From the NCBI GenBank assembly GCA_051294905.1, contig CM119371.1, forward strand, positions 7,814,001 to 7,874,000: a stretch of DNA of 60,000 nucleotides, written 5' to 3'. Each line of letters begins with the position of its first letter. Position 1 is the stretch's first letter. This document shows positions 1 to 60,000 of the stretch, piece after piece. The translations under genes were made by a program, and so were the position numbers. The notes under the pieces are model-generated. The model saw only the letters and a list, made by a program, of their open reading frames with translations. It ran no database searches and was not told the DNA's origin. This DNA comes from Botryllus schlosseri (lineage: Eukaryota).

Positions 1-922
1 ACTTGATGCTACAATCACCGCCGCTCAACTCGGCGTAGATAAACTGCAGAACCCTGTCAAAATAAGCGCATCTAGATCAGTGGTTCCTAAAATGTACGAC
101 TTTGCCATAAAGCGGGGCCAAAGCGTATGAATGGGGCGTTGTATGGCGGCGAAAATATCGGTACGTTCAGTTGATATTGTTTAGTTTCTTGTTAAGGTCA
201 ATATGTTATCGATAGATGTTAATATATAAGCGGTTAGATGCAAGGATCTCATGAATAAAAAATACATTGAAGCCGTTGATGTGCACCATGTGAACAAAAG
301 TCCAGAATGACAAATTCTTGAAATGAGAAATTTCGGTGACATCCGCCTCGCTGTAGCGATGACATGTCATGTTTCATAGAACTGCGTAGCGTGTGTACTG
401 TGTATAACTGGTTGCGCGCACATTTCTTTCATCATAGCATACTATCGTGGATGTGAGAGTCTGAGGTCTGGCGATGTTAATAAAACTCAGATTTGGGTTG
501 CGTTCTAAAAAGTCTTGAGAGTCGTTGCATTACATAAATTGAGGTAATTTATGCATTCCGGAATGATGGCGCTATAATCCTGTGCGGGTCTCCCACGATT
601 CGCCGATTCCCATCATAGTATTGCGTACAACGGACGGATGGGACAAGCTGGGCTCGTAAGTCGGTTGGGATTCGAATCGCGAAATTTTTTATGGAAATTC
701 AAGGCTGGTTAGTCATAGTGCGTGGCAGCGAGTGATGGGCACAATGATACACGAGTACTCTGATCTGAATCCAGTTTCAGTTCTAAAGATTCGAGTTTGA
801 GTACCGTAAATATATGGTCCCTGCCATGAGCGAAAATTATATCTGCCATGGTGTTTTTGTTTTCGTGGGAGAGTCTTAACCGCGATTTGTTGCATAGGAG
901 CATATAAAATTATTATCTACAC

Positions 923-2232
923 CAGGGGTGGGCAAACTTTTGAGCTCGCGGGCCGCATTCAATATCCGAATCTATTGGCGGGCAGCACTATATAAAATTG
1001 GGATTATAAACCAAACGGCATATTGGTATTTGATTATATAGTGAGGACAAGGACATAATATATAAGCTTATTAAAAACAATCCAAACATTGCTTTGATGA
1101 TATCATACACGTGTCACAAACAGTGGCGAGATATCATAGGCTGGTCGACCTCAATAACCAATTTGTCAAAACTATAGAGATGGATGTCGGTTGTCCCGAT
1201 TCTTGGAAAAGGATTGAAATTTAAATCTGTAAGCAGCGATCCGTTAATTTTGCGCAGAGAACGAATCTACCTAAGGCACGCGCGAATCGTTTTTTATAAG
1301 CACATCACTGAAATAATTTAAACTGGAGTGGCCAATCTGAAATCACACTAGTGATCCAAATTATGTCAATCTCGTTCAGGATTTTTGTGATGTTTAGCAG
1401 TTGAAACTTTTCAAACTGAGGAGGCCTTGGGATCGGGATGTCGCGCCAGTAATTAAACATAAATGTGATATATATATATAGAGAGAGTCTTTGTTTTCAT
1501 CCAACCAAAATACATAACAAATGGCAGTGATGGTGGTACAGAAAATATGCATGCGCAGTATTCGGTATTAGATAGGAATGATCGATAAGACCGTGAAGGT
1601 CATCTAGTCTGATCACACCAGCATCAAACAGGTAAACTTGACTCTGAACAGTCAGGCTGTAAAAAATATTTAGTTAAAAAAGGAAAATAGAAGAAAAATT
1701 GAACGATGGTAGCAAATGATCAATGAAGCAATGTCTGGGCGAGGTCGGGCAACAGTGTTAGTATAACGACAGGAGGTTTCCAAGTATGATTGTAAAAGAG
1801 TTCGCCCCACCCCCCTTATCGTCACAAAACGCAACCAGGATGCTAGCAAACCTAGCAGATAGTTATATGGCATGGAAGGTTGCGACTTTAGATGATAGAC
1901 TTTCAAATATGAAATGCAGACTAAAAAGACAGAGCAAGAAGTATGAATGGGATATTGATAGCGCGAAGCGCGGAAGTTTTTTCAGTTGAGCTCAGCTTCG
2001 CGCCCATCTTGAGATGCGTTCACCCACCCTCCCAAGTTGGGTGCGCCCCCAGTTTGAGAAACACTGCCTTAGAATTATCATGGTGAAAAAGTTTATTCAA
2101 GTCCCAGCATTAATTCGATTTTTAGTACGCATTTTATCAATATTTTGATAACTTTCTTTAGACTCTCGCGGGCCGCACAGAACGGTGTGGAGGGCCGCAT
2201 GCGGCCCGCGGGCCGTAGTTTGCCCACCCCTG
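923..2232. mobile_element. Non-autonomous hAT-type element
   Basis: TIRs CAGGGGTGGGCAAACT / AGTTTGCCCACCCCTG, subterminal GCGGCCCGCG motifs, exact 8-bp TSD ATCTACAC (915-922, 2233-2240). Confidence 0.85.
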
Positions 2233-2627
2233 ATCTACACGAATGTATTGCAAATTGGCACACTTGAGCCAAAACGACATATTTGTGAAGTCGTGAGCAA
2301 CCCACAGCATTGTGACAAGGTGTAATGAAATTATCACCATTGAAAAAATGCCAAATTATCTTTAAAGCGATGTAGAACCGGTGTTATATTCTTTTTGGTA
2401 GCATAAAAGATACAAATTCGAGGTTTCAGCAGCTTTCGTATTGCTGCGACCTCGTAAAATCAGTGATACTCGAATTCTCGGTTCAGTACCGAATTGCTCG
2501 AAGTGTAAGATTTTATCAGACCCTAATAACATGTAGTTGAATGTTACGTGTCATGTAACGAAATGGCAATGGTGAGCCGTGTGGGTGTGGGCATTAGGTG
2601 ATAATTTATTGATTTTCACTCCTGCAG

Positions 2628-5600
2628 AGGGTTATGCAATGTCTAGCGATTTTTACGAGAATGAGGCGATACTGAAGAAGATGAAGGATTACAATCAAGG
2701 AGGGTCGAATGTTAAATATGTCGCCGATCTGACTGGTGGGAACGGTACGTTAATTTTTCCTATCATAATATCTGATACTATACAGCCCTCACCACTCCAC
2801 TGGCCGTAGATAGACTACAGCGACTAGTTGATATATATTATTTTTTCCTGAAATTTTATTCTCCAAAGCGCCCTTTCCTAGAGCTCTGGCGCCCCCTCAT
2901 TCAAATATCCGTACTAACGGCCGTGGTGAAAAGATCGAAAAAGTGTCTGGATTTATGTTTACTACTTTATTACTAGTAATACTCGGGCTTGAATCACCAC
3001 GAATGGCCACTAGGGCTGTTCAAAAAGAGCCTTTTTTCCTGAATCTTGTTGGCTATGCGTGATTAAATTGTTAGGTTGCCTTAAAAAACGACGCACACCA
3101 AATTTTAATTCATTCCAACTAATATTCACGGGTTACGTAGAGTTTGAAAATTTCTTGGATTATCCACCGATCAAGAATAATCCCAGAATTATCGAATAAA
3201 AATTGAAATAACTCCGCTTCTACGGCTTGGAATTGAGTCAAATTTATTTTGCATGGTTTTTGAAGACAGCCCAACAATTTCATGGGGTTGGCAGAAAAAT
3301 TTGAAAGAAGTTTTTTTTTTGCGTTTTTGGGCAAATTCAAAATTTTCAAACTCTACGTAACCCGCGAATATTGGTTGGAATGAATTCAATTCCGGTGTGC
3401 GTCGTTTTTTAAGGCAATCTAACGATTTAATCACGTAGCCAGCAAGATTCAGGAAAAAAAAAGTTATTTTTGAACAGCCCTAATGGCCACTCCAATAATT
3501 CTTGATATACATATTGTGTGTACTATCTGTTTGGAACTCAAATCAGGCTGCCATCAAGACTTTCGCGTAGGTACAGGTCCAAATCTATTTGATTGGGTGA
3601 AATACAAACAGTTCGATTTCACTTTTGCGGTTTGCATTTCGGCGAGATTTCGACTATACCGGAATTATACGCTCCTCACCGAGTCAATTTACCAGGGAAA
3701 ATTATATTTCCGATGGCAGTTTTACTGAGGAACAATTTTACCCTCGAGGATTGATCGTATCTCAACACAAGAAACGCGTATAGTACTAAGTTGTACACGT
3801 TAGTTAAAAGGACATCTGTAAAGTCGTGAGCATTGTCACGAAGTGAAATAAAATAACCACCGCTGTACAAATGCGAACTTATCTTCAATGTAATGTAGTA
3901 CCGGCAAGCAATTATTAGTGCAATCCGCACGTTCCTTACTCTTGTGAGCAAAAAACACTGATGATCGAATACTCGACTAGAAGCTTAATACTCAATTCAG
4001 AATCGAATCACTCGCGTATTCGACTTTCCTTGCCCAACCCTAATAAGACGTAACTGAATGTTCAGTGTCATCCTATTAAGTTACAGTGGCTCACCATGCG
4101 GGAACTAGGTGATAATTTAACGATTTGGTCGTCTGCAGAGGGTTATACAATACCTGGTGATCCATACCAGAACGAGGCGATACTGAAGTGGTTGAGGAAA
4201 AACAATCAAGGAAGGTCGAATGTCAAATACTTCGCAGATATGACCAGTCGCAATAGTAAGTTAATGTTTCCTAATGGTAGGCCTACTTGATACAAAGTCG
4301 TTACCATTCACTGAATGTGGATAGACTGCAGAAGCTAGACTATATAACCAGCTAGATAAGTGGTTCATAAAGTGGGTGATTCTGAGAGACAGGGGGCACA
4401 AATGTACGAACGGAGCGATAGGAGGCGAAAATATTAGTACGTTCGGCTAATGATATCTGATTTCTTGTTTGGGCTTTCTTGCTATATAATCATAGATTAT
4501 GATATAAAAAACAGTTTGATGCTTGACGCATTCCAACCCGCGATAGGGGACAAGATCAAATCTGGGGAATTTGCTGTACATTACATCAGTGGTTCTCGAT
4601 GTGAGTCGTAACCCAAATATGGTCGGTCGAAGCGGGTAAATTTATATTGCGCAACTGAACCTGACTGAAACCTTGTTCTCGTACATTTTTTCTAATGTTC
4701 AGTGCCGTTTGTTTATTGATCGCAAATTGTGATGGTGCAGGGGTCCGTGAGCTTGAACATTTCCTGCATGAAGTTCATGATTTAATGAACAAATGGAAAT
4801 CATTCATCCGCACAATGTACACTATAGTCCAGCATTGAATTGTAATAATGAGAAATGTCAGTGACATATCAACGTATTATGAAGAATCATGTTTCATAGT
4901 AGTTCGTAATTGGTTGTCTGCACCTTCCCCGTCACATACATACCCGTGAAAAGCAGAGGTGGCCAGTAACGAAGTAGCCTACTTGAACTGTGCTGTCCAA
5001 ATCAGTGACAGTTAATACCCGTCTCGACTCGGAGCCGAATACTCGATTCAAAATCGAAGCGCTCAGGTATACGATTCTCCCAAACCCTAATAGCAGATAT
5101 AGGCTAAATATGATTGTACCGTGTCGTCCCACAAAATGGCAATAGTGGTCCATGTGGGAGTGGGTATTAAGTAATGAATTTACAGATTTCCTTTTCTGTA
5201 GAGGGTTATGCAATGTCTCTTGAACCATGCGAGAATGAGGTGCCTGAAAAGGGTTATGCGATGTCTGGCGATCCAACACAACTCCTCCGTATTGTTCGTC
5301 GACTTAACAACTACGGGCCTTATAATATGGAGGAGGGCACCATGCCATGATTGTCTAGAACCGGGTGTTCGAGTAAACAAAGGATTAGTATCGCATTTCC
5401 ATATCCAAACTATCATTTACAACCCCTGATGGATGTGGACTGCCTATTCTGTCAAAAATTGACACCTCCTGGAATGCATCAATATGAATCAAGCTAACTA
5501 CACCTTCCGCATAGCGCCATTTGTAGCTTTTGGTGGTTCATACGAACGAATTACGATCGTTTTCACAGCTACTTACTTACTTGAGTAGGTAAATCGGTAA

Positions 5601-8600
5601 ATTCTACTTCAAATAGTTTTAGGTTGCTTATAAAAAAAGTACTTCTACTCGTACTTAAGTAGACTTCTTCGTCGCTACTTCTACTTTTATCTTAGCAGCT
5701 TTCTTGACTACTTTGACCACCTCTGGTCCGTCCCACAAACTGACAATGGGGGGCCATGTGGCTATTACGTGATAATCTATCGATATGCTCTTCTGCAGAG
5801 GGTTATGCAATATCTCGGGATCCATACGAGGATGAGCAATCTGCAGAGGGTTATGCGATGTCTGGCGATCCGTACGAGAACGTGGCGATACTGAAGTGGA
5901 TGAGGGAAAACAATCAAGGAGGGTCGAAAGTCAACTATGTCTTTGATCTGACCGATCGGAATAGTAAGTTTATATTTCCTAATGGTACTTAATAATACAG
6001 TCATCATCGTTCTTTCTCCCTTTCGTAGATACACAAACTAGTCAATATGAGCGAATGTGACAGTCGTTCATTAAGCGATCGATTTTTAGGGGTAATGGGG
6101 GCGAAATGATACGAATAGGGCGGAAAGGTGCGAAAAAGATAGTTCGTCCGGTTGACTATTTTTTTGCTAAGATCCATATGAAATCGAAGGTTGTCGACAT
6201 ATAATTTGTTAGATGCACGACCCGTTCCGGCCGCGAAAGATGACAGAATTAACTCAGCGAAAGGGACTTTACATTACACCGGTGGTTCTCGAAGCTCGCG
6301 ATTAGAAAATACATGAACATTATTGTTGCGCACAATTAATGTAGTACTACAAAAAATCAGACAAATAAGATATTCCTGTGACAGGACTACAAAAAATCAG
6401 ACAAATGAGATATTCCTGTGACATCTACCTCACTGTATCAATGACACTTAAAAAAAAAACCGAATCGGCTTCATAAAACTGCGTAGCGTACTACTCCTTC
6501 TCTATTTCATACATGCCCGTAAAAAGGAAGCATACTAACATGGAAAATGAGCTTATATCGATGTACGAGGATTGAGTATCGTGATGGTAATAAAACTCAG
6601 ATGTGGGTCTAGTTCGGAAATCTTAAAGAGCCATTGCACTACACCAGGGGTATTTAGCTTGTTGGTCATCGTCCACTGGTGGACCACGGAAGCATTTTGA
6701 AGTGAGCCACAGAGGTGTTTTGAAAATTGTGGTGTTAGTGAAGGTTTAGCTATCTTTTTCATGTTATTCGCCCACAAATATATTCATATTATCGAATTAT
6801 ACGTAGGCTGCATAAAACTTTTTATTCGAATCTAATGGGATGTATAATATCGGCACGTTGGAGGGGATTTTATTGAACCTATACTTCTCACGACTTTATC
6901 AAACCCAGGATTAGGCTACACCGCTCAAATGCTCTGATATGAGACCAATCTTCAGTAGATTTTGAAATATTCTACATAAATCTGTGTAACATAAAAGGTC
7001 CAGTAGCTGCAATGTTATAACCAGACAGTTTTACGATGTCATGATGCATCCTCTCCTATGATGTCTATAACTCAATAATTAAAAGTTATGCCCGGCACAA
7101 AAACAATTTTATTCAAATATTTAGAAATGTGATTTTTTTCCTTGTCAAGCGTGAATAATACTACAGTAAATTACGTTCCCACGATGTTTGTGGAATGCCT
7201 GTCTGCAAGGTCCCGTCATATAAGGCGTAGGCCTACTAGTAAATTATACATTGAATATACCTATTATTGATGCTGCGGCCCGCGACGTCATCAAAAACGA
7301 GGAAATTGGTCCGCGAGCACTTTTGAGTTTGAGACCTCAGCTTTAGTACAACGTCGAGTCAATATTCGGATTGACTCGAGTCGAGTCATTTTCCGTATTT
7401 TTAGAAAAGAACCAGAGAGTTAAGTCATGCGAACAAATAAACGTCACTCGAGTTATCACAGCCCTGGGATCAATGAAATGAATATTGAAATTGAATATTG
7501 TCCGCAGTATTTTCCGACTTGATACCTTGAAAACGGGTACAGGTACAATCCTATCGAATTGAATTACAAGGATATTCTTTTTCATCGTTCTTGGGGAAAA
7601 GGTTCTGAGTGGCTCCAGTGGTACTGGAATAGGATTTCAGCCTAATCGCATGCAGAACTGATTTATTCTTTACGATCGCATAAGATATACATATTTGAGG
7701 TTTCAACACCTTTCGTATTATTATGCCGTACCAATCAACGATACTTGAATACCCGTCTCGACTCGGAGCCGAATAATCGACTCCAAATTGAATCACTCAG
7801 ATATACGATTGTGCTCAACCCTTCTAACAAGTATAACTAAGATTGTACTGTGTAGTCACATATAATGACGATGGTGAACCATGTGGGCATTAGGCGATAA
7901 TTTATCGATATGCTCTTCTGCAGATCGTTATGCAATGTCTCGTGAACCATACGAGAATGAGTCGCCTGCAGAGGATTATGCGGTGTCTGGCGATCAATAC
8001 GAGAACGAGGCGATACTGAATTGGATGAAGGAAAACAATCGAGGAAGGTCGAAGGTCAAATATTTCGCCGATTTGACCGGTCATAACAGTAAGCTAATGT
8101 TTCCTATTGTATTACCTGATTTTACAGTCATCGGTTCAGAAGCTAGTCGGTATCAGCGCCTAGATCAGCGGTTCCCGAAGTGGGTGATACTGCGGGACAT
8201 GGGCCCGAAAACGTACGAATGGGGTGCAACCATGTTTGTACGTTTTCCTAGTTTATTGACGAAGTCACTATATAATTGATCGATTACCGATTGTTGACTC
8301 CTCCAGCCCGCAATAGGTGACCAGATCTAATCTGACATAATTTGCCACCTAGTTTTTAATGTATGGTGCCTTCTTTTGGGAAACTAATCGCGTAATATGA
8401 ACGTTCAGAATTCTGTGAGCTTGGAGAATCGCCTTCATGGAGTTGGTGATGAGAAAAACAGATGGAGAACATTGATCCGCAATATGTACACAAAGTCCTG
8501 CGATAAAATGTCCATAAATGAGAAATATCAACGTGATATTATCCTCACTGTATAGATAACCTTTTCATGGCGATCCGTGTTTCATAGAGCTGCGTAACGT

Positions 8601-11600
8601 ACAACTGACTGTCTGCACCTTCTCTATGACATAAATACCAGTGAATTACAGAGATGGTCATTAACGAAGTACTTCTGCTCGTCGAAGCACTTCAATAGGT
8701 TTGCCTACTTCAGGGGTTTCAAACAAAACCTGGGCCGCGTTCCGGATTCAAACCTATTGCAGGCCGGACCAGAAGAGTTTTAACCAAGTCACATGATTTC
8801 GAGTCACAAGTCAATCTCATTTTCATAGTTCTGACTCTGATCATTATAATCGACCACCGAGTCCAAATCGTCGAGCAGATGGTCTAGTCCGGATCATGGT
8901 GTTATGACTCGAGTCCAAGTCCCCGTCATCTCGGATACTATTCAGTTTCGAGTTGTCTTGTGAAACTCAATTTTTACAACACTTCTTGGTGATATCGAAT
9001 GCTTCGCATTCATAATATACGAATTTTCCTCTCAAGTAGCTGTTTCTGGGTCCGAGTCATGCGTCATGACTCCTGTACCACATCGAGTCAATATACAGAT
9101 TGAATCATGTCGAGTCGTTTTCGGTATTTTGAGAAAATGACTCGAGTCAAATTGAGTCACCAAATAATCGCTACTCGAGTCGGACTCGAAATCTTGAAAG
9201 GGTAATGGTGCAATTCTATCATTTCATCGTTTTTTGGGGGGGAAGGTAAGTCTATCTGTGATACTGAAATGTGATTTCTGTTTAATGGGATATGGAACAG
9301 GCATATTCTTCATGGCAGCATAAAAGAGAGATATTTTAGGTATGAACACCTTTCATACTATTACGCCGTAACAATCTGCGATACTCGAATACTGGCCTCG
9401 ACTCCGAGGCTAATACTCGATTAAGAATCGAATCACTCGGGTATCCGATTTCGCAACTGATGGTACCGTGTCGCCCTACAAAATGACAATAGTGGTCCAT
9501 GTGGGTATTGAATGGTCAGGATTTCGATTTCCTTTTCTGCAGAGGGTTATGCAATGTCTCAAGATCCATACGAGGATGATGCTTCTGCAGAGGGTTGTCC
9601 GATGTCTGGCGATTCGTACAAAAACGAAGCGATACTAAAGTGGTTGTGGGAAAGCAATCAAGGCGGGTCGAAGGGCAAATATTTCGCTGATGTGACCGGT
9701 CGGAACAGTAAGCTAACGTGTCTTATTATATTACTTGATACTGCAGTCATCAACGAATATGCTAGTCGATATCACCGCCTAGGTCAGTGGTTCCCGAAGT
9801 GGGTGATTTTGCGGGAAATGGGGGCGAAGGGGAGAAATGTCGGTACGTTTTGCTAGTTTCTTGCTAAGTTAAACATATTATCAATAGACATTGATATATG
9901 AGCAGTTCGATGCTTGACTCATCCCAACCCGCAATGGCTAACAGATCAAATCTGGGGAATTTGCCCTACATTCCACCGGAAGTTCTCAAAGCATGGGTCT
10001 ATAACAAACTTCGCCTACTGTTCACGTACATTGTTTTGTAATGTTCTGTGCCTGCTTCTGGGAAATTATTCGCATATTATAAATGTTACGGCTTCCTTGA
10101 GCTTGAAAATTTCATACACGGATTTTGTGATTAGAAAACGGATGGAAATCATTGATCCGCACCATAGTGTATACAAAATCCTGCATCAACATTTAATGAG
10201 AAATATCACTGACATATCAACCTCACTGTATCTATGACCTTTCTTCGATGAACGATGTTTCATTGAACTGCGTAACGTTGGAGAAGGTGGAACAAAATGG
10301 ATGAATAGGTGCAATGATACAACGTGAATATTTGTAAAACCCGTCATCAAGAAACACACCGCTTCAACGATTTAGTAGCGTCATATCAGCCGCAATACTC
10401 ATGTCGATTGATTTCTCCAGGGTCGCTGTTTTTCTGAGAAAATGACAAGTCTTTTAATTTTGCTAACCTGCGTAAATTTACATCGCTATCTGTCGAACGC
10501 GTTTCAGAGGGGTGTATCCCGTCTGTTGTGCTTGAAATTGCTACTCAGCTTAGTAAGAGCAGTTTGGTTGGGGCAATATGGTTCAATGAAATCCAGTGGC
10601 AGATATTTTACAATGCATATAAAAATCACCACAAGGGTGCGTAGAAGCATGATTATCACCAACATTCCCTTAAAAACATCCCTTGGAGTGTAACACAATA
10701 AATGGAGAACGTTAAGGACGGTAAAAATCACGGCACGCGGTGAGCCGCGGCAGCGATCTACTTGCCACTTCCATTACAATTTCAAACTTCGGGATGTAAA
10801 CTATAACTGATCTTGGACACCTGCTTGTCCATCTTTTTCTTTAGGGGTTCCATGTTTGTCACTAACTGATGTTGTAATAATTTTCTTACTACTTTCTTAT
10901 TTACCCTGCCGCTTGTCCCACTGTTCCCCGCCCCGAGCGGCTGTCCTTTGGTTATTTCTTCGAATTTTCAAATTATATGTATATGAAAATATGAGTCATG
11001 TGTTCGTCTATTGTTTTGCTAAAGGTCATTGGTATTTCTGGCTTCGAAATATATTTATGAATTAAAATGTAATGTTCAGACCGTTGTGCCGCACCTTCTT
11101 CTGCAACTGTCAGTCTGCACCTTCTCTATGATATACATACCAGTAAATTGCAGAGTTGGTAAGTGTCGAAATACTTCTACTTTCCAAGTACTTCCAAGTA
11201 GGTTTTCCTACTTCAGGGGAGTCAAACTCGACTTAGTCGCGGGTCGGATTCAAACCCATTGGTCGCTTGTGGGCCAAACCAGTCAAATGATATTAAGTAT
11301 TGTCTGCAGTATTTTTTGAAATCTTATCTTGAGAAGCGTAGAGTGCAGGTGCAATTCTATCGAATTGAATTGCAATGATATTCATTTGATCGTTTTGACG
11401 GGAAAGCTGAGTTTATCAAGTAGTACTGAAATATATTTTCAGTAATGTGGAAATGGAATATTCGTTATGGTAGCATAAGAGACATATTTCAGGTTTTCAC
11501 ACTTTTCATACTATTTTGCCGTGACAATCGGTGATGCTCAAATACTCGTCTCGAATCACACGGGCATACGATTTTTTCAGCCCTAATACCAGCAAAATGA

Positions 11601-14600
11601 TTGTACCGTGTCGTCCCACAAATTGACAATGGTGAACCATGTGGGTATTACGTGATAATATATTGACATGCTCATGTTCTTTTGCAGAGGGTTATGCAAT
11701 GTATCGTGAACCATACGAGAAGGAGCATTCTGCAGAGGATTATGCGATATCTGGTGATCCATACGAGAACGGGGCGATACTGAAGTGGATGAGGGAAAAC
11801 AATCAAGGAGGGTCGAAAGTCAAATATGTCTTTGATCAGACCGATCGGAATAGTAAGTGTGCATTTCCTAATGGTACTTGATATTACAGTCATCATCGTT
11901 CTATAGGCGGAAAGATGCGAATATGATAGTTCATCCAGTTACTTTTTTTCGATAAGATCCATGTAAAATCGAAGGATGTCGACATTTAATTTGTTAGAAT
12001 TAGATGCACGACCCGTCCAAGCCGCGAGAGATGACAGTATCAACTCTGGGAAATGACTTTACATTGCACCGGTGGTTCTCAAAGTTCGCGATTGGAAAAC
12101 ACATGGACATTATTGTTGCGCACAATATAGGACTACAATAAATTAGACAAATGGGATATTTCAGTGACATGTACCTCACTGTATCAAGGACATTTTATTT
12201 AAACGAATCGGATTCATAAAACTGCGCCACGTACAACTGGTTGTCTGCACATTCTCTGTCTCATACATGCCCGTAAATAGGAAGCATACTAACATTGACA
12301 ATGAACTTATGTCGATGTACGAGTATTAGGTCTGGTGATGCTAATAAAAGAGCCATTGCACTGCACCAGGGGTGTTGAACTAGTGGGCCATCGTCCACTG
12401 GTCGGCCACGGGATAATTTTGCGGTGAGCCACAGGACTATTTTGAAAATTGTAGTGTTAGTGAAGGTTTAGTTATTTTTTATGTTATTCGCTCACAAATA
12501 TATTCATATTATCGAATTATACGTAGGCTACAAAGCTTTTCATCCGAATCTGATGAGACGTACTATCACGTTGGAGATTTATTCAACTTGAAATTCGTCG
12601 CGCCTTGCGCTATTGCATGCCTCTATTAGAATAGATTTATTTAGGATTAGTTGGCCTAATAGATGAATACGCATATTTGAGAAAAATAGGCACATCGACG
12701 TCGGCGATCACCACTCTGGCCACAGAACATTTTCAGACCGGGAAATCGGCCTCAGCTAAAAAGGGGTTGAGAACTCCTTCACTACACAATTCAATTGGTT
12801 AATGAATCATTTCAAACTTCGCTTAAATGGGCCGTTCAAGTGCATCCAATAACTACGTTGGCCAAATTTTGCATTTCCTCATTAAAAATGATAGTAAACC
12901 AATTAAAAAAAATCGTGTATTGTGCAACTATTCCCGTCATAGCGTAGGTGCACCGATTAACGGTGCTTTTCGTGCTGGTAGGTCGGCCGGGATTAGACAC
13001 TCGATGTAAATATTTCATCGAAATTTAAGGCTGGTTAGCCGAGACGCATGGCACCTCGGGCTAAGGATCAATCATTCGCGTACGCGGATTTGGATCGAAA
13101 GTCAATTGTAACGATTCTAGTTGAATAGCGAGTGATGATATTATTTTAGTGCCAAAACTATGTGGTCCTTAATCCAGTTAATCTGTCAGCAAATATTATT
13201 ATTTCGACAGTATTTTTCATGGTAGAAAACCTTTGAACGCGATTGGTCGTATCGCAGCTTACGACATATGTAGTACTAAGTTTGCGTGCGTCGTCAATAT
13301 GACTCATCTGTGATAGAGTTGCCATACGTCCGGAATTTCCCGGGAATGTCCGAAATTTCACTGTTCAAACCGCGTCCCGGAGGAATTTCTAAAATATGCC
13401 CAAATGTCCGGAATTTTGAAGGCTCCGAAATGTTTTCGTAAATCAACATAAAGGTATGGTTTTGGTGCAGATTTATGCCACTTGAAATTTTTCTTCGCGC
13501 GATTTAGTGTCACATTCATTGATCCACCATCCTCGCAAAGCATACAATTAATCGCAATTGGAAGAGAATGGTATATCACTGGAGTCAGTTAAGGCCATTC
13601 AGATGCTTTGGTCAAAGCTATTGGCTCTACACCTGTTGTCGTTTGTCTTTATTCTGGTGTTCGCAAAGATGTTGAACATAATCATCTTCCAAAATTGATC
13701 TTGAGAAAGTCCAAGCAAAGGTGCTGTCCGTTTTTCAGTAATCAGTTAATGAAATTCTGAGCTGGGCTACGAAACATTTTCAAATTAGAAATGGAGTCGC
13801 GACCATGATAGGCTGAAACCACCGGATGTGCAACCTGCTGGTGCGGATCTGCATTTAGGCTCATAAACACTAATATCTGTGTGACAGGACATGACTTTAC
13901 GATGCGTAATTCCGTTCCCTGTATTTTCGAAGTCATCATCCTCCAATAGCTCTACCGCTAGCTATGATGATAAGGGCGGAGAAAGATCCAAATTTTATAG
14001 CAATACAAGGAAAAAGTAATATTATAGACCGATTTCATCCACAAAATTTAACGACCAGATGCATATAGAAACGCGATGTATATAATAAAGCCCCAGAAGT
14101 TGCATCTATTACCCGATGGTGGGCTCATGATCAGTGTTTTTTTGGATTGGCGGGGTCTGAAAAAATGTTGTTTAGATCCAGGTTACGACACATAACCACA
14201 TGAATGCACCGACCTAACATTATAGCGACTCCTAATTCGGATCGTGACCACTTATGGTCAGGGCATGGTATGGTATGGTATGGTATGGAAGTATGGTATG
14301 GTATGGATCGATATTTTGGTATGGAATATGGAACAATGCAAGTATGGTATGGAATGGAAGATTTTAATCTATGGTATGGAACGACATTTCCATACTTCCA
14401 TACTTTGGTGTTTTATACATTTTATCGTGATCTGTGCAAGCTTCAAGAAGCGTAGTTGTTCGCTGTTCAAGGAATACGATCACTTGTGTGAACGTGAACT
14501 ATTGAACGCTGTGTAGTTTCAAATACACGCTTGTGCAACGGTTTTACGAGCACTTGGAATGATATGATTTTGTGATGTAATAATGACAACAGTAATGTTG

Positions 14601-17600
14601 ATCCGATAGTCTAGACACGTAGTCTCCATAGCATAGTCTATCACAGGGGCGGGCAACATACGACCCGCGGGCCGTATCCGGCCCGCGAAGGGATTTTGTC
14701 CGGCCCGCGGACAGTTTTCTGTCTTACATGATAATGTGACCCTCGGCCCCAGTCTGCGTAGATTCCCCACTACTTGCTTACCACGTCAAATTTTAGTGAC
14801 TGTATGTTATTATATGCGTGTATGCGCAGCGTGCGAAAGTGGAGCTTACGCATAAGTTCCTAGAAGCGAGAAGACTTGCATCATCGGCATTTACGATGTA
14901 CTCAACCCTAGTATCGTTTGTGGTAATCCTGGCGTTTGTCGACTAGAATGGTCGTTTACATCAGGCTGATATTTGTTATTTTTGATTCCGTAACCGCCGA
15001 CTTGTAGCACGTCACACTTCTAGGCTTTTGTAAGACACCGCTTAAGCCAGGGGTCGCCAACTCAAAACGGGTCGCGGGCCACTTTTCAAATTTCGTATAG
15101 GACGCGGGCATGAATTCAATATCGAGATCTACTCATCTACTCAACCCTAATGAATTGATATCTTGGTAAATTTGAGGTACCGGGCTTATCAAACGCCTTA
15201 AAATCCTAGTTGAGGATTGCACCGTGTGTTGATTATAGAAACGGACATGGCGGCGCCTGTATGACAATGCTATTCTCAAATCCGCATTGTCTTCGTCATT
15301 ATCGGCGAGAAATGGGTTTGAAGTGGCGGGGGAGTTAGCGTAGCGGTAACGATAAGCGCCTACGAATCGGGCGGCGCCCGGTTCGATTCCAGTCGGAGGT
15401 TCATCTGTGCTCCTCTTCCGTCGCCATTCTTACGGCGGTAAAAAAAATCAGAAAAAAGGCCCGACGAAAGAAAGCACTCGCAAGGAATGGAAAGAACTAT
15501 AAAGGGCCGTGGCTTCTAAAAAAATATCAACACCGGAAAAGAACTGATACATCGGACACTCTATAGGCCGAGGTGGATGTCAGTCTTAAAGGAATACAAC
15601 TGCGTGTTGTTCGATATCCTCATATCTGTTCATTACATCGCATTGTGTCTAATCGCATTGTACATTGTGTGTGACTTGTTCAGATGAAAAATACAAGCCA
15701 ACGATTATTAAGTGACATTGCTGTCGTTTAAAATACATTCATTAAATACGAGTAAAATACATTCATTTATTACTTGTATATGTGAATAAATGGGAGAATT
15801 CGATTCAGCAATCCGGCCCGCCAAGCCCGTAAGCTCCACTCTCGCGCAGTGCCCAGACCTATATAATAACATGCAGTCACTAAAATTTGATGTTTAGGCA
15901 ACTATAGTGAGGAATATCGGCTGATTGGGGCCGCGGGCCACATGATCATGTAAGATGGGAAACTGGTCGCGGACCGGACGAAATCTCGTTGCGGGCCGTA
16001 TGTTGCCAGTCCCTATTGTGGACATTCCTAGATAACAATCTGCTGACTATCTCATTTTGCTCGGGGAAGCTGTCGAGTAGAGGTACACGGCATCTCACCA
16101 CTGTAAACTAAACCTCACCAAAACAGACTCTGTAAAACTATTACCAGGAGTTAAATTCGCATCATGGCTAGTTTGAGCAATAACGACATCCGAAATATCA
16201 ATAATATAGGTGCTAGAAAAGGTACTCTACTTATGATATTGAAGTATTTGAAAGTATGGAATATGTATCAAGTATGGTATGGAACAATGTTGGTATGGTA
16301 TGGAAAATTGCAAGTATGGTATGGAGAGAGTAAGGCAAGTATGTAGTATGGAAAATTCTCGTTCCATACCATACCATACCATGCCCTGCTTATGGTCGAT
16401 AGGCAAAGCTTTGCTAGTGTGACATCATATTGACAGAATATGTGGCATACGTCATTTTAAGATATTTTAGTGGGCCCTAAAGAATGTACGATATTTACCT
16501 CACAATTGACCATCGGTGTGCTGCTGATGACGAAATTGAGGGTAAAGCCTACCTATAATACAGTAATTACGGAGTAAGCGCGGAAAATCCAGCCTTTTCC
16601 GCGCCTATGTATGGACATGGTATTGGTTAGTTAGAAAAGACGGTGCCCACGAGACAACAATTCTTAATTTTGTGAGTGATTATCGTAAAATTATGTGAAT
16701 TCGGCCATCAGTAAACTCATAGCGTCCTATGGAATACATCTGAGCTACTGTTCACACAGCCGGCTCAAGCTCCGGACCCAGCTCCACTTGAATTTCATGT
16801 ACAATTCCGGCTCCAGCTCCTGATCCGCTGAAAATGCACGCACGGCTCCGGGGCTCCGGCGCTAAAGCCTTGGTTATAACAACCTTGATAATATTCTGAA
16901 TATAGCACATGCCAATAATATAGCAATAATTAGTCGAGTGGTCGTCGGGCGCGATTCGAGCTTTTTTCAATAGTGAAGTCCCAACCCACAAATACTGACC
17001 TGACTTCGAACTCTTACCCTTGTTTTACTATCGTCCTTAAAATATAGGGAGGCGGCGCCAGACGTAGGCAGTTTTTGAAAAGGTGCCCTGCAGAAGGTTA
17101 AGAACCATATGATAGCCGTAATGATAACCGGTAGCTGAATGTTCGGTGCCTGCCCGCAAAATGACAGTGGCGAACCCCGGTGGCAATGAGTGGCAACTAT
17201 TTGATTATTTGTTGCAGAGGGTTATCAATTGACTGATAATTCATACGGCAATGAGTTGATACTGGGGAAGAAGATGGATGACGAACAAAAATACGCAACG
17301 GTCAAATATGTCGCTGATGCAACCGGTTTGAGTAGTAAGTTATTGTCCCATACAATGGTACATGCTAAATATCAAAATTATATTAAACGTGATAGATGAT
17401 TGGCATTGGGTTATTCCTGGTAGCGAGAAATACCCTTGGAAATTTTAGGATTTTCCACATTCTGTTGTGGTGCCATAGCTAGTGACAGTATACAGCACAG
17501 GTGGCCAACCCCAGGCCGTACAATGGAAATTGGGCGGATGTAAACACCTAACTCAATTAGTATGTGTTGGCTACAGTCGACATGCGATTTGAATTTACGA

Positions 17601-18998
17601 ATTGAATCCCGATGTCTTGAGATATTTTGATTAATCTCGAAATTTTCTTCGCGCTGCGCACAATTAACTGTCACTTTGTTTTTCGATTTTATTATAGTGG
17701 CGCCCTATGCAATTCACTCGGAATCCTGTGCTCCTCCCTCTAACCGACAATCCTGATGGTCGGTCAATAAATTACAGCATGTAACAAAGTGACTAATAAC
17801 AATTGGTCCAGCCGAAGATCCATCCTCACTTATAACTTGCCCTAAATTTTCGACAGAACTGGCCGTATATCATTTGTGGTAGCGTGAAGGGTATATGTGT
17901 GAATTTTCCACATCTTTCATACTGTTATGACTTCATAATCAGTGAGACGCGACTCATAGACTAATTAATATATTCAGAATCTAATCATTCTTGTACAAGA
18001 TTTTCTCTATCCCCAATGGTAACTGGTAGCTTAATATTCCGCATGTGCCCACAAAATGACAATAGCGACCCCATCGGCAAATGATAATTAGGGCGATTTT
18101 TTTGAGATGTCAAAAAAAAAGTCAAAATTGTTTACAAAGTTGAAACATTTTTGCAACCTGCATTTCGTTTGTATCGTAGATTTTGTACTGTCGGCGAACT
18201 TATCATTTGATATTATACAGTAGCCTACTTTATAGGCCTACCGTTGTAGGCGGCTCATTGTCTGCTCAATGTGAATCGTGAACAATCAAATTAAAGAAAT
18301 GGGTTGACATGGTGTTAGGCTCAGCTTATCGCAATATCCTAACTGAAGCAACCCAACCAAGCATGACATGGATCTTATATCAAGAAGCGCGAGATCAAAA
18401 ATGGTGTTGTAGACACCATTGCCTGAATGAAGCAACATGGTTTGTCACTAGCTGTGTACGAACAACTCCAGTGTTGTCAGCCAACAACTGCTGCTGTTGA
18501 ACGTTATTTCTCCATTCTTGGCAAGCTACTTAGTAAGGACAGACACTTTCTATCCGAGAATATAGAAAAGTTGTACTACTTTCGTTGTATTACAAATTAT
18601 TTTATCATTTCTACCATAATGCGTAATGTAACTACTGGACATAAAGTTCCAACCAGAAATGAAGATAAGTGATACAATTTCAACTTGATGTGGGAAAACA
18701 CCTAATTTGCATACGTTATGTCAAATTTAGTCTGAATTAAAATTTTAAAGGTCAAAAAATGTCAAAACTTTGATTTTTAGGTCAAAATCGTGAGGTTTTA
18801 TTGTCGATAAAAAAATCGCTCTAGTGATAATTGATTAATTTGCCTTTGCTGCAGAGGGTAATCAAATTGCTAATGATGCATACGTGGATAATGGGATACT
18901 GTCAAAGATGATGCATAAGCTGATACTAGACATGATGATGGAGGACATACAAGGAGGCTCGAATGAAAAAGTTGACACTGAGGCTACCTTTGTGAATA
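2628..18998 (+). CDS. Partial gene with tandemly duplicated phase-1 exons encoding Tyr/acidic repeats (EGYAMSxDPYENEAILKWMxExNQGGSKVKYxADLTxRN)
   Basis: Homologous open exons, each bounded by TGCAG and GTAAG/GTACG: 2628-2744 (117 nt), 4139-4255 (117), 5799-5963 (165), 7924-8088 (165), 9543-9707 (165), 11688-11852 (165), 17218-17334 (117), 18855-18998 (144). All lengths are multiples of 3, all phase 1-1, no stops. Confidence 0.7.
3011..3482. mobile_element. Foldback MITE with long TIRs
   Basis: Ends TAGGGCTGTTCAAAA / TTTTGAACAGCCCTA, inverted similarity well over 100 bp, 8-bp TSD ATGGCCAC. Confidence 0.85.
5202..5275 (+). pseudogene. Truncated copy of the repeated exon
   Basis: Acceptor CTGTAG then AGGGTTATGCAATGTCT as in the other copies, but it breaks off without a donor and abuts the right half of a MITE (ends TTGACCACCTCTG at about 5726). 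Confidence 0.6.
14259..16388. mobile_element. hAT-type MITE with (GTATG)n subterminal repeats and nested insertions
   Basis: TIRs CAGGGCATGGTATGG / CCATACCATGCCCTG, exact TSD CTTATGGT; further MITE ends inside (about 14644, 15048, 16014) plus a SINE. Confidence 0.85.
15325..15600 (+). mobile_element. tRNA-derived SINE
   Basis: Pol III A box TAGCGTAGCGG (15336-15346) and B box GGTTCGATTCC (15380-15390), followed by about 200 bp of non-tRNA body; no proper cloverleaf acceptor stem. Confidence 0.6.
18089..18823 (+). mobile_element. Internally deleted hAT element with transposase C-terminal remnant
   Basis: TIRs TAGGGCGATTTTTTT / AAAAAAATCGCTCTA, TSD ATGATAAT/GTGATAAT; internal QPTTAAVERYFSILGKLLSKDR resembles the hAT dimerisation motif. 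Confidence 0.8.
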
Positions 18999-19102
18999 GT
19001 AAGTTTATCTTCCCAATTATAGCACTTAGTATTTAGTTTGCCGTTTTGGCGGGAAAGCTTCAAAGTAGTTTAGCATTGACTGATATAGACATAGGCTTTC
19101 AG

Positions 19103-19628
19103 TAGGGTTGTAATTTCTCGAGTCTATTTTGCAAATGCGAAAAATGACTCAAGTAGAGTCAATTTTTGTATGGACTCGACTTGTACTCGAGTCATTGTGC
19201 CTGACACAAACCAAGTCGTATGACTCGAAACTAGCATTGCCAAGACAGACAATTTATTGCAACTTCGAAGAATAGTGAAGTTACAACATTATTGGTATTT
19301 CTCCTATCAGTCCTGATACTTGGAAAATATGGCCAGAAACTGTTAGGAATGAGAAAAATTACTATAATACGAATGCGAGCCATTCTATATCAATTATCAC
19401 TCAAGCAGAGGTGAAAAAGTAAGTTGAACCGGATTGAACTGAGAACAGAGTAGTGAACATAATGACTTGTACTCGGACTCGAGTCAAAACACTGACCCGA
19501 ACTCGACCCTCTACTAGCTGACTTTGACTCCGACTTGACTCGGGGGTGAATTGAAAATGAATCGAGTCAAAGCTATAAAAGTGAGATTGACCTGTGACTC
19601 GGAATCTCGTTACTTGGTTACAACCCTG
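19103..19628. mobile_element. GACTC-rich hAT-type MITE
   Basis: TIRs TAGGGTTGTAA / TTACAACCCTG, TSD GCTTTCAG/GCTGTCAG; same family as 45035-45591 in opposite orientation. Confidence 0.8.
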
Positions 19629-20935
19629 GCTGTCAGTCACAATAAAGCTAAGGAACACTTTTCTAAATTTTAGACGTGACTACTAGAAGATAATTTACAT
19701 TGAAATGGCACTGTGCTATGTATTCTACAATTGGAGATAAAATTGTTAGCGAATTTTGGGCAGCAGCAATGTTATCCATAAAGCCACCGTACCCGAACTG
19801 CGGCCGAAAGATTTCTGAAAAATGCACCGTGGTACACCGTGATATCACTGGAAAACACGTTGAATCATGTGGAAGCAATGTGAGTGACGCATATGTTTTC
19901 CACATTATACCTAGAAGAAATGGGATAATAAGATGGATGCCGCGCCGGGAAACTGCAGCAGTGGTGACAAATTGGACAGCAATTTTGTAAAGGGCTAATA
20001 GCCGATAAACACTAGTCTGGACACTACAGATATCGCGCGTGATCGCGCATTTTATAAAAGTGGCTAACTGCCAAAATATTTTGCAGAATTTTAACTTCAA
20101 CTTGATACCGCATCATATTTAGAGCGCGGTGCCCCTTTCAGATTCCGCTGCGTTCATCAGTGGATATAGTTCAAATTATTGTGTTCACGTTAATTCCCCT
20201 GTACACAATGGTAAATGCCACAGATAATAAAGGAATGCGGTTGCTGGAATGCCCGATATATTCAAATGTCTTTTGCCCTGTAAACGACGTCGTGTGTATT
20301 TCGGCGATTCTCCCACCATATCATAGGTTCCAGCGAGTGGGCGGAACTCTCTGGTACCAAGTGTTGTTTTCGGACCAGTTCCAACAGAGGAAAACGGAGT
20401 AACCTGTATGCATGGACATAAAGATATTTAGAGCTTGATGAAGTAATCGAAGAGTCAAAAAAGTTTTAGAACCACGGCTTCAACATAGGGATGCAAACAC
20501 ACACTACAAATACTTTGAGTTTCTGTTTCTGGCACTATGAAGTTTCTCAACCTACTGTAGACCTCGACTAGATGTACTGTCATTGGCGTATTATGATTGA
20601 TTAACGCTACTTCAATCTTCAGTGTTTTGGTTGTGTACAGTGATATGCAGGCAATATTGTATGGAACTGACCATGATTACTGGCAAGCACATTTTCTGAC
20701 AACCTATTAGCACTACGATAGACCAGAGTCACTTGCGCTACTAAGATATAAGTAAGGTTTCTTTTATGAAAATTCGATGCAAAAACGGTATTCCCATTCG
20801 CGAATCTAAGTATACTGGGAAACTCTCCTGGTGAAAGTTTGTATTTGTGTATTTGGATTTGCGACCTATTTATTGCTTCCAACAATAACAGAAATATTTA
20901 ACAGAAATCAACGTTGTATTCACATTCTTTTGAAG

Positions 20936-21294
20936 GAACACGTCATGCATTTAAAACGAAAGAGTCGGCCTTCGCAGTTGGAAAAAGTCTTATAACAGTG
21001 GATCTAGACGAGTGTGTTTTCGATGATGTCGTTGTTTCAGCAATCCCGTTGACCTCGCATGTCGTGTTACGTGGCGGTATTCCAGAATCCACTCCGATCG
21101 ATGCGAAAGTCAGAAAGCGTCGGTTATCATTTCTCAGAGCAGTAGGCGGGTATGAGGCTTTCGATCGTCGGGGTCGCATTTTTTGCCTGGTTGGCACTCG
21201 CGATCTGAAAGATACCGGCGAAGATTCGATCTCAGCGGCGGGCGACATCGACCACGCGATAAGCTGGCTCAACGCAACCCCAGAAAGTGGCTGA
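20936..21294 (+). CDS. Possible terminal exon of the repeated-exon gene
   Basis: Pyrimidine tract plus AAG acceptor in phase 1 (compatible with the upstream exons), about 119 open codons of GC-richer sequence ending in TGA; no domain recognised. Confidence 0.35.
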
Positions 21295-24200
21295 TACCGT
21301 GTAAATCGCGCGGGTAACGAGCCGTTGTACAACAACACAATGTGCTCAGTTGTCTGTGTTGATTTGTGCTCGTATATACATTGTATATCTAGTGTGACAT
21401 ATAATGCCGACGTCAATTGTATCGAGTGTGAACATTTGCTTCGTGTATTCGTCAACAGGTAGTTTGAATTCGCCATCAACCATGTACCGGATATATTGAT
21501 GTTTTCAATAACAACGTGCTGATGTATTTGCGTGGTGTTCACTTTGGGGTTAGGCAGCATATGCGAGGTAAATTTCGACACTGCGATATTCTAGCCTCCA
21601 CTCAATTGCGAACAGGTCGTGTAATGGAACAGTCAGCTTCTAATTAGTGTTGCATAGCATCAAGTACTTCTGTAAAACGAAATGCTATCTTCTACTTGGC
21701 TGTCGTACTGGAAAATCGGGTTTTGGGAAAGTGCTTACCGCACGAAAACGCATTGCAACAGCTATACCTGACCATCCGTAAAATACAGACCCAAGAAGCA
21801 CTTCGCCCGGCCCCACGAAAACGATGATCTTGAGATCACTCATGGTGATAAACCAAACTTATGGGGGCTTGGCCCCCCAGATATCGCAACCGGAGGGATG
21901 TTTTCTTTAGTGCTTGTGAAAACGTTTATTGAACTTAGTGTATAGGCAGAGATGTTATGTAGGCCTACCCCAATCGCGCCATGCGCGAAAATTGTATATA
22001 TATAATTCATGACTGAATCGGTCAATAATATTATTAATTGCATATATATTGGTAAAACTAGAATTTCAGGTATAGCTTATTGAGGTGTCGTCTTGGAAAA
22101 TTTAGCGCACGTAATTAATAATTGAATGTATTCGGACGGGCCTTCTGGAATAATTGCTTCAGAATAATTGCTTCGTTGCATGTCATTATTTTGTACCATA
22201 CTGTCTGTTATATGGTGAATAGATATTGATGCCGCTCAGGCGTACTAAACTAAAAGACGCACACGACACCCAATTGGTATTTCTTCATTGGCAAATAACT
22301 CTCTCTGTCGGATGGCATCGTCCTGTGTAGTATCCAGAACAGCGAGATTTGGCGCCAGCCCTTAGGCGCCTATAGACCATTAAACATATATATCTGTATA
22401 TCGAGGTTTTCGGGCAACAAAGGGCATTCCTTTCCGGACAAGGTTTTCCTGCTGCTGAATATTTTAGCGCACTTTTCGAAGTCCCAAGTTAACCTAAACT
22501 TCATTATGGGATGGTGCGTCGTGGCGCTGTAATGGCGCCACCAAAGTGACTATTTCCATAAATCGTGCATATTTCTTGTGAAGGCCACCCAATAATCAAT
22601 ACATTTATTGACACTAAATCGTGCAATGCGTGGAAAATATTTGAAAAAATTTGGCTAACGTTCCAAAAAAAAAATACTGTATGATTTAATTCACGAAATA
22701 CTTTTGCATCCATTCAAGCTCGGCCACCTCAAACTGGGGTTTGATGGGTACGGCAGTTACGGTCCGGTACAAAATGAACGTTTTGAAACCGAATGATCGT
22801 GGAAACTGCGCGGTTTAACGAGTCAGCTCGTACTTGTCGCTCGCATGTGGTCAAATCAAACAGCTTGAACTTCAAGTCAAATCGAACATGTTTCCCAGAC
22901 CTAATGTTGCCTCATGAAGTTCTGAATCCGTTCAAAATTTGATGTTTCGTAAATTTTACCAATTGACTCGAGAAACCTACAACATATTGCATCTCAGTAC
23001 AATGTCAGAGGTGTGTATAGTTAGGTAGATTGTGTTTTTACAACTCAGAGAAAGCTTGGGGTGCCCGAAGGCTGGCAGATTAGAGTAAGTTAGTGAATTT
23101 TAAAGAACAATTGCATTAGATGTCGCTATTATGCATTACCACATTATGCTCGCAAAAACAAATTATGCTTTTGAAGGTCCGCCTACATGACAAACTTTAT
23201 TATTTCTCTAACTGCAACGACACTATTTAGTAGCATTTTAGAACATTTGGCTCAATTTCACGGTAGTCGCAGTCGGAGAAAAGTCCGACATCAAACGGTG
23301 TTAGAAGATATTTGCGACTCCGACTCCACCAAGAGAAAATCGAACTCCCAACTGCGACTCCACGGCCATGAACGAAACACTATGAATGCTTAACCTCGAA
23401 AACAATAGGATGAGACTTCAGTTTCGTATTGACCACTCACAATCTCAGTTTTCCCCCGATTCGGCTATTGATCTCTTCGCGTTTGCGTAGTTGTTCCATA
23501 AGCGGTGAGTTTGTCGTGGTACGATTCGATTCTGGCAGTAGAAATAGTGCTATATTTCTCGCTGGGTACGGTACGGTACGACATAAGATATCTAAGAATA
23601 ATTGTGAATGTATCTATGTCTATTTCTGTGTCTCTTAACCGTTTATCCGTCAACATAGTCAGCTTGATGCTTAGTGAGTTGCCGTTTCTCGATGACCTGC
23701 TGGAATGGTTCATAGAACGAATAAGATGCCGTTATCAATCGAGCGCGGATGATTTGCGATGGAATGTTTAACATATTTCTGCACGCAAAAGGCGTGTAAG
23801 AACGAAACGTTTGATCAGATGGTGATATCCATTATGGATGGTATAAGAACCAATTGATTTCACGCTTGTTTCCCGGTCCCGATACCGACCTAATTTGAAG
23901 GTTCGCGACCGCTGGTCATTGGTAACCTTGTTTGGCACCGATGTTTCCCCTATCGTGGTAACCAATACATTGCTGATACATCATAAGGCCGGCAAATTAT
24001 CCGTTAGCCTTGAAATTATTGGCAACACGACACTGACTTTACAAAACTAACCGGAGCTCCGCCGAATGCACACGATTGCAAATATGACCAGTATTTCACA
24101 GCGCTTATACCGTTCCGAGTAGCCTACCCAATGAGACAATGTATTCTTGCACTAAGTAGACTCATGATATGGGGATAATAGATTCCGTCCACTTTTAATT

Positions 24201-25176
24201 CAACATTCTACAATTTAGGCTAGACAAAATCGCAGAAAAGATTCCAATTATTTTTTGATGATATCGTCGTAGCAACCGCCAACATAACCCATGCAGCGGC
24301 AGTAGGCTATATTATGATTTAAAAATCATATCTTTGGCATGGACCGTCATTAGTCGTTCGGCGTTATCCAAGGGGTTTCGAGTTGTAATTTGAACGCGTG
24401 TCTCTGGATATTGCTTGAAGAACTTATGAGAAGTCTTGTCACGGCTTTAACGGAGCTAATTAAGCAATTTTCAGTCCATACCTTTATTGCATTTACATCA
24501 AATAGCTGGGTATGTCTTGGAATCGCTAGTTTACTTGTAATCAGGTAGCAATTTGAGGACCACTGCTATTTGTGTATATTTTAAGTATTATCAATCACCG
24601 CAGTTTAACCACCACTGCCATAGCTCCTATTTCACTGAGGTAGAATGAAATGGGAATACTTGTAGATTTCAGAAGATAAATACACCGCACATCCGTTGCA
24701 GCATTAATTGCACAATAGGGTAGCCTGGTTATGGATCTGTCAGGACCCCACCAGACTGCAAGACTGAAAATATCTGATGCATGCGCAGTTGCGCACTGTA
24801 GAAGAAAGGACTGAGAACAAGTGATCTATCCATATATCGGATCACAGCAATTGTCGCTAGTACATTTCAGTGGTTAATTATTATTCGTCTAATCGTAATT
24901 ACCCCATCACTTCGTCTGGCAGGCTACATACTGTGAAGCATGCACGCTTGCAACTCCGTTATTCCGGAGTGTGTTCCTTCGGTGGGTTTGCGCTGATATG
25001 GCCGTCACTGAATGAAAGTTATGGAAGAATGATGTTTTCTTGCAGGTGGCTACACCGTCACGTGATATTGTTTATATATTATCAAGCATCAAGGCAGTAT
25101 ATACCGAAGTTTTGTTTTTATGGTGGGTTCAGACTTATCGTCTCGTTGCTCGTTTTAGAATAACGTTTCCTTGCAG

Positions 25177-28100
25177 GTCAACTCACCGTGGTTGATATGG
25201 AGAGTCAAGCGGGAGCTAATGATATTACAATCAGCTCTGAAACGCAATCTGTTCGCGATCGTATGCAGGCGAATGCAGAGCACGGGCAAAGCTCCAAGAC
25301 TTGCGACATCACTCCGTGTGACGATGGCAGTAAGATATCTAATGTATTTGACATCTGCGATGTCACTACAATATGGCACTCTCTCTTGACTATGGATAAC
25401 TTGTGTGCTATCACCCGACTCTCCTTGAATGGAATGTTAAGTTTAGGGTGCTTAACCAGGCTATTTGTGTCGAAGCGTAGTGACACTTGTTGAAATAAAC
25501 TGTCTTTTGGGCCAATATGATATATTTGGATTGAACAACTTTCGCACACAAGTTTCATTTCACGTAGGCCTATATATATTTATGTGTTGCTAGGCGCTTG
25601 CGCAGCAAAACGGTCTAATTATAGCGGATCAAAACTATAGTGGGAGTTGTTTCTAGTATTCGGTGTAATTTTTCAACCGCATTTGAGAATATTACCATAA
25701 AACAGGGTCGGCCAACCTCTCGGGTCTGCGGGTAGGATATGCGAAAATGAAGTAGCCTACTTGGCGAGCCGGATTACAGAATATTAGGGATGGTGTGAAC
25801 GTGAGGTTCACGTTCGCGTTCTGTGTGTGAACCTCGGAAATTTAGAGGTTCGCGTTCACAACAGAACCTTGGTAGGTTCTGCACTGTGAACCTTTTTCAT
25901 ATATTGCAATTTTCACTTCATTTTAACATCATTGGTTCCAATTTATTGTATTTCAACTGCGGGCAACTCCATGCATGGCGCTGGCAGCATTCAAAATCAA
26001 CACTAAACGAGCATGCACCTTGACAATCTCAAATGTTTTACTTGCTTTGTTACAAAAGTTTGCTCGAATTATTCAGTTTTCCGTTTGTGAATATTTAGTG
26101 ACTGTCTGCTGTGAGTTTGACCCGCAATCACACAACATCACGAGCGAAATACGTAGTCAGCGAAGGATACTTATTCAACCAATCAATAAGATTGATATCG
26201 TTTTCTGATGAAAAAACTCGAGAAGGCGTATGGGGTCACTCTGGACTTCATATCTTTACTGTATCATTAAAACCAAATCTGTGCGATTGAGGAGTTAGCT
26301 ACTGTTGTATAACTTCTCAATGAGGTAATATCGGTAGCAAATATAGAAACCCATTTTACACTCTGATCAATATCAATGTAGCAATACTCAGACACTGAAT
26401 ACATTGTCCGGTCTGGTCTAGGCCGATAAAGGATAAGCGTATATTCCCTGGTAAGTCCTCGTCGAAATTGTTGGCAAAGCGACGAAAGATATTGATTTTA
26501 TGGTAGCATTATATCCTTTGATTGCCTCAGTTGATACATTTAGCGACGTTTAAAACACCAATATGTACTACAGAATTGTTGCATTATGTGGCCCAAGTCG
26601 TCGCGAGGTATCGTGTACATTAATATAGGCTATCACTTCATTGAAAGATAGGGTTGGAATTAGCAATATGACGTCACGTGACGTCATGAGGTTCACGTTC
26701 GTGTTCACATAGAACCTTTAAAAAAGGTTCGCGTTCACACGAACCTGAACCTTTCAGGGGTTCACACCATCCCTACAGAATATATACTGATAGCGTATTT
26801 ATCCGCCTATACAAGGAATAAAGCATATATAATGTAAACTTTGAGTTTGAAGCACCGAGACCAAAAACAATATTTAATGAATTATTAACAGTAGTAGATC
26901 AGTCAATCAGACATCTGTAGTCGTTCAAAGTTACCTGCTTGTCGCATGTAGAAACTCTTAAAAAGACTGAATGTGAACACCAGTTATATTGGTACAGGGT
27001 CTTGTCTTGTTAATGTTCATGGTCGAAAATATATATGTTTAGTATATATCTACACCAGAGTTGGATCAATTACATTATTTCAGTTCACTTACAATTACAA
27101 TTACAATTACTTTCATGAATGTTTTAATTACATTACAATTACAATTACTCCATGCTAAAAATATCAAATTACAATTACAATTACAATTACTCCTTGCATG
27201 CTTCAATTACATTACAATTACAATTACAATTGCTGCTGTTGAACATGTAATTTATTAATCATAAATTCAACGGTGCTCCTTGACAACCGTAGCGTCGTAT
27301 TTAACAACAATTCAAGTCTAGTTCAGATTGTGTAGTAATAAATGCGTTTATGTGCGTACATAGTATGCTATGTGAGATGTCATTGTGGCGTAATATAAGC
27401 GTGTTTTGAATGCTCGGTAATTATGACTCACGCAATTGGAAATGTAAAATGTTATTTACCTAATTTCCTAAGGGTTAGGATTAAGGATAGGGTGCAGTAT
27501 GTCGTTGAAAAAGTATTATAATATATGCACGTGTTGGATTTGCGTCTATAGTATATAATAAAAGAAATAATATTATTTTTATCGAGGGACGTAGGAATTA
27601 GGATGAGGAGTGAAAACAAAACCGTGCTTTGTCAGATAAGACGTTATATAATATCCAGTGGTCTGGTTAGTTAGCCAGACGAAATAACGATGCAGCATCT
27701 TGATATGAAATCGTATTGTATATTGCCAACCCACTGATAGATGCGCAAGATGTGAGTCACGGATAAATGCACCGACAAACATACTGCAGAGCCGGCTAAA
27801 AGCAGCAAACTTTGTAGTCCTAGAGCTGGCGATCCATGCGTCCAAATTTGATGCATCTGGTCTTTATCGTAAGCTATTGATGTACTAATTCCGAAAATAC
27901 AAAATAAAATCTCGTCAGGGCAATGTAACTGCTCCAAAATAGCCGTTTAAGGCCGACTGTTCTGAAAAGTGAGAGCGCTGCAGCAGCATGACCACAACAA
28001 TTACCAAGTACGCCCAGCGATTGTTCAGAACAATGCCGATTCCCAGACTTTCACGACTATTTTGGGATGGTACCATTGCCTGGAAATATACTTTTATTGT

Positions 28101-31100
28101 GGAATCAGTGCGACACTAGCTTTCGATTAGGACCATACATATCAAATTTCGACGCTTGGATCGCCAGCTATGGGAATATCAATTCTGCTGCTTTTAGTTG
28201 GCTCAGCAGTTCGCTTCTCGGCGTATTCAATCGTGAGTCACGTGTTGCGAATCCATCCGTTGGTTAGTAATCTAAAAATTGTATACAATGGCAGCCGAGG
28301 CCAGCATAGCGGTAAAAATAAAAAAAAACTTCGCCCGCAAGGGCGCAGTCAAGGGCTTCCGCGAATGGATCCACCAAATTCCTTGTCGACATTTAAAGAG
28401 AATGCATTAGAAGTCAATTGTTTTATGTTTTGCTTGTCAGGTCTCAATAGCAATTTAATGTAATTGAAATTGTAATTGAGCAAATTTTTTGTCAAATTAC
28501 AATTACACAAAATAAAAATGCTTCAATTACAATTACATTACAATTACATTGAAAAATGTAATTAATGACATTGAATTACAATTACAAATTACAATTGATC
28601 CAACTCTGATCTACACCCGTACAGAGAAAGTAGTTTCATGTCCTTCTTTCGCTGGTTGGCAAACTTGGATTCAGTCTGTGGCGCATAAAATTGGCCAATT
28701 CTTTCATGCTATATAGTTTCACTTTCAGGATAGAAACACTCTGCGAGGCGTTCAAAATCCCTTCGCGAGCCGTATGTTTCCCGTCCCTGCCATAAAACGA
28801 CCACAATCATTTGTGGGATCCTAATTTGGTTCTGGTCGTAGCAAGCGTTCACGCGACGTGCTGACAACTCGATATTTCGAGTATCGCAGTATTGGGTGAT
28901 ATGGGTTCGATTACCCGCGGTGGTTAGTAATGAGTATTCTACCTTTTACGAGTACCCACATAGGTCTGCTTACCTGTAGCCTTCTACTGTACTACTTGCT
29001 CAAGTGGTTATATTTTACTCCACTTTACTTTTACTTTCACTTTTACTTGGAACATTTTTCGCTACTCCCATTGCTACTACTGGTGCTCCGACTGCCTAAA
29101 AAGTAAACGACCCACCAACCGTATATTCATTCGTTTTGGAGCCACCTACTTCACTACCTTGTTTGTCTACTTGAAGTAGTTTTACGGGTATTTGGAATGA
29201 GGTACATTTTGCAAATAAAATATCCTTTCGGCAATGTTGACTGACATGCATATAAATGAACATTCACTTTTTTTGCGCCGATAATGGCCACCGGTAAGTT
29301 TTCCAGTGTGGCTGCAGTCATTACGTAGAGTGATTCCCCGATTTCGCAGTCAGGTGAAACTTTTTCCTTTCAGAAAATATCTCGAATAATGCGATACGTG
29401 GATCAGTCACAACTGGCAACGATAGAAAAGACGTGCCTTGGACGTGGGAGGTAACAGGACTATTCCCGACGAAACGTAGGGGTACGAATAGCGCCACTGG
29501 TTCAATTTCTTGATACTATTCTTAACGCGTCACAAGTACGGGTTGACATAATGAACGATACCAGTAGGCATACTCTAATCTGGACCTAGTATCACGAGTC
29601 GAGTAGGGAGAGACCATCTTTTGAGTACTGAAATTATACGACTATTTTCTCGAAGAGTTTATTACAGTGTCCATACTTGGCCGACCACGGAAGCCGTTAA
29701 AACTAAACTAGCTCTATCACCTTCGTGGAAGTCCGTGGATATGACCCACAGCATTGTTACCAAGTGCAATTAAATACGTATAGTCGATAAAGTAGGCTAC
29801 CCAATAATATGTAATGTGATGTACCGGGAAAGGTAAATATTGAAGTATTCAATTCATTCTTGTCGGTGTGAAGTTACGAGTCGTACTCGAATACTTGATC
29901 CGAAGCATAAAACTCTGTTCGGATCCAAATAACTTGACCAGCCCTTGGAATCTTTGCATGACCGCACTTTGAGTCCACATTGGTCACTAGTAGTAGCATT
30001 GAAAAGAGTCTGAGCGAAAGTTCATTCCCACTGAAAAATCGTTGCGTCTGCAATAACCAGTCCTTGCAGAGTCCTACTCGCACATCGTTATCCTCTTCAT
30101 ACGATATCTCGCTTCTCTGTTTTTATACCATATCGTAAACCATAATTATATGCCCAAAATGTTGTGTAAAGAGGTTTAAAGATCATCCTAATATTCTATT
30201 AATGCGGGCCATAAAAGTAGTCCCAGGTGAATTTGGGTCCCATTAATATTCGCACTACCTAGGGTGAAAGAGTCTTTCCCCCTCCAATCATACCTGTAAT
30301 CCAACCGTAAATATAACCGTAAATCAACCTCTAATTTCGTATTGTTTCATCGAACCCCTCCTCGAAATCCGCCTCCTAGGTACGCCTACGTCGCGGTAAT
30401 CGGTTCCTCATCCTATCACATGCCTTCTGGTGTCTCTGCTTGCGACACGTTAAGCGTGTATTGCGATGCAAGTAAGCTTCCACGAATTCTACAAGCCTGA
30501 ATCATAAAAGCTGCGCATCTAATTTCCCGTGCCAAGAACTTGATACGCGGGCGCACGAGCTCTGGCTGCCATGAAATAGAGCTATCCCCATGTTAATGAA
30601 TGCTCTATCCTGTCAGAGAGACTGTCAGTTATATATGAGGATGATGTGGAAGATTCTGGATTCGCGGAGCTGCCTGGGGCATGCCAGGGGGATCTAGACG
30701 CAAGCAAACCTGGATCGTCGAGGAATACCGATGTCGTTGCGCCGGCCAGGGGCCGTAGTGAGTATAATATTCATAGCAATAAAGCTTATGGGGAAGGGGG
30801 GTATGTCTCTTCAGCCGAGAGACAAAATCATAGAGACTATACTCCGTAACGTATGTCGATCACTGATTCCTGATCAGTCTTCTAACACTCAAAATATGGT
30901 CGGTAACAGAGTGCTTCCTAACATTGTCAGGGTAGTCAAGTAGGTCTTCCTTTCTAATACTTGCATTACGCACTCTATAGTGGTTGTACAAGCCATTTGG
31001 GATACAGAACTTTAGAATAACTTCAGAATAACGCGAAACGTTGTTAATTTATTCGCTAAAAACCTACGACTGACTCTCATCACTAGCGAACATCAGTAAT

Positions 31101-34100
31101 CAGGTGAATCAAATTCGAGCTGTAGGAACTATTTTGTCTGTACGACGTACCAACTAATAACATAAAAACAAACAACTAGTAGACAGGCAAGATACGGTAG
31201 TAACTATACAAAACAAACGTTAACGAGTACATATTCGGTTATAAATATCCGGAGAAAACACAGAACACAAATGAAATATTACAAGAGTGTAGAGGCCGCG
31301 TGTCGTAATTATCTTGCCCGTCTACTAGTTGTGAATTTTTTGCTATAATTACGTCGTACGGACAAAATAGTTCCTGCATTTCGAATTTGATTCACCCTAT
31401 CACTGACGTTGGCTAGTGATGAGAGTCACTTGGAAAGCTTTTAGCGAATAAATTAACAATATCAAGTTAGTTGCTGTTTCGCGCTATTCTAGTGTTGTTT
31501 AGAATACTTCCACTTTATATGCAACAGTAACCAGAGGTGGTCAGTAACGAAGTGCTTCTACTTTTTAGAAGTACTCGTGTAGTTTTCCTCAACTTCTTGT
31601 ACTTCCTCAAGTAGGATTAATTTTCTCTACTTTTACTTCTACTTCGTAATATTATGTGATCTACTTACTTACTTTTCGCTATTTTCAGTTTGTCAAGTAT
31701 AAGCAGTTTAATCCTCAAGTACGAAAGATAGACTGCGGAATTTCGGGGCTGTTTTAACGGAGTCCCAACATTTATTATTAATGAAAGTCAAGTAAAGCCC
31801 AGAAATTTTGTTAGGCTTTGCGTCCAGTAGTTATCGAGTGACAAATATGTTTTCACGAAAGTATCAGTGACTCTAATTTAGGCACCGGATTGCTTGGTTC
31901 CGCTCACACCGCATTGTCGCTCATATCAAATATTCATCACAGTAAATATGGCCCACCATAACGTTTGAAACAACCATTTCGCAATCTAGCAATTACAATA
32001 TCATATCGTAATCTAGCAGCCCATGACGTGTCTTGCTAATCCGGAAAATTTGGCATTTTTGAACGTTATACCTGAAAGAAGACATGAAATTTATTTTCCG
32101 CATTTTAGAAGAGTTATTTGTATTTCACTTACGATTTCGAGTATCATATTTCGAGTTCTAATGACTTTCAGTTCTTCTGTCTGCAGAACATGCATGCTGA
32201 AGCATAAAAGAAAGTATAGTAATGCCACTATTTTCCGAAAATAATGCTACCTCTAATATAAATTTACCAATCCACAATATTTGTTATCAACGTATACTAA
32301 TAGCGCAAAGTGTTGAAACCGCATCCCATAAAACGTCTCCGTATTGCTCTTCGCCTAAACTTGGGGCAATATAATATGGGCCAGGGCGCCATGCCATGAT
32401 ATTATCTAAAACGGAGTCTTTTAGCAACAAAGGGGTAGTATAGCATTTTCATATCAATATAATTTTCATCCCATGATGCGAAAGAATGCTTATTCTGTCG
32501 AAAATTGATACCTCCTGGGATGCATCAATACGAATCAAGCTCTCCGTACTATCCGCATAGCTCAATTTGCTGCTTTTGACAGCTCATGCAAACGAATTAA
32601 GAGTAGTTTTCAATACTACTTACTTGAGTAGATTTAAAGTCAGTCAATTCTAGCTCTACTTCAAGTAGTTTCAGGTTGCTTATGGAAGAAGTACTTCTAC
32701 TCGTACTTGAGTAGATTTTTTGTCACTTCTTCTACTTCTACTTGAGTAGCTTTCTTGGCTACTTTGACCACCTCTGACGGTAACTTACAACACTTTCGAG
32801 TTGGAAAATAGAAAGTAATATTGTGATGAGTTCGCATCGCTTTTTATGAGAGAAACTGTCATTAAATCCGGGAGTAACAGATCGTGCATTTATTATTCGT
32901 TCACGCAGTGTCATTGGACATCAAGCGATACTTGTAAAAGATAGGCTGAGTTTCCAAAGTATCCACTAGGAATGGTGTGAACGTGTTCACGTTCGCGTTC
33001 TGCGTGTGCACATCGCAAATCTGGAGGTTCGCGTTCATAAACGAACCTTGGTAGGCTCTGCGCTGTTGACCTTTTTAATACATTACAATTTTCACTTCAT
33101 TGTAACATCTTTGGTTGAAATCCTTTGCATTTCAACTTCGAGCCACTCGGGGCGTGGTGTGGGCAGCATGAACAAATCGACAGTAAACGATTATACACCT
33201 TGCCACTCTCAAACATTTTACTTGATTGGTTGCAAAAAGTTAGCTCGAAATATCCAGCTTCCCGATTGTGAATATTCAGTGACTCACTGCTGTGAGCTTG
33301 ACCCGCAATCACATAACATCACGAGCGATACACGCTACATGAAGGTACTAGGTAACTAGGAGAATGATGCTTATCAAACCAATCAATGAAATCGAAGAAT
33401 AGGCCTGCATCGTGTCTAATGTGAAAGATCTATCAGGAGCAGCTGTTCCATATTGTTTTGATATGTGTATTGTATCATAAAAACCAAATTAGTGTTGGCT
33501 ACTGTACAACTTGTTGATAGGGTAACAAAGTATAGAAAGTATAGAAACTCGTTTTACACTCTGCTCAATATCAATGTAGTCAATAGTCACACGCAGATTA
33601 TTGTTCGGTCTGGCCGAGACCGTTAATGCGCGAGCTTGTAATCCCTTGCAAGTCAGCATGTACTTCAGCGTTGCGGCATAATGTAGCCCGAGTTGTCGCT
33701 AGCGTGTAAATGTTCATGTCCCTTTACTGAAATGTAGGACAGGAATTAGGTATACACGTCACGTGACGTCATATGTTAACATTCGCGTTCACACAGAACC
33801 TTTCAAAACGGTTCGCATTCGCACAAACCTGATCCTTTCAGAGGTTCAGACCATCGCTAGTATCCACCTCTGAATACTCCAAGTCCCGGCTCAACGCATA
33901 CGAGGCCGTGACCTAATCTAATTTCTGAAGTAGGCCTATTCACTTGGGTAGATTACCTGCATGACGTGTCTTAGAGATTGGTAGATACACATGTAATTGA
34001 GTAGAAAGAGACGGCGTTATTTCTACAACTTTAGCTAAAACACTGACTTAGCTATTACTTTGACCACGTGACTCTTATTCCCGGACCATTTTTGACTTTG

Positions 34101-34309
34101 GAGTGTCTGTCTTAGGTGGGGACAATGCTAGTCCTCATTCGACCGACACGGAAACGGAAGGCGGCTTGTGTGCATGCGTCAAGCCGGGATGTTTGTGTAT
34201 CGTGCTGGTGATGGCGATCGTCATCGTACTCGTGTACTATAAACATCAGAGCCCGAACGGCTGTCCTGATGAGATGAACGTGTCCAATCGCTCCGACGAA
34301 TGTGACTGA
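25177..34309 (+). CDS. Small membrane protein with C-terminal TM helix (3 exons)
   Basis: Exons 25177-25329 (TTGCAG..GTAAG), 30617-30757 (GTCAG..GTGAG) and 34116-34309 (CTTAG..TGA) join in frame through phase-1 introns. The last encodes CLCIVLVMAIVIVLVYY; AATAAA at 34396-34401. Confidence 0.6.
25785..26775. mobile_element. hAT-type MITE (GTGAAC/GTTCAC subterminal motifs)
   Basis: TIRs TAGGGATGGTGTGAAC / GTTCACACCATCCCTA, TSD CAGAATAT. Confidence 0.85.
27056..28608. mobile_element. hAT-type MITE with (ATTACA)n subterminal repeats
   Basis: TIRs CAGAGTTGGATCAATT / AATTGATCCAACTCTG, TSD ATCTACAC; contains a diverged long inverted repeat (about 27725-27935 vs 28067-28270). Confidence 0.85.
31030..31485. 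repeat. Imperfect foldback element
   Basis: TTAATTTATTCGCTAAAA..GACTCTCATCACTAGC..GTGAATCAAATTCGA is mirrored by TCGAATTTGATTCAC..GCTAGTGATGAGAGTC..TTTTAGCGAATAAATTAA. Confidence 0.7.
31532..32776. mobile_element. hAT-type MITE with TACTT subterminal repeats
   Basis: TIRs CAGAGGTGGTCA / TGACCACCTCTG, TSD ACAGTAAC/ACGGTAAC; fragments of the same family at about 4953, 5284-5726, 8649, 11150. Confidence 0.8.
32967..33859. mobile_element. Second copy of the 25785-26775 MITE family
   Basis: Similar TIRs and interior; exact TSD GTATCCAC. Confidence 0.8.
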
Positions 34310-35123
34310 TTGCATGATATCGGAATGACCGACGGGGCTGGGGAGGGGCAGTCTGCTGAATTCGTTCGGATGCGGGAAATTGTACCATGTTCTCCAATAA
34401 ACCTGTGCTGAGTATAATCGTGTGGGTTTACATAGAGAACTCAGATCGAGGTCTCAAACAGGGATGCGTTAACTCTCTAACCTTTAGGTAAAGATATATT
34501 TAGCACGTAGCAAACTGCACAGCAAATGTTATCTATGTTAATGTACCGGATAGCGAGGATTCAGTAGTGGCCGAACGGCCAGACTTGTCAACATGGTAAT
34601 GTGCTGTGAAAGCGGTATATTGTCCGACTTGTCTACGGACCGGAGGCAAATGTCGTAGTAGTAAGCAAAGGTCGACCAATATCGAATTTTGTAGGCCGAT
34701 ACCGATTACCCCACATTGCCTATCACCGATAAGATAAGCCAATATTATTATGACCGTAGCGAAAATTATTTCGTAGAATATTCTATATGAGGAAAGATAG
34801 CATTGTTCATATCACGAAGCTTAACTGAAGCTGGAGCGGAGCAACAAACAAGCAGAAGAGATTGTTGCTGCATGGTGCACAATCAGTAAAATTTCGGCTA
34901 ACTCAAAATGCAAAACGTGATAAAAGTATTGCAGATCAGTCTAGTACACTGGAAGGTTACAATACAAGAAGCAGCAGTTTCTCTTCACACTCGCCAATGC
35001 TGTAACTGTGCTAGTGTCAGCAAGGTGTTACAGTTACACAGTGCATCTACACCCAGTCGTTTTTTTTACACAAAATGTCGGCCGCTATACCGGCATTCAT
35101 AAGCCGATATCGATAATCTAGAC

Positions 35124-35994
35124 TAGGGGTGTCAAACTCAAATTGCGTCGCGGGCCGGATTCAAGCCTTCAAATCACTCGCGGGCCGGACCAGTCAACTG
35201 ATTCCAAAATGTTACCACGTGCTCTTGCTATTCACTTGAATACCATAAAATCATATATAGATGATACACAGATCATAGCGTTATCAAGTGATCAAGTAGC
35301 AACGCGTTTATCGGCCAACAATGGAATTGGCAAAAATACGACGATTGTTCGGTTAAATACAGTTAAGAACCGCTAAAACAGTGGCGTTAACGACGATATG
35401 TAAGTTGGCCTATTCTATGCTCCCTTTGATTTAGTCGTAATATGACGTTAGCCCTTCATGTGCGTTGTGAGGAGAACAATATATTTAATTGGAAACGATG
35501 ACGTTGGAATTCGGGTTATTAATATTAAGCCGAGAGTCTGGTTTCTCTCATGTCCGGGGATCTATTGGGCCAAAAGTGACACAGCAGTGTGACCATAGAT
35601 ATTTCAATTATATATTTGCGCAACTAAAATATTTTACAAGTAAACTGCATATAACGGTTCCGCATTGGCGTTTTCGCTTCTGTGCATTATTTCTTTTTGG
35701 TTCATATTTGTATCAAACTCTAAACTTAGTGTGCGCTTTTGGCCTTCTTTAAAATGAGATGTCAATTTCACCGACTTGTCACTAGTGGTAACTAGAGTGG
35801 TACAGCGCTATAGTCGGGTGGTTATAATAGGGCATATGAACATGTAAGTATTTCCTGCGAAAAATCTCAACACTTGTAACAAATATGCTGGAAAATATAG
35901 GAATTTTTCAATTTACTCAGAATTGCTTCGCCGGCAGGATGAAATCGTCTGGCGGGCCGGATGTGGCTCGCAGGCCGTATCTTTGACACCCCTG
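35124..35994. mobile_element. hAT-type MITE
   Basis: TIRs TAGGGGTGTCAAA / TTTGACACCCCTG, TSD ATCTAGAC. Confidence 0.85.
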
Positions 35995-36009
35995 ATCTAG
36001 ACTCTAGAT

Positions 36010-37944
36010 CATGGGTGGGCAAACTACGGCCCGCGGGCCGCCTGCGGCCCGCAACACCGTTTTGTGCGGCCCGCGAAAGCCTCAAGAAACGTAAAAATAT
36101 TGATAAAATTCGTAATAAAAATCAAAGTACTGTAGGTCCTTGATTAAACGATTTCTTATATCATCCAACATAATAAAGGCAATAAGTTATATCTTACCAT
36201 AGTATTTTTTTATTTCATTGACGGCTTGATCGCCCGACCTCGAGGCCCATGCATTTTGAAAGGTTTCAATTCCTATACATCACAGAAAGTGAAGCGTAAA
36301 TGACTTAATTCAGACCACGAATCTGATTTTAGATTGTCAACACGAGCAAACTTATTACTTTTAGTACTGTATACTTGGAAAAACCTATTCGCGAGTGTGT
36401 TAGATATATAAGTTCTTTATATGTGTAGAAGTATTTATTTTCATATTATTTATACATTGTAGAAGCATATTTAAAGGTAACATGGTTATGATACTATTAG
36501 CATTGTATGTCCTGGAGTTACACCAAAAGTACATCAGCAAATCTATGAACAGATCGCTGCTCACAGATTCAAATTTACATCCAGTGTTAGCGCGTGCGTA
36601 CGGCAAGATAAGACATGCTTCTCCGCCAATAGTAGCCACGCGATCGTTTTGCGTGTCGCGCATAAACAGCCAGCTCTAAGAATAGGGACAACCTAATTCC
36701 ATCCCTAATTTTGACAATGAAAATGACCAGCTTATAAATTCTCGTCAATGTTTCTGACGCGTGTAGGCAGAACTGTAACTGCAGCACCCCAAACCCCCAA
36801 TTGGGGGGGGGGGTAGGGCGTGCTCGAAGGAAGCCAAAAATTATTTCGTGAATTAACATAAATTATAGAGTATTTTTGGAATGCAACTTCTTTAAAAAAA
36901 ATTCGCGATTTAGGGTAGCCAAATATCTTGACTATTGGGTACCTGTCCCCGAACAAAATCCCATGATTTATAGAAATGGACATTTCGGAGTCGGCCATTT
37001 CCGCGCCACGATGCACCAAGACATGAAGTTTTAAGCCAAGTAACATGCGACTCCGAGAAGTGTGCCAGAACGATCGGAAAAACCTTGGCCGAAAAGGACT
37101 GCCCTTATGCTGACAGAAAACTTCGATATACGTACAATGTTCAATTGTTAATATAGGCGCATAAATGGCTGACACCTAATGTTCCTATCCTGGCAATATG
37201 AACCTCACAAGACAAATACCATCCTGCAAGAAAAATTAGGTGCCACTGAAGAAATATTCTATCAATTTGAAATCGTGTGCGTGTTTTAGTTTAGTACGTT
37301 TGAGCGATTTCAATATCTTTTGTCATAGCAGACAGGAAGTCACGAAATAACATCATGTAACGAAGCCATTATACCAATGGGTCCGCCCGAATATGTTTAA
37401 TTATTATTTACGGGCCCTACATTTTCCAACACACCTCACTCAGCTCTGTCGGTAAATCTGATTACGTGAGCTGAGAGATATAAAAATTGATAGCAATATA
37501 TATGCAATTTCCGATCATATAGGCCGATTTAATTATAAATTAAAGAAAATTTTCGCGCCCGACGCGGCTAGGCGACATAAGCTGAACCACTTAGCAGCCC
37601 AACGTTTCTCGCTGATAATGAGCGGTAAACACGTACATCGTGATGGGGGGTCTGGGGGTGACGCCCCATATAAGTTTGATTTATCACCCTATGCGGGGCC
37701 CAAGACCAACGTTTGGGGAGTGGGCGACGAAGTACTGTTTCGGTCCTGCGTGTACGTTACCATCAAATCCATGTTTGGTTTGCTTTAAACTTACAAATGC
37801 ATGTATATTATTTTCATGTCGTCGGTCACTATATACTCAAATAAGAGTATTTTGGCTTTATCATCTCAATTTTATTTAGTGCGGCCCGCGAATGCATTCA
37901 AATGTTGAATGCGGCCCGCGAGCTAAAAACTTTGCCCACCCCTG
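36010..37944. mobile_element. Non-autonomous hAT element, family of 923-2232, inverted
   Basis: TIRs CATGGGTGGGCAAA / TTTGCCCACCCCTG, TSD CTCTAGAT; termini match those of 923-2232. Confidence 0.85.
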
Positions 37945-40900
37945 CTCTAGATTCTAGAACACTGGTTCTCAACCTTTTTGACTTTGTGGACCCCTTTCGG
38001 ACCGTCACGGACCCCGGCGGACCCCCACGAAGTTTTAGCCCAATCCTCGTGCAATCGTCATCTGTCTTGTGAAAATGACAACTGTAGCGTTGGGGATAAA
38101 CAGCTACAAAATGACTTGTGACTTGTCTTGAACATAAAATCATACCATTCATGTAAAAATTGGGTTGACCTCTATTATTTCAAAGCAAATTCTGCATCTG
38201 TATTTCGTGCAATACGCGGTCGTCTCTTGAAAATCCGTGCCTTCGATTCGATATGAACAATGCCGAGAATCCATTTCCACAGGGGGTGGCGAATATAATA
38301 ATAACGCGTAACGTTTCCGACGACACATTTGGGTATGATCGCAACAAATATGGTATTACCAAAATTGACAAACAATTTTTTGTAATGGACATATGACGTC
38401 AAGCCTAGTCATTTCTATCTAGCAGCTTTTCCTGAAGTTATGAAGGAAAATGGTTATGTATATCACATGAGCAAATGGATTTTTGTAAACATTTCGAAGT
38501 CACCGTGATTGACCTCACTCAACCAACTTTTTCTCCACAATCCCCAACAAAACATCTGTATGCAGCAAAATGTTTGTATCAGTAGGCTATCGGCAAATTA
38601 GCAATAAAATGAGTCTGCACAGTCGGATATTTCATCTCAGACGGCCATTCTGTAGATGTGGCACATTGTGGCACAGCTCGAATTATCCACTATGCAATTA
38701 ACATGAAAGAAAGAAAGACAGATTTGCTAAATATCCTTCCCTTTTCAAGTTTTTAAAGCATGGACCCTCTAATATCCTGAAATGTATGAATCATTCAAAT
38801 ATGGCAGATATCCAATCCCGTATAATAAAAATGTAGATAAAAAAAATCCAAGTGTAGCTCTTTTGTATGAGTCAGCAACTAATGAAGAGATTGAACTTAC
38901 TAATTTTGTCTTTGCACACTATCCTGATTACAAGCACACGCACTCTTACTACTAATATACATTGTTCATAAATGGAATTTAGTTAAGTAGTCAAAGACCA
39001 TAGGCTATGTCTAGTCTACGTGTACTTAAACAAGTATTCAAGGATTGGGACTTGCAGTCTTTCTTAATCATTTGTTCGACCAAAACAGCTAAGCTACACT
39101 ACAAATATTTTTAGTTTTGTTAAGTGGGAAGCATCGTTTGGCATATTTAGCCTACATCATTTTTACAATTTTACAAAACCAGCCGATGCATTTGCTTTGT
39201 AACAGTATCATGGTATAATTCTAAAAATTGCATCAATTTTGACTGCATCACGAAAACGCATATTGCGATTTTCTTCCCCTGTGCAACTGAGTTGTAATTT
39301 GCAAGTAATGTCTAATTTTATCTATATCAGGAGTGGGCAACTTTTTCGGCCAAAGGGACACATGACATTTACGAACAATTGCGCGGGCAACTGGAATGTT
39401 GATAACCTTTTTTTAGTCGTCCGATAGGAGCGAACCGAATCAGGTAACATTGCAAACAAGACTTATATGAATACGGTCTAAAATGGATAACAATATGTCA
39501 TGCAACTGTGCAGTGCGCAATTAGGCCCTGGTTGCGCGAAGCGCGGAATTTTTTGCAAGAGAATGACTCAATTATATCAATAAATACGTTGCTAACATAC
39601 ATTGGGGGTCGCATCTGTATACCATTGGGCTCATTTGGCAAGGACAGGATTATTCGACGTTTAGACATAGCAAGATCGACTGTATCAGTGAACATGCCTC
39701 TATCATTTTGTGCAAATGTTTTGTCGACGAGCTCGCTGCGAGTGCACAAGCGAAGCCGCATGTTGGACGAAACGTTATCTCCTAATTGCGAATATAGTTA
39801 TACTCAGTTCTGTGAATAATATGTATTTATAATTTTCAGAAGGGGGCTCAAATACTGAATGCAAGAAATCTAGTGACAATGAATCATGCGAAGTACCGAG
39901 AAAATTTCAAGTCAAATAAATCTGCTATGAAATATTCTACTTTATGGTCATATACGAAGATCTGGGATAAATGTGGCTGGCCCCTGGATACGTCAATGCG
40001 TCAGAACTGTTGTTTTAGTCATCATCAAATTTCGCGGTCATGCTAATCAAATTTTGGTTCGCCTCGCAATTGTACCTGATGTCATAAATAATTTCGAGAA
40101 TTACCTCGCAGGCCACACCTAACATTCTCGTGTGCTAAATTTGGCATGTGTGCCACGGGCTGGCCGCACCTGATCTGTATGGATATCAATAACGGTGATT
40201 GGTGGTACATAAAAATTCTATTGAAAATTCTTTGAAAGCAAATGTTTTCATGATTGAGAAGTTGGAGTCGGAGTCGAAGTCAGGGTCATTCTCACAAACT
40301 CCGACTCAGACTCCAGTCAGTATTTTTCCCACGACTCCGACTCCAGCTATTATAGTTTTCACGACTCCGACTCCATCAAGCGAAAATTACCCAGACTCCG
40401 ACTCAGACTCCACAGCCCTGGTCATATCCAACATAAAAGCACTACTTTTAATATTTTGTGTTTACTCTATAAAACGTTTCAAAAATCACAAGCAGCCGAA
40501 ACTAAATTAATTGTCTCCGAATAAACATTTGCATTGCTTTATTTGGTTAATTTAAGCTCATATTGCTTCTGTAGGATAAATAAAATGCGAGTGTCATAGT
40601 CCAAACTTATGCTGGTAACTTATAATTATGTGGGTTGTCTCGTTTGGTACTGGACCAATAGTAAGCTAACATATATAAGCACCAATCTACTCTGGTATAT
40701 TTCTTCAAAAATCTTCAGATATTGTGGGACACTTTCTTTTTGCCCATCGCTGACTATGCCAAGGTTTTCCAGGAAATTATTTCGATATTTTAGCGTTTTT
40801 TAAGTCTTCTGTCTTCGGTATTCCAACATAAACATACGAAAGTTGCACATGTGTATCAGGATTACATGTGCATTGTGCATTCTTATTGTCTGACCACTCA

Positions 40901-41489
40901 GAAACACAATATTTCAAAGCTGGCAGATACGATTCAATCGTGCTTGTGATATTGCAACCATTCAACGTTTCTGTATTATTCACTGAGTGTGCTATTGTTA
41001 CTGCACCCAAGACATTGCAGGATGCCACGCTTTAGGATCCTTTTTGAGCTACCAATAGATATTTGTCATTCACTTGAGTTGTAAATTAGGATTCCTAACT
41101 CATCCAGCAAGCCATGGTAACAGTATCATGCCAATGCCAGTATCACGGCAATGCACAAAGCTATCGAAAGTACCATATGATGAAAACGTCATTTCTCCTG
41201 ATCGAAAGTGAGATATCTTCTCTCTCTTGCCAAATAATCTTTTCTCAATTCGCAAGGATGCTAAAAATTCCGAATATGTCTATGTCCATTCCAAGTCCCG
41301 AAGCCGATGTAAGATCATTTAACTTGTGTTGACTACTCTACGTTCTGAAGCATCTTCGATTTCAAAATCTTCATCATGAGGCCTGCTATCCCTAAGATCT
41401 TCATCTTGATCCAAATTATCGAGATAAAGGGAGTTTCAAGTGACACTGAATGAGCTGAATGGGATATTGGATCTATAGCTGATAGTGTA

Positions 41490-41700
41490 CACTGTAAAAA
41501 ATGAACATGGATATTATCATGGAAATGACATGACTTTCTTTTTCTCATGTTAATTCCATGAAAACACCGACATGGTTTTAAAATCTCATGTTGACATGAT
41601 AAAAACTTCCATGATGGGACATGATAAGGGACCTATGTCTATGCCCAGCAAACACATTACGGCAAGCGGATATCCGTCGGATAACTTGTCATTTGGCCCA
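41490..41700 (+). mobile_element. CACTA/EnSpm-like left terminus (possibly two nested termini)
   Basis: TA followed by CACTGTAAAAAA and about 9 spaced CATG motifs; then CCCAGCAAACAC at 41644. No partner right ends found in the window. Confidence 0.45.
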
Positions 41701-41814
41701 GATTCATCCTAGAGCCATCCGGTTGAACCGAGCGTGTCGACTCCTGGTGTTATCCAATGGGTGACCACTGACCGTCCATCAAGTCAATTCTGAGTCACTT
41801 CCTGGCCACTGTAG

Positions 41815-43013
41815 GGACGAAGTCCGGTTGGGACCGATATCCATAGACTATCCACTAATAAATGGTCAAACCATCAACACGAAGTCCATGCTCACACTAA
41901 AGGGTCACGGATGGCTGGATCATCAGGTTTTAAATGCTGACAGCAAGCTAATTATAGTAGCTGTTGTCATCTGATACTCATTGATATCTTATTTGCACAT
42001 TTCTCACAGATCATGGACTCCACCATGTCGATTTTTACATCCACCCTCGCAAATGTGAGTACAATTATATTATAACTAGCATTTTGAAAACTGCATATGC
42101 GCATTTGTTCCGCAGGGATGCTACCAAACTGTGTCGTGTCAATACGCAACTGAATGGTGGTTCAGAGGCCAATTTCAAGCATGTTATCACAAGTCAATGG
42201 TATGTGGTGATTGGAGTATCACGTATAAAATGCTGTAAATGACATAATGCGGTTCTGTCTGTATGCTGCAGATCGATAGCATGTTGAAACGTCCACGTCC
42301 ATTGATCACGTCACTGCATGTCCATGGAAACCATTGGATATTCTTGGTATGAGCATTGTGCATTGAATTTGTCTTGTGACCTGTATAGTGCAGGCCTACA
42401 TCGAACAATATGTTATTGCATTTAATAGGGAATTGATTTTGATTGCGGTAAAATAACAATTTACGATCCCATGGGCCATGAAGAAACATATGAAGAAAAT
42501 ATTATGAAAAACTGCAGGTTAGATGACGTATTGTACGTATTGACGTATAAAATAAAGATAATCATGAAATATGGTCATTTGGTGTACATTTATTATACAA
42601 TATAAATTTACCATTTAAACTATTTTCGTTTTATCAGGAACTTTTTCAACCTCTACACTGCACATCGCCATTCTTTGCAAAAGAACATTTATCACCACGA
42701 GCAACAACAGGATGGATTCAATTGTGGAGTATTGGTGTTAAAAGTAATCTAATGATATGATGTGTACAACGAAATTAATTTCCTCACTATCTCAATATTA
42801 CACAGTTTGCGGAGCGTCTTTTGAGAGGTCTCCCAATTGACTTCCCCTATGACGAAAAGAGTTGCGACCAATATAGGGAACACTTTGGGAACATAATTCT
42901 GAACTACGAGAGGTAATGTGTAGTCACATGTATTATATTCAATCAAACTGTGGTTCATCTATGTAATTCCATTTAGGCATGAGGAATGTCAAGCACCTGC
43001 TTCCAAGAACTGA
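41815..43013 (+). CDS. Ulp1/SENP-like cysteine protease (peptidase C48, clan CE), spliced; 5' end not defined
   Basis: Eight GT-AG exons join in frame: 41815-41926, 42010-42054, 42116-42199, 42272-42346, 42429-42517, 42638-42743, 42806-42912, 42977-43013. Translation contains TLKGHGWLDHQIMD, HGNHWIFLGIDFDCGKITIYDPMG and QQQDGFNCGVLVLKFAERLLRGLPIDF, i.e. the ordered C48 motifs with His, Asp, Gln and Cys. Confidence 0.85.
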
Positions 43014-43120
43014 TTTGCGTCGGAATCGGTTCTTTACATTTTGTGTTTTCTTTATTAAAACCACTTTGTTTTACTTTGCCTGAATTCTACTGTTTGTATA
43101 TGATCGAAGGATTGTGAATT

Positions 43121-44500
43121 GTCCGGGATGTTGCTTAATGAACTTTGAAAATGGTACATAGGCGCGACTGGTAATCGCAATTTACGCGTATTGATAGGCC
43201 CACTTCAAAGTGATAGTTGGACATCGAGTCGGACCTAGAATTGTTCTAATTTACTTTTATATCAACGTTTATGATCATTGGAGTATATTAAAACCAGATT
43301 GGTACTCGGGAAACTGTCCGGAGTGTTGCTTAATGAACTTTGAAAATGGTACATAGCCGCGGCTGATAATCGCAATTTTCGCGTATTGATAGGCCCACTT
43401 CAAAGTGATAGTTGGACATCGTGTCGGACCTAGAATTGTTCTAATTTACTTTTATATCCACGTTTATGATCATTGGAGTATATTAAAACCAGATTGGTCC
43501 TCGGGAAACTGTCCGGGGTGTTGCTTAATGAACTTTGAAAATGGTACATAGGCGCGGCTGATAATCGCAATTTTCGCGTATTGATAGGCCCACTTCAAAG
43601 TGATAGTTGGACATCGTGTCGGACCTAGAATTGTTCTAATTTACTTTTATATCCACGTTTATGATCATTGGAGTATATTAAAACCAGATTGGTCCTCGGG
43701 AAACTGTCCGGGGTGTTGCTTAATGAACTTTGAAAATGGTACATAGGCGCGGCTGATAATCGCAATTTTCGCGTATTGATAGGCCCACTTCAAAGTGATA
43801 GTTGGACATCGTGTCGGACCTAGAATTGTTCTAATTTACTTTTATATCCACGTTTATGATCATTGGAGTATATTAAAACCAGATTGGTCCTCGGGAAACT
43901 GTCAGGGGTGTTGCTTAATGAACTTTGAAAATGGTACATAGGTGCGGCTGATAATCGCAATTTTCGCGTATTGATAGGCCCACTTTAAAGTGATAGTTGG
44001 ACATCGTGTCGGACCTAGAATTGTTCTAATTTACTTTTATATCCACGTTTATGATCATTGGAGTATATTAAAACCAGATTGGTTCTCGGGAAACTGTCCG
44101 GGGTGTTGCCTAATGAACTTTGAAAATGGTACATAGGCGCGGCTGATAATCGCAATTCACGCGTATTGATAGGCCAAATTCAAAGTGATAGTTGGACATC
44201 GTGTCGGACCTAGAATTGTTCTAATTTACTTTTATATCCACGTTTATGATCATTGGAGTATATTAAAACCAGATTGGTCCTCGGGAAACTGTCAGGGGTG
44301 TTGTTTAATGAACTTTGAAAATGGTACATAGGCGCGGCTGGTAATCGCAATTCACGCGTATTGATAGGCCAAATTCAAAGTGATAGTTGGACATCGTGTC
44401 GGACCTAGAATTGTTCTAATTTACTTTTATATCCATGTTAATGATCATTGGAGTATATTAAAACCAGATTGGTCCTCGGGAAACTGTCCGGGGTATTGCT
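43121..44500. repeat. Tandem array, 7 near-identical copies of a 195-bp unit
   Basis: Unit start GTC(C/A)GG at 43121, 43316, 43511, 43706, 43901, 44096, 44291 and a partial at 44486; only scattered substitutions, no indels. Confidence 0.97.
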
Positions 44501-45034
44501 AAATATGTTGACGCGCTACTCATCAGCGCAATTCATACATGACTTTTTTTATCGCTGTGGATGTGATTTCTGTTGACTTAAAACGACAGTGCTAGTATAT
44601 TCAGCTATATCTTAGTCGAGAAACTACTTATAATAGTCCTACTATTCTAGATTTATCACATTTTGTATTTCATGTTCATGGTGACTCATTTTTTATTTCC
44701 GTTGATATGACAATCGTGCTACGATGATAGCAGTATTTCATAGGTTGTCTTTGTCAAAGTTGCAAAGTATATGGCTTGTTGCTGTATTAAGCCGTGGATT
44801 GGATGGTAAGTATTGATGTATTTATTGTTCCTGTCTTCGTTGTAATATATCCGCCGAATCTGCAATGCGTCACTGGGTATAGTCGAACCTGAAGCAACTT
44901 AGTCGTATTCAGTCGGATACCGGTATATAGCGGGAACTGCCAAACGGCTGCAAATAGTGATCAAAGTTTACTGCGTATCCATTTGTATGTAGTTGTAGAT
45001 CATGTTGAAGTTGGTAATGCGTTAGTAGTCCTAG

Positions 45035-45591
45035 CAGGGTTGTAACCAAGTCACAAGGCTCCGAGTCACAAGTCAATCTCACTCTTATATTTCGACTCGA
45101 GTCAAGTCGAGTCATTTTCAATTCCCACCGAGTCAAGTCCGAGTCCAAGTCAGCGAACAGAGGATCGAGTCCGAGTCCAAGTCATTGTGTTGACTGCTCA
45201 GTTTCCATTTAAAGTCTTCCTAAACCCACTTTTTTAACTCTGTTTGGTGATATTGAATGGTTCGCATTTATAATATATCAATTTGCCTCACTTTTAGCAG
45301 TTTCTGGTCGCATTTTCAAGCACCAGTACCAACAAACGAAATCCCAATAGTGTGTTGGCTTCGAAATTACAATGAAATGTCGGTCTTCGCCGTCTGAATC
45401 TCGAGTCAATGACTTGCTTCGAGTCCTGCACAATGACTCGAGTCCAAGTCGAGTCAATTCACAGATTGACTCGAGTCTAGTCGAGTCATTTCCGTATTTT
45501 GAGAAAATGACTCGAGTCGAGTCGAGTCATCCAAAAATCGTGACTCGAGTCTGACTCGAGTCGAGTCATTACTCGAGTCATTACAACCCTG
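45035..45591. mobile_element. GACTC-rich hAT-type MITE inserted in the cassette
   Basis: TIRs CAGGGTTGTAA / TTACAACCCTG, TSD AGTCCTAG/AGTTCTAG. Confidence 0.85.
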
Positions 45592-45989
45592 AGTTCTAGA
45601 CGTTTCACAAGCTTCCTTGTTTTTATTTTGTACCGTACTGGGCAATGTTAAAGTGAAGTATTTATCCAACTGGAGGAATATTCATCCTGAGGTGATTGAA
45701 GAAACTTCAGCTTTAAAAAATATGGGATATCATGCTATACTCGAGTCTTTGATTCAAGATTTGAAAACCCTAGAAACATAAGGAACTGATGTAAATTTGT
45801 ATTTTACAGATATATATACTCAAGTTGTGGTACTTGTGAAATAAGTGCCCGGAGGTCTAGGCGGCAATAGTTGTTGCATCATAAAATGGGAGTGTTGTAG
45901 GATAGTAAGTGTTTTACATGTACATTGAAATGAGGGTGAAAAAATCACCAGGTCTGGTAAGGAACAAGTGAAAAAAATGACCCTGCCAT

Positions 45990-47078
45990 ATGAATAACAC
46001 GGGTTTAAAATATGAGAGAATCAGTAAATATGAGGTATCAAGAAAAAGAAGGTTTGACCCGCAAAGGACGGTAGAGAGTGGATGGACGCCACATACTGTC
46101 TTGTTTACTTGCGCAGATACGTGGGGAGGAACCTACAATGTGTTGAGTTTGATCGAATCGGGTGCGCTTCTCAACACACAAGACTGTGTGCTATTTCTGA
46201 GAAATCACGGGTTGTTGGTGCGAAGGATGAAATGCAAGCGATGTAGAAATATAATGAAAGAGGAAAATACTTCGACAGGCTACGATGGGTTTAGGTGGCG
46301 ATGCAACCCCTGTGATACTACGGCGACTATACGGAAACACTCGATATTCGCGGGAAGCAAGGTAGAACTTCCCAAATTATTAATATTGTTCTACTTTTGG
46401 GCCCATGACGCGTTGCAAACTCAAATTGCGCATGAAGCAGAGATTAGCCAGCGTTCAACGGTCACTTGGTGTGGCCGTTTGCGAAAGCTTTGTTCGGCCG
46501 AATTTCACAGGAAGAAACGACGTTTAGGAAGTGAAAAAGGCTGTGTGATCATTGATGAAACGCATTTAGCTAAGCGCCGGGCTGCCTCGGGTAAAGGACC
46601 AGCTGTTAAAGCCATTTGGGGGTTCGGAGGCATAGATAAAGCTACCGGAAAAATGTTCATAGAAATAACTTCCGACAGGACTGCTGAAGTATTCCGAAAA
46701 CTCATAGTAGAAAATGTGGCAGAAGGGTCCACAATTCTAACCGATGCCTACCCTTCCTACAGGGGCATAGAGAGCTGGGGGAAGGGTTATACACACGGTG
46801 TAGTGGACCACTCCCGTTGGTTTAAGGACCCTCGGACAGCTTTTTGTACTAATGAAATCGAAGGGGCCTGGGGACAGCTCAAATATCATTTACATAGGTC
46901 TCGTGGTTTAGCACGTCATCTTTTGGCCGATTACGTAGGGGAGTTTTTGTGGAAACGTCAACATCAAAAGACTGACCGATTCTTGGCACTCCTGCGTACC
47001 ATACACAATGACCCACAGTATAATTTTGATAAATTTGATGGGTCTCCTGTATTACCACCATTGGAAACCCCGCTATAG
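45990..47078 (+). CDS. Merlin / IS1595(IS1016)-family DDE transposase
   Basis: 362-aa open frame with Zn ribbon CKRC..WRCNPC, IRKHSIFAGSK, catalytic VIIDET, WGFGGIDK, ILTDAYPSY, HGVVDHS, TNEIEGAWGQLK and YVGEFLWK. The true start is uncertain (possible splice acceptor at 46116). Confidence 0.93.
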   Translation: MNNTGLKYERISKYEVSRKRRFDPQRTVESGWTPHTVLFTCADTWGGTYNVLSLIESGALLNTQDCVLFLRNHGLLVRRMKCKRCRNIMKEENTSTGYDGFRWRCNPCDTTATIRKHSIFAGSKVELPKLLILFYFWAHDALQTQIAHEAEISQRSTVTWCGRLRKLCSAEFHRKKRRLGSEKGCVIIDETHLAKRRAASGKGPAVKAIWGFGGIDKATGKMFIEITSDRTAEVFRKLIVENVAEGSTILTDAYPSYRGIESWGKGYTHGVVDHSRWFKDPRTAFCTNEIEGAWGQLKYHLHRSRGLARHLLADYVGEFLWKRQHQKTDRFLALLRTIHNDPQYNFDKFDGSPVLPPLETPL

Positions 47079-47163
47079 GGTTCTAGGACGGAAATGACGC
47101 TATCTGTTATTTTGTGTTTTTACAGACGTTAGTCTAGGGCTAGTGCGCGATTACATTTAATTT

Positions 47164-47307
47164 ATGACGTGGAAAGAATCACCACCACTATCCGTACCAT
47201 GGACCTCCTTCCTCATTCTCTGTCTATCCTTGTTGGTATCATTTGTACATCTGATTTGTTGCTGCATACGGCGGCGCAAGGCATGCGCGGACTCGCAGAT
47301 CCTGTAA
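47164..47307 (+). CDS. 47-aa single-TM micro-protein overlapping the glycoprotein start
   Basis: First ATG after the acceptor at 47125: MTWKESPPLSVPWTSFLILCLSLLVSFVHLICCCIRRRKACADSQIL*; hydrophobic helix, then CCC, then RRRK. Confidence 0.55.
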   Translation: MTWKESPPLSVPWTSFLILCLSLLVSFVHLICCCIRRRKACADSQIL

Positions 47308-49715
47308 CAAGTAGAGCACGATCTTTCACTCAGGGGACACTAGGTGAACTACGGGGACCCCTGCCTGATGAATGGGTCACTTTAAATGATACACAATGGG
47401 AGGACTATCACTTGATGAGCATATTCAATAAAACTGCGGAGCGACATGTATATAGACGGCCTGAGTTGTTTTACAGTAAGTCATTTGGTTACGTAGTGGC
47501 TGAGCGACTTTCGTTACAACAAATGGCGTTTCCACATGGAAGATATTGGTCAAGCGTACAAGAATTTGAACGCACTTGTCTATGTCAGCGGCGCCTGGGT
47601 CAAATCACGCCCAATATTTCCTATGATGTTCTTAAACAAACGAACATGTTCATACGTCCAATAGGATTTTATAGGATTCAGTGGTTCTGGAATGGGGACC
47701 AATACTTGTTTCATGACCTTGGCAGGAATTACTCCATGTTTGCTCTTACCAAATTTAAATTGATTATGATCCGACTATTCGAAAGTTACTCAGCTGTTGA
47801 AGCTTCATGCCGTCAAGAGCAAATGGGAGATCAGGACAAAGAAAAAATGAGTGAATTGAATAAGTATAATGCCAGTAGCAATAGTTTTACACAATGCTGG
47901 CATCTAGTACATAAAAACTACGCCTCCCACAGCACCTTTTGGCAAAAATTTCACTCCTGGAGGGAAGAAGGGATCATAATAGGAATCTGTACAAGGTGTA
48001 ATTTTAGAGGAGTGATTTCTGCCCTGGAACCAAATAAGGCAGATATAATCATCCAAGAAATAGTAATGACTACAGTAAGTGACTGGCAGTATGTGCGCAA
48101 TAAGTTGATACCATGCCGGGCCCAGGGGGGATGGATTAATCAGGACTGGTTTGCGCACTTATGGCCCAAGAATGCTGTAATAGCCCATTCGTGCAACTTC
48201 TGGCCAGGAATGAATACCACTCTATGGGGTGATCTACCAACGACAAATTTCCCTCCGAGAGTAAAATGGATACAACCGTCTTTTCCAAATGTGGATCATA
48301 GTGTGTATGCTAATCGTGGCAATCAGGGCATGAAGTGGAATAATCTTTTTGATGGTGAGCCGACTAGGTTTAAGGCATCTACATCAACATGGGTACCTTT
48401 TCCCAGGCCAATGTGGAAATTCTTCCCCTCTCTTACTGCGTCGGACATAGCATGTAAAAATAGAATATCACGTAACCAGGATTTGTGTCGCGACCCTGTG
48501 GGCGGACCCATTTTGAAGGCAGCATTTTGGGACCATGTTCATTTTGATCCGGAGCTAAACCGACCACGTTTCCCAGGAGGCCCAATAGAAATTAAGGGAG
48601 AGATAGTATCGAGTGAGAGTATCAAACGGGGTACGCGTGGAAGACGTAAAAGGTTTCTGTCCGGATTATTATGTCTAATATTCGGCCTGGTGTCAGCAGT
48701 AGCCGTCGTGGCGTCAGTTTCATCCCAATTGCATGAAGAAACGGTAGATCTGACCAGACAAATCAATGATAGAATGACGCAAGCTACGCAGAGGTCCACT
48801 GCACTAGGAAGGAAGATTAACGAGCTCTCTCGGCTCCAGATAGCTCAACAACAAAAATTGGACCAAACAGTGGCCACTATGGAAGTTAGGTCATCACTAG
48901 TAAATAAACGCCTAGTATTATTGGAAAAATACATAGAGAGGAATCGACAGATGATAGTAACACAAGCAACAGCCTCTTTGACCTCTTTTCAAAACTATAA
49001 AGAAATGAGTGATGCCGAACTAGCCATCGATCGATTGGTTTTAAATGAATTGGCTAATTTAACTGGCAAGTTAATATTTGACTCCAGCAAGGTATATCTC
49101 ACGAAAATCCGACAAGGAACGTTACGTATAAAAGAACATGCTCAACAATTCACAGCCTATAGAGACGCTTACATCAATGAGACGAATGACATCGGAGTGG
49201 AACTACGTGCTAATCGTATAGGTCTAGATCAAGCCCAACAAAATGTAGATTTCGGGTTGCAAGTTTGGAGAGAAGATCTGAATAAGAGTGTGTACATGAA
49301 CATTTCTGATTGGCGATATGAGAATATTACAGTGAAGCCTTTCGAATTTGTGGGAGGAAAAGAATTTATGAAGAACTTTGGCCAAACGATAGAAGAGATG
49401 GCACATGCTTCCGGAAGCTTGATAAAATCAGTTGGAGATAGTGCAGGAGATCTACTACAAGACGGATTAGGTGCGGTCGGAGGAATATTCAGTAAGGGAA
49501 TGAGCGGAATTTTTTCCGGCCTGGGGTCTGTTTTAATTCCAGTAATTTTGATATTGGGGGCTGGGATCATCTTGTTTTGTTGCTGTCGTTATAGCAGTCT
49601 TTGCTGTCCTAAGTTAAAACCTAAAGTACAAAGGCGAAACGCGAACACTCAGTTGACAATGTACATATCGTCGGTGCCTACCTACCCGAAAACAGCCAAA
49701 TCAACAAGGATGTAG
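47199..49715 (+). CDS. Viral-type class I fusion glycoprotein-like protein (838 aa from the ATG)
   Basis: ACCATGG start, signal-like N-terminus, many NxS/T sequons, multibasic RGRRKR then hydrophobic FLSGLLCLIFGLVSAVAVVASVS, long heptad region, Gly-rich amphipathic membrane-proximal segment, TM VLIPVILILGAGIILF, tail CCCRYSSLCCPK. Intronless. Confidence 0.8.
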   Translation: MDLLPHSLSILVGIICTSDLLLHTAAQGMRGLADPVTSRARSFTQGTLGELRGPLPDEWVTLNDTQWEDYHLMSIFNKTAERHVYRRPELFYSKSFGYVVAERLSLQQMAFPHGRYWSSVQEFERTCLCQRRLGQITPNISYDVLKQTNMFIRPIGFYRIQWFWNGDQYLFHDLGRNYSMFALTKFKLIMIRLFESYSAVEASCRQEQMGDQDKEKMSELNKYNASSNSFTQCWHLVHKNYASHSTFWQKFHSWREEGIIIGICTRCNFRGVISALEPNKADIIIQEIVMTTVSDWQYVRNKLIPCRAQGGWINQDWFAHLWPKNAVIAHSCNFWPGMNTTLWGDLPTTNFPPRVKWIQPSFPNVDHSVYANRGNQGMKWNNLFDGEPTRFKASTSTWVPFPRPMWKFFPSLTASDIACKNRISRNQDLCRDPVGGPILKAAFWDHVHFDPELNRPRFPGGPIEIKGEIVSSESIKRGTRGRRKRFLSGLLCLIFGLVSAVAVVASVSSQLHEETVDLTRQINDRMTQATQRSTALGRKINELSRLQIAQQQKLDQTVATMEVRSSLVNKRLVLLEKYIERNRQMIVTQATASLTSFQNYKEMSDAELAIDRLVLNELANLTGKLIFDSSKVYLTKIRQGTLRIKEHAQQFTAYRDAYINETNDIGVELRANRIGLDQAQQNVDFGLQVWREDLNKSVYMNISDWRYENITVKPFEFVGGKEFMKNFGQTIEEMAHASGSLIKSVGDSAGDLLQDGLGAVGGIFSKGMSGIFSGLGSVLIPVILILGAGIILFCCCRYSSLCCPKLKPKVQRRNANTQLTMYISSVPTYPKTAKSTRM

Positions 49716-49801
49716 TACATACATATGTACTAAAAGGGTTTTGCTTTTATAAAATTTAACTTTTCATAAGTTCACAGATATACTAACTAATTTATAATGA
49801 T

Positions 49802-52800
49802 ATGAACTGTTACCAGAAAATATGGATTGTGCTGACAGTATCTTTAATACTGCACCGAGGATATCTGCAAACTCATGGCGAATTATTGCCCCTATCTGCT
49901 ATGAGTGTAGTGCCCAGAATCACATTTAATCTTACAGGATGGACAACGTTCCGGTATCAAGGTCTCAGATACCTCCGCCTTAATCGGCTATTCAAATTAA
50001 ATGAGAGTTGGCCAATAGGTGAAACGGAAAATAATTTTCCAATACACGAAGAAACACCCGAATTTGGTCCAACACGAGCTGGCAAAGATCAATTGTATAA
50101 GTTATTTGCACCCTCAAGGACTGAGAGGCGGTATTGGAACAATGTAAGGCAATACGAAAGAGAATGCGGATGCAATCGAAAACTATCACGAGTATCTCCC
50201 GATATTATGTTATCGGCCTTGACCAGAACCATAACGTATCGACGGAAAAATAATTTCGGATTAATACATACATGGAAATATGTTGTAGGGCGGGAATCAA
50301 GTTTTCCAATAGTCGTTCCTAGAAATCTCCGTCGAGTAATCTCTCCAAATACAACCCCAGAAGTTACTATACACCAGCTGTTGACCGTTTACAAGTTATC
50401 AGTGATGAACCACTTGGCACAATATGCAACAGTAACAGCAAGGTGTCGACAACATTCGGAAGGAATCGAGGGGTGGAAGGTCAACAAAGGCGAATTTAGT
50501 GTATGTATATTCGAAAATACTAGCGGAATGCAATGTATAGGATGTGCATTTTATACAGACAATCGGGCAGTAAATACACTGTCCAGGGAATTTGTGTTCA
50601 TGGAAATAGATAACAGCATTAGAGGACTAGGAACAAGAATGCAAGAAACCTATTCCTACAGTCAATGGCCAGCAGGAGTCAAACTACCCAGATTACATCA
50701 CGACATCGTGTGGTTAAAGGCTCGAAATGAAACCGGGCCCAGAGAGAGGCCAGCAAACTTTGATGGTCATACTTGGTTTAGATTGAGGATTTACGCCCTT
50801 CGCGAACATCTAAATAATGAAACTCAACGGATAATGGGAAGGAAAAATTTTCCGACTATGTTGCTAGGCAGCATAGAATGTGAACGCAAGAAAAATAGGA
50901 AAGTTTGCCGTAATGCAATAGGAAGTTTGAAGACGGCTTTGGCCTTTAAGGAAGTGTTATATGACCCATACACAAACCAATCCGTGTATGCAGATCATAG
51001 CAATGGTCGATTAAAAATTGCATCTCCAAGACCTACAGGTCAGGAACCTCCACTCGAGGCATGGCCCAATAATCTATCGTATTGTAAACAACCCGGGAGA
51101 TTAGGCAATTTTGTTCTGACTGCATCACTTCAAAACAATGGACAAAACACAAAAAATATGGATTACTATCTAGCCCGCCTAGGAATGTTTTATGTAGAAA
51201 TAACGAAAAGACGTTTACGCCAGTTGTCGCTTCCCATATACAAAAAGCGAAAAAATCTAGAGAGGCTGGAAAGACCAATAACAATAGCTGACATGGCTTC
51301 TTTAAGTCAGGAACTAGGATCAATATTGACGCAACGGAAACTGAGTAGGGTAAACGAGGGGCTATTAAGCTACATGTCGACGAAAAAATTGAGAGAGGCG
51401 CCACTTCAAGACGATATGCGGCTATTTCGACCTAGCGTTGCCTACAAAGCTATAATATGTGCGGGTATATTGGTATATACACCTTATGCCTATAAGGAGA
51501 ATATCAAAATGAATACGAACTCCGCACGGCCATCAAGTTTTGCAAAAGTAATAACATCAAGGCCTATCAATCATGAAGATACCACTCGAATGGCGGTCCC
51601 CAATAGCGAGTCTAGCACAGTGTATAATTTCACTCCTATTAATATAAGTCAACAACCAACTATGAGAACGGGGGAAACCATCACAAACACTGAGGGGAGT
51701 GTAAGAATGACGAATCAATACGATACTAACCGCTATAACTACGATTATATAGAAGATTATGACGAAGGATTTAGCTATGACGGATATGACAATAATACTA
51801 GTTTTCAAGACTCTGGAAATTACTACTATGACTACTATGACGAAGACGGAGAATATGAGGGTTCACTTAAACGTAGGCCCCTACCCGTAGCTGATACTAC
51901 GGATTCCACAAATATTATTGAAACTACAATGGTGTTACCGATGATTGAAGCTCCAACATCGACTAAAAATACTCAATATGCAATCAAGTTAACAACGGAT
52001 ACAACAATTCCAACGCCAGGAACGTCTGCATATACGTCAGGTAGTATTACGTCCCCACGAACAACTACTGCGATCACACCATATACCAGAGGGTTGGCAT
52101 CGGCCATTATCAATTCCGGAACGACTTCATCGACACCGCTTCCAGCCATATTAACAACTGTGCATTCCTCGCGAGAAGATAACACCAGCCCAAGATCAAC
52201 TGCATCTATTTCTACATTCTTAGCTACAGTGAAAACTATGAGTGAACAAGAAAGACGTGGGACGAGCCCCACAACTATATTCACAACTTTGAAACTGTCT
52301 ACATCTATATCAACAGAGATGGACGTTCAGAAAAACATTGGTATTGCTACGACAGGACTCACCTTTTCCAAAAGTAAGTTAACAACGCTTACAACAATGG
52401 AGAGAACGGCAAACGCACAGTTACAATGGAATACCATGGCTTATCAAGGATCCACAAAAAACGGTGAAATGTTAGGCTCCATACCCGTGCCAATAAAGAA
52501 AACACCCCAGATTACGCAAATACCTGAGTCTTATATACAATTAAGTCATCACACAAGTCAACTCATGGACACAACATCGCCTATAGCGCATTTCAAAATG
52601 TTGCTGGATACAACACCAGTAGCAACGACGGTTGAAACGCACCAATATTTCGTCACCAGCAAGTCCCGCTCTAATACAGAACCAGATAATTCAAGCAGAG
52701 AGCAAGATATACAGGTAAGAACTAAATCAACATCAATGCTTTCATCAGGGGATTATCAGAGCGAACCCACATCAGTAAGTAAAAATGATGTGATCAGAAG

Positions 52801-53209
52801 TTGGAAGAGTACTTCCAATAGTGCACTTTCTTCAATTACGCCCGCTGTCAAAGAAGAAGGAAAAACTACACTCAGTATACCGCATACCTTACCTACGGCC
52901 AAATATGACAGACTGGACCGAATTACATTTGACTTCTATGGACAATTGCACAAACTACAAAAAATGGAACAAGGATATGCAGAAGGTAGAATTATTGTTG
53001 ATATTAACAATAGAAAGGATTTAGAAGAATCACTTAACAATCATGCCCTGATTTTTGCGGTTAGCGTCACAGCAATGTTAGGATGCATGTATTTATGTTA
53101 TGCGAAATGTGGGAGAGTCGCTTCAAAAAATTATCTTAGGGAGGTTATTCGACGGAATAACCGAAAAACGTATATTACAGCAGTAACGTTGCACGAAAAA
53201 CAGAGATAG
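49802..53209 (+). CDS. Type I membrane glycoprotein with paralogous head domain and mucin-like stalk (1135 aa)
   Basis: Signal peptide, Cys-containing N-terminal domain alignable by eye to the upstream glycoprotein, Tyr/Asp-rich segment, long Thr/Ser-rich region, TM LIFAVSVTAMLGCMYLCYA, basic tail. Intronless. Confidence 0.8.
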   Translation: MNCYQKIWIVLTVSLILHRGYLQTHGELLPLSAMSVVPRITFNLTGWTTFRYQGLRYLRLNRLFKLNESWPIGETENNFPIHEETPEFGPTRAGKDQLYKLFAPSRTERRYWNNVRQYERECGCNRKLSRVSPDIMLSALTRTITYRRKNNFGLIHTWKYVVGRESSFPIVVPRNLRRVISPNTTPEVTIHQLLTVYKLSVMNHLAQYATVTARCRQHSEGIEGWKVNKGEFSVCIFENTSGMQCIGCAFYTDNRAVNTLSREFVFMEIDNSIRGLGTRMQETYSYSQWPAGVKLPRLHHDIVWLKARNETGPRERPANFDGHTWFRLRIYALREHLNNETQRIMGRKNFPTMLLGSIECERKKNRKVCRNAIGSLKTALAFKEVLYDPYTNQSVYADHSNGRLKIASPRPTGQEPPLEAWPNNLSYCKQPGRLGNFVLTASLQNNGQNTKNMDYYLARLGMFYVEITKRRLRQLSLPIYKKRKNLERLERPITIADMASLSQELGSILTQRKLSRVNEGLLSYMSTKKLREAPLQDDMRLFRPSVAYKAIICAGILVYTPYAYKENIKMNTNSARPSSFAKVITSRPINHEDTTRMAVPNSESSTVYNFTPINISQQPTMRTGETITNTEGSVRMTNQYDTNRYNYDYIEDYDEGFSYDGYDNNTSFQDSGNYYYDYYDEDGEYEGSLKRRPLPVADTTDSTNIIETTMVLPMIEAPTSTKNTQYAIKLTTDTTIPTPGTSAYTSGSITSPRTTTAITPYTRGLASAIINSGTTSSTPLPAILTTVHSSREDNTSPRSTASISTFLATVKTMSEQERRGTSPTTIFTTLKLSTSISTEMDVQKNIGIATTGLTFSKSKLTTLTTMERTANAQLQWNTMAYQGSTKNGEMLGSIPVPIKKTPQITQIPESYIQLSHHTSQLMDTTSPIAHFKMLLDTTPVATTVETHQYFVTSKSRSNTEPDNSSREQDIQVRTKSTSMLSSGDYQSEPTSVSKNDVIRSWKSTSNSALSSITPAVKEEGKTTLSIPHTLPTAKYDRLDRITFDFYGQLHKLQKMEQGYAEGRIIVDINNRKDLEESLNNHALIFAVSVTAMLGCMYLCYAKCGRVASKNYLREVIRRNNRKTYITAVTLHEKQR

Positions 53210-56200
53210 GTATTGCAAAATAATTACTGAATTATTGTAATAATAGAAGTGAGTGTTGTTACGTGTTGTGTTCGGTCCGTTTGCGCGGTTTAGAGTCCAT
53301 GTGAAATTTACCAAAACCTAAATTTAATTTTATTGAGATAACAATGTGTAAAATTTATGCTGTGTTTGCCTATGGAGGCCTAAAAGTGTGTGGGGTTTGA
53401 GAATGTACGAGGCAAATTCGCAGTATTAACGATGCTTATGCAACGAATATCATTGCGAAATACATAATTGCGAAATTTTTGGATGGTATTGCTAAGCCAA
53501 CTCAGGACTGAGTAATACCTCAGTTTGTAAAACATGGAAGCGGATGGCGTTATTTTTGTAAAATATAGCCATAAATGATGGTGGGAAAGGAAACGTTGCA
53601 GTGGTAAATTGACTCATAGGAAATAATTGACTACAGCAAAATGGCGAAATTTGACTGCTATTGGGGGTTTAATCACGCTGTAGTACGAATGGTAGCGACA
53701 AAAATTTGCTAGATGAATGTTCGGATGTGCGTCAGTCCCTACTTTATGGAGATAGGGAATTGCTCCTGGTGAGGGGGGCGGATGTATGTGTGTCAACGAC
53801 CTTCCGCTCAAAACTGGATATAACTCGGGGCGCAGGATCAAAAAATTCAGTTCACTCTACACAGAGCTGAACGGGCATGAAGAATCTAGAAAGTTAACAG
53901 AGTTGACTAAGATTATGACAAGTTAGTCAGATCTTATAGACAATGACTGTTGTACTTGATAGATAATAATTAGTTTATGCCATGCGGATGGATAAATGCA
54001 AGATGTCATCTTAAGGGCTGTCGCGTTATAATTTTGTTAAATTTAACAGATTGATGTTGGATATTGATCTGATATAGCCACAGCATTTGGGGTCGAGCAG
54101 TGTGGCTAATCCAGGATTGGGGTACACTGCCGATAACTGGGCTATTAATCTCTTGATTGTTTTCGGTCAAATACCATGGAATGGTGGGGCATATAAGCAA
54201 CAATATAAAAATATTATTAAAGGCGTCATAGTAATATAAATGTCTGAACGGCTGACATCATCACATCGTTGGAGCGTACCACTGCGGTATTCAGTAGCCA
54301 GTACCTTTAAGTGGCCTTAATAACAGGGATATAAGGACCCACGATGTAACTAAAAATGGCCAATTGTTGACATAAAGACTTGCTTAGATAGCGGAGTACC
54401 AAGCTACTACCATCTGATCTAATACTATTCCCTATGAGACGTGAACAGTTAGTTGTCCCTATATTTATGACCAAGTTACGGCGTTCCAAGTCAACTTGAG
54501 TCATTCTCATTTTGTCATCGAGTCTGCCTGAATCCGAGTAATTCTACGCGGGTTCGCGTCCAAATCACAATAGACTTACAAATTTCAGTCATGAATCATC
54601 TAAGGATCCGGATTTATCTTCATAAAATAGAATTGTGGCAAAATATTGAATCTTTACCGCATGGTAGTGTTTGCAATTGATGTGATAGTTAATTTTGATA
54701 AATAATCTCAGACTCTCGGAGCAATTTGAGAAGGAATTTTAACTTCTTAACATAAAAAGATATATGTCTGTCACTTACAAATTGTCAAATACTTGAAATT
54801 CTAAAATGTCTTCGCGGGCCGCACAGAATAATCTGGCGGGCCGCGTGTTTGAGATCTCTGAGTAAACCAAAACACTTGCAGCGACATAAATGGACGCTCG
54901 TAACCGCAAGTACTATAGACCGCAAATCGTAATTTTGCACGACCATATGTGATGTCACAATAAATCAGTGTACGTACATGGTACCTTTAGATTACTAGTA
55001 GGCATATACAATACACACCCAACGGGCACGATAACGCACTTCAAATCAATGCATGCGCTCAATGTAGGCCTACCGCGTCAAAATACTGATGTGCCGTCTT
55101 CCGCAATGCACTCATTACTACCAAGATAAATAGTAATTTATAATGATACATATATTCAAGTCTGACTGAAGCAAGAACAATAACATTGTGGGACGTTATC
55201 GACTTGACATTCTAGTTTAAACAAATCGAATAAAATCAAAATTGATGCTGCTGTGAACCTGATTTAACGTTGCGCAGTTGAAGCATATTTCGATCAACGT
55301 TTTCAACAATATTGGTGTTTGTAATTAAATCGGCGCCTGGTAAAATTTCGATAGTACAAAAAAGAACTGATGCTCACTTTTCTATAAAGGGGAGAGAGAA
55401 AATTAACGGGACATTCATAACTATGATTATATTCACTCGCTGCGCGGATATCTCTACTATACAAAATAAATTCTAAACACTCGATCACTCATAATGTCGC
55501 CTGTGTCTAAAAAAAAAAAGTATGGCTGATTCCTGCTAAAGACGTTTGCAAATACAATCATTTGCGGCAAATAAGGACGGTAGATTTGGAATTTTAAAGT
55601 TTATAGAATCAGCCTGCGGTCGACGCGTCTTGCTACCGTAGCTGTTCCTCACATACACTAAATATAACAATATTGGTTAGCATAAGTAACTACTGTAAAA
55701 GTGGTAATTTCAAGCGGCAGTGGCACAATCACCAACCTATTGAGTATCGAAGCTGCCTCTCATTGTATACCGCGCACTGCACAAGGTTGACAATAACATT
55801 AAGACTACAAGAAAATGCCAATAATTTTATAGTGTGTGCTAATGTACATAATTCCATGGTCTCTCGAGTCACTGGCCTCAAGCGATTTGGGTTGGCCTGA
55901 TTTGACCAATCATTCAATGACAATGCGCTTTGTTGGGCATATATTTGACATAGCGTCACGAATATATGGATCGCGGGCTAAGGGAAAAAAATTACGGACA
56001 ATGCTAGCGTAAACTATAGCGTTCTATTAAATCCTTTATTTCGGTTTGATAAAACAAACTAAGAACGGTGCGTTTACTAAAATGGATTATTAATTTACTT
56101 ATATGTGAACCATACACCGCATTATCTGTGTACCTATTTAACGATGTATATTCATGGGTCAGATGCCAGCGACCACTCGATCTGTATTGCAAAAACCTGA

Positions 56201-56699
56201 TAGAGTACAATGATGTAATTACGTCTTATGCCTGGTAAAGGCAATTCGATTTGAATCTTGGTTTGACTCGAGTCGCCGTCAGTAATTAGTTGCCTTGACT
56301 GGACTCGATCAAAAGAGGCAGTGATTCGAAATGACTCATGACTCGAATGTTATGCCTAGTTTCATCATTTGCAATTTAATATTAATGATTTAAAGTACAG
56401 TATTAGGATTGAGACACAACCAATAAGAATCTTAAATCAAAATGGTTTTTTGATATGGAATGTGTTTTGACCCTGACTGGCTACGCTACTTCAATTACTG
56501 CATTCGATACATTATGGTAGTTATTTACGTCAGGTAAGGAATTCTGCTTCAGGAAATCTGAGCTATCACATGAATAACTAGCTTAAAACAAGCCTTATAA
56601 CTATATGTACCTTATAACATCTAACTAGACCATTGGGTTAGGCTGACGACTAAAATGAATTGTGACATCGCAACTAAGTGGAATACAATATTACATTTG

Positions 56700-59270
56700 A
56701 GACAATACGGTATATATACCTACCTTGGTGATAACTGGCTTTTGGCTCAGGGTAATCCGGGGTTGGTACATCCTATATATTCCGTTGGAAAGGTATACCC
56801 TTTGCAAATTCTGGTATCTCCCAAAAATTAAGGTTATCCCGGTTGAGAAACACTTGCTTCTAGGTTCAAAATTAACTAAGCTTATAAATACAACTAGCCT
56901 AGTCTGACCAAACTTAAACATTGCGCTCTAAGTAATTCAATAACACGCGGTTGCCACAAACGAAGACGAGTCGCATAAATAGCTTCATGTACTGTCAAAC
57001 TCATATTACGCTACGAGCCGGATAATAGTTGAATAATAACAATTCTGCTCAAGACGCAAAGTGATTAATCCACTTCAATGTTTTAAGCCACTAGTACTAT
57101 AATATTGGAACCGTTCTCGAAGCTCCCTTAGGTGAAGATTGCTAATATGGACCTGGTATCTAAATCTGTGTGACAGGAGCCATCCCAATTACTTGGTCCT
57201 TGTAGAATGTCTTAAATGATGGAACAATACTTGGGGTGAGTCTAGTTATGCGCATTCGTATATATAAATATGACAAGATCAAGTATATTTCAGGTCAAAG
57301 TGCGTTCCCATTAACACAATAATGATCTATATACTGGACATTGCTTTGTTGTTTTTTTAGTAACTAGGGCTCGCGCAAACGCTGGTTATGTGCGCTCGGT
57401 GACTTGATACGAGAATTTAAAAGATCGCAACGAAATGATGACATTGATTTGGATTTAATATTAGTGTTTCTATTTTCACAATAATCTATCCGCACATGCT
57501 CAATAATACTATTCAGTACTACCAGAGGTGATTACGACGCTGCAATGATCCAGCTACAGAGGCGAAAGGGATGTTCCTATAATCTGTCTGCGAAAGGCCG
57601 CGTACAACGAATTAATTTTGTAAAAATAATAAATTGTATCAGAATTAGACACTTGCGTTTCGCTCTAGTTTAGTGGAATTGGACGACTTGACAATTCCGA
57701 CATCAGATTTGCACTGCACCACGCGCAGGTTCATCTTGGCATGTAAGCGGTAAGGAGTATCAAGAACCTCATACCGTAGGCCGCTGTGCATATTCTATTG
57801 TCGTTAATTTACCTAACTCATGACGGAGAATCAATTGCAAACGCATGGGCTATACTGGATTAATAAATGGATAGTCTAAACGAAACAGATATCAATTTCG
57901 ACATGAAAGTTATTTTAATACTGGCTGACTGCGTCACTTTATTTACTAGAATTACCGAATTGCGTTTTATTAATTTAGGGTAAGAAGCAGTGTGGAGATG
58001 ACTCGAGTCACTTGGGAAAAATATATTGACTCGTGTCTCGAAGCAAAATTTACGATTCAATATCAAGTCATAAAATAAACGGGTGTCGAATAAATCACTG
58101 TAGCGTGCGTATACTTGAATGGCTGTGTCAGATCATAAATAAATTGACCGTAAATGAAACAATCACGGCTGACGCTGTCGTGGTAGTTATCGTTTTGTTT
58201 CATTAGAAGGCTCAATGCTTACGTTGTGCAGTGCGTATCCGTCTATATTTTGGTCAATAATGACTGGCTGTAGCATTTAGCTTTACAATCGCTCACGTAT
58301 TTTACTTGCGCGTGACTGATACAACATCTTTTTGCATGTATAGTTAACTACATATTGGTTATTCAATTCAATGTGGATACCGAAATATTAATTTGACTTG
58401 AATTGTGATTTGACTTGTAACTTGACTTGGCTTGATCCTATTAAGGGTCTGCCATGACTCGGGATGACTCGGGACTCAAAGGGAATCGATCTCAACACTG
58501 GTTTATCGCCGACTAGTAAATGATTAGGATACATATCACAATCAAAGGGTATACATTGTCACACTAAAATAATATTCTACCAAGTTGCTAGCTCGTCTGT
58601 GTGTTAATCTATACTGAACCATAAACCTATCTTTACAATAACTGGTCTTCGGCTCATTGTATTACGGAACTGGTACATCCCTGTAAATCCTATTCGAAGG
58701 TTACACCATGTTGCCAGTTCTGGTACATCCCATAGTACGTGGTAAAACGAGCTCTTGTCCATAATTCTAAAACTAAAATTGCTTTGTCTTAGCTAAACCC
58801 TGAAGCCATAATGCGACGCCAAGCATATACGACAGCAGGGACGAGTCGCATAAATGACTTCCTTAATTGACAAACTCGTACTGCATTGCGAGGCGAATGT
58901 TATTGATTACTGACAATTGTGTACGTTACAAACTATAAGAGCTATGAAATTGTAAACCTACTGTAAGTCATGACAAACCTCGGCTTTGACAAATCGTACC
59001 GTTTTCAAACCTTTCTCGCGTACTGAAATACTGTTCAGAAATAAGTGTGCTTGCTGGTGCCATATTAGGAATGTTCATTTTAAAGTTAGTGCGTCGGTAA
59101 CCTCTGCAATATTAACTCAAATATATTCTGATTGTCAGGACATGATTATAATTCACCAGAAATTGTTGTGCGGGTATGGAGATTTGTATGACGGGAGCTG
59201 CCTCCGTCAGTTGGTCCATCCAAAATAGTTGAAATAATGGAAAAATTGCTTGAGGCAGTTCTAATTATAC
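56700..59270 (-). repeat. Diverged direct duplication (about 1.9-2 kb spacing) with exon-like blocks
   Basis: 56725-56830 resembles 58635-58740, 56965-57030 resembles 58840-58910, 57150-57240 resembles 59170-59260. Confidence 0.55.
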
Positions 59271-60000
59271 GTGTTCATTGATAAGAATAACAATAAACGA
59301 CATGATTTTTTACGCTAGGCATTTTTGATTAAATTAATATAGGGGCAATAAGCAGAAATAAGACGTGAAAGGTATTTTCCCATATCACGTTTTAACTATA
59401 GTATATTTGCTTATATATAAGTACGATTGAGAGCAAAAGGCAAAGTGTGTGTCCGTAATGGAAGGGATCAAATTGGACAAATATTTTTAAAATAGAAGGA
59501 AAATTGGCCAGATTCAAATCTTCTCAATTAAATAAATAGATTACAAAATATTACTTAGCAAGCTTGGACAAGGGTGGATGTGCTTGCCGCAGTGTCCATT
59601 AGTAAGTATGCAGAGCAGGTTTTTTTTGAGCTATGATTGCATGTCTACATCTACAAAAGAGAGTTTTAAGTATTGTTGAAGACGGCGTAGGAGTTAGACA
59701 GATACTTCGACAGACTAAACGCTGGCCCGCTAATATTAGACAATTGTGAGAAATTTTTATTATCAGAGATAAAGGACAGGATACTCTTATAATGGTTTTT
59801 TGGCTTCTGCGGGTAGTAAAAACTACATTTTTGAGTTGGATTTTGCAGGGGTAGTTACTCGAAACAGATTGGTTTTGTGGAAAAGATGAATAGTTCATTG
59901 ATAGAGTATTAGTATTGGTGACACAGACTATTTAAAAACATAAAAATGAGTGTCGTTCTATATCAGTACAAAATAATGTACTAAGTAGCAGTGCGCGTCG

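Follow-up and report, generated by a model that had tools for sequence, protein, structure and literature searches.

Mavericks are DNA elements of 15–20 kb that carry genes for a capsid, a polymerase, a packaging ATPase, a protease and a retroviral-type integrase, and the fusogen of nematode Mavericks is gB-like (class III). The presence of a captured viral fusogen in these nematode DNA elements has been described together with a proposal of horizontal transfer (bioRxiv 10.1101/2022.07.12.499685), F-type and gB-type env genes are known in Ty3/gypsy elements (PMC13524379), and Teratorn is described as a piggyBac-herpesvirus fusion of ~180 kb with a whole herpesvirus genome and ~90 genes (PMC10175614). 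Merlin elements (Feschotte 2004, as summarised in PMC8101967) have TIRs of 24–462 bp, a terminal GG and TSDs of 8–9 bp; in the same summary, the IS1595-family insertion sequences described contain one transposase gene each, and the Merlin transposases described are mostly without an N-terminal zinc finger (PMC8101967). The pairing of a transposase with an envelope module considered here is undescribed for this class of transposon and could explain movement of DNA between cells.

Within the window, that is, the whole stretch of 60 kb that was analyzed, three intact ORFs in the same orientation on the + strand (45990–47078, 47199–49715 and 49802–53209) encode a transposase of 362 aa, an F-like glycoprotein of 838 aa and a G-like glycoprotein of 1135 aa, and they represent three of the four stop-to-stop frames of at least 150 aa in the window. 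A preliminary description had reported a transposase followed at short distance by two large glycoprotein genes on the same strand, and this layout was recovered with gaps of 120 and 86 bp. The spacer between the transposase and F genes (47079–47198, + strand) contains a pyrimidine tract followed by AG at ~47110–47126, and the spacer between the F and G genes (49716–49801, + strand) contains TATAAAA at 49748 and, at ~49760–49778, a tract rich in pyrimidines that closes with AG; a signal scan detected neither AATAAA nor ATTAAA in the first spacer and no poly(A) signal in the second. Because an acceptor-like tract precedes each ORF and the intervals between the ORFs are free of poly(A) signals, a single primary transcript may serve all three. 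When ~6% of a bulk RNA run from organism A was read, nearly no reads fell on the ORFs (bin depth 0–0.81).

The first ORF encodes a DDE transposase of the IS1595/Merlin superfamily. It is matched by Pfam DDE_Tnp_IS1595 (PF12762) with E 5.8e-11 and 43.1 bits, above the gathering cut-off of 27, in agreement with the earlier claim of an intact Merlin/IS1595 DDE transposase, and by NCBIfam NF033547 with E 1.5e-18 and 67.5 bits, which is under the cut-off of 75. PF12762 also matched six of six transposase homologues, residues D189, D252 and E291 are invariant in all six alignment rows, and a CxxC...CxxC motif is located N-terminal to the catalytic domain. By word-based search, the nearest relatives beyond its own small group were bacterial IS1595 transposases with 26% identity, and only five relatives of eukaryote type were obtained.

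The F-like protein begins with a signal peptide and a surface subunit (residues ~28–485), followed by the cleavage motif RGRRKR, a hydrophobic fusion-peptide-like stretch (486–510), long helices, a Gly-rich pre-anchor region, a transmembrane helix at ~776–799 and a Cys-rich tail, and heptad-like segments are located at 516–586 and 626–654. A motif R-x-K/R-R immediately precedes the hydrophobic stretch in 20 of the 25 alignment rows that span the site, the other five being two rows with KEKR or CKKR, one fragment and two G-type proteins. In an AlphaFold2 model, helices were placed at 548–598, 652–695 and 721–751 and the transmembrane helix at 776–799, with a mean pLDDT of 65.9 for the whole protein and low to middling confidence for the fusion subunit. 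Look-alikes by language-model features (Atlas) were coronavirus S2, paramyxovirus F and HA, with a score of 0.91 and 195 of 256 features. This layout resembles that of a class I viral fusion protein, and the viral-type character that had been attributed to the glycoproteins is supported; the F-like protein may be cleaved, form trimers and fuse membranes. No Pfam, PDB or fold match was obtained for this glycoprotein family, and viral structures, whether solved or predicted, gave no match; with the whole F-like model, Foldseek gave E values of 0.14 or higher and VIA-align found only generic long helices (Z 5.7 or lower). The model of the surface subunit, an alpha/beta fold, had a best VIA-align Z of 3.7 and a best Foldseek E of 0.41 and resembled SGNH esterases and viral haemagglutinin-esterases only weakly (Z 2.8–3.3); conserved esterase motifs were not seen in it.

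The G-like protein shares with the F-like protein a signal-peptide-like N-terminus and a hydrophobic C-terminal anchor (~1081–1101 in the G-like protein), and its residues 66–398 are paralogous to the surface subunit of F (BLASTP E 2e-9; hhalign probability 99.7%, E 4.8e-27). A cleavage motif and a fusion peptide are both absent, and its composition includes a Tyr/Asp-rich acidic patch and a Ser/Thr/Pro-rich stretch at ~700–1000. We read this paralogue of the surface subunit, on its mucin-like stalk, as an attachment or shielding partner. Variants in G comprised 13 non-synonymous and 4 synonymous changes in a small and selected sample. A search of 1.84 billion proteins gave 38 cluster representatives for the F-like family at E≤0.001, of which 10 reached E≤1e-30, and in a tree of 13 rows, from which 26 of the 38 matches, mostly short fragments, were omitted, the window F, P0001, P0003 and P0004 formed one clade (support 100/99). 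The F and G genes are paralogous and their products found an unnamed protein family.

No capsid, polymerase, RT or gag/pol genes were found in the 60-kb window, consistent with the preliminary description, which saw no capsid, polymerase or RT. A Pfam scan took 107 of the 125 ORFs of at least 75 aa in the window, the 18 omitted ORFs overlapping 41985–53021, and assigned a Pfam family to none of the 107. Membership of the glycoproteins in an LTR element had been named beforehand as a finding that would speak against the proposal, and neither LTR-like direct repeats around the cassette nor gag/pol were detected in the window. These results, together with a read depth that is back at flank level by ~55.5 kb and with four pattern scans of IMG/VR viral contigs, built on F-family alignments, that gave no relative, argue against an explanation in which the cassette is one module, for envelope and integration, of a larger virus-like element, or is non-autonomous and borrows capsid and replication functions. 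The missing genes would then be located beyond the window or on helpers in trans, such as an errantivirus, a Polinton/Maverick or a DNA virus of unknown type. We consider this explanation unlikely, although a pair of glycoproteins is difficult to put to use if there is no particle, the window extends only 6.8 kb beyond the G gene, envelope modules are described as moving between element types (PMC13524379), and no transposase homologue was found by the word-based search, with its five eukaryote-type relatives, beside those F-family members that are more distant and located on large ENA contigs.

Read depth was evaluated as summed k-mer (word) depth in run X1 of organism A, the organism of the window itself. 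Across 46061–53298 it reached 379–2065 versus 62–229 in flank bins, that is, ~3–19x flank, a summed depth not being a copy number, and it was uneven, single places having 98–3383 within the cassette versus 53–468 in the flank. At 46777, 46944, 48125, 49510 and 52861, part of the depth carried a deletion of 1 bp, and alleles private to the window at 47508 and 47513 accounted for ~19 of a depth of ~2180–2680. Because the depth is ~3–19x the flank value and frameshifts occur in some copies, the cassette is repeated in organism A, which supports the proposed unit in that the transposase and both glycoprotein genes behave there as one repeated unit. In the two related organisms B and C, the cassette was found at flank-level depth with the listed deletions absent from the frames, and a contig of organism B covers the F stop and the G start (49293–50024). 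A conserved host locus would give the same picture. The cassette sequence in B and C is 5–9% diverged versus ~4% in the flank, and the suggestion that the insertion is young was not confirmed.

Domestication as host genes, in which a fusogen of syncytin type, the paralogue of that fusogen and a transposase co-opted by the host stay at a fixed locus, immobile and under selection, would accommodate the single-copy depth in B and C, a divergence near that of the flank, the intact state of all three frames and the failure to find a TIR or TSD. However, we regard it as quite improbable in view of the elevated depth and frameshifted copies in organism A, the compact, virus-like spacing of the three genes, the retention of all three catalytic residues in the transposase and the intronless state of the cassette genes, in contrast to the seven short introns of the neighboring protease gene.

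It could also be considered that F and G are a fragment of an endogenous virus beside which an unrelated Merlin-type element inserted, the block being copied by segmental duplication or as passenger of another repeat. The transposase and the 5' half of F have a higher depth (1250–2065) than G (379–1132), other repeats surround the cassette, and no TIR or TSD marks a common element, all of which would fit such a history. Nevertheless, no step interrupts the high depth between the transposase and F, where it continues to at least 48125, the two genes are just 120 bp apart, and no inverted repeat was found around the transposase ORF. Furthermore, the transposase homologue P0045 (55% identity) and the F homologue P0003 (37% identity to the window F by phmmer, 33–35% by BLASTP) each map to just one Logan contig, 7067 nt long in both cases, the equal size suggesting indirectly that both are on one contig in a distant relative, and this argues against chance because a chance neighborhood should not outlast that much divergence. 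Similarly, P0004 (F) and the G-type homologue P0031 (22.6% identity to the G-like protein over 576 aa, E 3.7e-22) are each found on just one Logan contig, 5305 nt in length, suggesting on the same basis that fusogen and G-like homologue are joined elsewhere. Linkage at other loci had been proposed as a check, and as far as equal contig sizes indicate, the transposase-F and F-G pairs recur in distant relatives. An origin by chance insertion therefore appears distinctly doubtful to us.

With respect to the ends of the unit, two contigs from organisms B and C (records 9 and 16) stop matching the window at 45828/45829 and continue unlike it for 445 and 40 nt. The unit side starts with GG, and the 5' edge is probably at 45829, so that a candidate leader extends over 45829–45989 (+ strand). 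Neither a 3' partner repeat nor a duplicated 8-mer was found for this candidate edge, and no TIR pair was detected for the cassette, the best TIR-plus-TSD candidate reaching 14 matches out of 24, as would be expected by chance. A determination of TIRs and TSD length had been proposed in advance, and as no TIR or TSD of 8–9 bp was found, transposition by this transposase is only putative. Downstream of G, a non-coding tail (53210–54332, + strand) has a mean summed depth of 642–660, the level of the cassette, with single places at 124–181, and two contigs of organisms B and C end inside it at 53693. We somewhat favor the reading that the unit spans ~45.83 kb to at least 53.7 kb and represents, in an apparently animal genome, a single copy of a mobile element that is repeated, is capsid-less and pairs a DDE transposase with an envelope module, with three proteins and no capsid or replication gene.

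The preliminary description had included a protease gene in the cassette and noted a tandem array upstream; membership of either in the unit is unsupported, the divergence of the B and C contigs at 45828/45829 being located between them and the cassette. The neighboring gene (41765–43013, + strand, 8 exons) has eight GT..AG spliced models that stay open and encode 229–235 aa from the first exon read, and GNHW, IYDP, QQQDGFNCG and WLDHQ are all present in three of the six models listed. Single exons gave no Pfam or PDB match, and we take the gene from these motifs to encode a Ulp1/C48-like cysteine protease; the claim of a spliced C48 gene is thus partly borne out. The array of 195 bp was located at 43120–44504 (7.1 copies, 97% matches), the read-depth analysis covering sequence outside it, and the single MITE reported for this region is at 45031–45595, just upstream of the unit and outside it. 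It has a depth of 649125 in X1 and further copies at 8771–9189 and 19117–19628, and it is missing from B and C, whose contigs pass precisely over it (joint 45030>45596). Further high-copy segments by read depth are 44510–45026, 54333–55366 and 57952–58468, and the saturation of the flanks with MITEs was found for ~0.9–38 kb of the window and not for the rest.

If the element functions as its gene content suggests, the transposase with its zinc-ribbon-like N-terminal motif would cut and insert the element's DNA. The F-like protein, a predicted type-I membrane glycoprotein, would use its furin-type R-x-K/R-R cleavage site, fusion peptide and helices for membrane fusion, with the G-like paralogue of the surface subunit as its attachment or shielding partner. 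On the cell surface or on shed vesicles, the glycoproteins might carry the element, as DNA or with transposase, into neighboring cells, for example of the germ line, and might likewise deliver it into other hosts, where the transposase would integrate it. The fusion apparatus may thus serve cell-to-cell or horizontal spread.

In comparison with Merlin/IS1595 elements, the window transposase has the DDE_Tnp_IS1595 domain above threshold and retains the D, D and E, its first two catalytic residues are 62 residues apart and so within the 50–70 reported for blocks 1–2, and it has a tandem array nearby, internal tandem repeats being known from Merlin families (PMC8101967). It differs in that two large glycoprotein genes follow it, in its CxxC...CxxC motif, and in that no TIR or TSD, both of which define Merlin, was found. 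Ty3/gypsy errantiviruses with F-type env, as described in PMC13524379, are alike in that a genomic mobile element encodes a fusion glycoprotein of viral type, intact and with its furin site and fusion peptide conserved, and in multiple genomic copies. In contrast to them, the cassette has no gag, pol or LTR and integration would use a DDE cut-and-paste transposase; the F-like protein has ~460 residues of surface subunit before the cleavage site and no Pfam match to any fusion-glycoprotein family, and a second, paralogous glycoprotein is present. Nematode Mavericks likewise join a DNA-based mobile element to a viral fusogen, with horizontal transfer as the proposed benefit, but the Maverick genes listed above are all absent from the window. 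Teratorn (PMC10175614) also has a cut-and-paste DDE transposase physically joined to viral genes including an envelope glycoprotein, whereas the window unit consists of three genes in ~8 kb, with a transposase of another superfamily and no capsid or replication genes. Although the F-like protein has no significant sequence or fold match to class I fusion glycoproteins (coronavirus S, influenza HA/HEF, retroviral Env, paramyxovirus F+G), it shares their layout, its language-model features are nearest to S2, F and HA, and it is likewise accompanied by a second, mucin-like glycoprotein.

On the plus strand, positions 45990–53209 of the window hold three intact open reading frames (ORFs) of 362, 838 and 1135 aa, which encode a transposase (ORF1, 45990–47078), an F-like envelope glycoprotein (F; ORF2, 47199–49715), and a G-like glycoprotein (G; ORF3, 49802–53209). 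They are separated by gaps of 120 and 86 bp, and the co-oriented arrangement of a transposase and two large glycoprotein genes at short intervals, as given in the preliminary description, is thus confirmed. The three ORFs, here called the cassette, make up three of the four stop-to-stop frames of at least 150 aa in the 60-kb window. A Pfam scan of 107 of the 125 window ORFs of at least 75 aa (the 18 omitted ORFs overlap 41985–53021) assigned no family to any of them and therefore, as the preliminary description had stated for capsid, polymerase and reverse transcriptase (RT), no recognisable capsid, polymerase, RT, integrase or ATPase is found in the window. Repeat and blastn-type comparisons of the window detected no LTR-like direct repeats around the cassette, and Rfam and tRNA scans of the region gave no match. 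In our best reading, which is held with a little more than even confidence, the cassette belongs to a repeated, capsid-less mobile element that combines an IS1595/Merlin-type transposase with a two-gene envelope module from a new viral-type family.

Upstream of the cassette lie a spliced Ulp1/C48-like protease gene (41765–43013; 229–235 aa; assigned by motif), a 195-bp tandem array (43120–44504; 7.1 copies, 97% matches), which starts about 107 bp past the end of the protease gene, and a MITE (about 45031–45595) with copies at 8771–9189 and 19117–19628. Seven very short introns (about 60–120 nt) with GT..AG borders interrupt the protease gene. Eight GT..AG splice models of this gene stay open (229–235 aa), the motifs GNHW, IYDP and QQQDGFNCG occur in this order within open spliced models, and all four motifs, including WLDHQ, are present in three of the six printed models. 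We take these motifs to be the His, Asp and Gln..Cys blocks of Ulp1/C48 and, by motif only, the gene is a putative peptidase C48 (Ulp1/SENP); its single exons, which are too short to match, had no match in Pfam or PDB. Farther upstream, a 30-bp tandem repeat (40302–40375, 2.5 copies) is contained in two overlapping open frames (40199–40524) that are rich in Asp-Ser and Thr-Pro repeats and were assigned to no family, and a dense field of diverged repeats of 80–300 bp with 73–89% identity, recurring many times, occupies positions 2500–12600 (for example 2586–2779, 4094–4279, 5729–6013, 7841–8203, 9455–9822, and 11594–11902) and has the appearance of a degenerated cluster of tandem repeats or MITEs.

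ORF1 had been described as a Merlin/IS1595 DDE transposase, and it matches DDE_Tnp_IS1595 (PF12762) above the Pfam threshold (E 5.8e-11, 43.1 bits against a cut-off of 27); all six transposase homologues match this domain too. Residues D189, D252 and E291 are invariant in all six alignment rows and, from their place in the domain, would form the catalytic triad. The NCBIfam IS1595 model NF033547 was matched with E 1.5e-18, which is under NCBI's bacterial cut-off. N-terminal to the catalytic domain, a CxxC...CxxC motif is kept in all four rows that cover this region; none of the transposase homologues matched PF12760, and a weak match to FYVE_2 (E 0.0059) was obtained for four of the six. Among 5.8 billion clustered proteins, the close relatives of ORF1 are only five unnamed Logan proteins (55–75% identity), and the next relatives are bacterial IS1595 transposases with 26% identity. 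When the transposase alignment was used in a metagenome scan, one contig of 1309 nt (27% identity) was detected, and a search of PHROGs with the transposase retrieved only three unnamed families. Most described Merlin transposases lack the IS1595 zinc-finger domain, with few eukaryotic exceptions (PMC8101967), and in its N-terminal CxxC...CxxC the window transposase differs from them.

The order of parts in F is that of a class I fusion protein. A signal-peptide-like start is followed by a surface subunit of about 460 residues, the polybasic sequence RGRRKR, and, directly after it, a hydrophobic, fusion-peptide-like stretch of 25 residues (486–510); then come heptad-like segments (516–586 and 626–654 in a crude heptad scan), a Gly-rich pre-anchor region, a C-terminal transmembrane helix serving as anchor, and a CCC...CC tail. 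F thus has the build of a type I membrane protein with an internal polybasic site abutting a hydrophobic stretch, a long predicted helix after this stretch and a second predicted helix ahead of the anchor. Of 25 alignment rows spanning the cleavage site, 20 have R-x-K/R-R abutting a hydrophobic stretch, the five others being two with KEKR or CKKR, one fragment and two G-type proteins. This layout agrees with the envelope-type fusogen named in the preliminary description. Among 1.84 billion cluster representatives, a full HMMER scan recovered 38 relatives of F with E≤0.001, of which ten had E≤1e-30; none of the 30 looked up carries a name, and their sources are Logan, ENA and one JGI record, some being located on contigs of 0.2–2.6 Mb and others on short Logan contigs from several sources. 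None of 41 F-family members matched a fusion-glycoprotein Pfam family at E≤0.01, and only two stray matches to any Pfam family were obtained at this threshold. F had no match in PDB by sequence and its profile gave chance-level rows (best E 0.0089, unrelated), so that neither Pfam nor the PDB profile places F by sequence among the F-type ENV proteins of errantiviruses or the F proteins of paramyxoviruses or baculoviruses. Scans of viral contigs with four F-family alignments found no relative, and a search of a phage collection gave no match. The language-model neighbors of ORF2 are clusters of coronavirus S2, paramyxovirus F and influenza HA (score 0.91, 195 of 256 features), a likeness to class I fusogens which by the tool's own figures is suggestive and not proof. 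Two distant family members, P0007 and P0008, are single ORFs of about 1100–1200 aa with 300–400 extra N-terminal residues, located on ENA contigs that measure 7051 nt and 1.29 Mb, respectively. In P0008, basic sites and one more hydrophobic segment lie in the extra part, so that it looks as though a glycoprotein from upstream might have been fused in frame onto the F part.

An AlphaFold2 model of whole F, obtained with a 41-row alignment, had a mean pLDDT of 65.9, the surface subunit being modeled confidently and the fusion subunit less so, with predicted helices at 548–598, 652–695 and 721–751 (pLDDT 50–84) in addition to the transmembrane helix. Modeled alone, the surface subunit adopted a predicted alpha/beta fold with a pTM of 0.78. 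Neither model matched a solved or predicted viral structure. With the whole model, Foldseek reached E≥0.49 in PDB and E≥0.14 in BFVD, and VIA-align picked up generic long helices only (Z≤5.7); for the surface subunit, VIA-align gave Z≤3.7. Weak rows for the surface subunit repeatedly name SGNH esterases and viral haemagglutinin-esterases (HE/HEF; Z 2.8–3.3), and one F-family member matched Lipase_GDSL (E 0.0071). An esterase as conserved activity of the surface subunit was rejected, as the GDS block is absent and D-x-x-H is present in just 6 of 20 rows, and the esterase-like likeness of the model is kept only as a weak lead on what the fold may be.

The third ORF is a paralogue of the surface subunit of F (F 72–460 versus G 66–398; hhalign probability 99.7%, E 4.8e-27) that has no cleavage site or fusion peptide. 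Beyond the paralogous part, G continues with an acidic patch rich in Tyr and Asp, then a stretch rich in Ser, Thr and Pro, and finally a C-terminal anchor. The patch, at residues of about 635–690 (window 51700–51870), is rich in Tyr, Asp and Glu with runs of YDY, YYYDYYDEDGEYEG, and it adjoins the Ser/Thr/Pro-rich stalk N-terminally; it looks like a tyrosine-sulfation-type adhesive motif. A word-based search with G residues 1–560 gave no match, an Atlas search with residues 1–600 gave no usable match, and G had no match in PDB by sequence. The G-type homologue P0031 shares 22.6% identity with G over 576 aa and possesses a signal peptide and one anchor; R-x-K/R-R is absent from it.

Linkage of transposase and glycoprotein genes in other lineages was inferred from the equal nucleotide size of the contigs recorded for each protein and not from gene order or strand. 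The transposase homologue P0045 (55% identity) and the F homologue P0003 (37%) each occur on a single Logan contig whose size is exactly 7067 nt, and the full-length F P0004 and the full-length G-type P0031 are each located on one Logan contig of 5305 nt. Three further protein pairs share contig sizes of 13173, 4788 and 246134 nt and could be split F genes or distant neighbors. An exact match of four- to six-digit contig sizes by chance is very unlikely among about 40 proteins with a size listed. According to one alternative, which we consider quite improbable, an endogenous viral fragment came to lie beside a Merlin-type gene as a chance neighborhood. A tree was built from 13 long members of the family (26 of the 38 matches, mostly short fragments, were omitted); in it, F of the window groups with P0001, P0003 and P0004 in a single clade (support 100/99), and because of this clade and the pairs of equal-size contigs the transposase-F-G coupling is probably ancestral to it. 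For more distant F-family members on large ENA contigs, no transposase homologue was detectable among 5.8 billion clustered proteins, suggesting that the module formed by F and G may travel with other partners too. It is unlikely, somewhat less so than a chance neighborhood, that the cassette is one module of a virus-like element that is larger or depends on a helper.

Contigs from Logan for three DNA runs, together with raw reads from a single RNA run, were mapped onto 44510–60000. In DNA run X1, from organism A, whose flank contigs are identical to the window, the summed word depth, which is uneven and not a copy number, was 1250–2065 from the transposase through the 5' half of F, 379–1132 over the rest of F and G, and 642–660 over the next 1.1 kb after G, compared with 62–229 in flank bins, and the high depth continued from the transposase into F without a step. 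The window's own alleles at 47508 and 47513 account for about 19 of a depth of about 2180–2680, so that most of the depth comes from other copies; organism A clearly has the cassette in repeated form. Single-base deletions, each affecting part of the X1 depth, occur at five positions within the three genes and indicate that some cassette copies are broken. The possibility that the ORFs are domesticated host genes, to which we attach a low probability, has to be set beside this repetition and beside the situation in two related organisms, B and C, in which the depth of the cassette equals that of the flank. The pieces listed for B and C differ from the window by 4.8–9.0% in the cassette versus 2.4–5.4% in the flank, and one contig of organism B spans the stop of F to the start of G. 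As B and C hold a diverged cassette, it predates the split of organisms A, B and C, and the young insertion that had been proposed is not supported.

Contigs of B and C covering 44838–45828 continue as unlike sequence past 45828, which separates the features upstream from the cassette. At this 45828/45829 break, the side toward the cassette starts with GG, and neither a partner repeat nor a duplicated 8-mer was found downstream for the 45829 edge. Merlin ends are defined as terminal inverted repeats (TIRs) of 24–462 bp with terminal 5'-GG, flanked by target site duplications (TSDs) of 8–9 bp (PMC8101967). On the single window copy, neither TIRs nor 8–9-bp TSDs rose above chance level: exact-seed inverted repeats and blastn-short in both orientations gave no TIR pair above chance in 36–60 kb, no exact 8- or 9-mer surrounded TIR-like pairs, and the best candidate of a TSD-anchored scan had 14 of 24 matches, which is chance level. 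The MITE at 45031–45595, which is rich in GACTCGAGTC-type short repeats, is absent from this site in B and C, and in organism A it has a summed depth of 649125 versus about 100 in unique flank. In each of the three DNA runs, segments 44510–45026, 54333–55366 and 57952–58468 far exceed the cassette in summed depth (in X1: 6068, 8353/2362 and 20996, respectively); they could be separate repeats or element termini common to deletion derivatives. A GC-rich palindrome at about 54811–54825 matches MITE copies at 36063–36077 and 37879–37892.

Pyrimidine tracts ending in AG precede each of the three ORFs (about 45800–45811, 47110–47126 and 49760–49778), and a signal scan detected no AATAAA or ATTAAA in either spacer or within 1 kb past G. 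Because an acceptor-like tract stands before each ORF and no poly(A) signal lies between them, these signals would fit a single primary transcript that matures by alternative or trans-splicing. In the single RNA run, of which about 6% was read, almost no reads fell on the cassette ORFs, and none of the runs listed as carrying the sequence is on record as RNA. Clear RNA reads in the mapped stretch were found only on the MITE at 45031–45595 (about 71 per strand).

A wider proposal, which we make tentatively and regard as rather doubtful, is that the cassette represents a lineage of capsid-less 'enveloped' cut-and-paste transposons, in which an IS1595-type transposase is permanently coupled to fusion and attachment glycoproteins of a new family and which spreads virion-free. 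Such an element would leave the cell in fusogenic vesicles or through cell fusion and would infect the germ line or new hosts, no virion ever being made. The coupling would be old, since it is common to lineages with fusogens that are only about 35% identical. DDE transposons are regarded as non-infectious passengers and, to our knowledge, there is no agreed vehicle for their frequent horizontal transfer. If the proposal is true, a DDE transposase with fusion and attachment proteins of its own would provide a testable mechanism for this transfer, a second, independent route to virus-like transposons besides LTR elements and Mavericks, and a minimal state from which an enveloped DNA virus could start. 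Regardless of how the element is read, F, G and their homologues are an unnamed family of viral-type surface proteins, with a surface domain whose confident predicted model matches no solved structure.

In the full-text literature outside subscription journals, no Merlin/IS1595 or other DDE transposon with envelope genes was found, Teratorn excepted. According to one survey, DDE transposons lack fusion- and attachment-type genes, and a review presents Teratorn as the first case in which a cut-and-paste transposon and a DNA virus became fused (PMC10175614). LTR retroelements and errantiviruses have LTRs, gag and pol, none of which was found at the cassette, and Mavericks/Polintons and Teratorn-type fusions have a capsid, a polymerase and a packaging ATPase, none of which was recognised among the scanned ORFs. 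The closest systems are env-carrying errantiviruses, fusogen-carrying Mavericks and Teratorn, and in none of these is a small DDE cut-and-paste element paired with its own fusion and attachment proteins.

Follow-up and report, generated by a model that had tools for sequence, protein, structure and literature searches.

The Merlin-type transposase gene and the two large glycoprotein genes found in a 60,000-nucleotide stretch of the Botryllus schlosseri genome (the window) belong to a 34-kb mobile element that is present in many copies, and they make up its first 7.4 kb. The element combines gag, reverse transcriptase (RT) and env genes with Merlin transposase and terminal inverted repeats (TIRs), in the place of an integrase and long terminal repeats (LTRs), and is best read, with a probability of about 0.6, as a retrovirus-like element that integrates by means of the transposase. 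No description of such an element was found in the literature. The features of the window are listed below; positions are counted from its first base.

42269..43100, + strand: spliced, weakly expressed flanking gene (RNA reads), outside the element
43120..44504, no strand: 195-bp tandem array, 7.1 copies, 97% matches (TRF), upstream of 45829 and outside the element
45821..45828, no strand: left copy of the 8-bp target-site duplication (TSD), CAAGTTGT; an identical 8 bp lies at C1:7893897, directly after the 3' end
45829..45851, + strand: 5' TIR, GGTACTTGTGAAATAAGTGCCCG, the start of homology to the C10 and C14 copies
45829..60000, + strand: first 14.2 kb of the element (blastn against the C10 and C14 copies); the remainder is C1:7874001-7893896
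45990..47078, + strand: Tnp1, Merlin/IS1595 DDE transposase, 362 aa (Pfam DDE_Tnp_IS1595, PF12762)
47199..49715, + strand: GP1, predicted envelope-type glycoprotein with a class-I-fusogen layout, 838 aa (sequence features, trimer model)
49802..53209, + strand: GP2, predicted mucin-like type I membrane glycoprotein, 1135 aa (sequence features)
53210..60000, + strand: variable internal region without recognisable genes, running on to about 63.3 kb in window numbering

The copy at this locus measures 34,068 bp by blastn against the C10 and C14 copies; it starts at 45829 and runs 19,896 bases beyond the window, as far as C1:7893896. The C1, C10 and C14 copies can be aligned over this whole interval and diverge sharply outside it; all 40 genome matches to the element's first 160 bp begin at query base 1. 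The element opens with GGTACTTGTG and closes with CACTAGTTCC, and these 5'-GG...CC-3' termini do not vary among the 20 5' ends and 15 3' ends compared. The TIR is imperfect and about 23 bp long, with 17 of 23 terminal positions inverted-complementary (by eye); the TIR pattern has 97 matches in the genome and none in a reversed control. A perfect 8-bp TSD flanks 14 of the 15 copies tested, the exception being the C11 copy. Merlin elements are defined by terminal 5'-GG and a TSD of 8-9 bp in the available text of PMC8101967. The whole unit is thus bounded by Merlin-type ends, and it was very probably inserted by a Merlin transposase. Tnp1 matches DDE_Tnp_IS1595 with E 5.8e-11 (43.1 bits, cut-off 27), in agreement with the original prediction, and in 17/20 copies its frame stays open over 323 codons or more. 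A second Merlin transposase, Tnp2, lies past the window and matches the same family above the gathering score (E 1.6e-17).

Tnp1, GP1 and GP2 are co-oriented on the + strand, with gaps of 120 bp (Tnp1 to GP1) and 86 bp (GP1 to GP2), much as first described; none of the other frames in the 60-kb window that reach 120 aa (13 in all) is as long. Dozens of unrelated loci, spread over at least 14 contigs, carry the three genes in this order and with this spacing, and the linkage is kept in subfamilies as distant as 35-39% identity. The proposal that transposase and glycoproteins form one mobile cassette is upheld by this recurrence and by the common TIRs and TSDs, but its 13-kb borders are not; the proposed end at 54490 is arbitrary, as the unit continues to the 3' end given above. 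The multicopy recurrence also contradicts a reading of the glycoproteins as single-copy host genes. A small Merlin element that happens to lie beside unrelated glycoprotein genes, nested elements or host genes has in its favour only that the ORFs are separate. No tight TIRs were found around Tnp1 or Tnp2 alone, and the TSDs flank the entire 34-51 kb unit; together with the recurrent linkage, this rules out chance juxtaposition, to which we assign a negligible probability.

Dozens of copies, falling into several subfamilies, are present in the genome. Most are 37-41 kb long (range 34-51 kb), with at least 15 genes, and all the long genes are on one strand. Beyond the window, again on the + strand, follow ORF169, ORF290, ORF211, an LRR protein, ORF140, Tnp2, an E2 enzyme (UQ_con, E 5e-47), three small ORFs, gag (CCHC) and pol (RVT_1, RT_RNaseH_2, PTS_2-RNA). 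The window copy is without about 4.1-4.4 kb that is present in the C10 and C14 copies and holds ORF239, an IAP gene and three small ORFs; IAP is found in fuller copies. The IAP, E2 and LRR products may serve in host manipulation. In the variable internal region, copies are only 68-91% identical or cannot be aligned, and a set of 100 frames from two copies, each 55 aa or longer, gave no Pfam match at E <= 0.001. An in-frame stop splits gag in the window copy; this defect and the missing 4.1-4.4 kb count against the retrovirus-like reading.

No capsid, polymerase or RT had been visible in the original prediction because the window ends before gag-pol; both gag and a protease-RT-RNase H pol were found when the search was carried past its edge. 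The suggested fragment of an endogenous DNA virus without polymerase gives way accordingly to a 34-47 kb unit that carries gag and reverse transcriptase and is therefore retrovirus-like. Pol contains RVT_1 (E 1.4e-17), RT_RNaseH_2 (2.2e-19) and a PTS_2-RNA (Tpt1-like) domain, along with the protease motif LADTGS and the RT motif YIDD. Gag has a zf-CCHC knuckle match; the Atlas also points to Retrotrans_gag/Ty3_capsid clusters at scores of 0.88-0.90, which serve as a lead only. A canonical slippery A_AAA_AAC lies inside the 67-nt gag/pol overlap, and pol is in the -1 frame. The stem-loop after the slippery site is no better than shuffles (z -1.5 and -1.8), a point against the retrovirus-like reading. 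The closest database Pols are of Ty3/Gypsy type, at 22-26% identity, and PDB sequence matches include foamy-virus and Ty3 RTs after a best match to a chain titled 'Enzymatic polyprotein' (E 5e-18), which we take to be a caulimovirus protein. An rve integrase (PF00665) is present in 9/11 of the closest database Pols; none was found in 27 frames of the element (the three window ORFs and another 24, on the + strand and about 100 aa long or longer) or in the 100 variable-region frames described above. Pfam scans gave no tyrosine recombinase domain, and there was no Rfam or tRNA-gene (ARAGORN) match in the element.

In a sister subfamily the gene order is gag-pol-Tnp1-GP1. Here Tnp1 follows a single stop codon in the pol frame, where an integrase sits, and the frame is open in 4/6 copies. 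No Met precedes the conserved N-terminal stretch of Tnp1 in the two copies read that far. No structure was detected after the pol stop codon (z +1.8), and further stops follow the pol stop in 2/6 copies; both points weigh against the retrovirus-like reading. Gene order is circularly permuted between subfamilies: one has the [Tnp1-GP1-GP2] block on its 3' side, another has it on its 5' side, and the 3' trailer and TIR remain terminal.

Every gene tested shows purifying selection (dN/dS 0.10-0.42). Among copies dN/dS is 0.11 (median) for Tnp1 and 0.20 for GP1; between the C1 and C14 copies, compared at dS 0.17-0.44, it is 0.18 for gag, 0.15 for pol, 0.14 for Tnp2, 0.11 for E2, 0.25 for LRR and 0.32 for GP2. 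These values bear on the view that the unit is a giant Merlin DNA transposon, moved by cut-and-paste only, with gag-pol-env as captured cargo and an RT that does not copy the element. The cargo would at most build particles or fuse cells, as in a Teratorn-like transposon-virus fusion. Such a transposon would be expected to show the Merlin TIRs, GG termini and 8-bp TSDs described above, and the two apparently intact transposases fit it as well. However, purifying selection has conserved gag, PR-RT-RNase H and the frameshift signal between lineages that differ by dS 0.3-0.4, and this argues against cargo, since cargo without a role should decay. It is also the integrase specifically that is missing, with Tnp1 in the pol frame at its position, and all genes share a single orientation, as in one transcription unit. 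On balance the cut-and-paste view is unlikely.

Three further observations favour that view. The 5' 1.2 kb and the 3' 1 kb share no match longer than 13 nt, so the ends carry no LTR; an internal copy of the termini was likewise absent from two copies. These findings, with the lack of an Rfam or tRNA-gene match, offer no evident way for a cDNA to regain complete ends, which speaks against RNA copying. Many internally deleted copies, 4.7-23 kb long, retain both TIRs; this pattern is typical of cut-and-paste transposons and counts against the retrovirus-like reading. Finally, no expression of the element is evident in three RNA-seq runs with the same species label (depth at most 0.43 in every bin, 46073-60000), a further point against that reading.

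GP1 has a signal peptide, 11 sequons, long helices and a transmembrane segment at 767-803. Its single furin-type site, RGRRKR|F at 480-485, is accompanied by a hydrophobic stretch at 484-512; both are kept in 23 of the 25 aligned homologues that cover the site (hand count). AF2 places helices at 508-600 and 646-694. A trimer model with in-register contacts scored 0.68 (best control 0.00), with partner pLDDT of at least 63 and agreement between runs in at least 63% of contacts; the mark for this score in eukaryotes, reached by 17/29 same-chain pairs and 0/30 single chains, was calibrated on two copies rather than three. Together, the sequence features and the predicted trimer point to a class-I-fusogen architecture, in keeping with the fusogen first proposed. 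No Pfam or PDB sequence match to a named env or fusogen family was found, and Foldseek against PDB and BFVD returned no fold match at E <= 1e-3; the top match in a VIA search, HIV-1 gp41 (Z 10.7 at rmsd 13.5), is within helical-bundle noise. GP2 has 14 sequons, a Ser+Thr content of 31-40% in aa 700-1000 and a transmembrane segment at 1081-1101, and no furin site. The N-terminal domains of the two glycoproteins are paralogous (BLASTP of GP1 against GP2: E 2e-9, aa 96-210).

If the element is retrovirus-like, new copies would be made from full-length RNA that is reverse-transcribed inside Gag particles, and the DNA product would then be integrated by the transposase in the role of integrase. Env would allow spread between cells or individuals, with GP1 as a furin-primed, class-I-like fusogen and GP2 as a mucin-like, attachment-type glycoprotein. 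Such RNA-mediated copying is held with moderate confidence as the probable route. The ends might conceivably be regenerated via a circular or head-to-tail template, which is suggested by the permuted gene order.

A related possibility is that the copies are germline endogenisations of an exogenous, pararetrovirus-like reverse-transcribing virus whose DNA passes through a circular or concatemeric form and is integrated by the Merlin transposase; copy number would then owe more to repeated infection than to intragenomic transposition. It is compatible with the retrovirus-like reading. Selection on the env genes, the IAP, E2 and LRR genes (typical of viruses that manage host cells), the 'Enzymatic polyprotein' match of pol and the circular permutation with a constant 3' trailer and TIR are all in line with it, as is the mosaic identity of the C1 and C10 copies (GP1 98%, GP2 85%, gag 99%, pol 95%). 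However, no relatives appear in IMG/VR or JGI metagenome contigs, the database relatives of GP1 are only 38 unnamed predicted proteins, no episomal or circular form was observed, and no 5' end could be located for the permuted subfamily. This origin is doubtful, and a little less probable than cut-and-paste with cargo.

Returning to the retrovirus-like reading, the chances are about even that the copies represent an order of reverse-transcribing elements or viruses that has so far gone unrecognised. In it, a deeply divergent Ty3/Gypsy-like gag-pol lineage would have exchanged integrase and LTRs for a Merlin DDE transposase and TIRs. It would have its own class-I-like fusogen, an attachment glycoprotein, anti-apoptosis and ubiquitin genes, and a circular or concatemeric stage; the last would account for the [Tnp1-GP1-GP2] block lying on opposite sides, 3' or 5', in different subfamilies.

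Several known systems share parts of this organisation. Elements of the Merlin superfamily have the DDE_Tnp_IS1595 transposase, terminal 5'-GG, short imperfect TIRs and 8-bp TSD, but those described are small and single-gene, whereas this element spans 34-51 kb and carries 15 genes or more, with two transposases as well as gag, RT and env. The terms 'reverse transcriptase' and 'envelope' have 0 occurrences in the part of PMC8101967 available. Ty3/Gypsy (Metaviridae) and env-bearing retrovirus-like elements share the CCHC gag, -1 frameshift, protease DTG, RT YIDD and RT_RNaseH_2-type RNase H, and env lies downstream of pol in one subfamily here; unlike Ty3/Gypsy, the element has TIR ends, no LTRs, no rve integrase and a Pol only 22-26% identical to the closest database Pols. 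The typical TSD length of LTR elements also differs from 8 bp. DIRS-like elements have a tyrosine recombinase in place of integrase and are without ordinary LTRs; DIRS is not known to make a TSD. They and VIPER/TATE (PMC6681497, in part) set a precedent for a gag/RT/RNase H element with a swapped integration enzyme, but no tyrosine recombinase and no internal complementary region copying the termini were found in the present element, and its TSD is 8 bp. The giant planarian Gypsy elements Burro/GYPSM1 resemble it in size, in a BIR motif and in extra domains related to ubiquitination and apoptosis (here IAP and E2), according to the available text of PMC6431247; the same text describes Burro as an LTR retrotransposon with integrase in pol (PR-RT-RH-IN), in contrast to the TIRs and Merlin transposases here. 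Teratorn of medaka, a piggyBac transposon fused with a herpesvirus (PMC10175614, in part), is alike in principle, as a virus-like genome that integrates via a cut-and-paste DDE transposase. It joins piggyBac to a 180-kb dsDNA herpesvirus, whereas the present element joins Merlin to a reverse-transcribing module of about 40 kb.

Two features upstream of Tnp1 had been counted as part of the unit. The 195-bp array exists but lies outside it, as the alignment with other copies sets in abruptly at 45829. The upstream gene, taken for a C48 protease gene, likewise lies outside. Its C48 identity, which rested on a motif seen by eye, is not confirmed: 0/6 exon pieces match C48, and the one chance-level match (E 0.058) is to an unrelated family. 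The gene is spliced as proposed; RNA reads skip 42514/42635, 42743/42806 and 42910/42975, marking three introns with GT..AG ends.

The element that starts in this window belongs to a multicopy family; this copy is 34,068 bp long. Its borders were set by blastn, in which DNA past the window and two other copies were compared. The unit begins at window position 45829 and finishes at C1:7893896; outside these points the copies have no similarity. The 13-kb cassette of the original prediction (41490..54490) was thus wrongly bounded. The three co-oriented ORFs at its core, a Merlin transposase (Tnp1) and two large glycoproteins (GP1, GP2), do exist, with gaps of 120 and 86 bp. The 60-kb window has only 13 frames of 120 aa or more, and these three are the longest. 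Tnp1 matches Pfam DDE_Tnp_IS1595 (E-value 5.8e-11), scoring above the curated cut-off. All long frames of the element are on the + strand.

Features of the element and its flanking DNA
~42.3-43.0 kb, spliced flanking gene, three GT..AG introns from RNA reads
43120-44504, 195-bp tandem array, 7.1 copies
45990-47078, + strand, Tnp1, 362 aa, DDE_Tnp_IS1595
47199-49715, + strand, GP1, 838 aa
49802-53209, + strand, GP2, 1135 aa
past window, + strand, LRR protein, LRR_8 (E 2e-42)
past window, + strand, Tnp2, second transposase, DDE_Tnp_IS1595 (E 1.6e-17)
past window, + strand, E2 enzyme, UQ_con (E 5e-47)
past window, + strand, gag, CCHC knuckle
past window, + strand, pol, 1160 aa, RVT_1, RT_RNaseH_2 and C-terminal Tpt1/KptA-like domain (PTS_2-RNA, E 2e-9)

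Because copies are unrelated beyond the two borders, the 195-bp array and the spliced gene are flanking DNA and lie outside the element. Both had been counted as parts of the cassette. The array is present as described, and so is a spliced gene; its identity as a C48 protease was not confirmed by the search.

The genome searched comprises 495.5 Mb in 219 contigs. GP1 has 54 scored matches; 27 of them cover its whole length (79-100% identity), and 25 of the 27 are stop-free; there are 113 matches for Tnp1 and 56 for GP2. The Tnp1-GP1-GP2 order is repeated at dozens of loci, in subfamilies of approximately 90, 80, 67, 60 and 35-39% identity, so the transposase and the glycoproteins are linked at unrelated loci. 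A second Merlin-like transposase (40% identity to Tnp1) is found on the same strand 17-36 kb downstream in about 25 copies, which makes the unit far larger than the predicted cassette. This second transposase was considered as a nested, independent Merlin and the idea was rejected: two copies share no flanking inverted repeats.

The element starts with 5'-GGTACTTGTGAAATAAGTGCCCG... and finishes with ...CGGGCATATACTGCACTAGTTCC-3'. The terminal inverted repeats (TIRs) are imperfect, matching by eye at 17 of 23 positions. When the first 160 bp are used as query, all 40 genome matches begin at query base 1. Perfect 8-bp target-site duplications (TSDs) flank 14 of the 15 copies with both flanks. 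The sole mismatch, CAATACTA vs CTATCATT, is at G000:C11:19498082-19538372, and this copy may be a recombinant of two insertions. A degenerate TIR pattern has 97 genome matches (49 forward, 48 reverse); the reversed-pattern control has none. Pairing these by hand gave about 18 copies of 37-41 kb; others are deletion derivatives of 4.7-23 kb, or reach up to 56 kb. Comparison of the ends revealed no LTR. A Merlin survey (PMC8101967) gives as hallmarks a terminal 5'-GG, short TIRs and a TSD of 8-9 bp. The ends of this element are of Merlin type, and Merlin-type integration is well supported.

The original prediction noted no capsid, polymerase or RT. This held for the window alone; gag and an RT-bearing pol are found past its end. 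Pol has the motifs LADTGS (aa 87) and YIDD (aa 677). Its frame is -1 relative to gag; the two genes share 67 nt, and within this overlap the gag frame contains a slippery heptamer, A_AAA_AAC. In the window's copy gag is split by an in-frame stop; in most other copies it encodes 950-965 aa. Gag has no match among PDB sequences. Among PDB sequences, Pol is best matched by an 'Enzymatic polyprotein' chain (5e-18), foamy-virus Pol and Ty3 RT. In a set of 5.8 billion proteins the closest relatives of Pol reach only 22-26% identity; they are of Ty3/Gypsy type, and nine of 11 have the retroviral-type integrase domain, rve. In the element, rve is absent from every frame scanned against Pfam.

The C-terminus of Pol, the usual place of the integrase, is a Tpt1/KptA-like RNA 2'-phosphotransferase domain (L022:8990-9623, that is C1:7892990-7893623, at the locus past the window; L037:7899-8519 at another locus). 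It is recognised by Pfam (E 2e-9 to 2e-10) and by PDB 7kw8 (E 2.5e-6). The alignment retains GH[ST] and R..[VI]HLS; the Arg that precedes GHS in solved enzymes is Ala here. A word-index search with this part of Pol gave no long protein with a similar domain. In the fuller copies on C14 and C10, a further 4.4 kb separates Tnp2 from E2 and encodes an IAP with three BIR domains (E 3e-59) and a RING, and four small ORFs. The window's copy does not have this segment.

Among 20 copies, the Tnp1 frame stays open over at least 323 codons in 17, and the GP1 frame over at least 830 codons in 18. Pairwise dN/dS has a median of 0.11 for Tnp1 and 0.20 for GP1. The other genes were compared between the C1 and C14 copies, at a synonymous divergence of 0.17-0.44.

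dN/dS, C1 copy vs C14 copy
E2, 0.11
ORF140, 0.11
Tnp2, 0.14
pol, 0.15
ORF157, 0.17
gag, 0.18
LRR protein, 0.25
GP2, 0.32
ORF290, 0.38
ORF169, 0.40
ORF211, 0.42

At this divergence, values of 0.11-0.42 mean that the lineages behind these copies needed all of the genes, the retroviral ones included.

In a sister subfamily (identity to the window's family: pol 78%, Tnp1 61%, GP1 60%) the order is gag-pol-Tnp1-GP1, gapless, at six loci. Here Tnp1 occupies the integrase position in the canonical gene order of retroviruses. Pol ends in ...LCEGPIPSECILMENMA, followed by one stop codon and then, in the same frame, by the conserved N-terminal part of Tnp1. The frame after the stop is open into Tnp1 in four of the six copies. 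The copies on C1 and C3, the two that were read to this point, have no Met before the conserved Tnp1 stretch. In the window's family, approximately 45 codons upstream of the first Met of Tnp1 are homologous to what comes after the sister subfamily's pol stop; pooled pN/pS is 0.40 there vs 0.10 downstream. Fifteen of 20 copies have these codons open (window 46084-46215 and its counterpart in L002-L020). Upstream of gag, the sister subfamily has homologues of ORF140/171 and Tnp2. The trailer and the 3' TIR come after GP2. The trailer shares a 56-nt block with that of the window's family (94.6% identical) and the TIR shares its first 12 bases; this TIR has 74 genome matches vs one in the control and lies about 3.7 kb beyond GP1 in all six copies. 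Since trailer and TIR stay terminal, the Tnp1-GP1-GP2 block is at the 3' side in the sister subfamily and at the 5' side in the window's family. For the sister 5' end, the TSD and TIR-start pattern gave no nearby match. In the trailer of the window's family, a 25-nt near-perfect palindrome (24 of 25 positions, AAAAAATGCTGAGTCAGCATTTTTT; L022:9727-9751, C1:7893727-7893751) lies partly inside the 56-nt block.

Raw reads from three RNA-seq runs, all under the same species label, were compared with window 41001-60000, using 6-13% of each run. Essentially no reads cover 46073-60000 (highest bin 0.43), and the flanking spliced gene is covered. The element family is silent in those three samples, which do not address germline or induced expression. 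At 44805-45600, a stretch composed of dispersed repeats, RNA reads fit partly; 97% of the placed reads continue into unlike sequence, and the transcription is from elsewhere.

How the element multiplies can be read in two ways. More probably it is copied through RNA, with the transposase acting as its integrase. The arguments are that the gag-PR-RT-RNase H module is intact, under selection and equipped with a canonical frameshift site, that specifically the integrase is lost, that the transposase lies in the pol frame in one subfamily, and that all genes have one orientation. In the main rival reading, a giant Merlin transposon moves as DNA only and carries the retroviral module as a passenger. 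Abundant deletion derivatives retaining both TIRs and the lack of transcripts in the three runs speak against RNA copying, as does the lack of a visible mechanism for regenerating the ends: there is no LTR, no DIRS-like internal copy of a terminus, no Rfam family and no tRNA gene. Neither the frameshift site nor the putative readthrough site at the pol stop has a significant structure.

GP1 and GP2 have no Pfam family and no PDB sequence match; they are paralogous to each other in the N-terminal domain (BLASTP E 2e-9). GP1 has a signal peptide, 11 sequons, 17 Cys, long helices and a TM segment at 767-803. A single furin-type site, RGRRKR|F (aa 480-485), is directly followed by a hydrophobic stretch (484-512). 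R-x-K/R-R plus hydrophobic residues are retained in 23 of 25 aligned sequences that cover the site (counted by hand), down to 20-30% identity. A three-copy model of aa 486-800 scores 0.68 vs 0.00 for the best control, with partner pLDDT no lower than 63 and agreement between runs in 63% or more of contacts; on eukaryotes the mark is reached by 17 of 29 one-chain pairs and none of 30 single-chain proteins, in a two-copy calibration that coiled coils pass easily. The model has in-register contacts with heptad spacing at 486-622 and an outer helix packed at 626-679. In its layout GP1 corresponds to a class I fusion protein. GP2, a type I membrane protein, lacks a cleavage site and has a mucin-like region (31-40% Ser+Thr).

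An exhaustive HMMER search of 1.84 billion representative proteins found 38 GP1 relatives, all unnamed; a scan of 15 of them gave no Pfam family. Searches of IMG/VR and of JGI metagenome contigs gave no relative, and a word-index search gave one match. A single-sequence AF2 model of GP1 was unusable (pLDDT 36). The alignment-based model (pLDDT 58) had no Foldseek match in PDB or BFVD that would place it in a named fusogen family. A VIA-wide search gave helical-bundle matches only; by Atlas features the nearest clusters are spike, F and HA at 0.89-0.91, which is only a lead.

Retroelement classes are defined by integration through a retroviral-type integrase, a tyrosine recombinase or an endonuclease. 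The use of a Merlin transposase and TIR/TSD ends by an element with gag, RT and env would be a new solution, and a sign that a retrovirus-like agent can trade its integration module for the one of a class II transposon; such an exchange would cross the border between transposable element classes, in a lineage still under selection. The element resembles Merlin in its ends and enzyme, Ty3/Gypsy-like elements in gag-pol, planarian Burro in its giant size, BIR motif and ubiquitination-related domains, Teratorn as a transposase-virus fusion, and DIRS in having an alternative integration enzyme. No Merlin/IS1595 transposase combined with RT, gag or env in one element was found in the openly accessible full-text literature. 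Merlin is not mentioned in a 2019 giant-transposon review (PMC6431247), nor are RT and envelope in the Merlin survey (PMC8101967). GP1 and its relatives form an unannotated family of class-I-like fusogens, and a Pol fused to a Tpt1-like domain is a further gain. The element is also a natural vehicle of about 40 kb with host-type IAP, E2 and LRR genes. Annotation pipelines would break such elements into 'Merlin', 'Gypsy' and orphan genes.

A large E2 (UQ_con) tandem cluster at G000:C1:34121100-34492667 and on contig C148 has 53-80% identity to the element's E2. Its closest members (77-80%, C1:34.12-34.49 Mb) match uninterrupted, as do all E2 genes of the cluster, so the lack of introns in the element's E2 says nothing on gene capture. 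Further E2 copies, near-identical and dispersed, form two sets (56% and 58% identity) that resemble cargo of other mobile elements. Between the C1 copy and C10:1089683-1136735 identity is a mosaic (GP1 98%, GP2 85%, gag 99%, pol 95%), with DNA blocks spanning 78 to 99%, which suggests recombination between lineages. A set of 12-14-kb elements, in which both TIRs differ slightly and neither Tnp1 nor GP1 has a listed match, may represent another subfamily or non-autonomous relatives.

Elements of 12-14 kb
G000:C1:19042164-19054584
C2:15288067-15301718
C3:3986215-3998339
C4:19306003-19318450
C13:15715340-15727488

A variant TIR pair at C5:18373634/18412484 encloses an element of the 72%-identity subfamily in opposite orientation, possibly a nested insertion. 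At G000:C13:16459582-16469378, Tnp (60% identity), GP1 (67%) and gag (66%) are all contained in 10 kb; this may be a compact subfamily, a minimal version of the element without accessory genes.

Follow-up and report, generated by a model that had tools for sequence, protein, structure and literature searches.

Class I viral fusion glycoproteins of the SU-TM type (retroviral Env, coronavirus S1/S2, influenza HA1/HA2 and filovirus GP1/GP2) share an order of elements that runs from a signal peptide and receptor-binding subunit through a polybasic site, fusion peptide, HR1 and membrane-proximal helix to a TM helix and a Cys-rich tail. Gamma-type retroviral and filovirus-type TM subunits have a CX6CC-type Cys loop between two helices. 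Paramyxovirus F, baculovirus F and errantivirus F-type ENV consist of a small N-terminal F2 and a large F1 with Cys-bearing head domains. Env-carrying LTR retrotransposons are animal mobile elements that have gag and pol together with a furin-cleaved glycoprotein bearing a hydrophobic fusion peptide, and they exist as multiple similar copies with intact frames. MFUS-1, the Maverick/Polinton fusogen of nematodes, is described as gB-like (class III) with transcription reported as undetected; the elements carry capsid, polymerase and integrase, and their transfer between cells and species is proposed in the same report (bioRxiv 10.1101/2022.07.12.499685). Teratorn of teleosts is described as a fusion between a piggyBac transposon and a herpesvirus, about 180 kb long and containing a whole herpesvirus genome (PMC5822658, PMC10175614). 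Merlin elements are described as single-gene transposons with TIRs of 24-462 bp beginning GG, 8-9-bp TSDs and no zinc-finger domain (PMC8101967).

The window analyzed here is a stretch of 60 kb that contains four ORFs of at least 150 aa. Translation shows that three of them are adjacent, intron-less and on the same strand, encoding a transposase (ORF1), a fusogen-like protein (ORF2) and a paralogue of the latter (ORF3). The first-pass annotation described ORF2 and overlooked the flanking transposase and paralogous glycoprotein genes, which change the nature of the locus. The module is laid out as follows.

45990..47078, + strand: ORF1, 362 aa, intact IS1595/ISXO2-like (Merlin-type) DDE transposase with an N-terminal CxxC...CxxC zinc-ribbon-like motif (Pfam, alignment)
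47079..47198, + strand: ORF1-ORF2 spacer, 120 nt, with ACAGAC at 47122
47199..49715, + strand: ORF2, 838 aa, predicted class I-like fusion glycoprotein precursor, ATG to stop
49716..49801, + strand: ORF2-ORF3 spacer, 86 nt, AT-rich, with TATAAA at 49748 and ACAGAT at 49774
49802..53209, + strand: ORF3, 1135 aa, paralogue of the ORF2 N-terminal subunit, with no cleavage site or fusion subunit, a mucin-like stalk and a TM anchor
53210..54408, no strand: non-coding stretch 3' of ORF3, probably within the repeated unit (depth in run X1)

Copy evidence was taken from the contigs of public DNA run X1. The summed contig depth is 444-802 over 53210..54408, close to the 271-1079 of ORF3, and rises to about 6500 from 54409 onward. 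A search for TIRs and TSDs around the module gave no convincing pair, and the element is therefore not delimited; the unit size is under about 10 kb. The best inverted-repeat pair in the single copy examined is 24 nt long at 83% (45794-45817 / 54760-54783) with flanks that do not match, and the TIR of a neighboring MITE is absent from the module flanks. No further Pfam domain was detected in the 112 other ORFs of at least 75 aa in the window, where searches also returned 0 Rfam matches and 0 tRNAs. The CpG observed/expected ratio is about 1 both within and outside the ORFs, and it is therefore uninformative on age.

ORF1 belongs with the IS1595/Merlin transposases. It matches Pfam PF12762 (DDE_Tnp_IS1595) with E = 5.8e-11 and 43.1 bits against a cutoff of 27; the NCBIfam IS1595 model gives E = 1.5e-18, but its 67.5 bits are below the cutoff of 75. 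The catalytic D189, D252 and E291 are invariant across eight aligned sequences, bacterial IS1595 included, and position 298 is K in 7/8 and R in 1/8 of them. The CxxC...CxxC motif aligns with the zinc ribbons of bacterial IS1595, and the closest ESM-atlas clusters (score 0.97) are those of eukaryotic ISXO2-like transposases. The complete DDE triad within a DDE_Tnp_IS1595 domain is shared with Merlin elements, whereas the three same-strand ORFs and the CxxC...CxxC motif depart from the single-gene element as described (PMC8101967), and no TIR or TSD was found. A 195-bp tandem repeat array lies upstream of the module; subterminal tandem repeats are known in some Merlin families according to the same account (PMC8101967).

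The probability of 838 codons staying open, calculated from the window base composition, is 8e-25. All strings that the first-pass annotation quoted for an intact ORF at 47199-49715 are present in the 838-aa translation, and the following parts were distinguished.

47199..47279, + strand: signal-peptide-like N-terminus, about aa 1-27, with a putative cleavage position (hydrophobic window aa 3-26, maximum Kyte-Doolittle [KD] 1.72)
47280..48635, + strand: N-terminal (receptor-binding-like) subunit with conserved C127, C129, C204, C267, C419 and C430 (family alignment)
48636..48653, + strand: predicted polybasic proprotein-convertase (furin-type) site RGRRKR, aa 480-485 (motif conserved in relatives)
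48654..48722, + strand: hydrophobic fusion-peptide-like segment of 23 residues, aa 486-508, beginning at F486
48717..49013, + strand: long helical 3-4(-4) hydrophobic repeat (HR1-like), aa 507-605, with conserved N523, R525, N541 and N582
49071..49274, + strand: second helical region, aa 625-692 (period 3.50, 0/1000 shuffles)
49281..49331, + strand: putatively glycosylated linker with sequons N695, N701 and N709
49341..49523, + strand: Gly/Ala/Ser-rich amphipathic pre-TM helix, aa 715-775 (period 3.70 over aa 715-772, 0/1000 shuffles)
49524..49592, + strand: transmembrane helix, about aa 776-798 (maximum KD 2.94, hydrophobic window aa 767-803)
49578..49715, + strand: juxtamembrane Cys cluster (aa 794-796 and 802-803), probably palmitoylated, and short cytoplasmic tail

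The order of these parts, in which a signal peptide and a large N-terminal subunit are followed by the polybasic site, the hydrophobic peptide, a long helical repeat and a second helical region, and then by the TM helix and Cys-rich tail, is real and conserved in the family; the first-pass annotation had proposed it from the cleavage site onward. ORF2 is predicted to be a type I membrane glycoprotein with a build like that of class I viral fusion proteins. An N-terminal hydrophobic stretch, the TM helix at about aa 776-798 and conserved sequons between them indicate type I topology, and the predicted priming site stands directly before the hydrophobic peptide as in class I proteins. KD values peak at 2.61 in the hydrophobic window aa 484-512 and average 2.49 over the 22 residues after RGRRKR (0.43-2.84 for the same stretch in relatives). 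Twenty family members cover the site; 18 of them have a strict R-x-K/R-R motif directly before the hydrophobic stretch, and the other two end in KR. The N-terminal Cys columns are conserved in 6/6 (C127), 6/6 (C129), 8/10 (C204), 11/13 (C267), 16/16 (C419) and 16/16 (C430) sequences. Two or more Cys occur at or just past the end of the TM helix in at least seven relatives (P0001, P0005, P0006, P0011, P0013, P0019 and P0034). The ORF2 features exceed chance because relatives retain them.

Helical structure in the predicted fusion subunit was assessed by periodicity. The single-sequence heptad score of ORF2 has a maximum of 0.70, which does not exceed that of shuffles (mean 0.58, maximum 0.88). 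Family-averaged hydrophobicity over aa 505-600 has a period of 3.55, matched by 8/1000 shuffles, and a periodicity of about 3.5 appears in just one of four control windows from the N-terminal half of the family. The hydrophobic core with 3-4 spacing spans aa 507-605 of the family, and its conserved polar positions are retained in 21/22 (N523), 18/22 (R525), 19/22 (N541) and 17/22 (N582) sequences. Prolines are absent from the 250 residues of aa 464-713 versus 28 in aa 1-463 (binomial 1.7e-7). ORF2 has no Cys in aa 509-775, where the family likewise lacks a conserved Cys column; the fusion-subunit ectodomain is Cys-free in 15 of 24 aligned rows and has 0-4 Pro per ~205 aa. The pre-TM region contains 10 Gly in aa 735-775, and G750, G756 and G767 are invariant in five sequences. 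ORF2 has 11 N-x-S/T sequons, and the family is enriched for them (6.3 observed versus 2.7 in shuffles). Sequon N620 is conserved in 19/23 relatives, and relatives have a sequon within two columns of N695, N701 and N709 in 8/20, 17/18 and 12/17 cases, respectively. The conservation and enrichment of sequons place aa 509-775 outside the cell, and aa 486-508 is therefore unlikely to be a stable TM span.

Database searches returned a small, unannotated family. Among 1.84 billion proteins there are 38 representatives at E <= 1e-3, 28 at E <= 1e-10 and 10 at E <= 1e-30, some of them on contigs up to 2.2 Mb. The sole named relatives come from the ascidian Styela clava and are labeled 'uncharacterized'. 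Pfam, NCBIfam, PHROGs and PDB sequences gave no significant match to the family, so the earlier suggestion of a 'possibly new fusogen family' stands; PHROGs gave nothing for ORF3 either. Pattern matches were obtained in IMG/VR, JGI metagenomes and prokaryote genomes, yet tblastn gave no relative there, and phage and plasmid tblastn gave no match. The family profile produced 91 weak matches to PDB sequences, none significant (best E = 0.12). Among the best 60 of these, 52 are spike/E2 (16) or influenza HA (36), and in the rows checked they align just past the fusion peptide. A profile of the N-terminal subunit had 0 matches to PDB sequences at E <= 10. ESM-atlas leads place coronavirus S2 clusters nearest (0.91, 195/256 shared features), along with a paramyxovirus-F-containing cluster (0.89) and HA (0.89). 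Full-text literature searching found no paper on such an element or protein family. At the sequence level the ORF2 family is an orphan with a clean predicted class I layout.

ORF2 has the same order of elements as the SU-TM glycoproteins, but it has no significant sequence match to them and its pre-TM region is Gly/Ala/Ser-rich rather than aromatic. Its fusion-subunit ectodomain lacks conserved Cys, and a CX6CC or other Cys loop is therefore absent. The small-F2/large-F1 layout does not fit ORF2: the predicted cleavage is at 485/838 aa, after a large N-terminal subunit, and the post-cleavage ectodomain of about 290 aa, Cys-free in 15/24 rows, is helical by periodicity instead of a head-plus-stalk with beta domains. 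Fusion_gly and Baculo_F were not matched by ORF2, and neither is among the 25 families listed of 62 (E <= 5, 24 members). Pfam CoV_S2 was likewise unmatched by ORF2 and is not among the families listed, and alignments of HR1 to spike S2 reached E values of only 0.12-1.4. The first-pass annotation had likened the membrane-proximal region to herpesvirus gB and the Cys tail to that of coronaviruses. Both are analogies that gained no support: no gB family or chain is among the rows listed from the Pfam and PDB sequence searches, the best 60 of the 91 weak PDB matches included, and gB (class III) has internal fusion loops, unlike the N-terminal peptide behind a cleavage site predicted for ORF2.

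ORF3 is related to the ORF2 N-terminal subunit by BLASTP (2e-09), and hhalign with the family profile pairs ORF2 aa 134-467 with ORF3 aa 129-408 at a probability of 97.9 and E = 6.3e-13. The R-x-K/R-R site is absent from its translation, in which the following parts were distinguished.

51719..51871, + strand: Tyr/Asp/Glu-rich acidic stretch, about aa 640-690 (translation)
51899..52891, + strand: Ser/Thr/Pro-rich mucin-like region, about aa 700-1030 (S+T+P fraction 0.30-0.52 per 50 aa)
53039..53107, + strand: TM helix, aa 1080-1102 (maximum KD 1.94)

The genome carries multiple copies of the module, some intact and others decayed. The summed contig depth in X1 is 271-2018 across the ORFs, individual sites are variant in as many as 25 distinct contigs, and a contig about 91% identical crosses the ORF2-ORF3 junction. 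Deletions of 1-2 nt occur in some X1 copies, for example at 48125, 49510, 46777, 46944 and 52861; those at 48125 account for depths of 799.8 and 575.4 out of 1988.6. A stop at ORF1 codon 31 is present in 232/278 of the X1 depth. The many near-identical and decayed copies fit the recent activity proposed in the first-pass annotation. Matching contig sizes suggest that the gene neighborhood also recurs in relatives 25-55% identical. P0044 (55% identical to ORF1) and P0002 (35-37% to ORF2) are each on one Logan contig, both of 7067 nt, which points to transposase-fusogen adjacency. P0003 (F-type, 32%) and P0030 (ORF3-type, 25%) are each on one Logan contig, both of 5305 nt, consistent with fusogen-paralogue adjacency. 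ORF3 and P0030 form no clade in a neighbor-joining tree (0/100 bootstraps), and a conserved two-glycoprotein system is therefore not established.

The preferred reading, with a probability of roughly 0.6, is that ORF2 encodes a fusogen of class I type and that its carrier is a transposase-bearing mobile element. The predicted path starts with a signal peptide that would direct the protein into the secretory pathway. A proprotein convertase may then cut after RGRRKR (aa 485), a site conserved in sequence, and free the hydrophobic N-terminal fusion peptide. The fusion subunit would be a Cys-free, Pro-free, heavily glycosylated and helical ectodomain anchored by the C-terminal TM helix and a palmitoylatable Cys cluster. 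By analogy with class I proteins, a trigger would extend the long HR1-like helix and insert the peptide in the target membrane, and the membrane-proximal helices would then refold back onto the HR1-like helix. ORF3 is a candidate attachment protein on a mucin-like stalk. A cut-and-paste element carrying its own virus-style entry glycoproteins could use them for cell-to-cell spread (soma to germ line) or for spread between individuals. The full form of this scheme, a capsid-less IS1595/Merlin-type animal transposon with a two-part entry apparatus (a new class I-type fusogen and a duplication-derived attachment protein) that uses vesicle or cell fusion to reach other cells or individuals, is put forward tentatively, with odds well below even.

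An unlikely alternative is that the glycoprotein genes of an unknown enveloped virus were endogenized, then captured by a Merlin-type transposon or inserted next to one, and amplified passively with no role in spread. Capsid and packaging genes are absent from the window by Pfam scan of its ORFs, in line with a fossil of this kind. The variants between copies look near-neutral, and the copies appear mostly to decay neutrally: the 24 best-supported in-ORF variant sites comprise 9 synonymous, 14 non-synonymous and 1 stop against a random expectation of 22% synonymous, a sample too small to call selection. In RNA run X24 (6% read) the mean depth is 0 for both ORF2 and ORF3 and does not exceed 1.14 for ORF1, and RNA run X21 gave no reads. 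The family is also mostly fragments, with 3/38 full-length-looking representatives. Passive carriage is countered by the gene neighborhoods that seem to recur at 25-55% identity, since this requires long co-inheritance with open frames. The cleavage site, peptide, sequons and helical core are kept across the family, and the completed IMG/VR scans produced no relative.

It is improbable that ORF2 is instead a furin-processed surface glycoprotein with a non-fusogenic function (for example adhesion, decoy or superinfection-exclusion) in which the hydrophobic peptide is a buried core element. Homology to proven fusogens was not found in Pfam or PDB sequences, and the Gly-rich pre-TM region is not a canonical heptad HR2; both observations suit such a protein. 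Against it, the polybasic site directly abuts a conserved Ala/Gly/Leu-rich hydrophobic stretch, behind which a helical repeat extends for about 100 residues; this is the layout that defines class I, and the language-model features toward spike, F and HA clusters are a lead in the same direction.

A host gene family, either domesticated and syncytin-like or composed of native cell-fusion or adhesion genes beside an unrelated transposase, is very improbable. The 838-codon frame is intact and annotation treats the ascidian relatives as ordinary loci with isoforms, but these entries are fragments of 157-242 aa. The genes are intron-less, tightly packed with 86-120-nt spacers and multi-copy with frameshifted variants, and their linkage to a transposase seems to recur in relatives. 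The sampled 6% of the RNA run has no reads on the ORF2 gene, and the host co-option raised in the first-pass annotation found no support. An LTR retroelement env was ruled out because no RT, IN or LTR was found in the window, and an endogenous RNA virus with an F-G gene order was ruled out by the type I topology of ORF3, its paralogy to ORF2, and the transposase and many copies of the module.

The proposed analogues of the module are the env-carrying Ty3/gypsy elements and the fusogen-carrying Mavericks. It would resemble env-carrying LTR retrotransposons in being an animal mobile element with a predicted furin-cleaved glycoprotein, hydrophobic fusion peptide, multiple similar copies and intact frames, but it has a DDE transposase and no RT. 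It would share with the Mavericks, as reported, a viral-type fusogen on a DNA-level element, whereas it has only a transposase and two glycoproteins in place of their larger gene set, and a class I-like layout. As in Teratorn, a cut-and-paste transposase and viral envelope genes would be combined in one element, although the module is far smaller and has no other recognizable viral gene.

For horizontal gene transfer in animals, the best candidate vectors are mobile elements with a fusogen of their own; those known so far are LTR retroelements (F- or gB-type env) and Mavericks (gB-like fusogen). If the two-part apparatus is real, the module would be a third independent 'enveloped' mobile element, and a DDE transposon that pairs a class I-like fusogen with a paralogous, mucin-bearing partner would extend the list to the simplest DNA transposons. 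Such an element would also pose the puzzle of DNA transport in the absence of a capsid. The Cys-free fusion subunit with its long Gly-rich amphipathic pre-TM helix may serve as a test case for a minimal class I machine.

The frame at 47199-49715 (ORF2) had been described in the first-pass annotation as a class I fusogen-like protein, and all strings quoted there are present in the ORF2 translation, which confirms the observation. The chance of 838 open codons, computed from the window composition, is 8e-25. Only 4 ORFs of at least 150 aa occur in the window, and three of them adjoin each other at the ORF2 locus. Features of these three same-strand frames, with ORF2 taken from the ORF listing and its polybasic site from the translation, are as follows.

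45990-47078, + strand: ORF1, 362 aa, IS1595/ISXO2-like DDE transposase
47199-49715, + strand: ORF2, 838 aa, class I-like candidate fusogen
48636-48653, + strand: RGRRKR polybasic site, aa 480-485 of ORF2
49802-53209, + strand: ORF3, 1135 aa, paralogue of the ORF2 N-terminal subunit
51719-51871, + strand: Tyr/Asp/Glu-rich acidic stretch of ORF3, aa ~640-690, separating the paralogous domain from the mucin-like region

The RGRRKR site is directly followed by a hydrophobic stretch (window aa 484-512, maximum Kyte-Doolittle 2.61). A second hydrophobic stretch lies over the TM (aa 767-803, maximum 2.94), with cysteines at aa 794-796 and 802-803. ORF2 has 11 N-x-S/T sequons. Prolines are absent from aa 464-713 compared to 28 in aa 1-463 (P = 1.7e-7). 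The single-sequence heptad score of ORF2 is not above shuffles, so the evidence for helical repeats rests on the family.

Among 1.84 billion representative proteins searched, 38 are related to ORF2 at E<=1e-3; 28 of these pass <=1e-10 and 10 pass <=1e-30. A word-based search of 5.8 billion clusters returned one. Most of the relatives checked for origin derive from Logan or ENA assemblies, with contig sizes of 0.8 kb to 2.2 Mb. Names are attached only to entries from the ascidian Styela clava, 'uncharacterized protein LOC120333782' (two isoforms) and 'LOC120335360'; these entries cover 157-242 aa of the helical core (28% identity to ORF2 aa 518-688, E 3e-21). Conservation was read from a 24-sequence alignment. 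A strict R-x-K/R-R immediately precedes the hydrophobic stretch in 18/20 sequences that cover the site, and the remaining 2 end in KR. Family-averaged hydrophobicity has a helical period of 3.55 at aa 505-600 (matched by 8/1000 shuffles), 3.50 at aa 625-692 (0/1000) and 3.70 at aa 715-772 (0/1000). Of four control windows placed in the N-terminal half, three have no periodicity and one (aa 350-445) was matched by 9/1000 shuffles. Core positions from aa 507 to 605 follow a 3-4(-4) spacing, and the helical core conserves N523 (21/22), R525 (18/22), N541 (19/22) and N582 (17/22). The ectodomain after the cleavage site is without any conserved Cys column and has no Cys at all in 15/24 alignment rows; the N-terminal subunit has conserved cysteines, including C419 and C430 (16/16 each), a pair that lies shortly upstream of the site.

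Sequons N620 (19/23), N701 (17/18) and N709 (12/17) are kept in relatives, and sequons are enriched over composition shuffles (6.3 versus 2.7 in 15 sequences). Their conservation and enrichment place aa 509-775 outside the cell, and thus the hydrophobic aa 486-508 would not form a stable membrane span. This is the behavior expected of a buried fusion peptide. At the sequence level, ORF2 is an intact, conserved gene for a predicted type I glycoprotein with a class I-type order of features.

Searches of known families gave no assignment for ORF2. Pfam returned only chance-level rows (best E 0.042), and across 24 family members at E<=5 no Pfam family was matched by more than 3 members among the 25 listed of 62. 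There was no match in NCBIfam or PHROGs, and none of significance for ORF2 alone in PDB sequences (best E 2.6). The profile of the 24-sequence alignment gave 91 PDB rows at E<=10, none significant (best E 0.12). Among the 60 listed of these 91, 16 are coronavirus spike/E2, 36 are influenza HA, 7 are unrelated proteins and 1 is another envelope protein matched at the TM. In the spike/E2 and HA rows that were checked, the aligned part of the profile directly follows the fusion peptide; PDB redundancy inflates the spike and HA counts, making them a lead and not a test. The nearest ESM atlas clusters are coronavirus S2 (0.91; 27/30 listed matches), together with HA (0.89) and a cluster in which 18% of members carry paramyxovirus Fusion_gly (0.89), at a low recognition value of 1522. 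A profile of the N-terminal subunit had 0 PDB matches at E<=10. By its predicted features, the ORF2 protein has the layout of a class I fusogen and stands outside every described family.

ORF1 matches Pfam PF12762 above the cutoff (E 5.8e-11) and NCBIfam IS1595 with E 1.5e-18, but below the cutoff. Alignment with 5 close relatives and 2 bacterial IS1595 transposases shows D189, D252 and E291 to be invariant and position 298 to be K or R; by comparison with the IS1595 motif, we take these residues to be the catalytic set. A CxxC...CxxC motif lines up with the zinc ribbon of bacterial IS1595, and the nearest ESM atlas clusters are eukaryotic (Cnidaria, Arthropoda; 0.97). At 46080 (codon 31) T replaces G, converting GGA to TGA, in 232/278 of the depth (13 contigs) in sequencing run X1, and the sole contig of run X15 at this position also reads T. 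The N-termini of ORF1 relatives differ before residue 45 or so, and the real transposase start may be further downstream.

ORF3 matches ORF2 by BLASTP (2e-09) and the family profile by hhalign (probability 97.9, E 6.3e-13). The hhalign match pairs ORF2 aa 134-467 with ORF3 aa 129-408 and ends just before the cleavage site; the ORF3 translation has no R-x-K/R-R site. ORF3 continues into a Ser/Thr/Pro-rich region (~aa 700-1030, fraction 0.30-0.52 per 50 aa) and a C-terminal TM. Its Tyr/Asp/Glu stretch is reminiscent of tyrosine-sulfation-type acidic patches. A 722-aa protein from another assembly, P0030, has the same build as ORF3 and lacks the acidic stretch. When 9 N-terminal subunits were compared over 366 columns in a neighbor-joining tree, ORF3 and P0030 grouped in 0/100 bootstraps, and a single ancient duplication is therefore not established.

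The three genes are separated by spacers of 120 nt (ORF1-ORF2) and 86 nt (ORF2-ORF3). The motif ACAGA[TC] occurs once upstream of each ATG, at 45806, 47122 and 49774 (184, 77 and 28 nt away), follows T-rich sequence at 45806 and 47122, and is absent from the 791 nt after ORF3. Together with the 86-120-nt spacers, the motif might mark splice or trans-splice acceptors, or gene-start signals, common to the three genes. The same genes appear to be linked in relatives. P0044 (55% identity to ORF1) and P0002 (35-37% to ORF2) each lie on one Logan contig of exactly 7067 nt, and P0003 (F-type, 32%) and P0030 (ORF3-type, 25%) each lie on one contig of exactly 5305 nt; the gene lengths are compatible with these contigs, and adjacency was inferred from the equal contig sizes on record rather than from the relatives' DNA. 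Two further pairs, P0016/P0019 (4788 nt) and P0018/P0011 (13173 nt), probably represent fragments of a single gene or of neighbors. This points indirectly to co-inheritance of transposase, fusogen and paralogue over a long time.

DNA contigs of X1, which carries the species label of the window and may be the same sample, were mapped on 44500-55500 at >=90% likeness. Summed contig depths, which are not copy numbers, were 956-2018 for ORF1, 542-1750 for ORF2, 271-1079 for ORF3 and 444-802 downstream of ORF3 to 54408. Up to 25 distinct X1 contigs carry a variant at one site. Frame-breaking 1- and 2-nt deletions at 48125 account for 799.8 and 575.4 of 1988.6 X1 depth, and 1-nt frame-breaking deletions also occur at 49510, 46777, 46944 and 52861. 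The depths and the multiple variant and frame-broken contigs indicate that the module is repeated, some of its copies being intact and others decayed. Two diverged contigs extend past gene ends: one of 230 nt from X15 (20 differences) covers the ORF2 end and ORF3 start, and one of 437 nt (16 differences) covers the ORF1 end and 60 nt of spacer. The 24 best-supported ORF variants (9 synonymous, 14 non-synonymous, 1 stop) look like neutral decay of copies and carry little information on the active lineage. In RNA run X24, which shares the species label and of which ~6% was read, mean depth was 0 for both ORF2 and ORF3 and <=1.14 for ORF1; run X21 had no reads on the module.

None of the 112 other window ORFs of >=75 aa matches Pfam at E<=1e-3, so there is no RT, integrase, capsid or polymerase nearby. 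The sole other ORF of at least 150 aa (20943-21560, minus strand, 205 aa) belongs to no Pfam or NCBIfam family. The best candidate pair for inverted ends of the element is only 24 nt at 83%, with unmatched flanks. About 1.4 kb upstream of ORF1, a 195-bp unit forms a tandem array (43117-44586, 7.1 copies, 97% matches); the array might be part of the element, since subterminal tandem repeats are reported in some Merlin families (PMC8101967). A 565-bp MITE-like insert at 45031-45595 is full of GACTCGAGTC palindromes, starts with GGGTTGTAAC and ends with the reverse complement of GGGTTGTAAC. Its summed X1 depth is 417,000-572,000 versus ~1,000 for the ORFs, and one X15 contig lacks the insert, with 45030 running directly into 45596. 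Further copies lie at 8771-9189 and 19117-19628, and depth jumps tenfold where a related fragment lies, near 54483-54506. A degenerate direct repeat of ~1.5-2.1 kb (2586-12000, up to 6 copies, 61-80% identity) holds ORFs with no Pfam match. CpG observed/expected is ~1.0 across the 60 kb (G+C 37-44%), slightly lower in ORF2 (0.78) and 0.41 at 45596-45989. The window has no match to tRNA or Rfam families.

ORF2 belongs to a three-gene module that is present in multiple copies and whose DDE transposase looks intact. A proprotein convertase would cleave the ORF2 protein, which would trimerize, refold as a hairpin and fuse membranes; ORF3 would be its attachment partner, and the pair may serve cell-to-cell or horizontal spread of the transposon. 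Our confidence that the ORF2 protein is a working fusogen is moderate, and it is higher for the class I-type layout and the mobile-element context. Teratorn, reportedly a piggyBac-herpesvirus fusion, is a close concept. So are the F-type and gB-type ENV in Ty3/gypsy errantiviruses across Metazoa (PMC13524379) and MFUS-1, the gB-like fusogen of Mavericks in nematodes (bioRxiv 10.1101/2022.07.12.499685). Merlin elements, as PMC8101967 describes them, are single-gene, have TIRs starting GG and 8-9-bp TSDs and have no zinc finger; compared to these, the ORF1-ORF3 module differs in gene content and in its zinc-ribbon-like motif. Full-text searches of main articles turned up no account of the ORF2 protein family or of any DDE transposon that carries a class I-like fusogen. 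Mobile elements with captured fusogens or fusogens of their own are known; here the glycoprotein family is a sequence orphan.

Follow-up and report, generated by a model that had tools for sequence, protein, structure and literature searches.

A short frame overlapping the start of a fusogen-like gene probably encodes a small membrane protein in a virus-like element of Botryllus schlosseri

Results

A micro-ORF precedes and overlaps a fusogen-like gene

The window, by which we mean the whole 60,000-nucleotide stretch that was analysed, contains the left part of a multi-copy element in which a transposase gene is followed by two glycoprotein-like ORFs on the same strand (Table 1). A micro-ORF begins between the transposase gene and the first of these ORFs. 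Its ATG (47164-47166, tttATGa) has T at position -3 and A at position +4, and its 47 codons, ending in the stop codon TAA at 47305-47307, specify MTWKESPPLSVPWTSFLILCLSLLVSFVHLICCCIRRRKACADSQIL. A second in-frame TAA is located two codons 5' of this ATG, so the frame has no upstream extension. The ATG of the fusogen-like gene (47199-47201, accATGg), with A at -3 and G at +4, follows 35 nt after that of the micro-ORF; given this spacing the two ORFs lie in different frames, and they share 109 nt. A sequence-only reading of the window had described a weak-context ATG preceding the strong-context fusogen ATG in another frame, and had assigned to it a 47-residue product with a hydrophobic helix, three consecutive cysteines and RRRK. 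Its coordinates and start contexts proved accurate, and the frame with these motifs can be read directly from the sequence at this locus.

Table 1. Features of the locus and of the element that carries it
Feature	Location	Strand	Remarks
Target-site duplication, left copy	45821..45828	+	8 bp, CAAGTTGT; identical 8 bases adjoin the right end of the element
Multi-copy element, left 14.2 kb	45829..60000	+	Sharp left boundary; 19,896 bp more past the window end
GTAAGT, candidate splice donor	45905..45910	+	Present in L001-L020
ISXO2/IS1595-like DDE transposase ORF	45990..47078	+	362 codons; Pfam PF12762 (DDE_Tnp_IS1595), E 5.8e-11; directly upstream of the micro-ORF
3' splice-site-like polypyrimidine tract ending in CAG, candidate acceptor	47105..47125	+	38 nt 5' of the micro-ORF ATG
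Micro-ORF	47164..47307	+	47 codons plus TAA (from sequence, copy comparison and codon phase)
Predicted single-pass small membrane protein	Micro-ORF		13-16-residue N-terminus, hydrophobic helix at about residues 14-35, CCC, RRRK, 8-residue tail
Overlap of micro-ORF and fusogen-like ORF	47199..47307	+	First 36 fusogen codons (signal-peptide-like N-terminus); offset 2 mod 3
Fusogen-like glycoprotein ORF	47199..49715	+	838 codons; hydrophobic N-terminus, R-x-x-R-F site, long helices, C-terminal anchor, Cys-rich tail
Second glycoprotein-like ORF	49802..53209	+	1135 codons; fusogen-paralogous N-terminal part, Ser/Thr-rich region, C-terminal anchor
Second IS1595-like transposase	Element	+	E 5.9e-18
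LRR membrane protein	Element	+	
Ubiquitin-conjugating enzyme	Element	+	E 5e-47
Gag-like protein with CCHC knuckle	Element	+	
Pol with RT and RNase H	Element	+	
C-terminal Tpt1/KptA-like domain	Element	+	

The whole element measures 34,068 bp, and its copies are collinear throughout, also past the window. The left boundary at 45829 is sharp in all 20 of 20 copies. Target duplications of 8 bp flank both of the two copies that were checked, the second of which carries AACCCCAG at either side; duplications of this length are typical of the IS1595/Merlin family. At the termini, only 10 of 14 inverted positions match when compared by eye. The 18-nt left terminus occurs once only, and no long terminal repeat was found when 400 nt from the left end and 497 nt from the right end were compared with the remainder of the element, nothing in which they match. 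Among the element genes no integrase domain was found, and the element appears to integrate by means of its DDE transposase. In a set of 29 diverged loci representing all lineages, 27 encode the C-terminus of the transposase ahead of the micro-ORF. As the order transposase, micro-ORF, fusogen is kept in lineages down to approximately 35% fusogen identity, it is old. A literature search found no description of an element of this type, or of such an ORF in retroelements, and the host element seems to be new.

The fusogen-like ORF displays sequence features of class I fusion glycoproteins, namely an internal basic cleavage-like site, an adjoining hydrophobic stretch and a C-terminal anchor. The site consists of R-x-x-R followed by F (residues 482-486) and leads into the hydrophobic stretch; R482, R485 and F486 are invariant in 12 fusogen sequences, down to 33% identity. 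The protein has no match in Pfam and no sequence match in the PDB. AlphaFold reached a pLDDT of 34.8 with 12 sequences and a mean pLDDT of 67 with 51 sequences, and the latter model contains helices at residues 487-601 and 651-694. A Foldseek search with this model returned nothing at E 0.001 or better, and the VIA fold comparison gave gp41 at Z 8.5 and coronavirus S2 cores at Z 6.7-7.0, alongside numerous unrelated coiled coils with the same Z. The label 'fusogen' therefore stands here for a fusogen-like architecture only, as it is read from the sequence. The N-terminal part of the second glycoprotein-like ORF resembles the fusogen (BLASTP E 2e-9, 29% identity over 134 residues). No relatives of the fusogen were found in phage records, and of the pattern matches obtained in viral contigs (38) and metagenome contigs (327) none was confirmed. 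A profile search retrieved 52 related proteins belonging to other assemblies, 10 of which were looked up, all of them without names.

The micro-ORF is retained in diverged copies of the element

Searching the 495-Mb assembly with the 838-residue fusogen-like protein resulted in 54 scored matches, with identities between 98% and 34%. Forty of them (L001-L040) were compared at their 5' ends; the matches left out of this comparison were 8 more full-length copies, 2 fragments that retain the start and 4 fragments without it. A second genome search, in which the lineage at about 35% identity served as the query, revealed one further lineage of 9 copies, all of which were compared. All 49 compared copies are from one genome and include lineages at only 34-39% fusogen identity (Table 2).

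Table 2. The micro-ORF in the compared copies, by lineage
Lineage	Copies	Fusogen identity	Compared	Intact	Codons	ATG spacing
Lineage A	L001-L037	98-59%	37	34	46-47	32 or 35 nt
35% lineage	L038-L040	34-35%	3	3	47	59 nt
Lineage D	L053-L061		9	9	44-47	32 nt

An intact micro-ORF of 44-47 codons is present in the same relative frame in 46 of the 49 copies, and the offset of 2 mod 3 between micro-ORF and fusogen holds in 49 of 49. Conservation of the ATG and the frame in diverged homologues had been proposed as a check by the sequence-only reading, and it is borne out by these 46 copies, in which ATG, frame, length and stop are all kept. The intact copies of lineage A share one common stop position, and in the 35% lineage the fusogen ATG is placed differently, with the relative frame unchanged. 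The three losses have separate causes: the ATG has become ATA in L021, a premature TAA is combined with an upstream extension in L023, and L033 carries a premature stop. Such losses are expected of decaying copies, and they imply that the micro-ORF is not needed after a copy has inserted. As a control we followed the three further ATG-ORFs of 27-42 codons that the fusogen gene of the window contains in alternative frames; these were retained in 2, 0 and 0 of 7 diverged full-length copies, respectively.

The micro-ORF product is predicted to be a single-pass membrane protein

By its sequence, the micro-ORF product is predicted to be a single-pass membrane protein of 44-47 residues whose helix comprises roughly 20 hydrophobic residues. 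In the window copy the highest-scoring 19-residue Kyte-Doolittle window reaches 2.77 (residues 17-35), and five cysteines are present, three of them consecutive and followed by RRRK. Features were compared in 14 aligned representatives, whose identity to the window micro-protein falls from 96% to 27%. Residues M1, P8 and W13 are invariant, and each of the 14 proteins has one hydrophobic stretch, with a 19-residue hydropathy window of at least 2.07. At least one cysteine is found at the C-terminal end of the helix in 14 of 14 (total cysteines: 1 to 5), and these residues may be acylated. Directly C-terminal to the helix, 13 of 14 have three to four Lys/Arg; the exception is the protein of the 35% lineage, which is without the basic cluster and has one Lys/Arg after the helix. 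The three cysteines with RRRK that the sequence-only reading had emphasized thus hold for the window copy but not as a trait of the family, for which the features are at least one cysteine and, in all representatives except one, a cluster of three to four basic residues. Net charge N-terminal to the helix ranges from -2 to +1, and the tail after the helix comprises 8-12 residues, the last of which is hydrophobic. Under the positive-inside rule, the N-terminus is predicted to be lumenal or exterior and the tail cytosolic.

The best Pfam match of the micro-protein was TMIE at E 0.1, below the cut-off of that family, and there was otherwise none at E up to 1. In a search of 5.8 billion proteins with a profile of the 14 sequences, none of the 313 candidates matched at E up to 1, and there was no relative among proteins of 24-83 residues. 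In the ESM Atlas the best score was 0.77, for a bacterial inner-membrane cluster, which is below the useful level. Given that no relatives were found in the databases searched, the micro-protein represents a new family of viral membrane proteins of very small size. Prediction of a homo-oligomer from four copies, run without controls, scored 0.01, a value that bears neither way on oligomerization.

Variation in the overlap follows the codon phase of the micro-ORF

Changes per alignment column were counted by parsimony on trees built from downstream sequence only, for 35 distinct sequences of lineage A and the 9 copies of lineage D. In the overlap, positions 1 and 3 of the fusogen codons correspond to positions 3 and 2, respectively, of the micro-ORF codons (Table 3).

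Table 3. Parsimony changes by fusogen codon position
Region	Position 1	Position 2	Position 3
Lineage A, overlap (103 nt)	102 (2.91/site, 35 sites)	45 (1.32/site, 34 sites)	20 (0.59/site, 34 sites)
Lineage A, next 356 nt	96 (0.81/site)	63 (0.53/site)	401 (3.37/site)
Lineage D, overlap	45	24	15
Lineage D, downstream	35	21	99

In lineage A, variation flips within the overlap to the phase of the micro-ORF, with most changes at micro-ORF third positions (chi-square p = 2.6e-42), and fusogen third positions undergo 5.7-fold fewer changes per site there than downstream. Lineage D, an independent replicate, shows the identical phase flip (p = 8.7e-11). In a whole-gene alignment of 25 full-length genes, from which two stop-shortened copies and the 35% copy were omitted, fusogen codons 1-36 form the only 36-codon window in which third-position changes are fewer than first-position changes, and the third-position rate of these codons is the gene-wide minimum (0.44, versus a median of 2.72). 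Fusogen synonymous changes are hence suppressed exactly over the overlap in two lineages, as the sequence-only reading had anticipated for homologous copies. That reading had also named the finding that would speak against it, an unconserved frame whose hydrophobicity is a by-product of the overlapping codons; what we observe is a frame kept in 46 of 49 copies and a codon-phase pattern that rejects such an origin.

In the 29 nt of lineage D that lie 5' of the fusogen ATG, where there is no overlap, 17, 4 and 6 changes fall at micro-ORF positions 3, 1 and 2, respectively (p = 7e-4). The 10 codons 5' of the fusogen ATG in lineage A show little phase bias (31, 26 and 24 changes at the same positions), which suggests that the extreme N-terminus of the micro-protein is loosely constrained in this lineage. 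A 3-nt indel also blurs this stretch of lineage A. As judged from the pattern of sequence change, the micro-ORF is very probably a protein-coding gene under selection that runs into the 5' end of the fusogen gene.

Start contexts and splice-like signals

In all 48 copies that retain the upstream ATG (36 of 36 in lineage A, 3 of 3 in the 35% lineage and 9 of 9 in lineage D), position -3 is a pyrimidine and position +4 is A or C, never G. The fusogen ATG is followed by G at +4 in 36 of 36 lineage A and 9 of 9 lineage D copies, and it has a purine at -3 in all three copies of the 35% lineage. Within lineage A, the base at -3 of the fusogen ATG is a pyrimidine in 12 of 36 copies, and the succession of a weak and a strong start is therefore not absolute. 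No ATG occurs between the two starts in any compared copy. The leaky-scanning arrangement suggested by the sequence-only reading agrees with the layout of every copy, each having a weak first ATG, none in between, and a fusogen ATG with G at +4 or a purine at -3.

A polypyrimidine-CAG motif resembling a 3' splice site is found approximately 38-45 nt 5' of the micro-ORF ATG in all lineages, separated from it by a spacer that diverges; in the window, there is no ATG between motif and micro-ORF start. The GTAAGT at 45905 is the only GTRAGT between the left end of the element and the acceptor-like site. Splicing between these two candidate sites would excise the transposase ORF, and the second exon would then have the ATG of the micro-ORF as its first AUG. 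Four RNA-seq runs yielded 12 reads (X8), 18 reads (X10) and none (X12 and X5) over positions 45700-53400, all of these reads lying only partly on the stretch and none spanning a splice junction, and this depth is unusable for expression or splicing.

Discussion

We propose that the micro-ORF and the fusogen-like gene would both be read from a single mRNA, in which the acceptor-like site some 40 nt 5' of the micro-ORF has probably been used for splicing. A fraction of the ribosomes would initiate at the weak first AUG and produce the small protein, and the remaining ribosomes would scan past it and initiate 32-59 nt further on at the fusogen AUG, that is by leaky scanning as for HIV-1 Vpu/Env. 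The product would be a small accessory membrane protein residing in the same compartment as the two glycoproteins, where it may act as a partner or regulator of their maturation, trafficking or fusion, or may be viroporin-like. Class I viroporins, single-pass proteins such as M2, Vpu, E and SH, assemble as homo-oligomers into helix bundles through which ions pass. On the evidence of start contexts and ORF layout, leaky scanning on a shared mRNA is fairly probable. An accessory role linked to the glycoproteins, or a viroporin role, is the function that we favour, tentatively and at slightly less than even odds. The proposal in its entirety, comprising the gene, leaky scanning and the role and weighted to the first two of these, we regard as quite likely to be correct.

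The micro-ORF could instead be a regulatory upstream ORF that only throttles or times translation of the fusogen and whose peptide is functionless. The conserved weak context of the upstream ATG fits this idea, and an upstream ATG that overlaps the main ORF by itself lowers downstream initiation (PMC6337239); throttling would come about because ribosomes starting at the first AUG cannot make the fusogen. Such regulation requires just an ATG and a stop, whereas here the amino-acid sequence is selected, as indicated by codon phase in two lineages, and length, hydrophobic helix, cysteines and charge layout are kept at 27-33% identity. We therefore consider regulation without a functional peptide improbable; regulation and a functional protein can coexist.

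It is considerably harder to believe that there is no separate protein and that the fusogen takes its actual N-terminus or signal sequence from the micro-ORF, through ribosomal frameshifting or a splice close to the micro-ORF end. The helix of the micro-ORF is more hydrophobic and better conserved than the one in the fusogen frame, as this explanation would have it. However, the intact copies of lineage A stop at one position and the micro-ORF measures 44-47 codons across the lineages, each lineage has a separate ATG and a separate hydrophobic N-terminus in the fusogen frame (placed differently in the 35% lineage), and inspection of the alignment by eye revealed neither a slippery heptamer nor a conserved GT donor near the micro-ORF end. 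Moreover, the basic cluster lies C-terminal to the helix and thus on the wrong side for a cleavable signal peptide.

Finally, the fusogen second positions, seen in the sequence to be T-rich in the hydrophobic codons of the signal peptide, are micro-ORF first positions and therefore favour Leu, Phe, Ser and Cys in the micro-ORF frame, but a chance by-product of these codons was rejected on the codon-phase pattern, as fusogen wobble positions are suppressed only in the overlap, the variable positions are the wobble positions of the micro-ORF and the control frames are unconserved, and it can practically be dismissed together with a conserved RNA element acting in place of a protein, for which RNAalifold gave only -8.1 kcal/mol over 207 columns with compensatory change in 2 of 21 pairs, and a search of Rfam over the overlap found no family.

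The protein-coding micro-ORF that we favour recalls HIV-1 vpu/env in that it starts 5' of a glycoprotein ATG, overlaps that gene in another frame, and has a weak first ATG and an acceptor-like site upstream; as in HIV-1, the element also encodes Gag-like and RT/RNase H proteins. In excerpts of a published account of HIV-1 (PMC6337239), vpu is a small ORF upstream of and overlapping the env start in another frame, it encodes an N-terminally anchored single-pass protein, and a splice acceptor precedes vpu, not env. The same excerpts state that Vpu and Env are translated by leaky scanning from bicistronic spliced mRNAs, most ribosomes reaching the Env AUG because the context of the vpu AUG is poor (PMC6337239). 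Unlike Vpu, to which it has no Pfam or sequence similarity, the micro-protein is 44-47 residues long, and unlike in HIV-1 the two ATGs are only 32-59 nt apart, with most of the micro-ORF inside the glycoprotein gene, and the host is a tunicate element with apparent integration by a DDE transposase. Vpu has about 80 residues, of which a cytoplasmic domain of about 50 contains two helices and a phospho-degron; with a tail of only about 8-12 residues, the micro-protein cannot possess these.

Influenza B NB/NA provides a further parallel, with a small N-terminus-out membrane protein encoded on the same mRNA as a glycoprotein through close AUGs in different frames and overlapping ORFs. NB has about 100 residues and is glycosylated, and its AUG is located 4 nt before that of NA. 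There is no homology to the micro-protein, and NB/NA belongs to an RNA virus segment whereas the micro-ORF belongs to an integrated element. Arterivirus E/GP2 and ORF5a/GP5 similarly comprise small hydrophobic envelope proteins from ORFs that overlap glycoprotein genes, and coronavirus E has a single helix followed by palmitoylated juxtamembrane cysteines. The small envelope proteins of arteriviruses and coronaviruses differ from the micro-protein in having 43-110 residues, conserved motifs of their own and nested subgenomic RNAs, and the micro-protein has no Pfam match to any of these families at E up to 1.

The FAST proteins of reoviruses (p10, p14, p15 and others) are single-pass, N-terminus-out, acylated proteins with a juxtamembrane polybasic cluster; in non-enveloped viruses they serve as the fusogens themselves, and their length of about 95-200 residues includes ecto- and endodomains. 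Like them, the micro-protein has a single membrane helix (hydropathy at least 2.07 in 14 of 14) followed by a polybasic cluster (three to four Lys/Arg in 13 of 14). Unlike them, it has about half the length of the smallest among them, is without the N-terminal Met-Gly for myristoylation, and is encoded beside a separate, large class-I-like gene, the 838-residue fusogen-like one, in an integrated element. FAST proteins are expressed from polycistronic mRNAs by leaky scanning, according to an excerpt of PMC2978376. The comparisons with FAST proteins and arteriviruses are analogies only, no homology having been found. The arrangement is already known from Vpu/Env, NB/NA and arterivirus E/GP2, and what is new is the protein family.

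A more far-reaching possibility, which we think unlikely but worth stating, is that the micro-protein is the obligatory third part of a new envelope machinery, in which it would accompany the fusogen and a mucin-like attachment protein as an acylated partner of 45 residues. This machinery would belong to undescribed 34-kb tunicate retrovirus-like elements that have Gag and RT/RNase H, have neither retroviral integrase nor LTRs, and integrate by an IS1595/Merlin-type DDE transposase with 8-bp duplications.

The micro-ORF represents a hidden overlapping gene with strong statistical support, of a size missed by standard ORF-length cut-offs, and it comes from an invertebrate chordate, in which it belongs to an endogenous virus-like element. 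The design in which a small membrane protein overlaps the start of an envelope gene and is expressed through leaky scanning, as in HIV-1, influenza B and arteriviruses, would thereby also have arisen in a quite different element. The host element unites Gag-Pol, two envelope-like glycoproteins and IS1595-like transposases in 34 kb, and if it is what it seems, it would bear on the ways in which retroelements swap integration machinery and gain envelopes.

Gene content of the host element

The fusogen-like glycoprotein gene (838 codons, named from its architecture) and the overlapping 47-codon micro-ORF lie in a multi-copy element of 34,068 bp, which is flanked by target duplications of 8 bp, lacks LTRs and continues beyond the end of the window. 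It encodes two IS1595-like DDE transposases, two glycoprotein-like genes, an LRR membrane protein, a UBC E2 enzyme, a Gag-like CCHC protein and Pol with RT/RNase H, while no integrase domain was found among its proteins. The Pol ORF ends in a 207-residue segment that matched PF01885, and a Tpt1/KptA-family domain is unusual in a retroelement polyprotein. Literature searches found no account of this combination of genes.

Features of the element and its surroundings (window positions unless a handle is given; L041, L050 and L051 are DNA carrying the element on past the window end)
Feature	Position	Remarks
Multi-copy element, 34,068 bp	45829-60000, then L041, L050 and L051:1-896	
Tpt1/KptA RNA 2'-phosphotransferase-like domain	L051:3-626	end of Pol ORF; PF01885, E 7.3e-11
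Alternative-frame ORF, 42 codons	47536-47664	within fusogen gene
Nested repeat	53950-55484	inside element; different from ~560-bp repeat
Abundant repeat, ~560 bp	45035-45591	just outside element's left end
Tandem array, seven units	43117-44586	195-bp period

Repeats around and within the element

The repeat just outside the left end is very abundant, is unrelated to the element and has inverted ends rich in GACTCGAGTC; at least 40 copies, from 5012 candidates, were scored at 89-96% identity. The units of the tandem array are 93-97% alike, save the last at 75%, and each contains a 39-codon ORF on the minus strand. Within the element, the nested repeat lies in a long ORF-free stretch downstream of the second glycoprotein gene, and a sequence search found it on its own at many other places as well.

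Control ORF and upstream regions of the glycoprotein genes

As a control we used the 42-codon alternative-frame ORF. All 17 close copies had it intact, against only 2 of the 7 diverged ones, and it probably arose by chance. Like the micro-ORF/fusogen start, the second glycoprotein gene has a pyrimidine-rich stretch upstream (region examined: window 49760-49802), which ends in CAG approximately 27 nt before the gene. The second gene is also preceded by a two-codon mini-ORF, ATG-ATA-TGA, that overlaps its ATG.

Possible gene linkage in other assemblies

Two protein relatives from assemblies other than this genome, one of the fusogen (P0007, 791 residues) and one of the transposase (P0062, 220 residues), are both encoded on contigs 7067 nt long. 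These contigs come from a common source collection, and they may be one and the same. If P0007 and P0062 do share a single contig, the linkage of fusogen and transposase also exists outside this genome.
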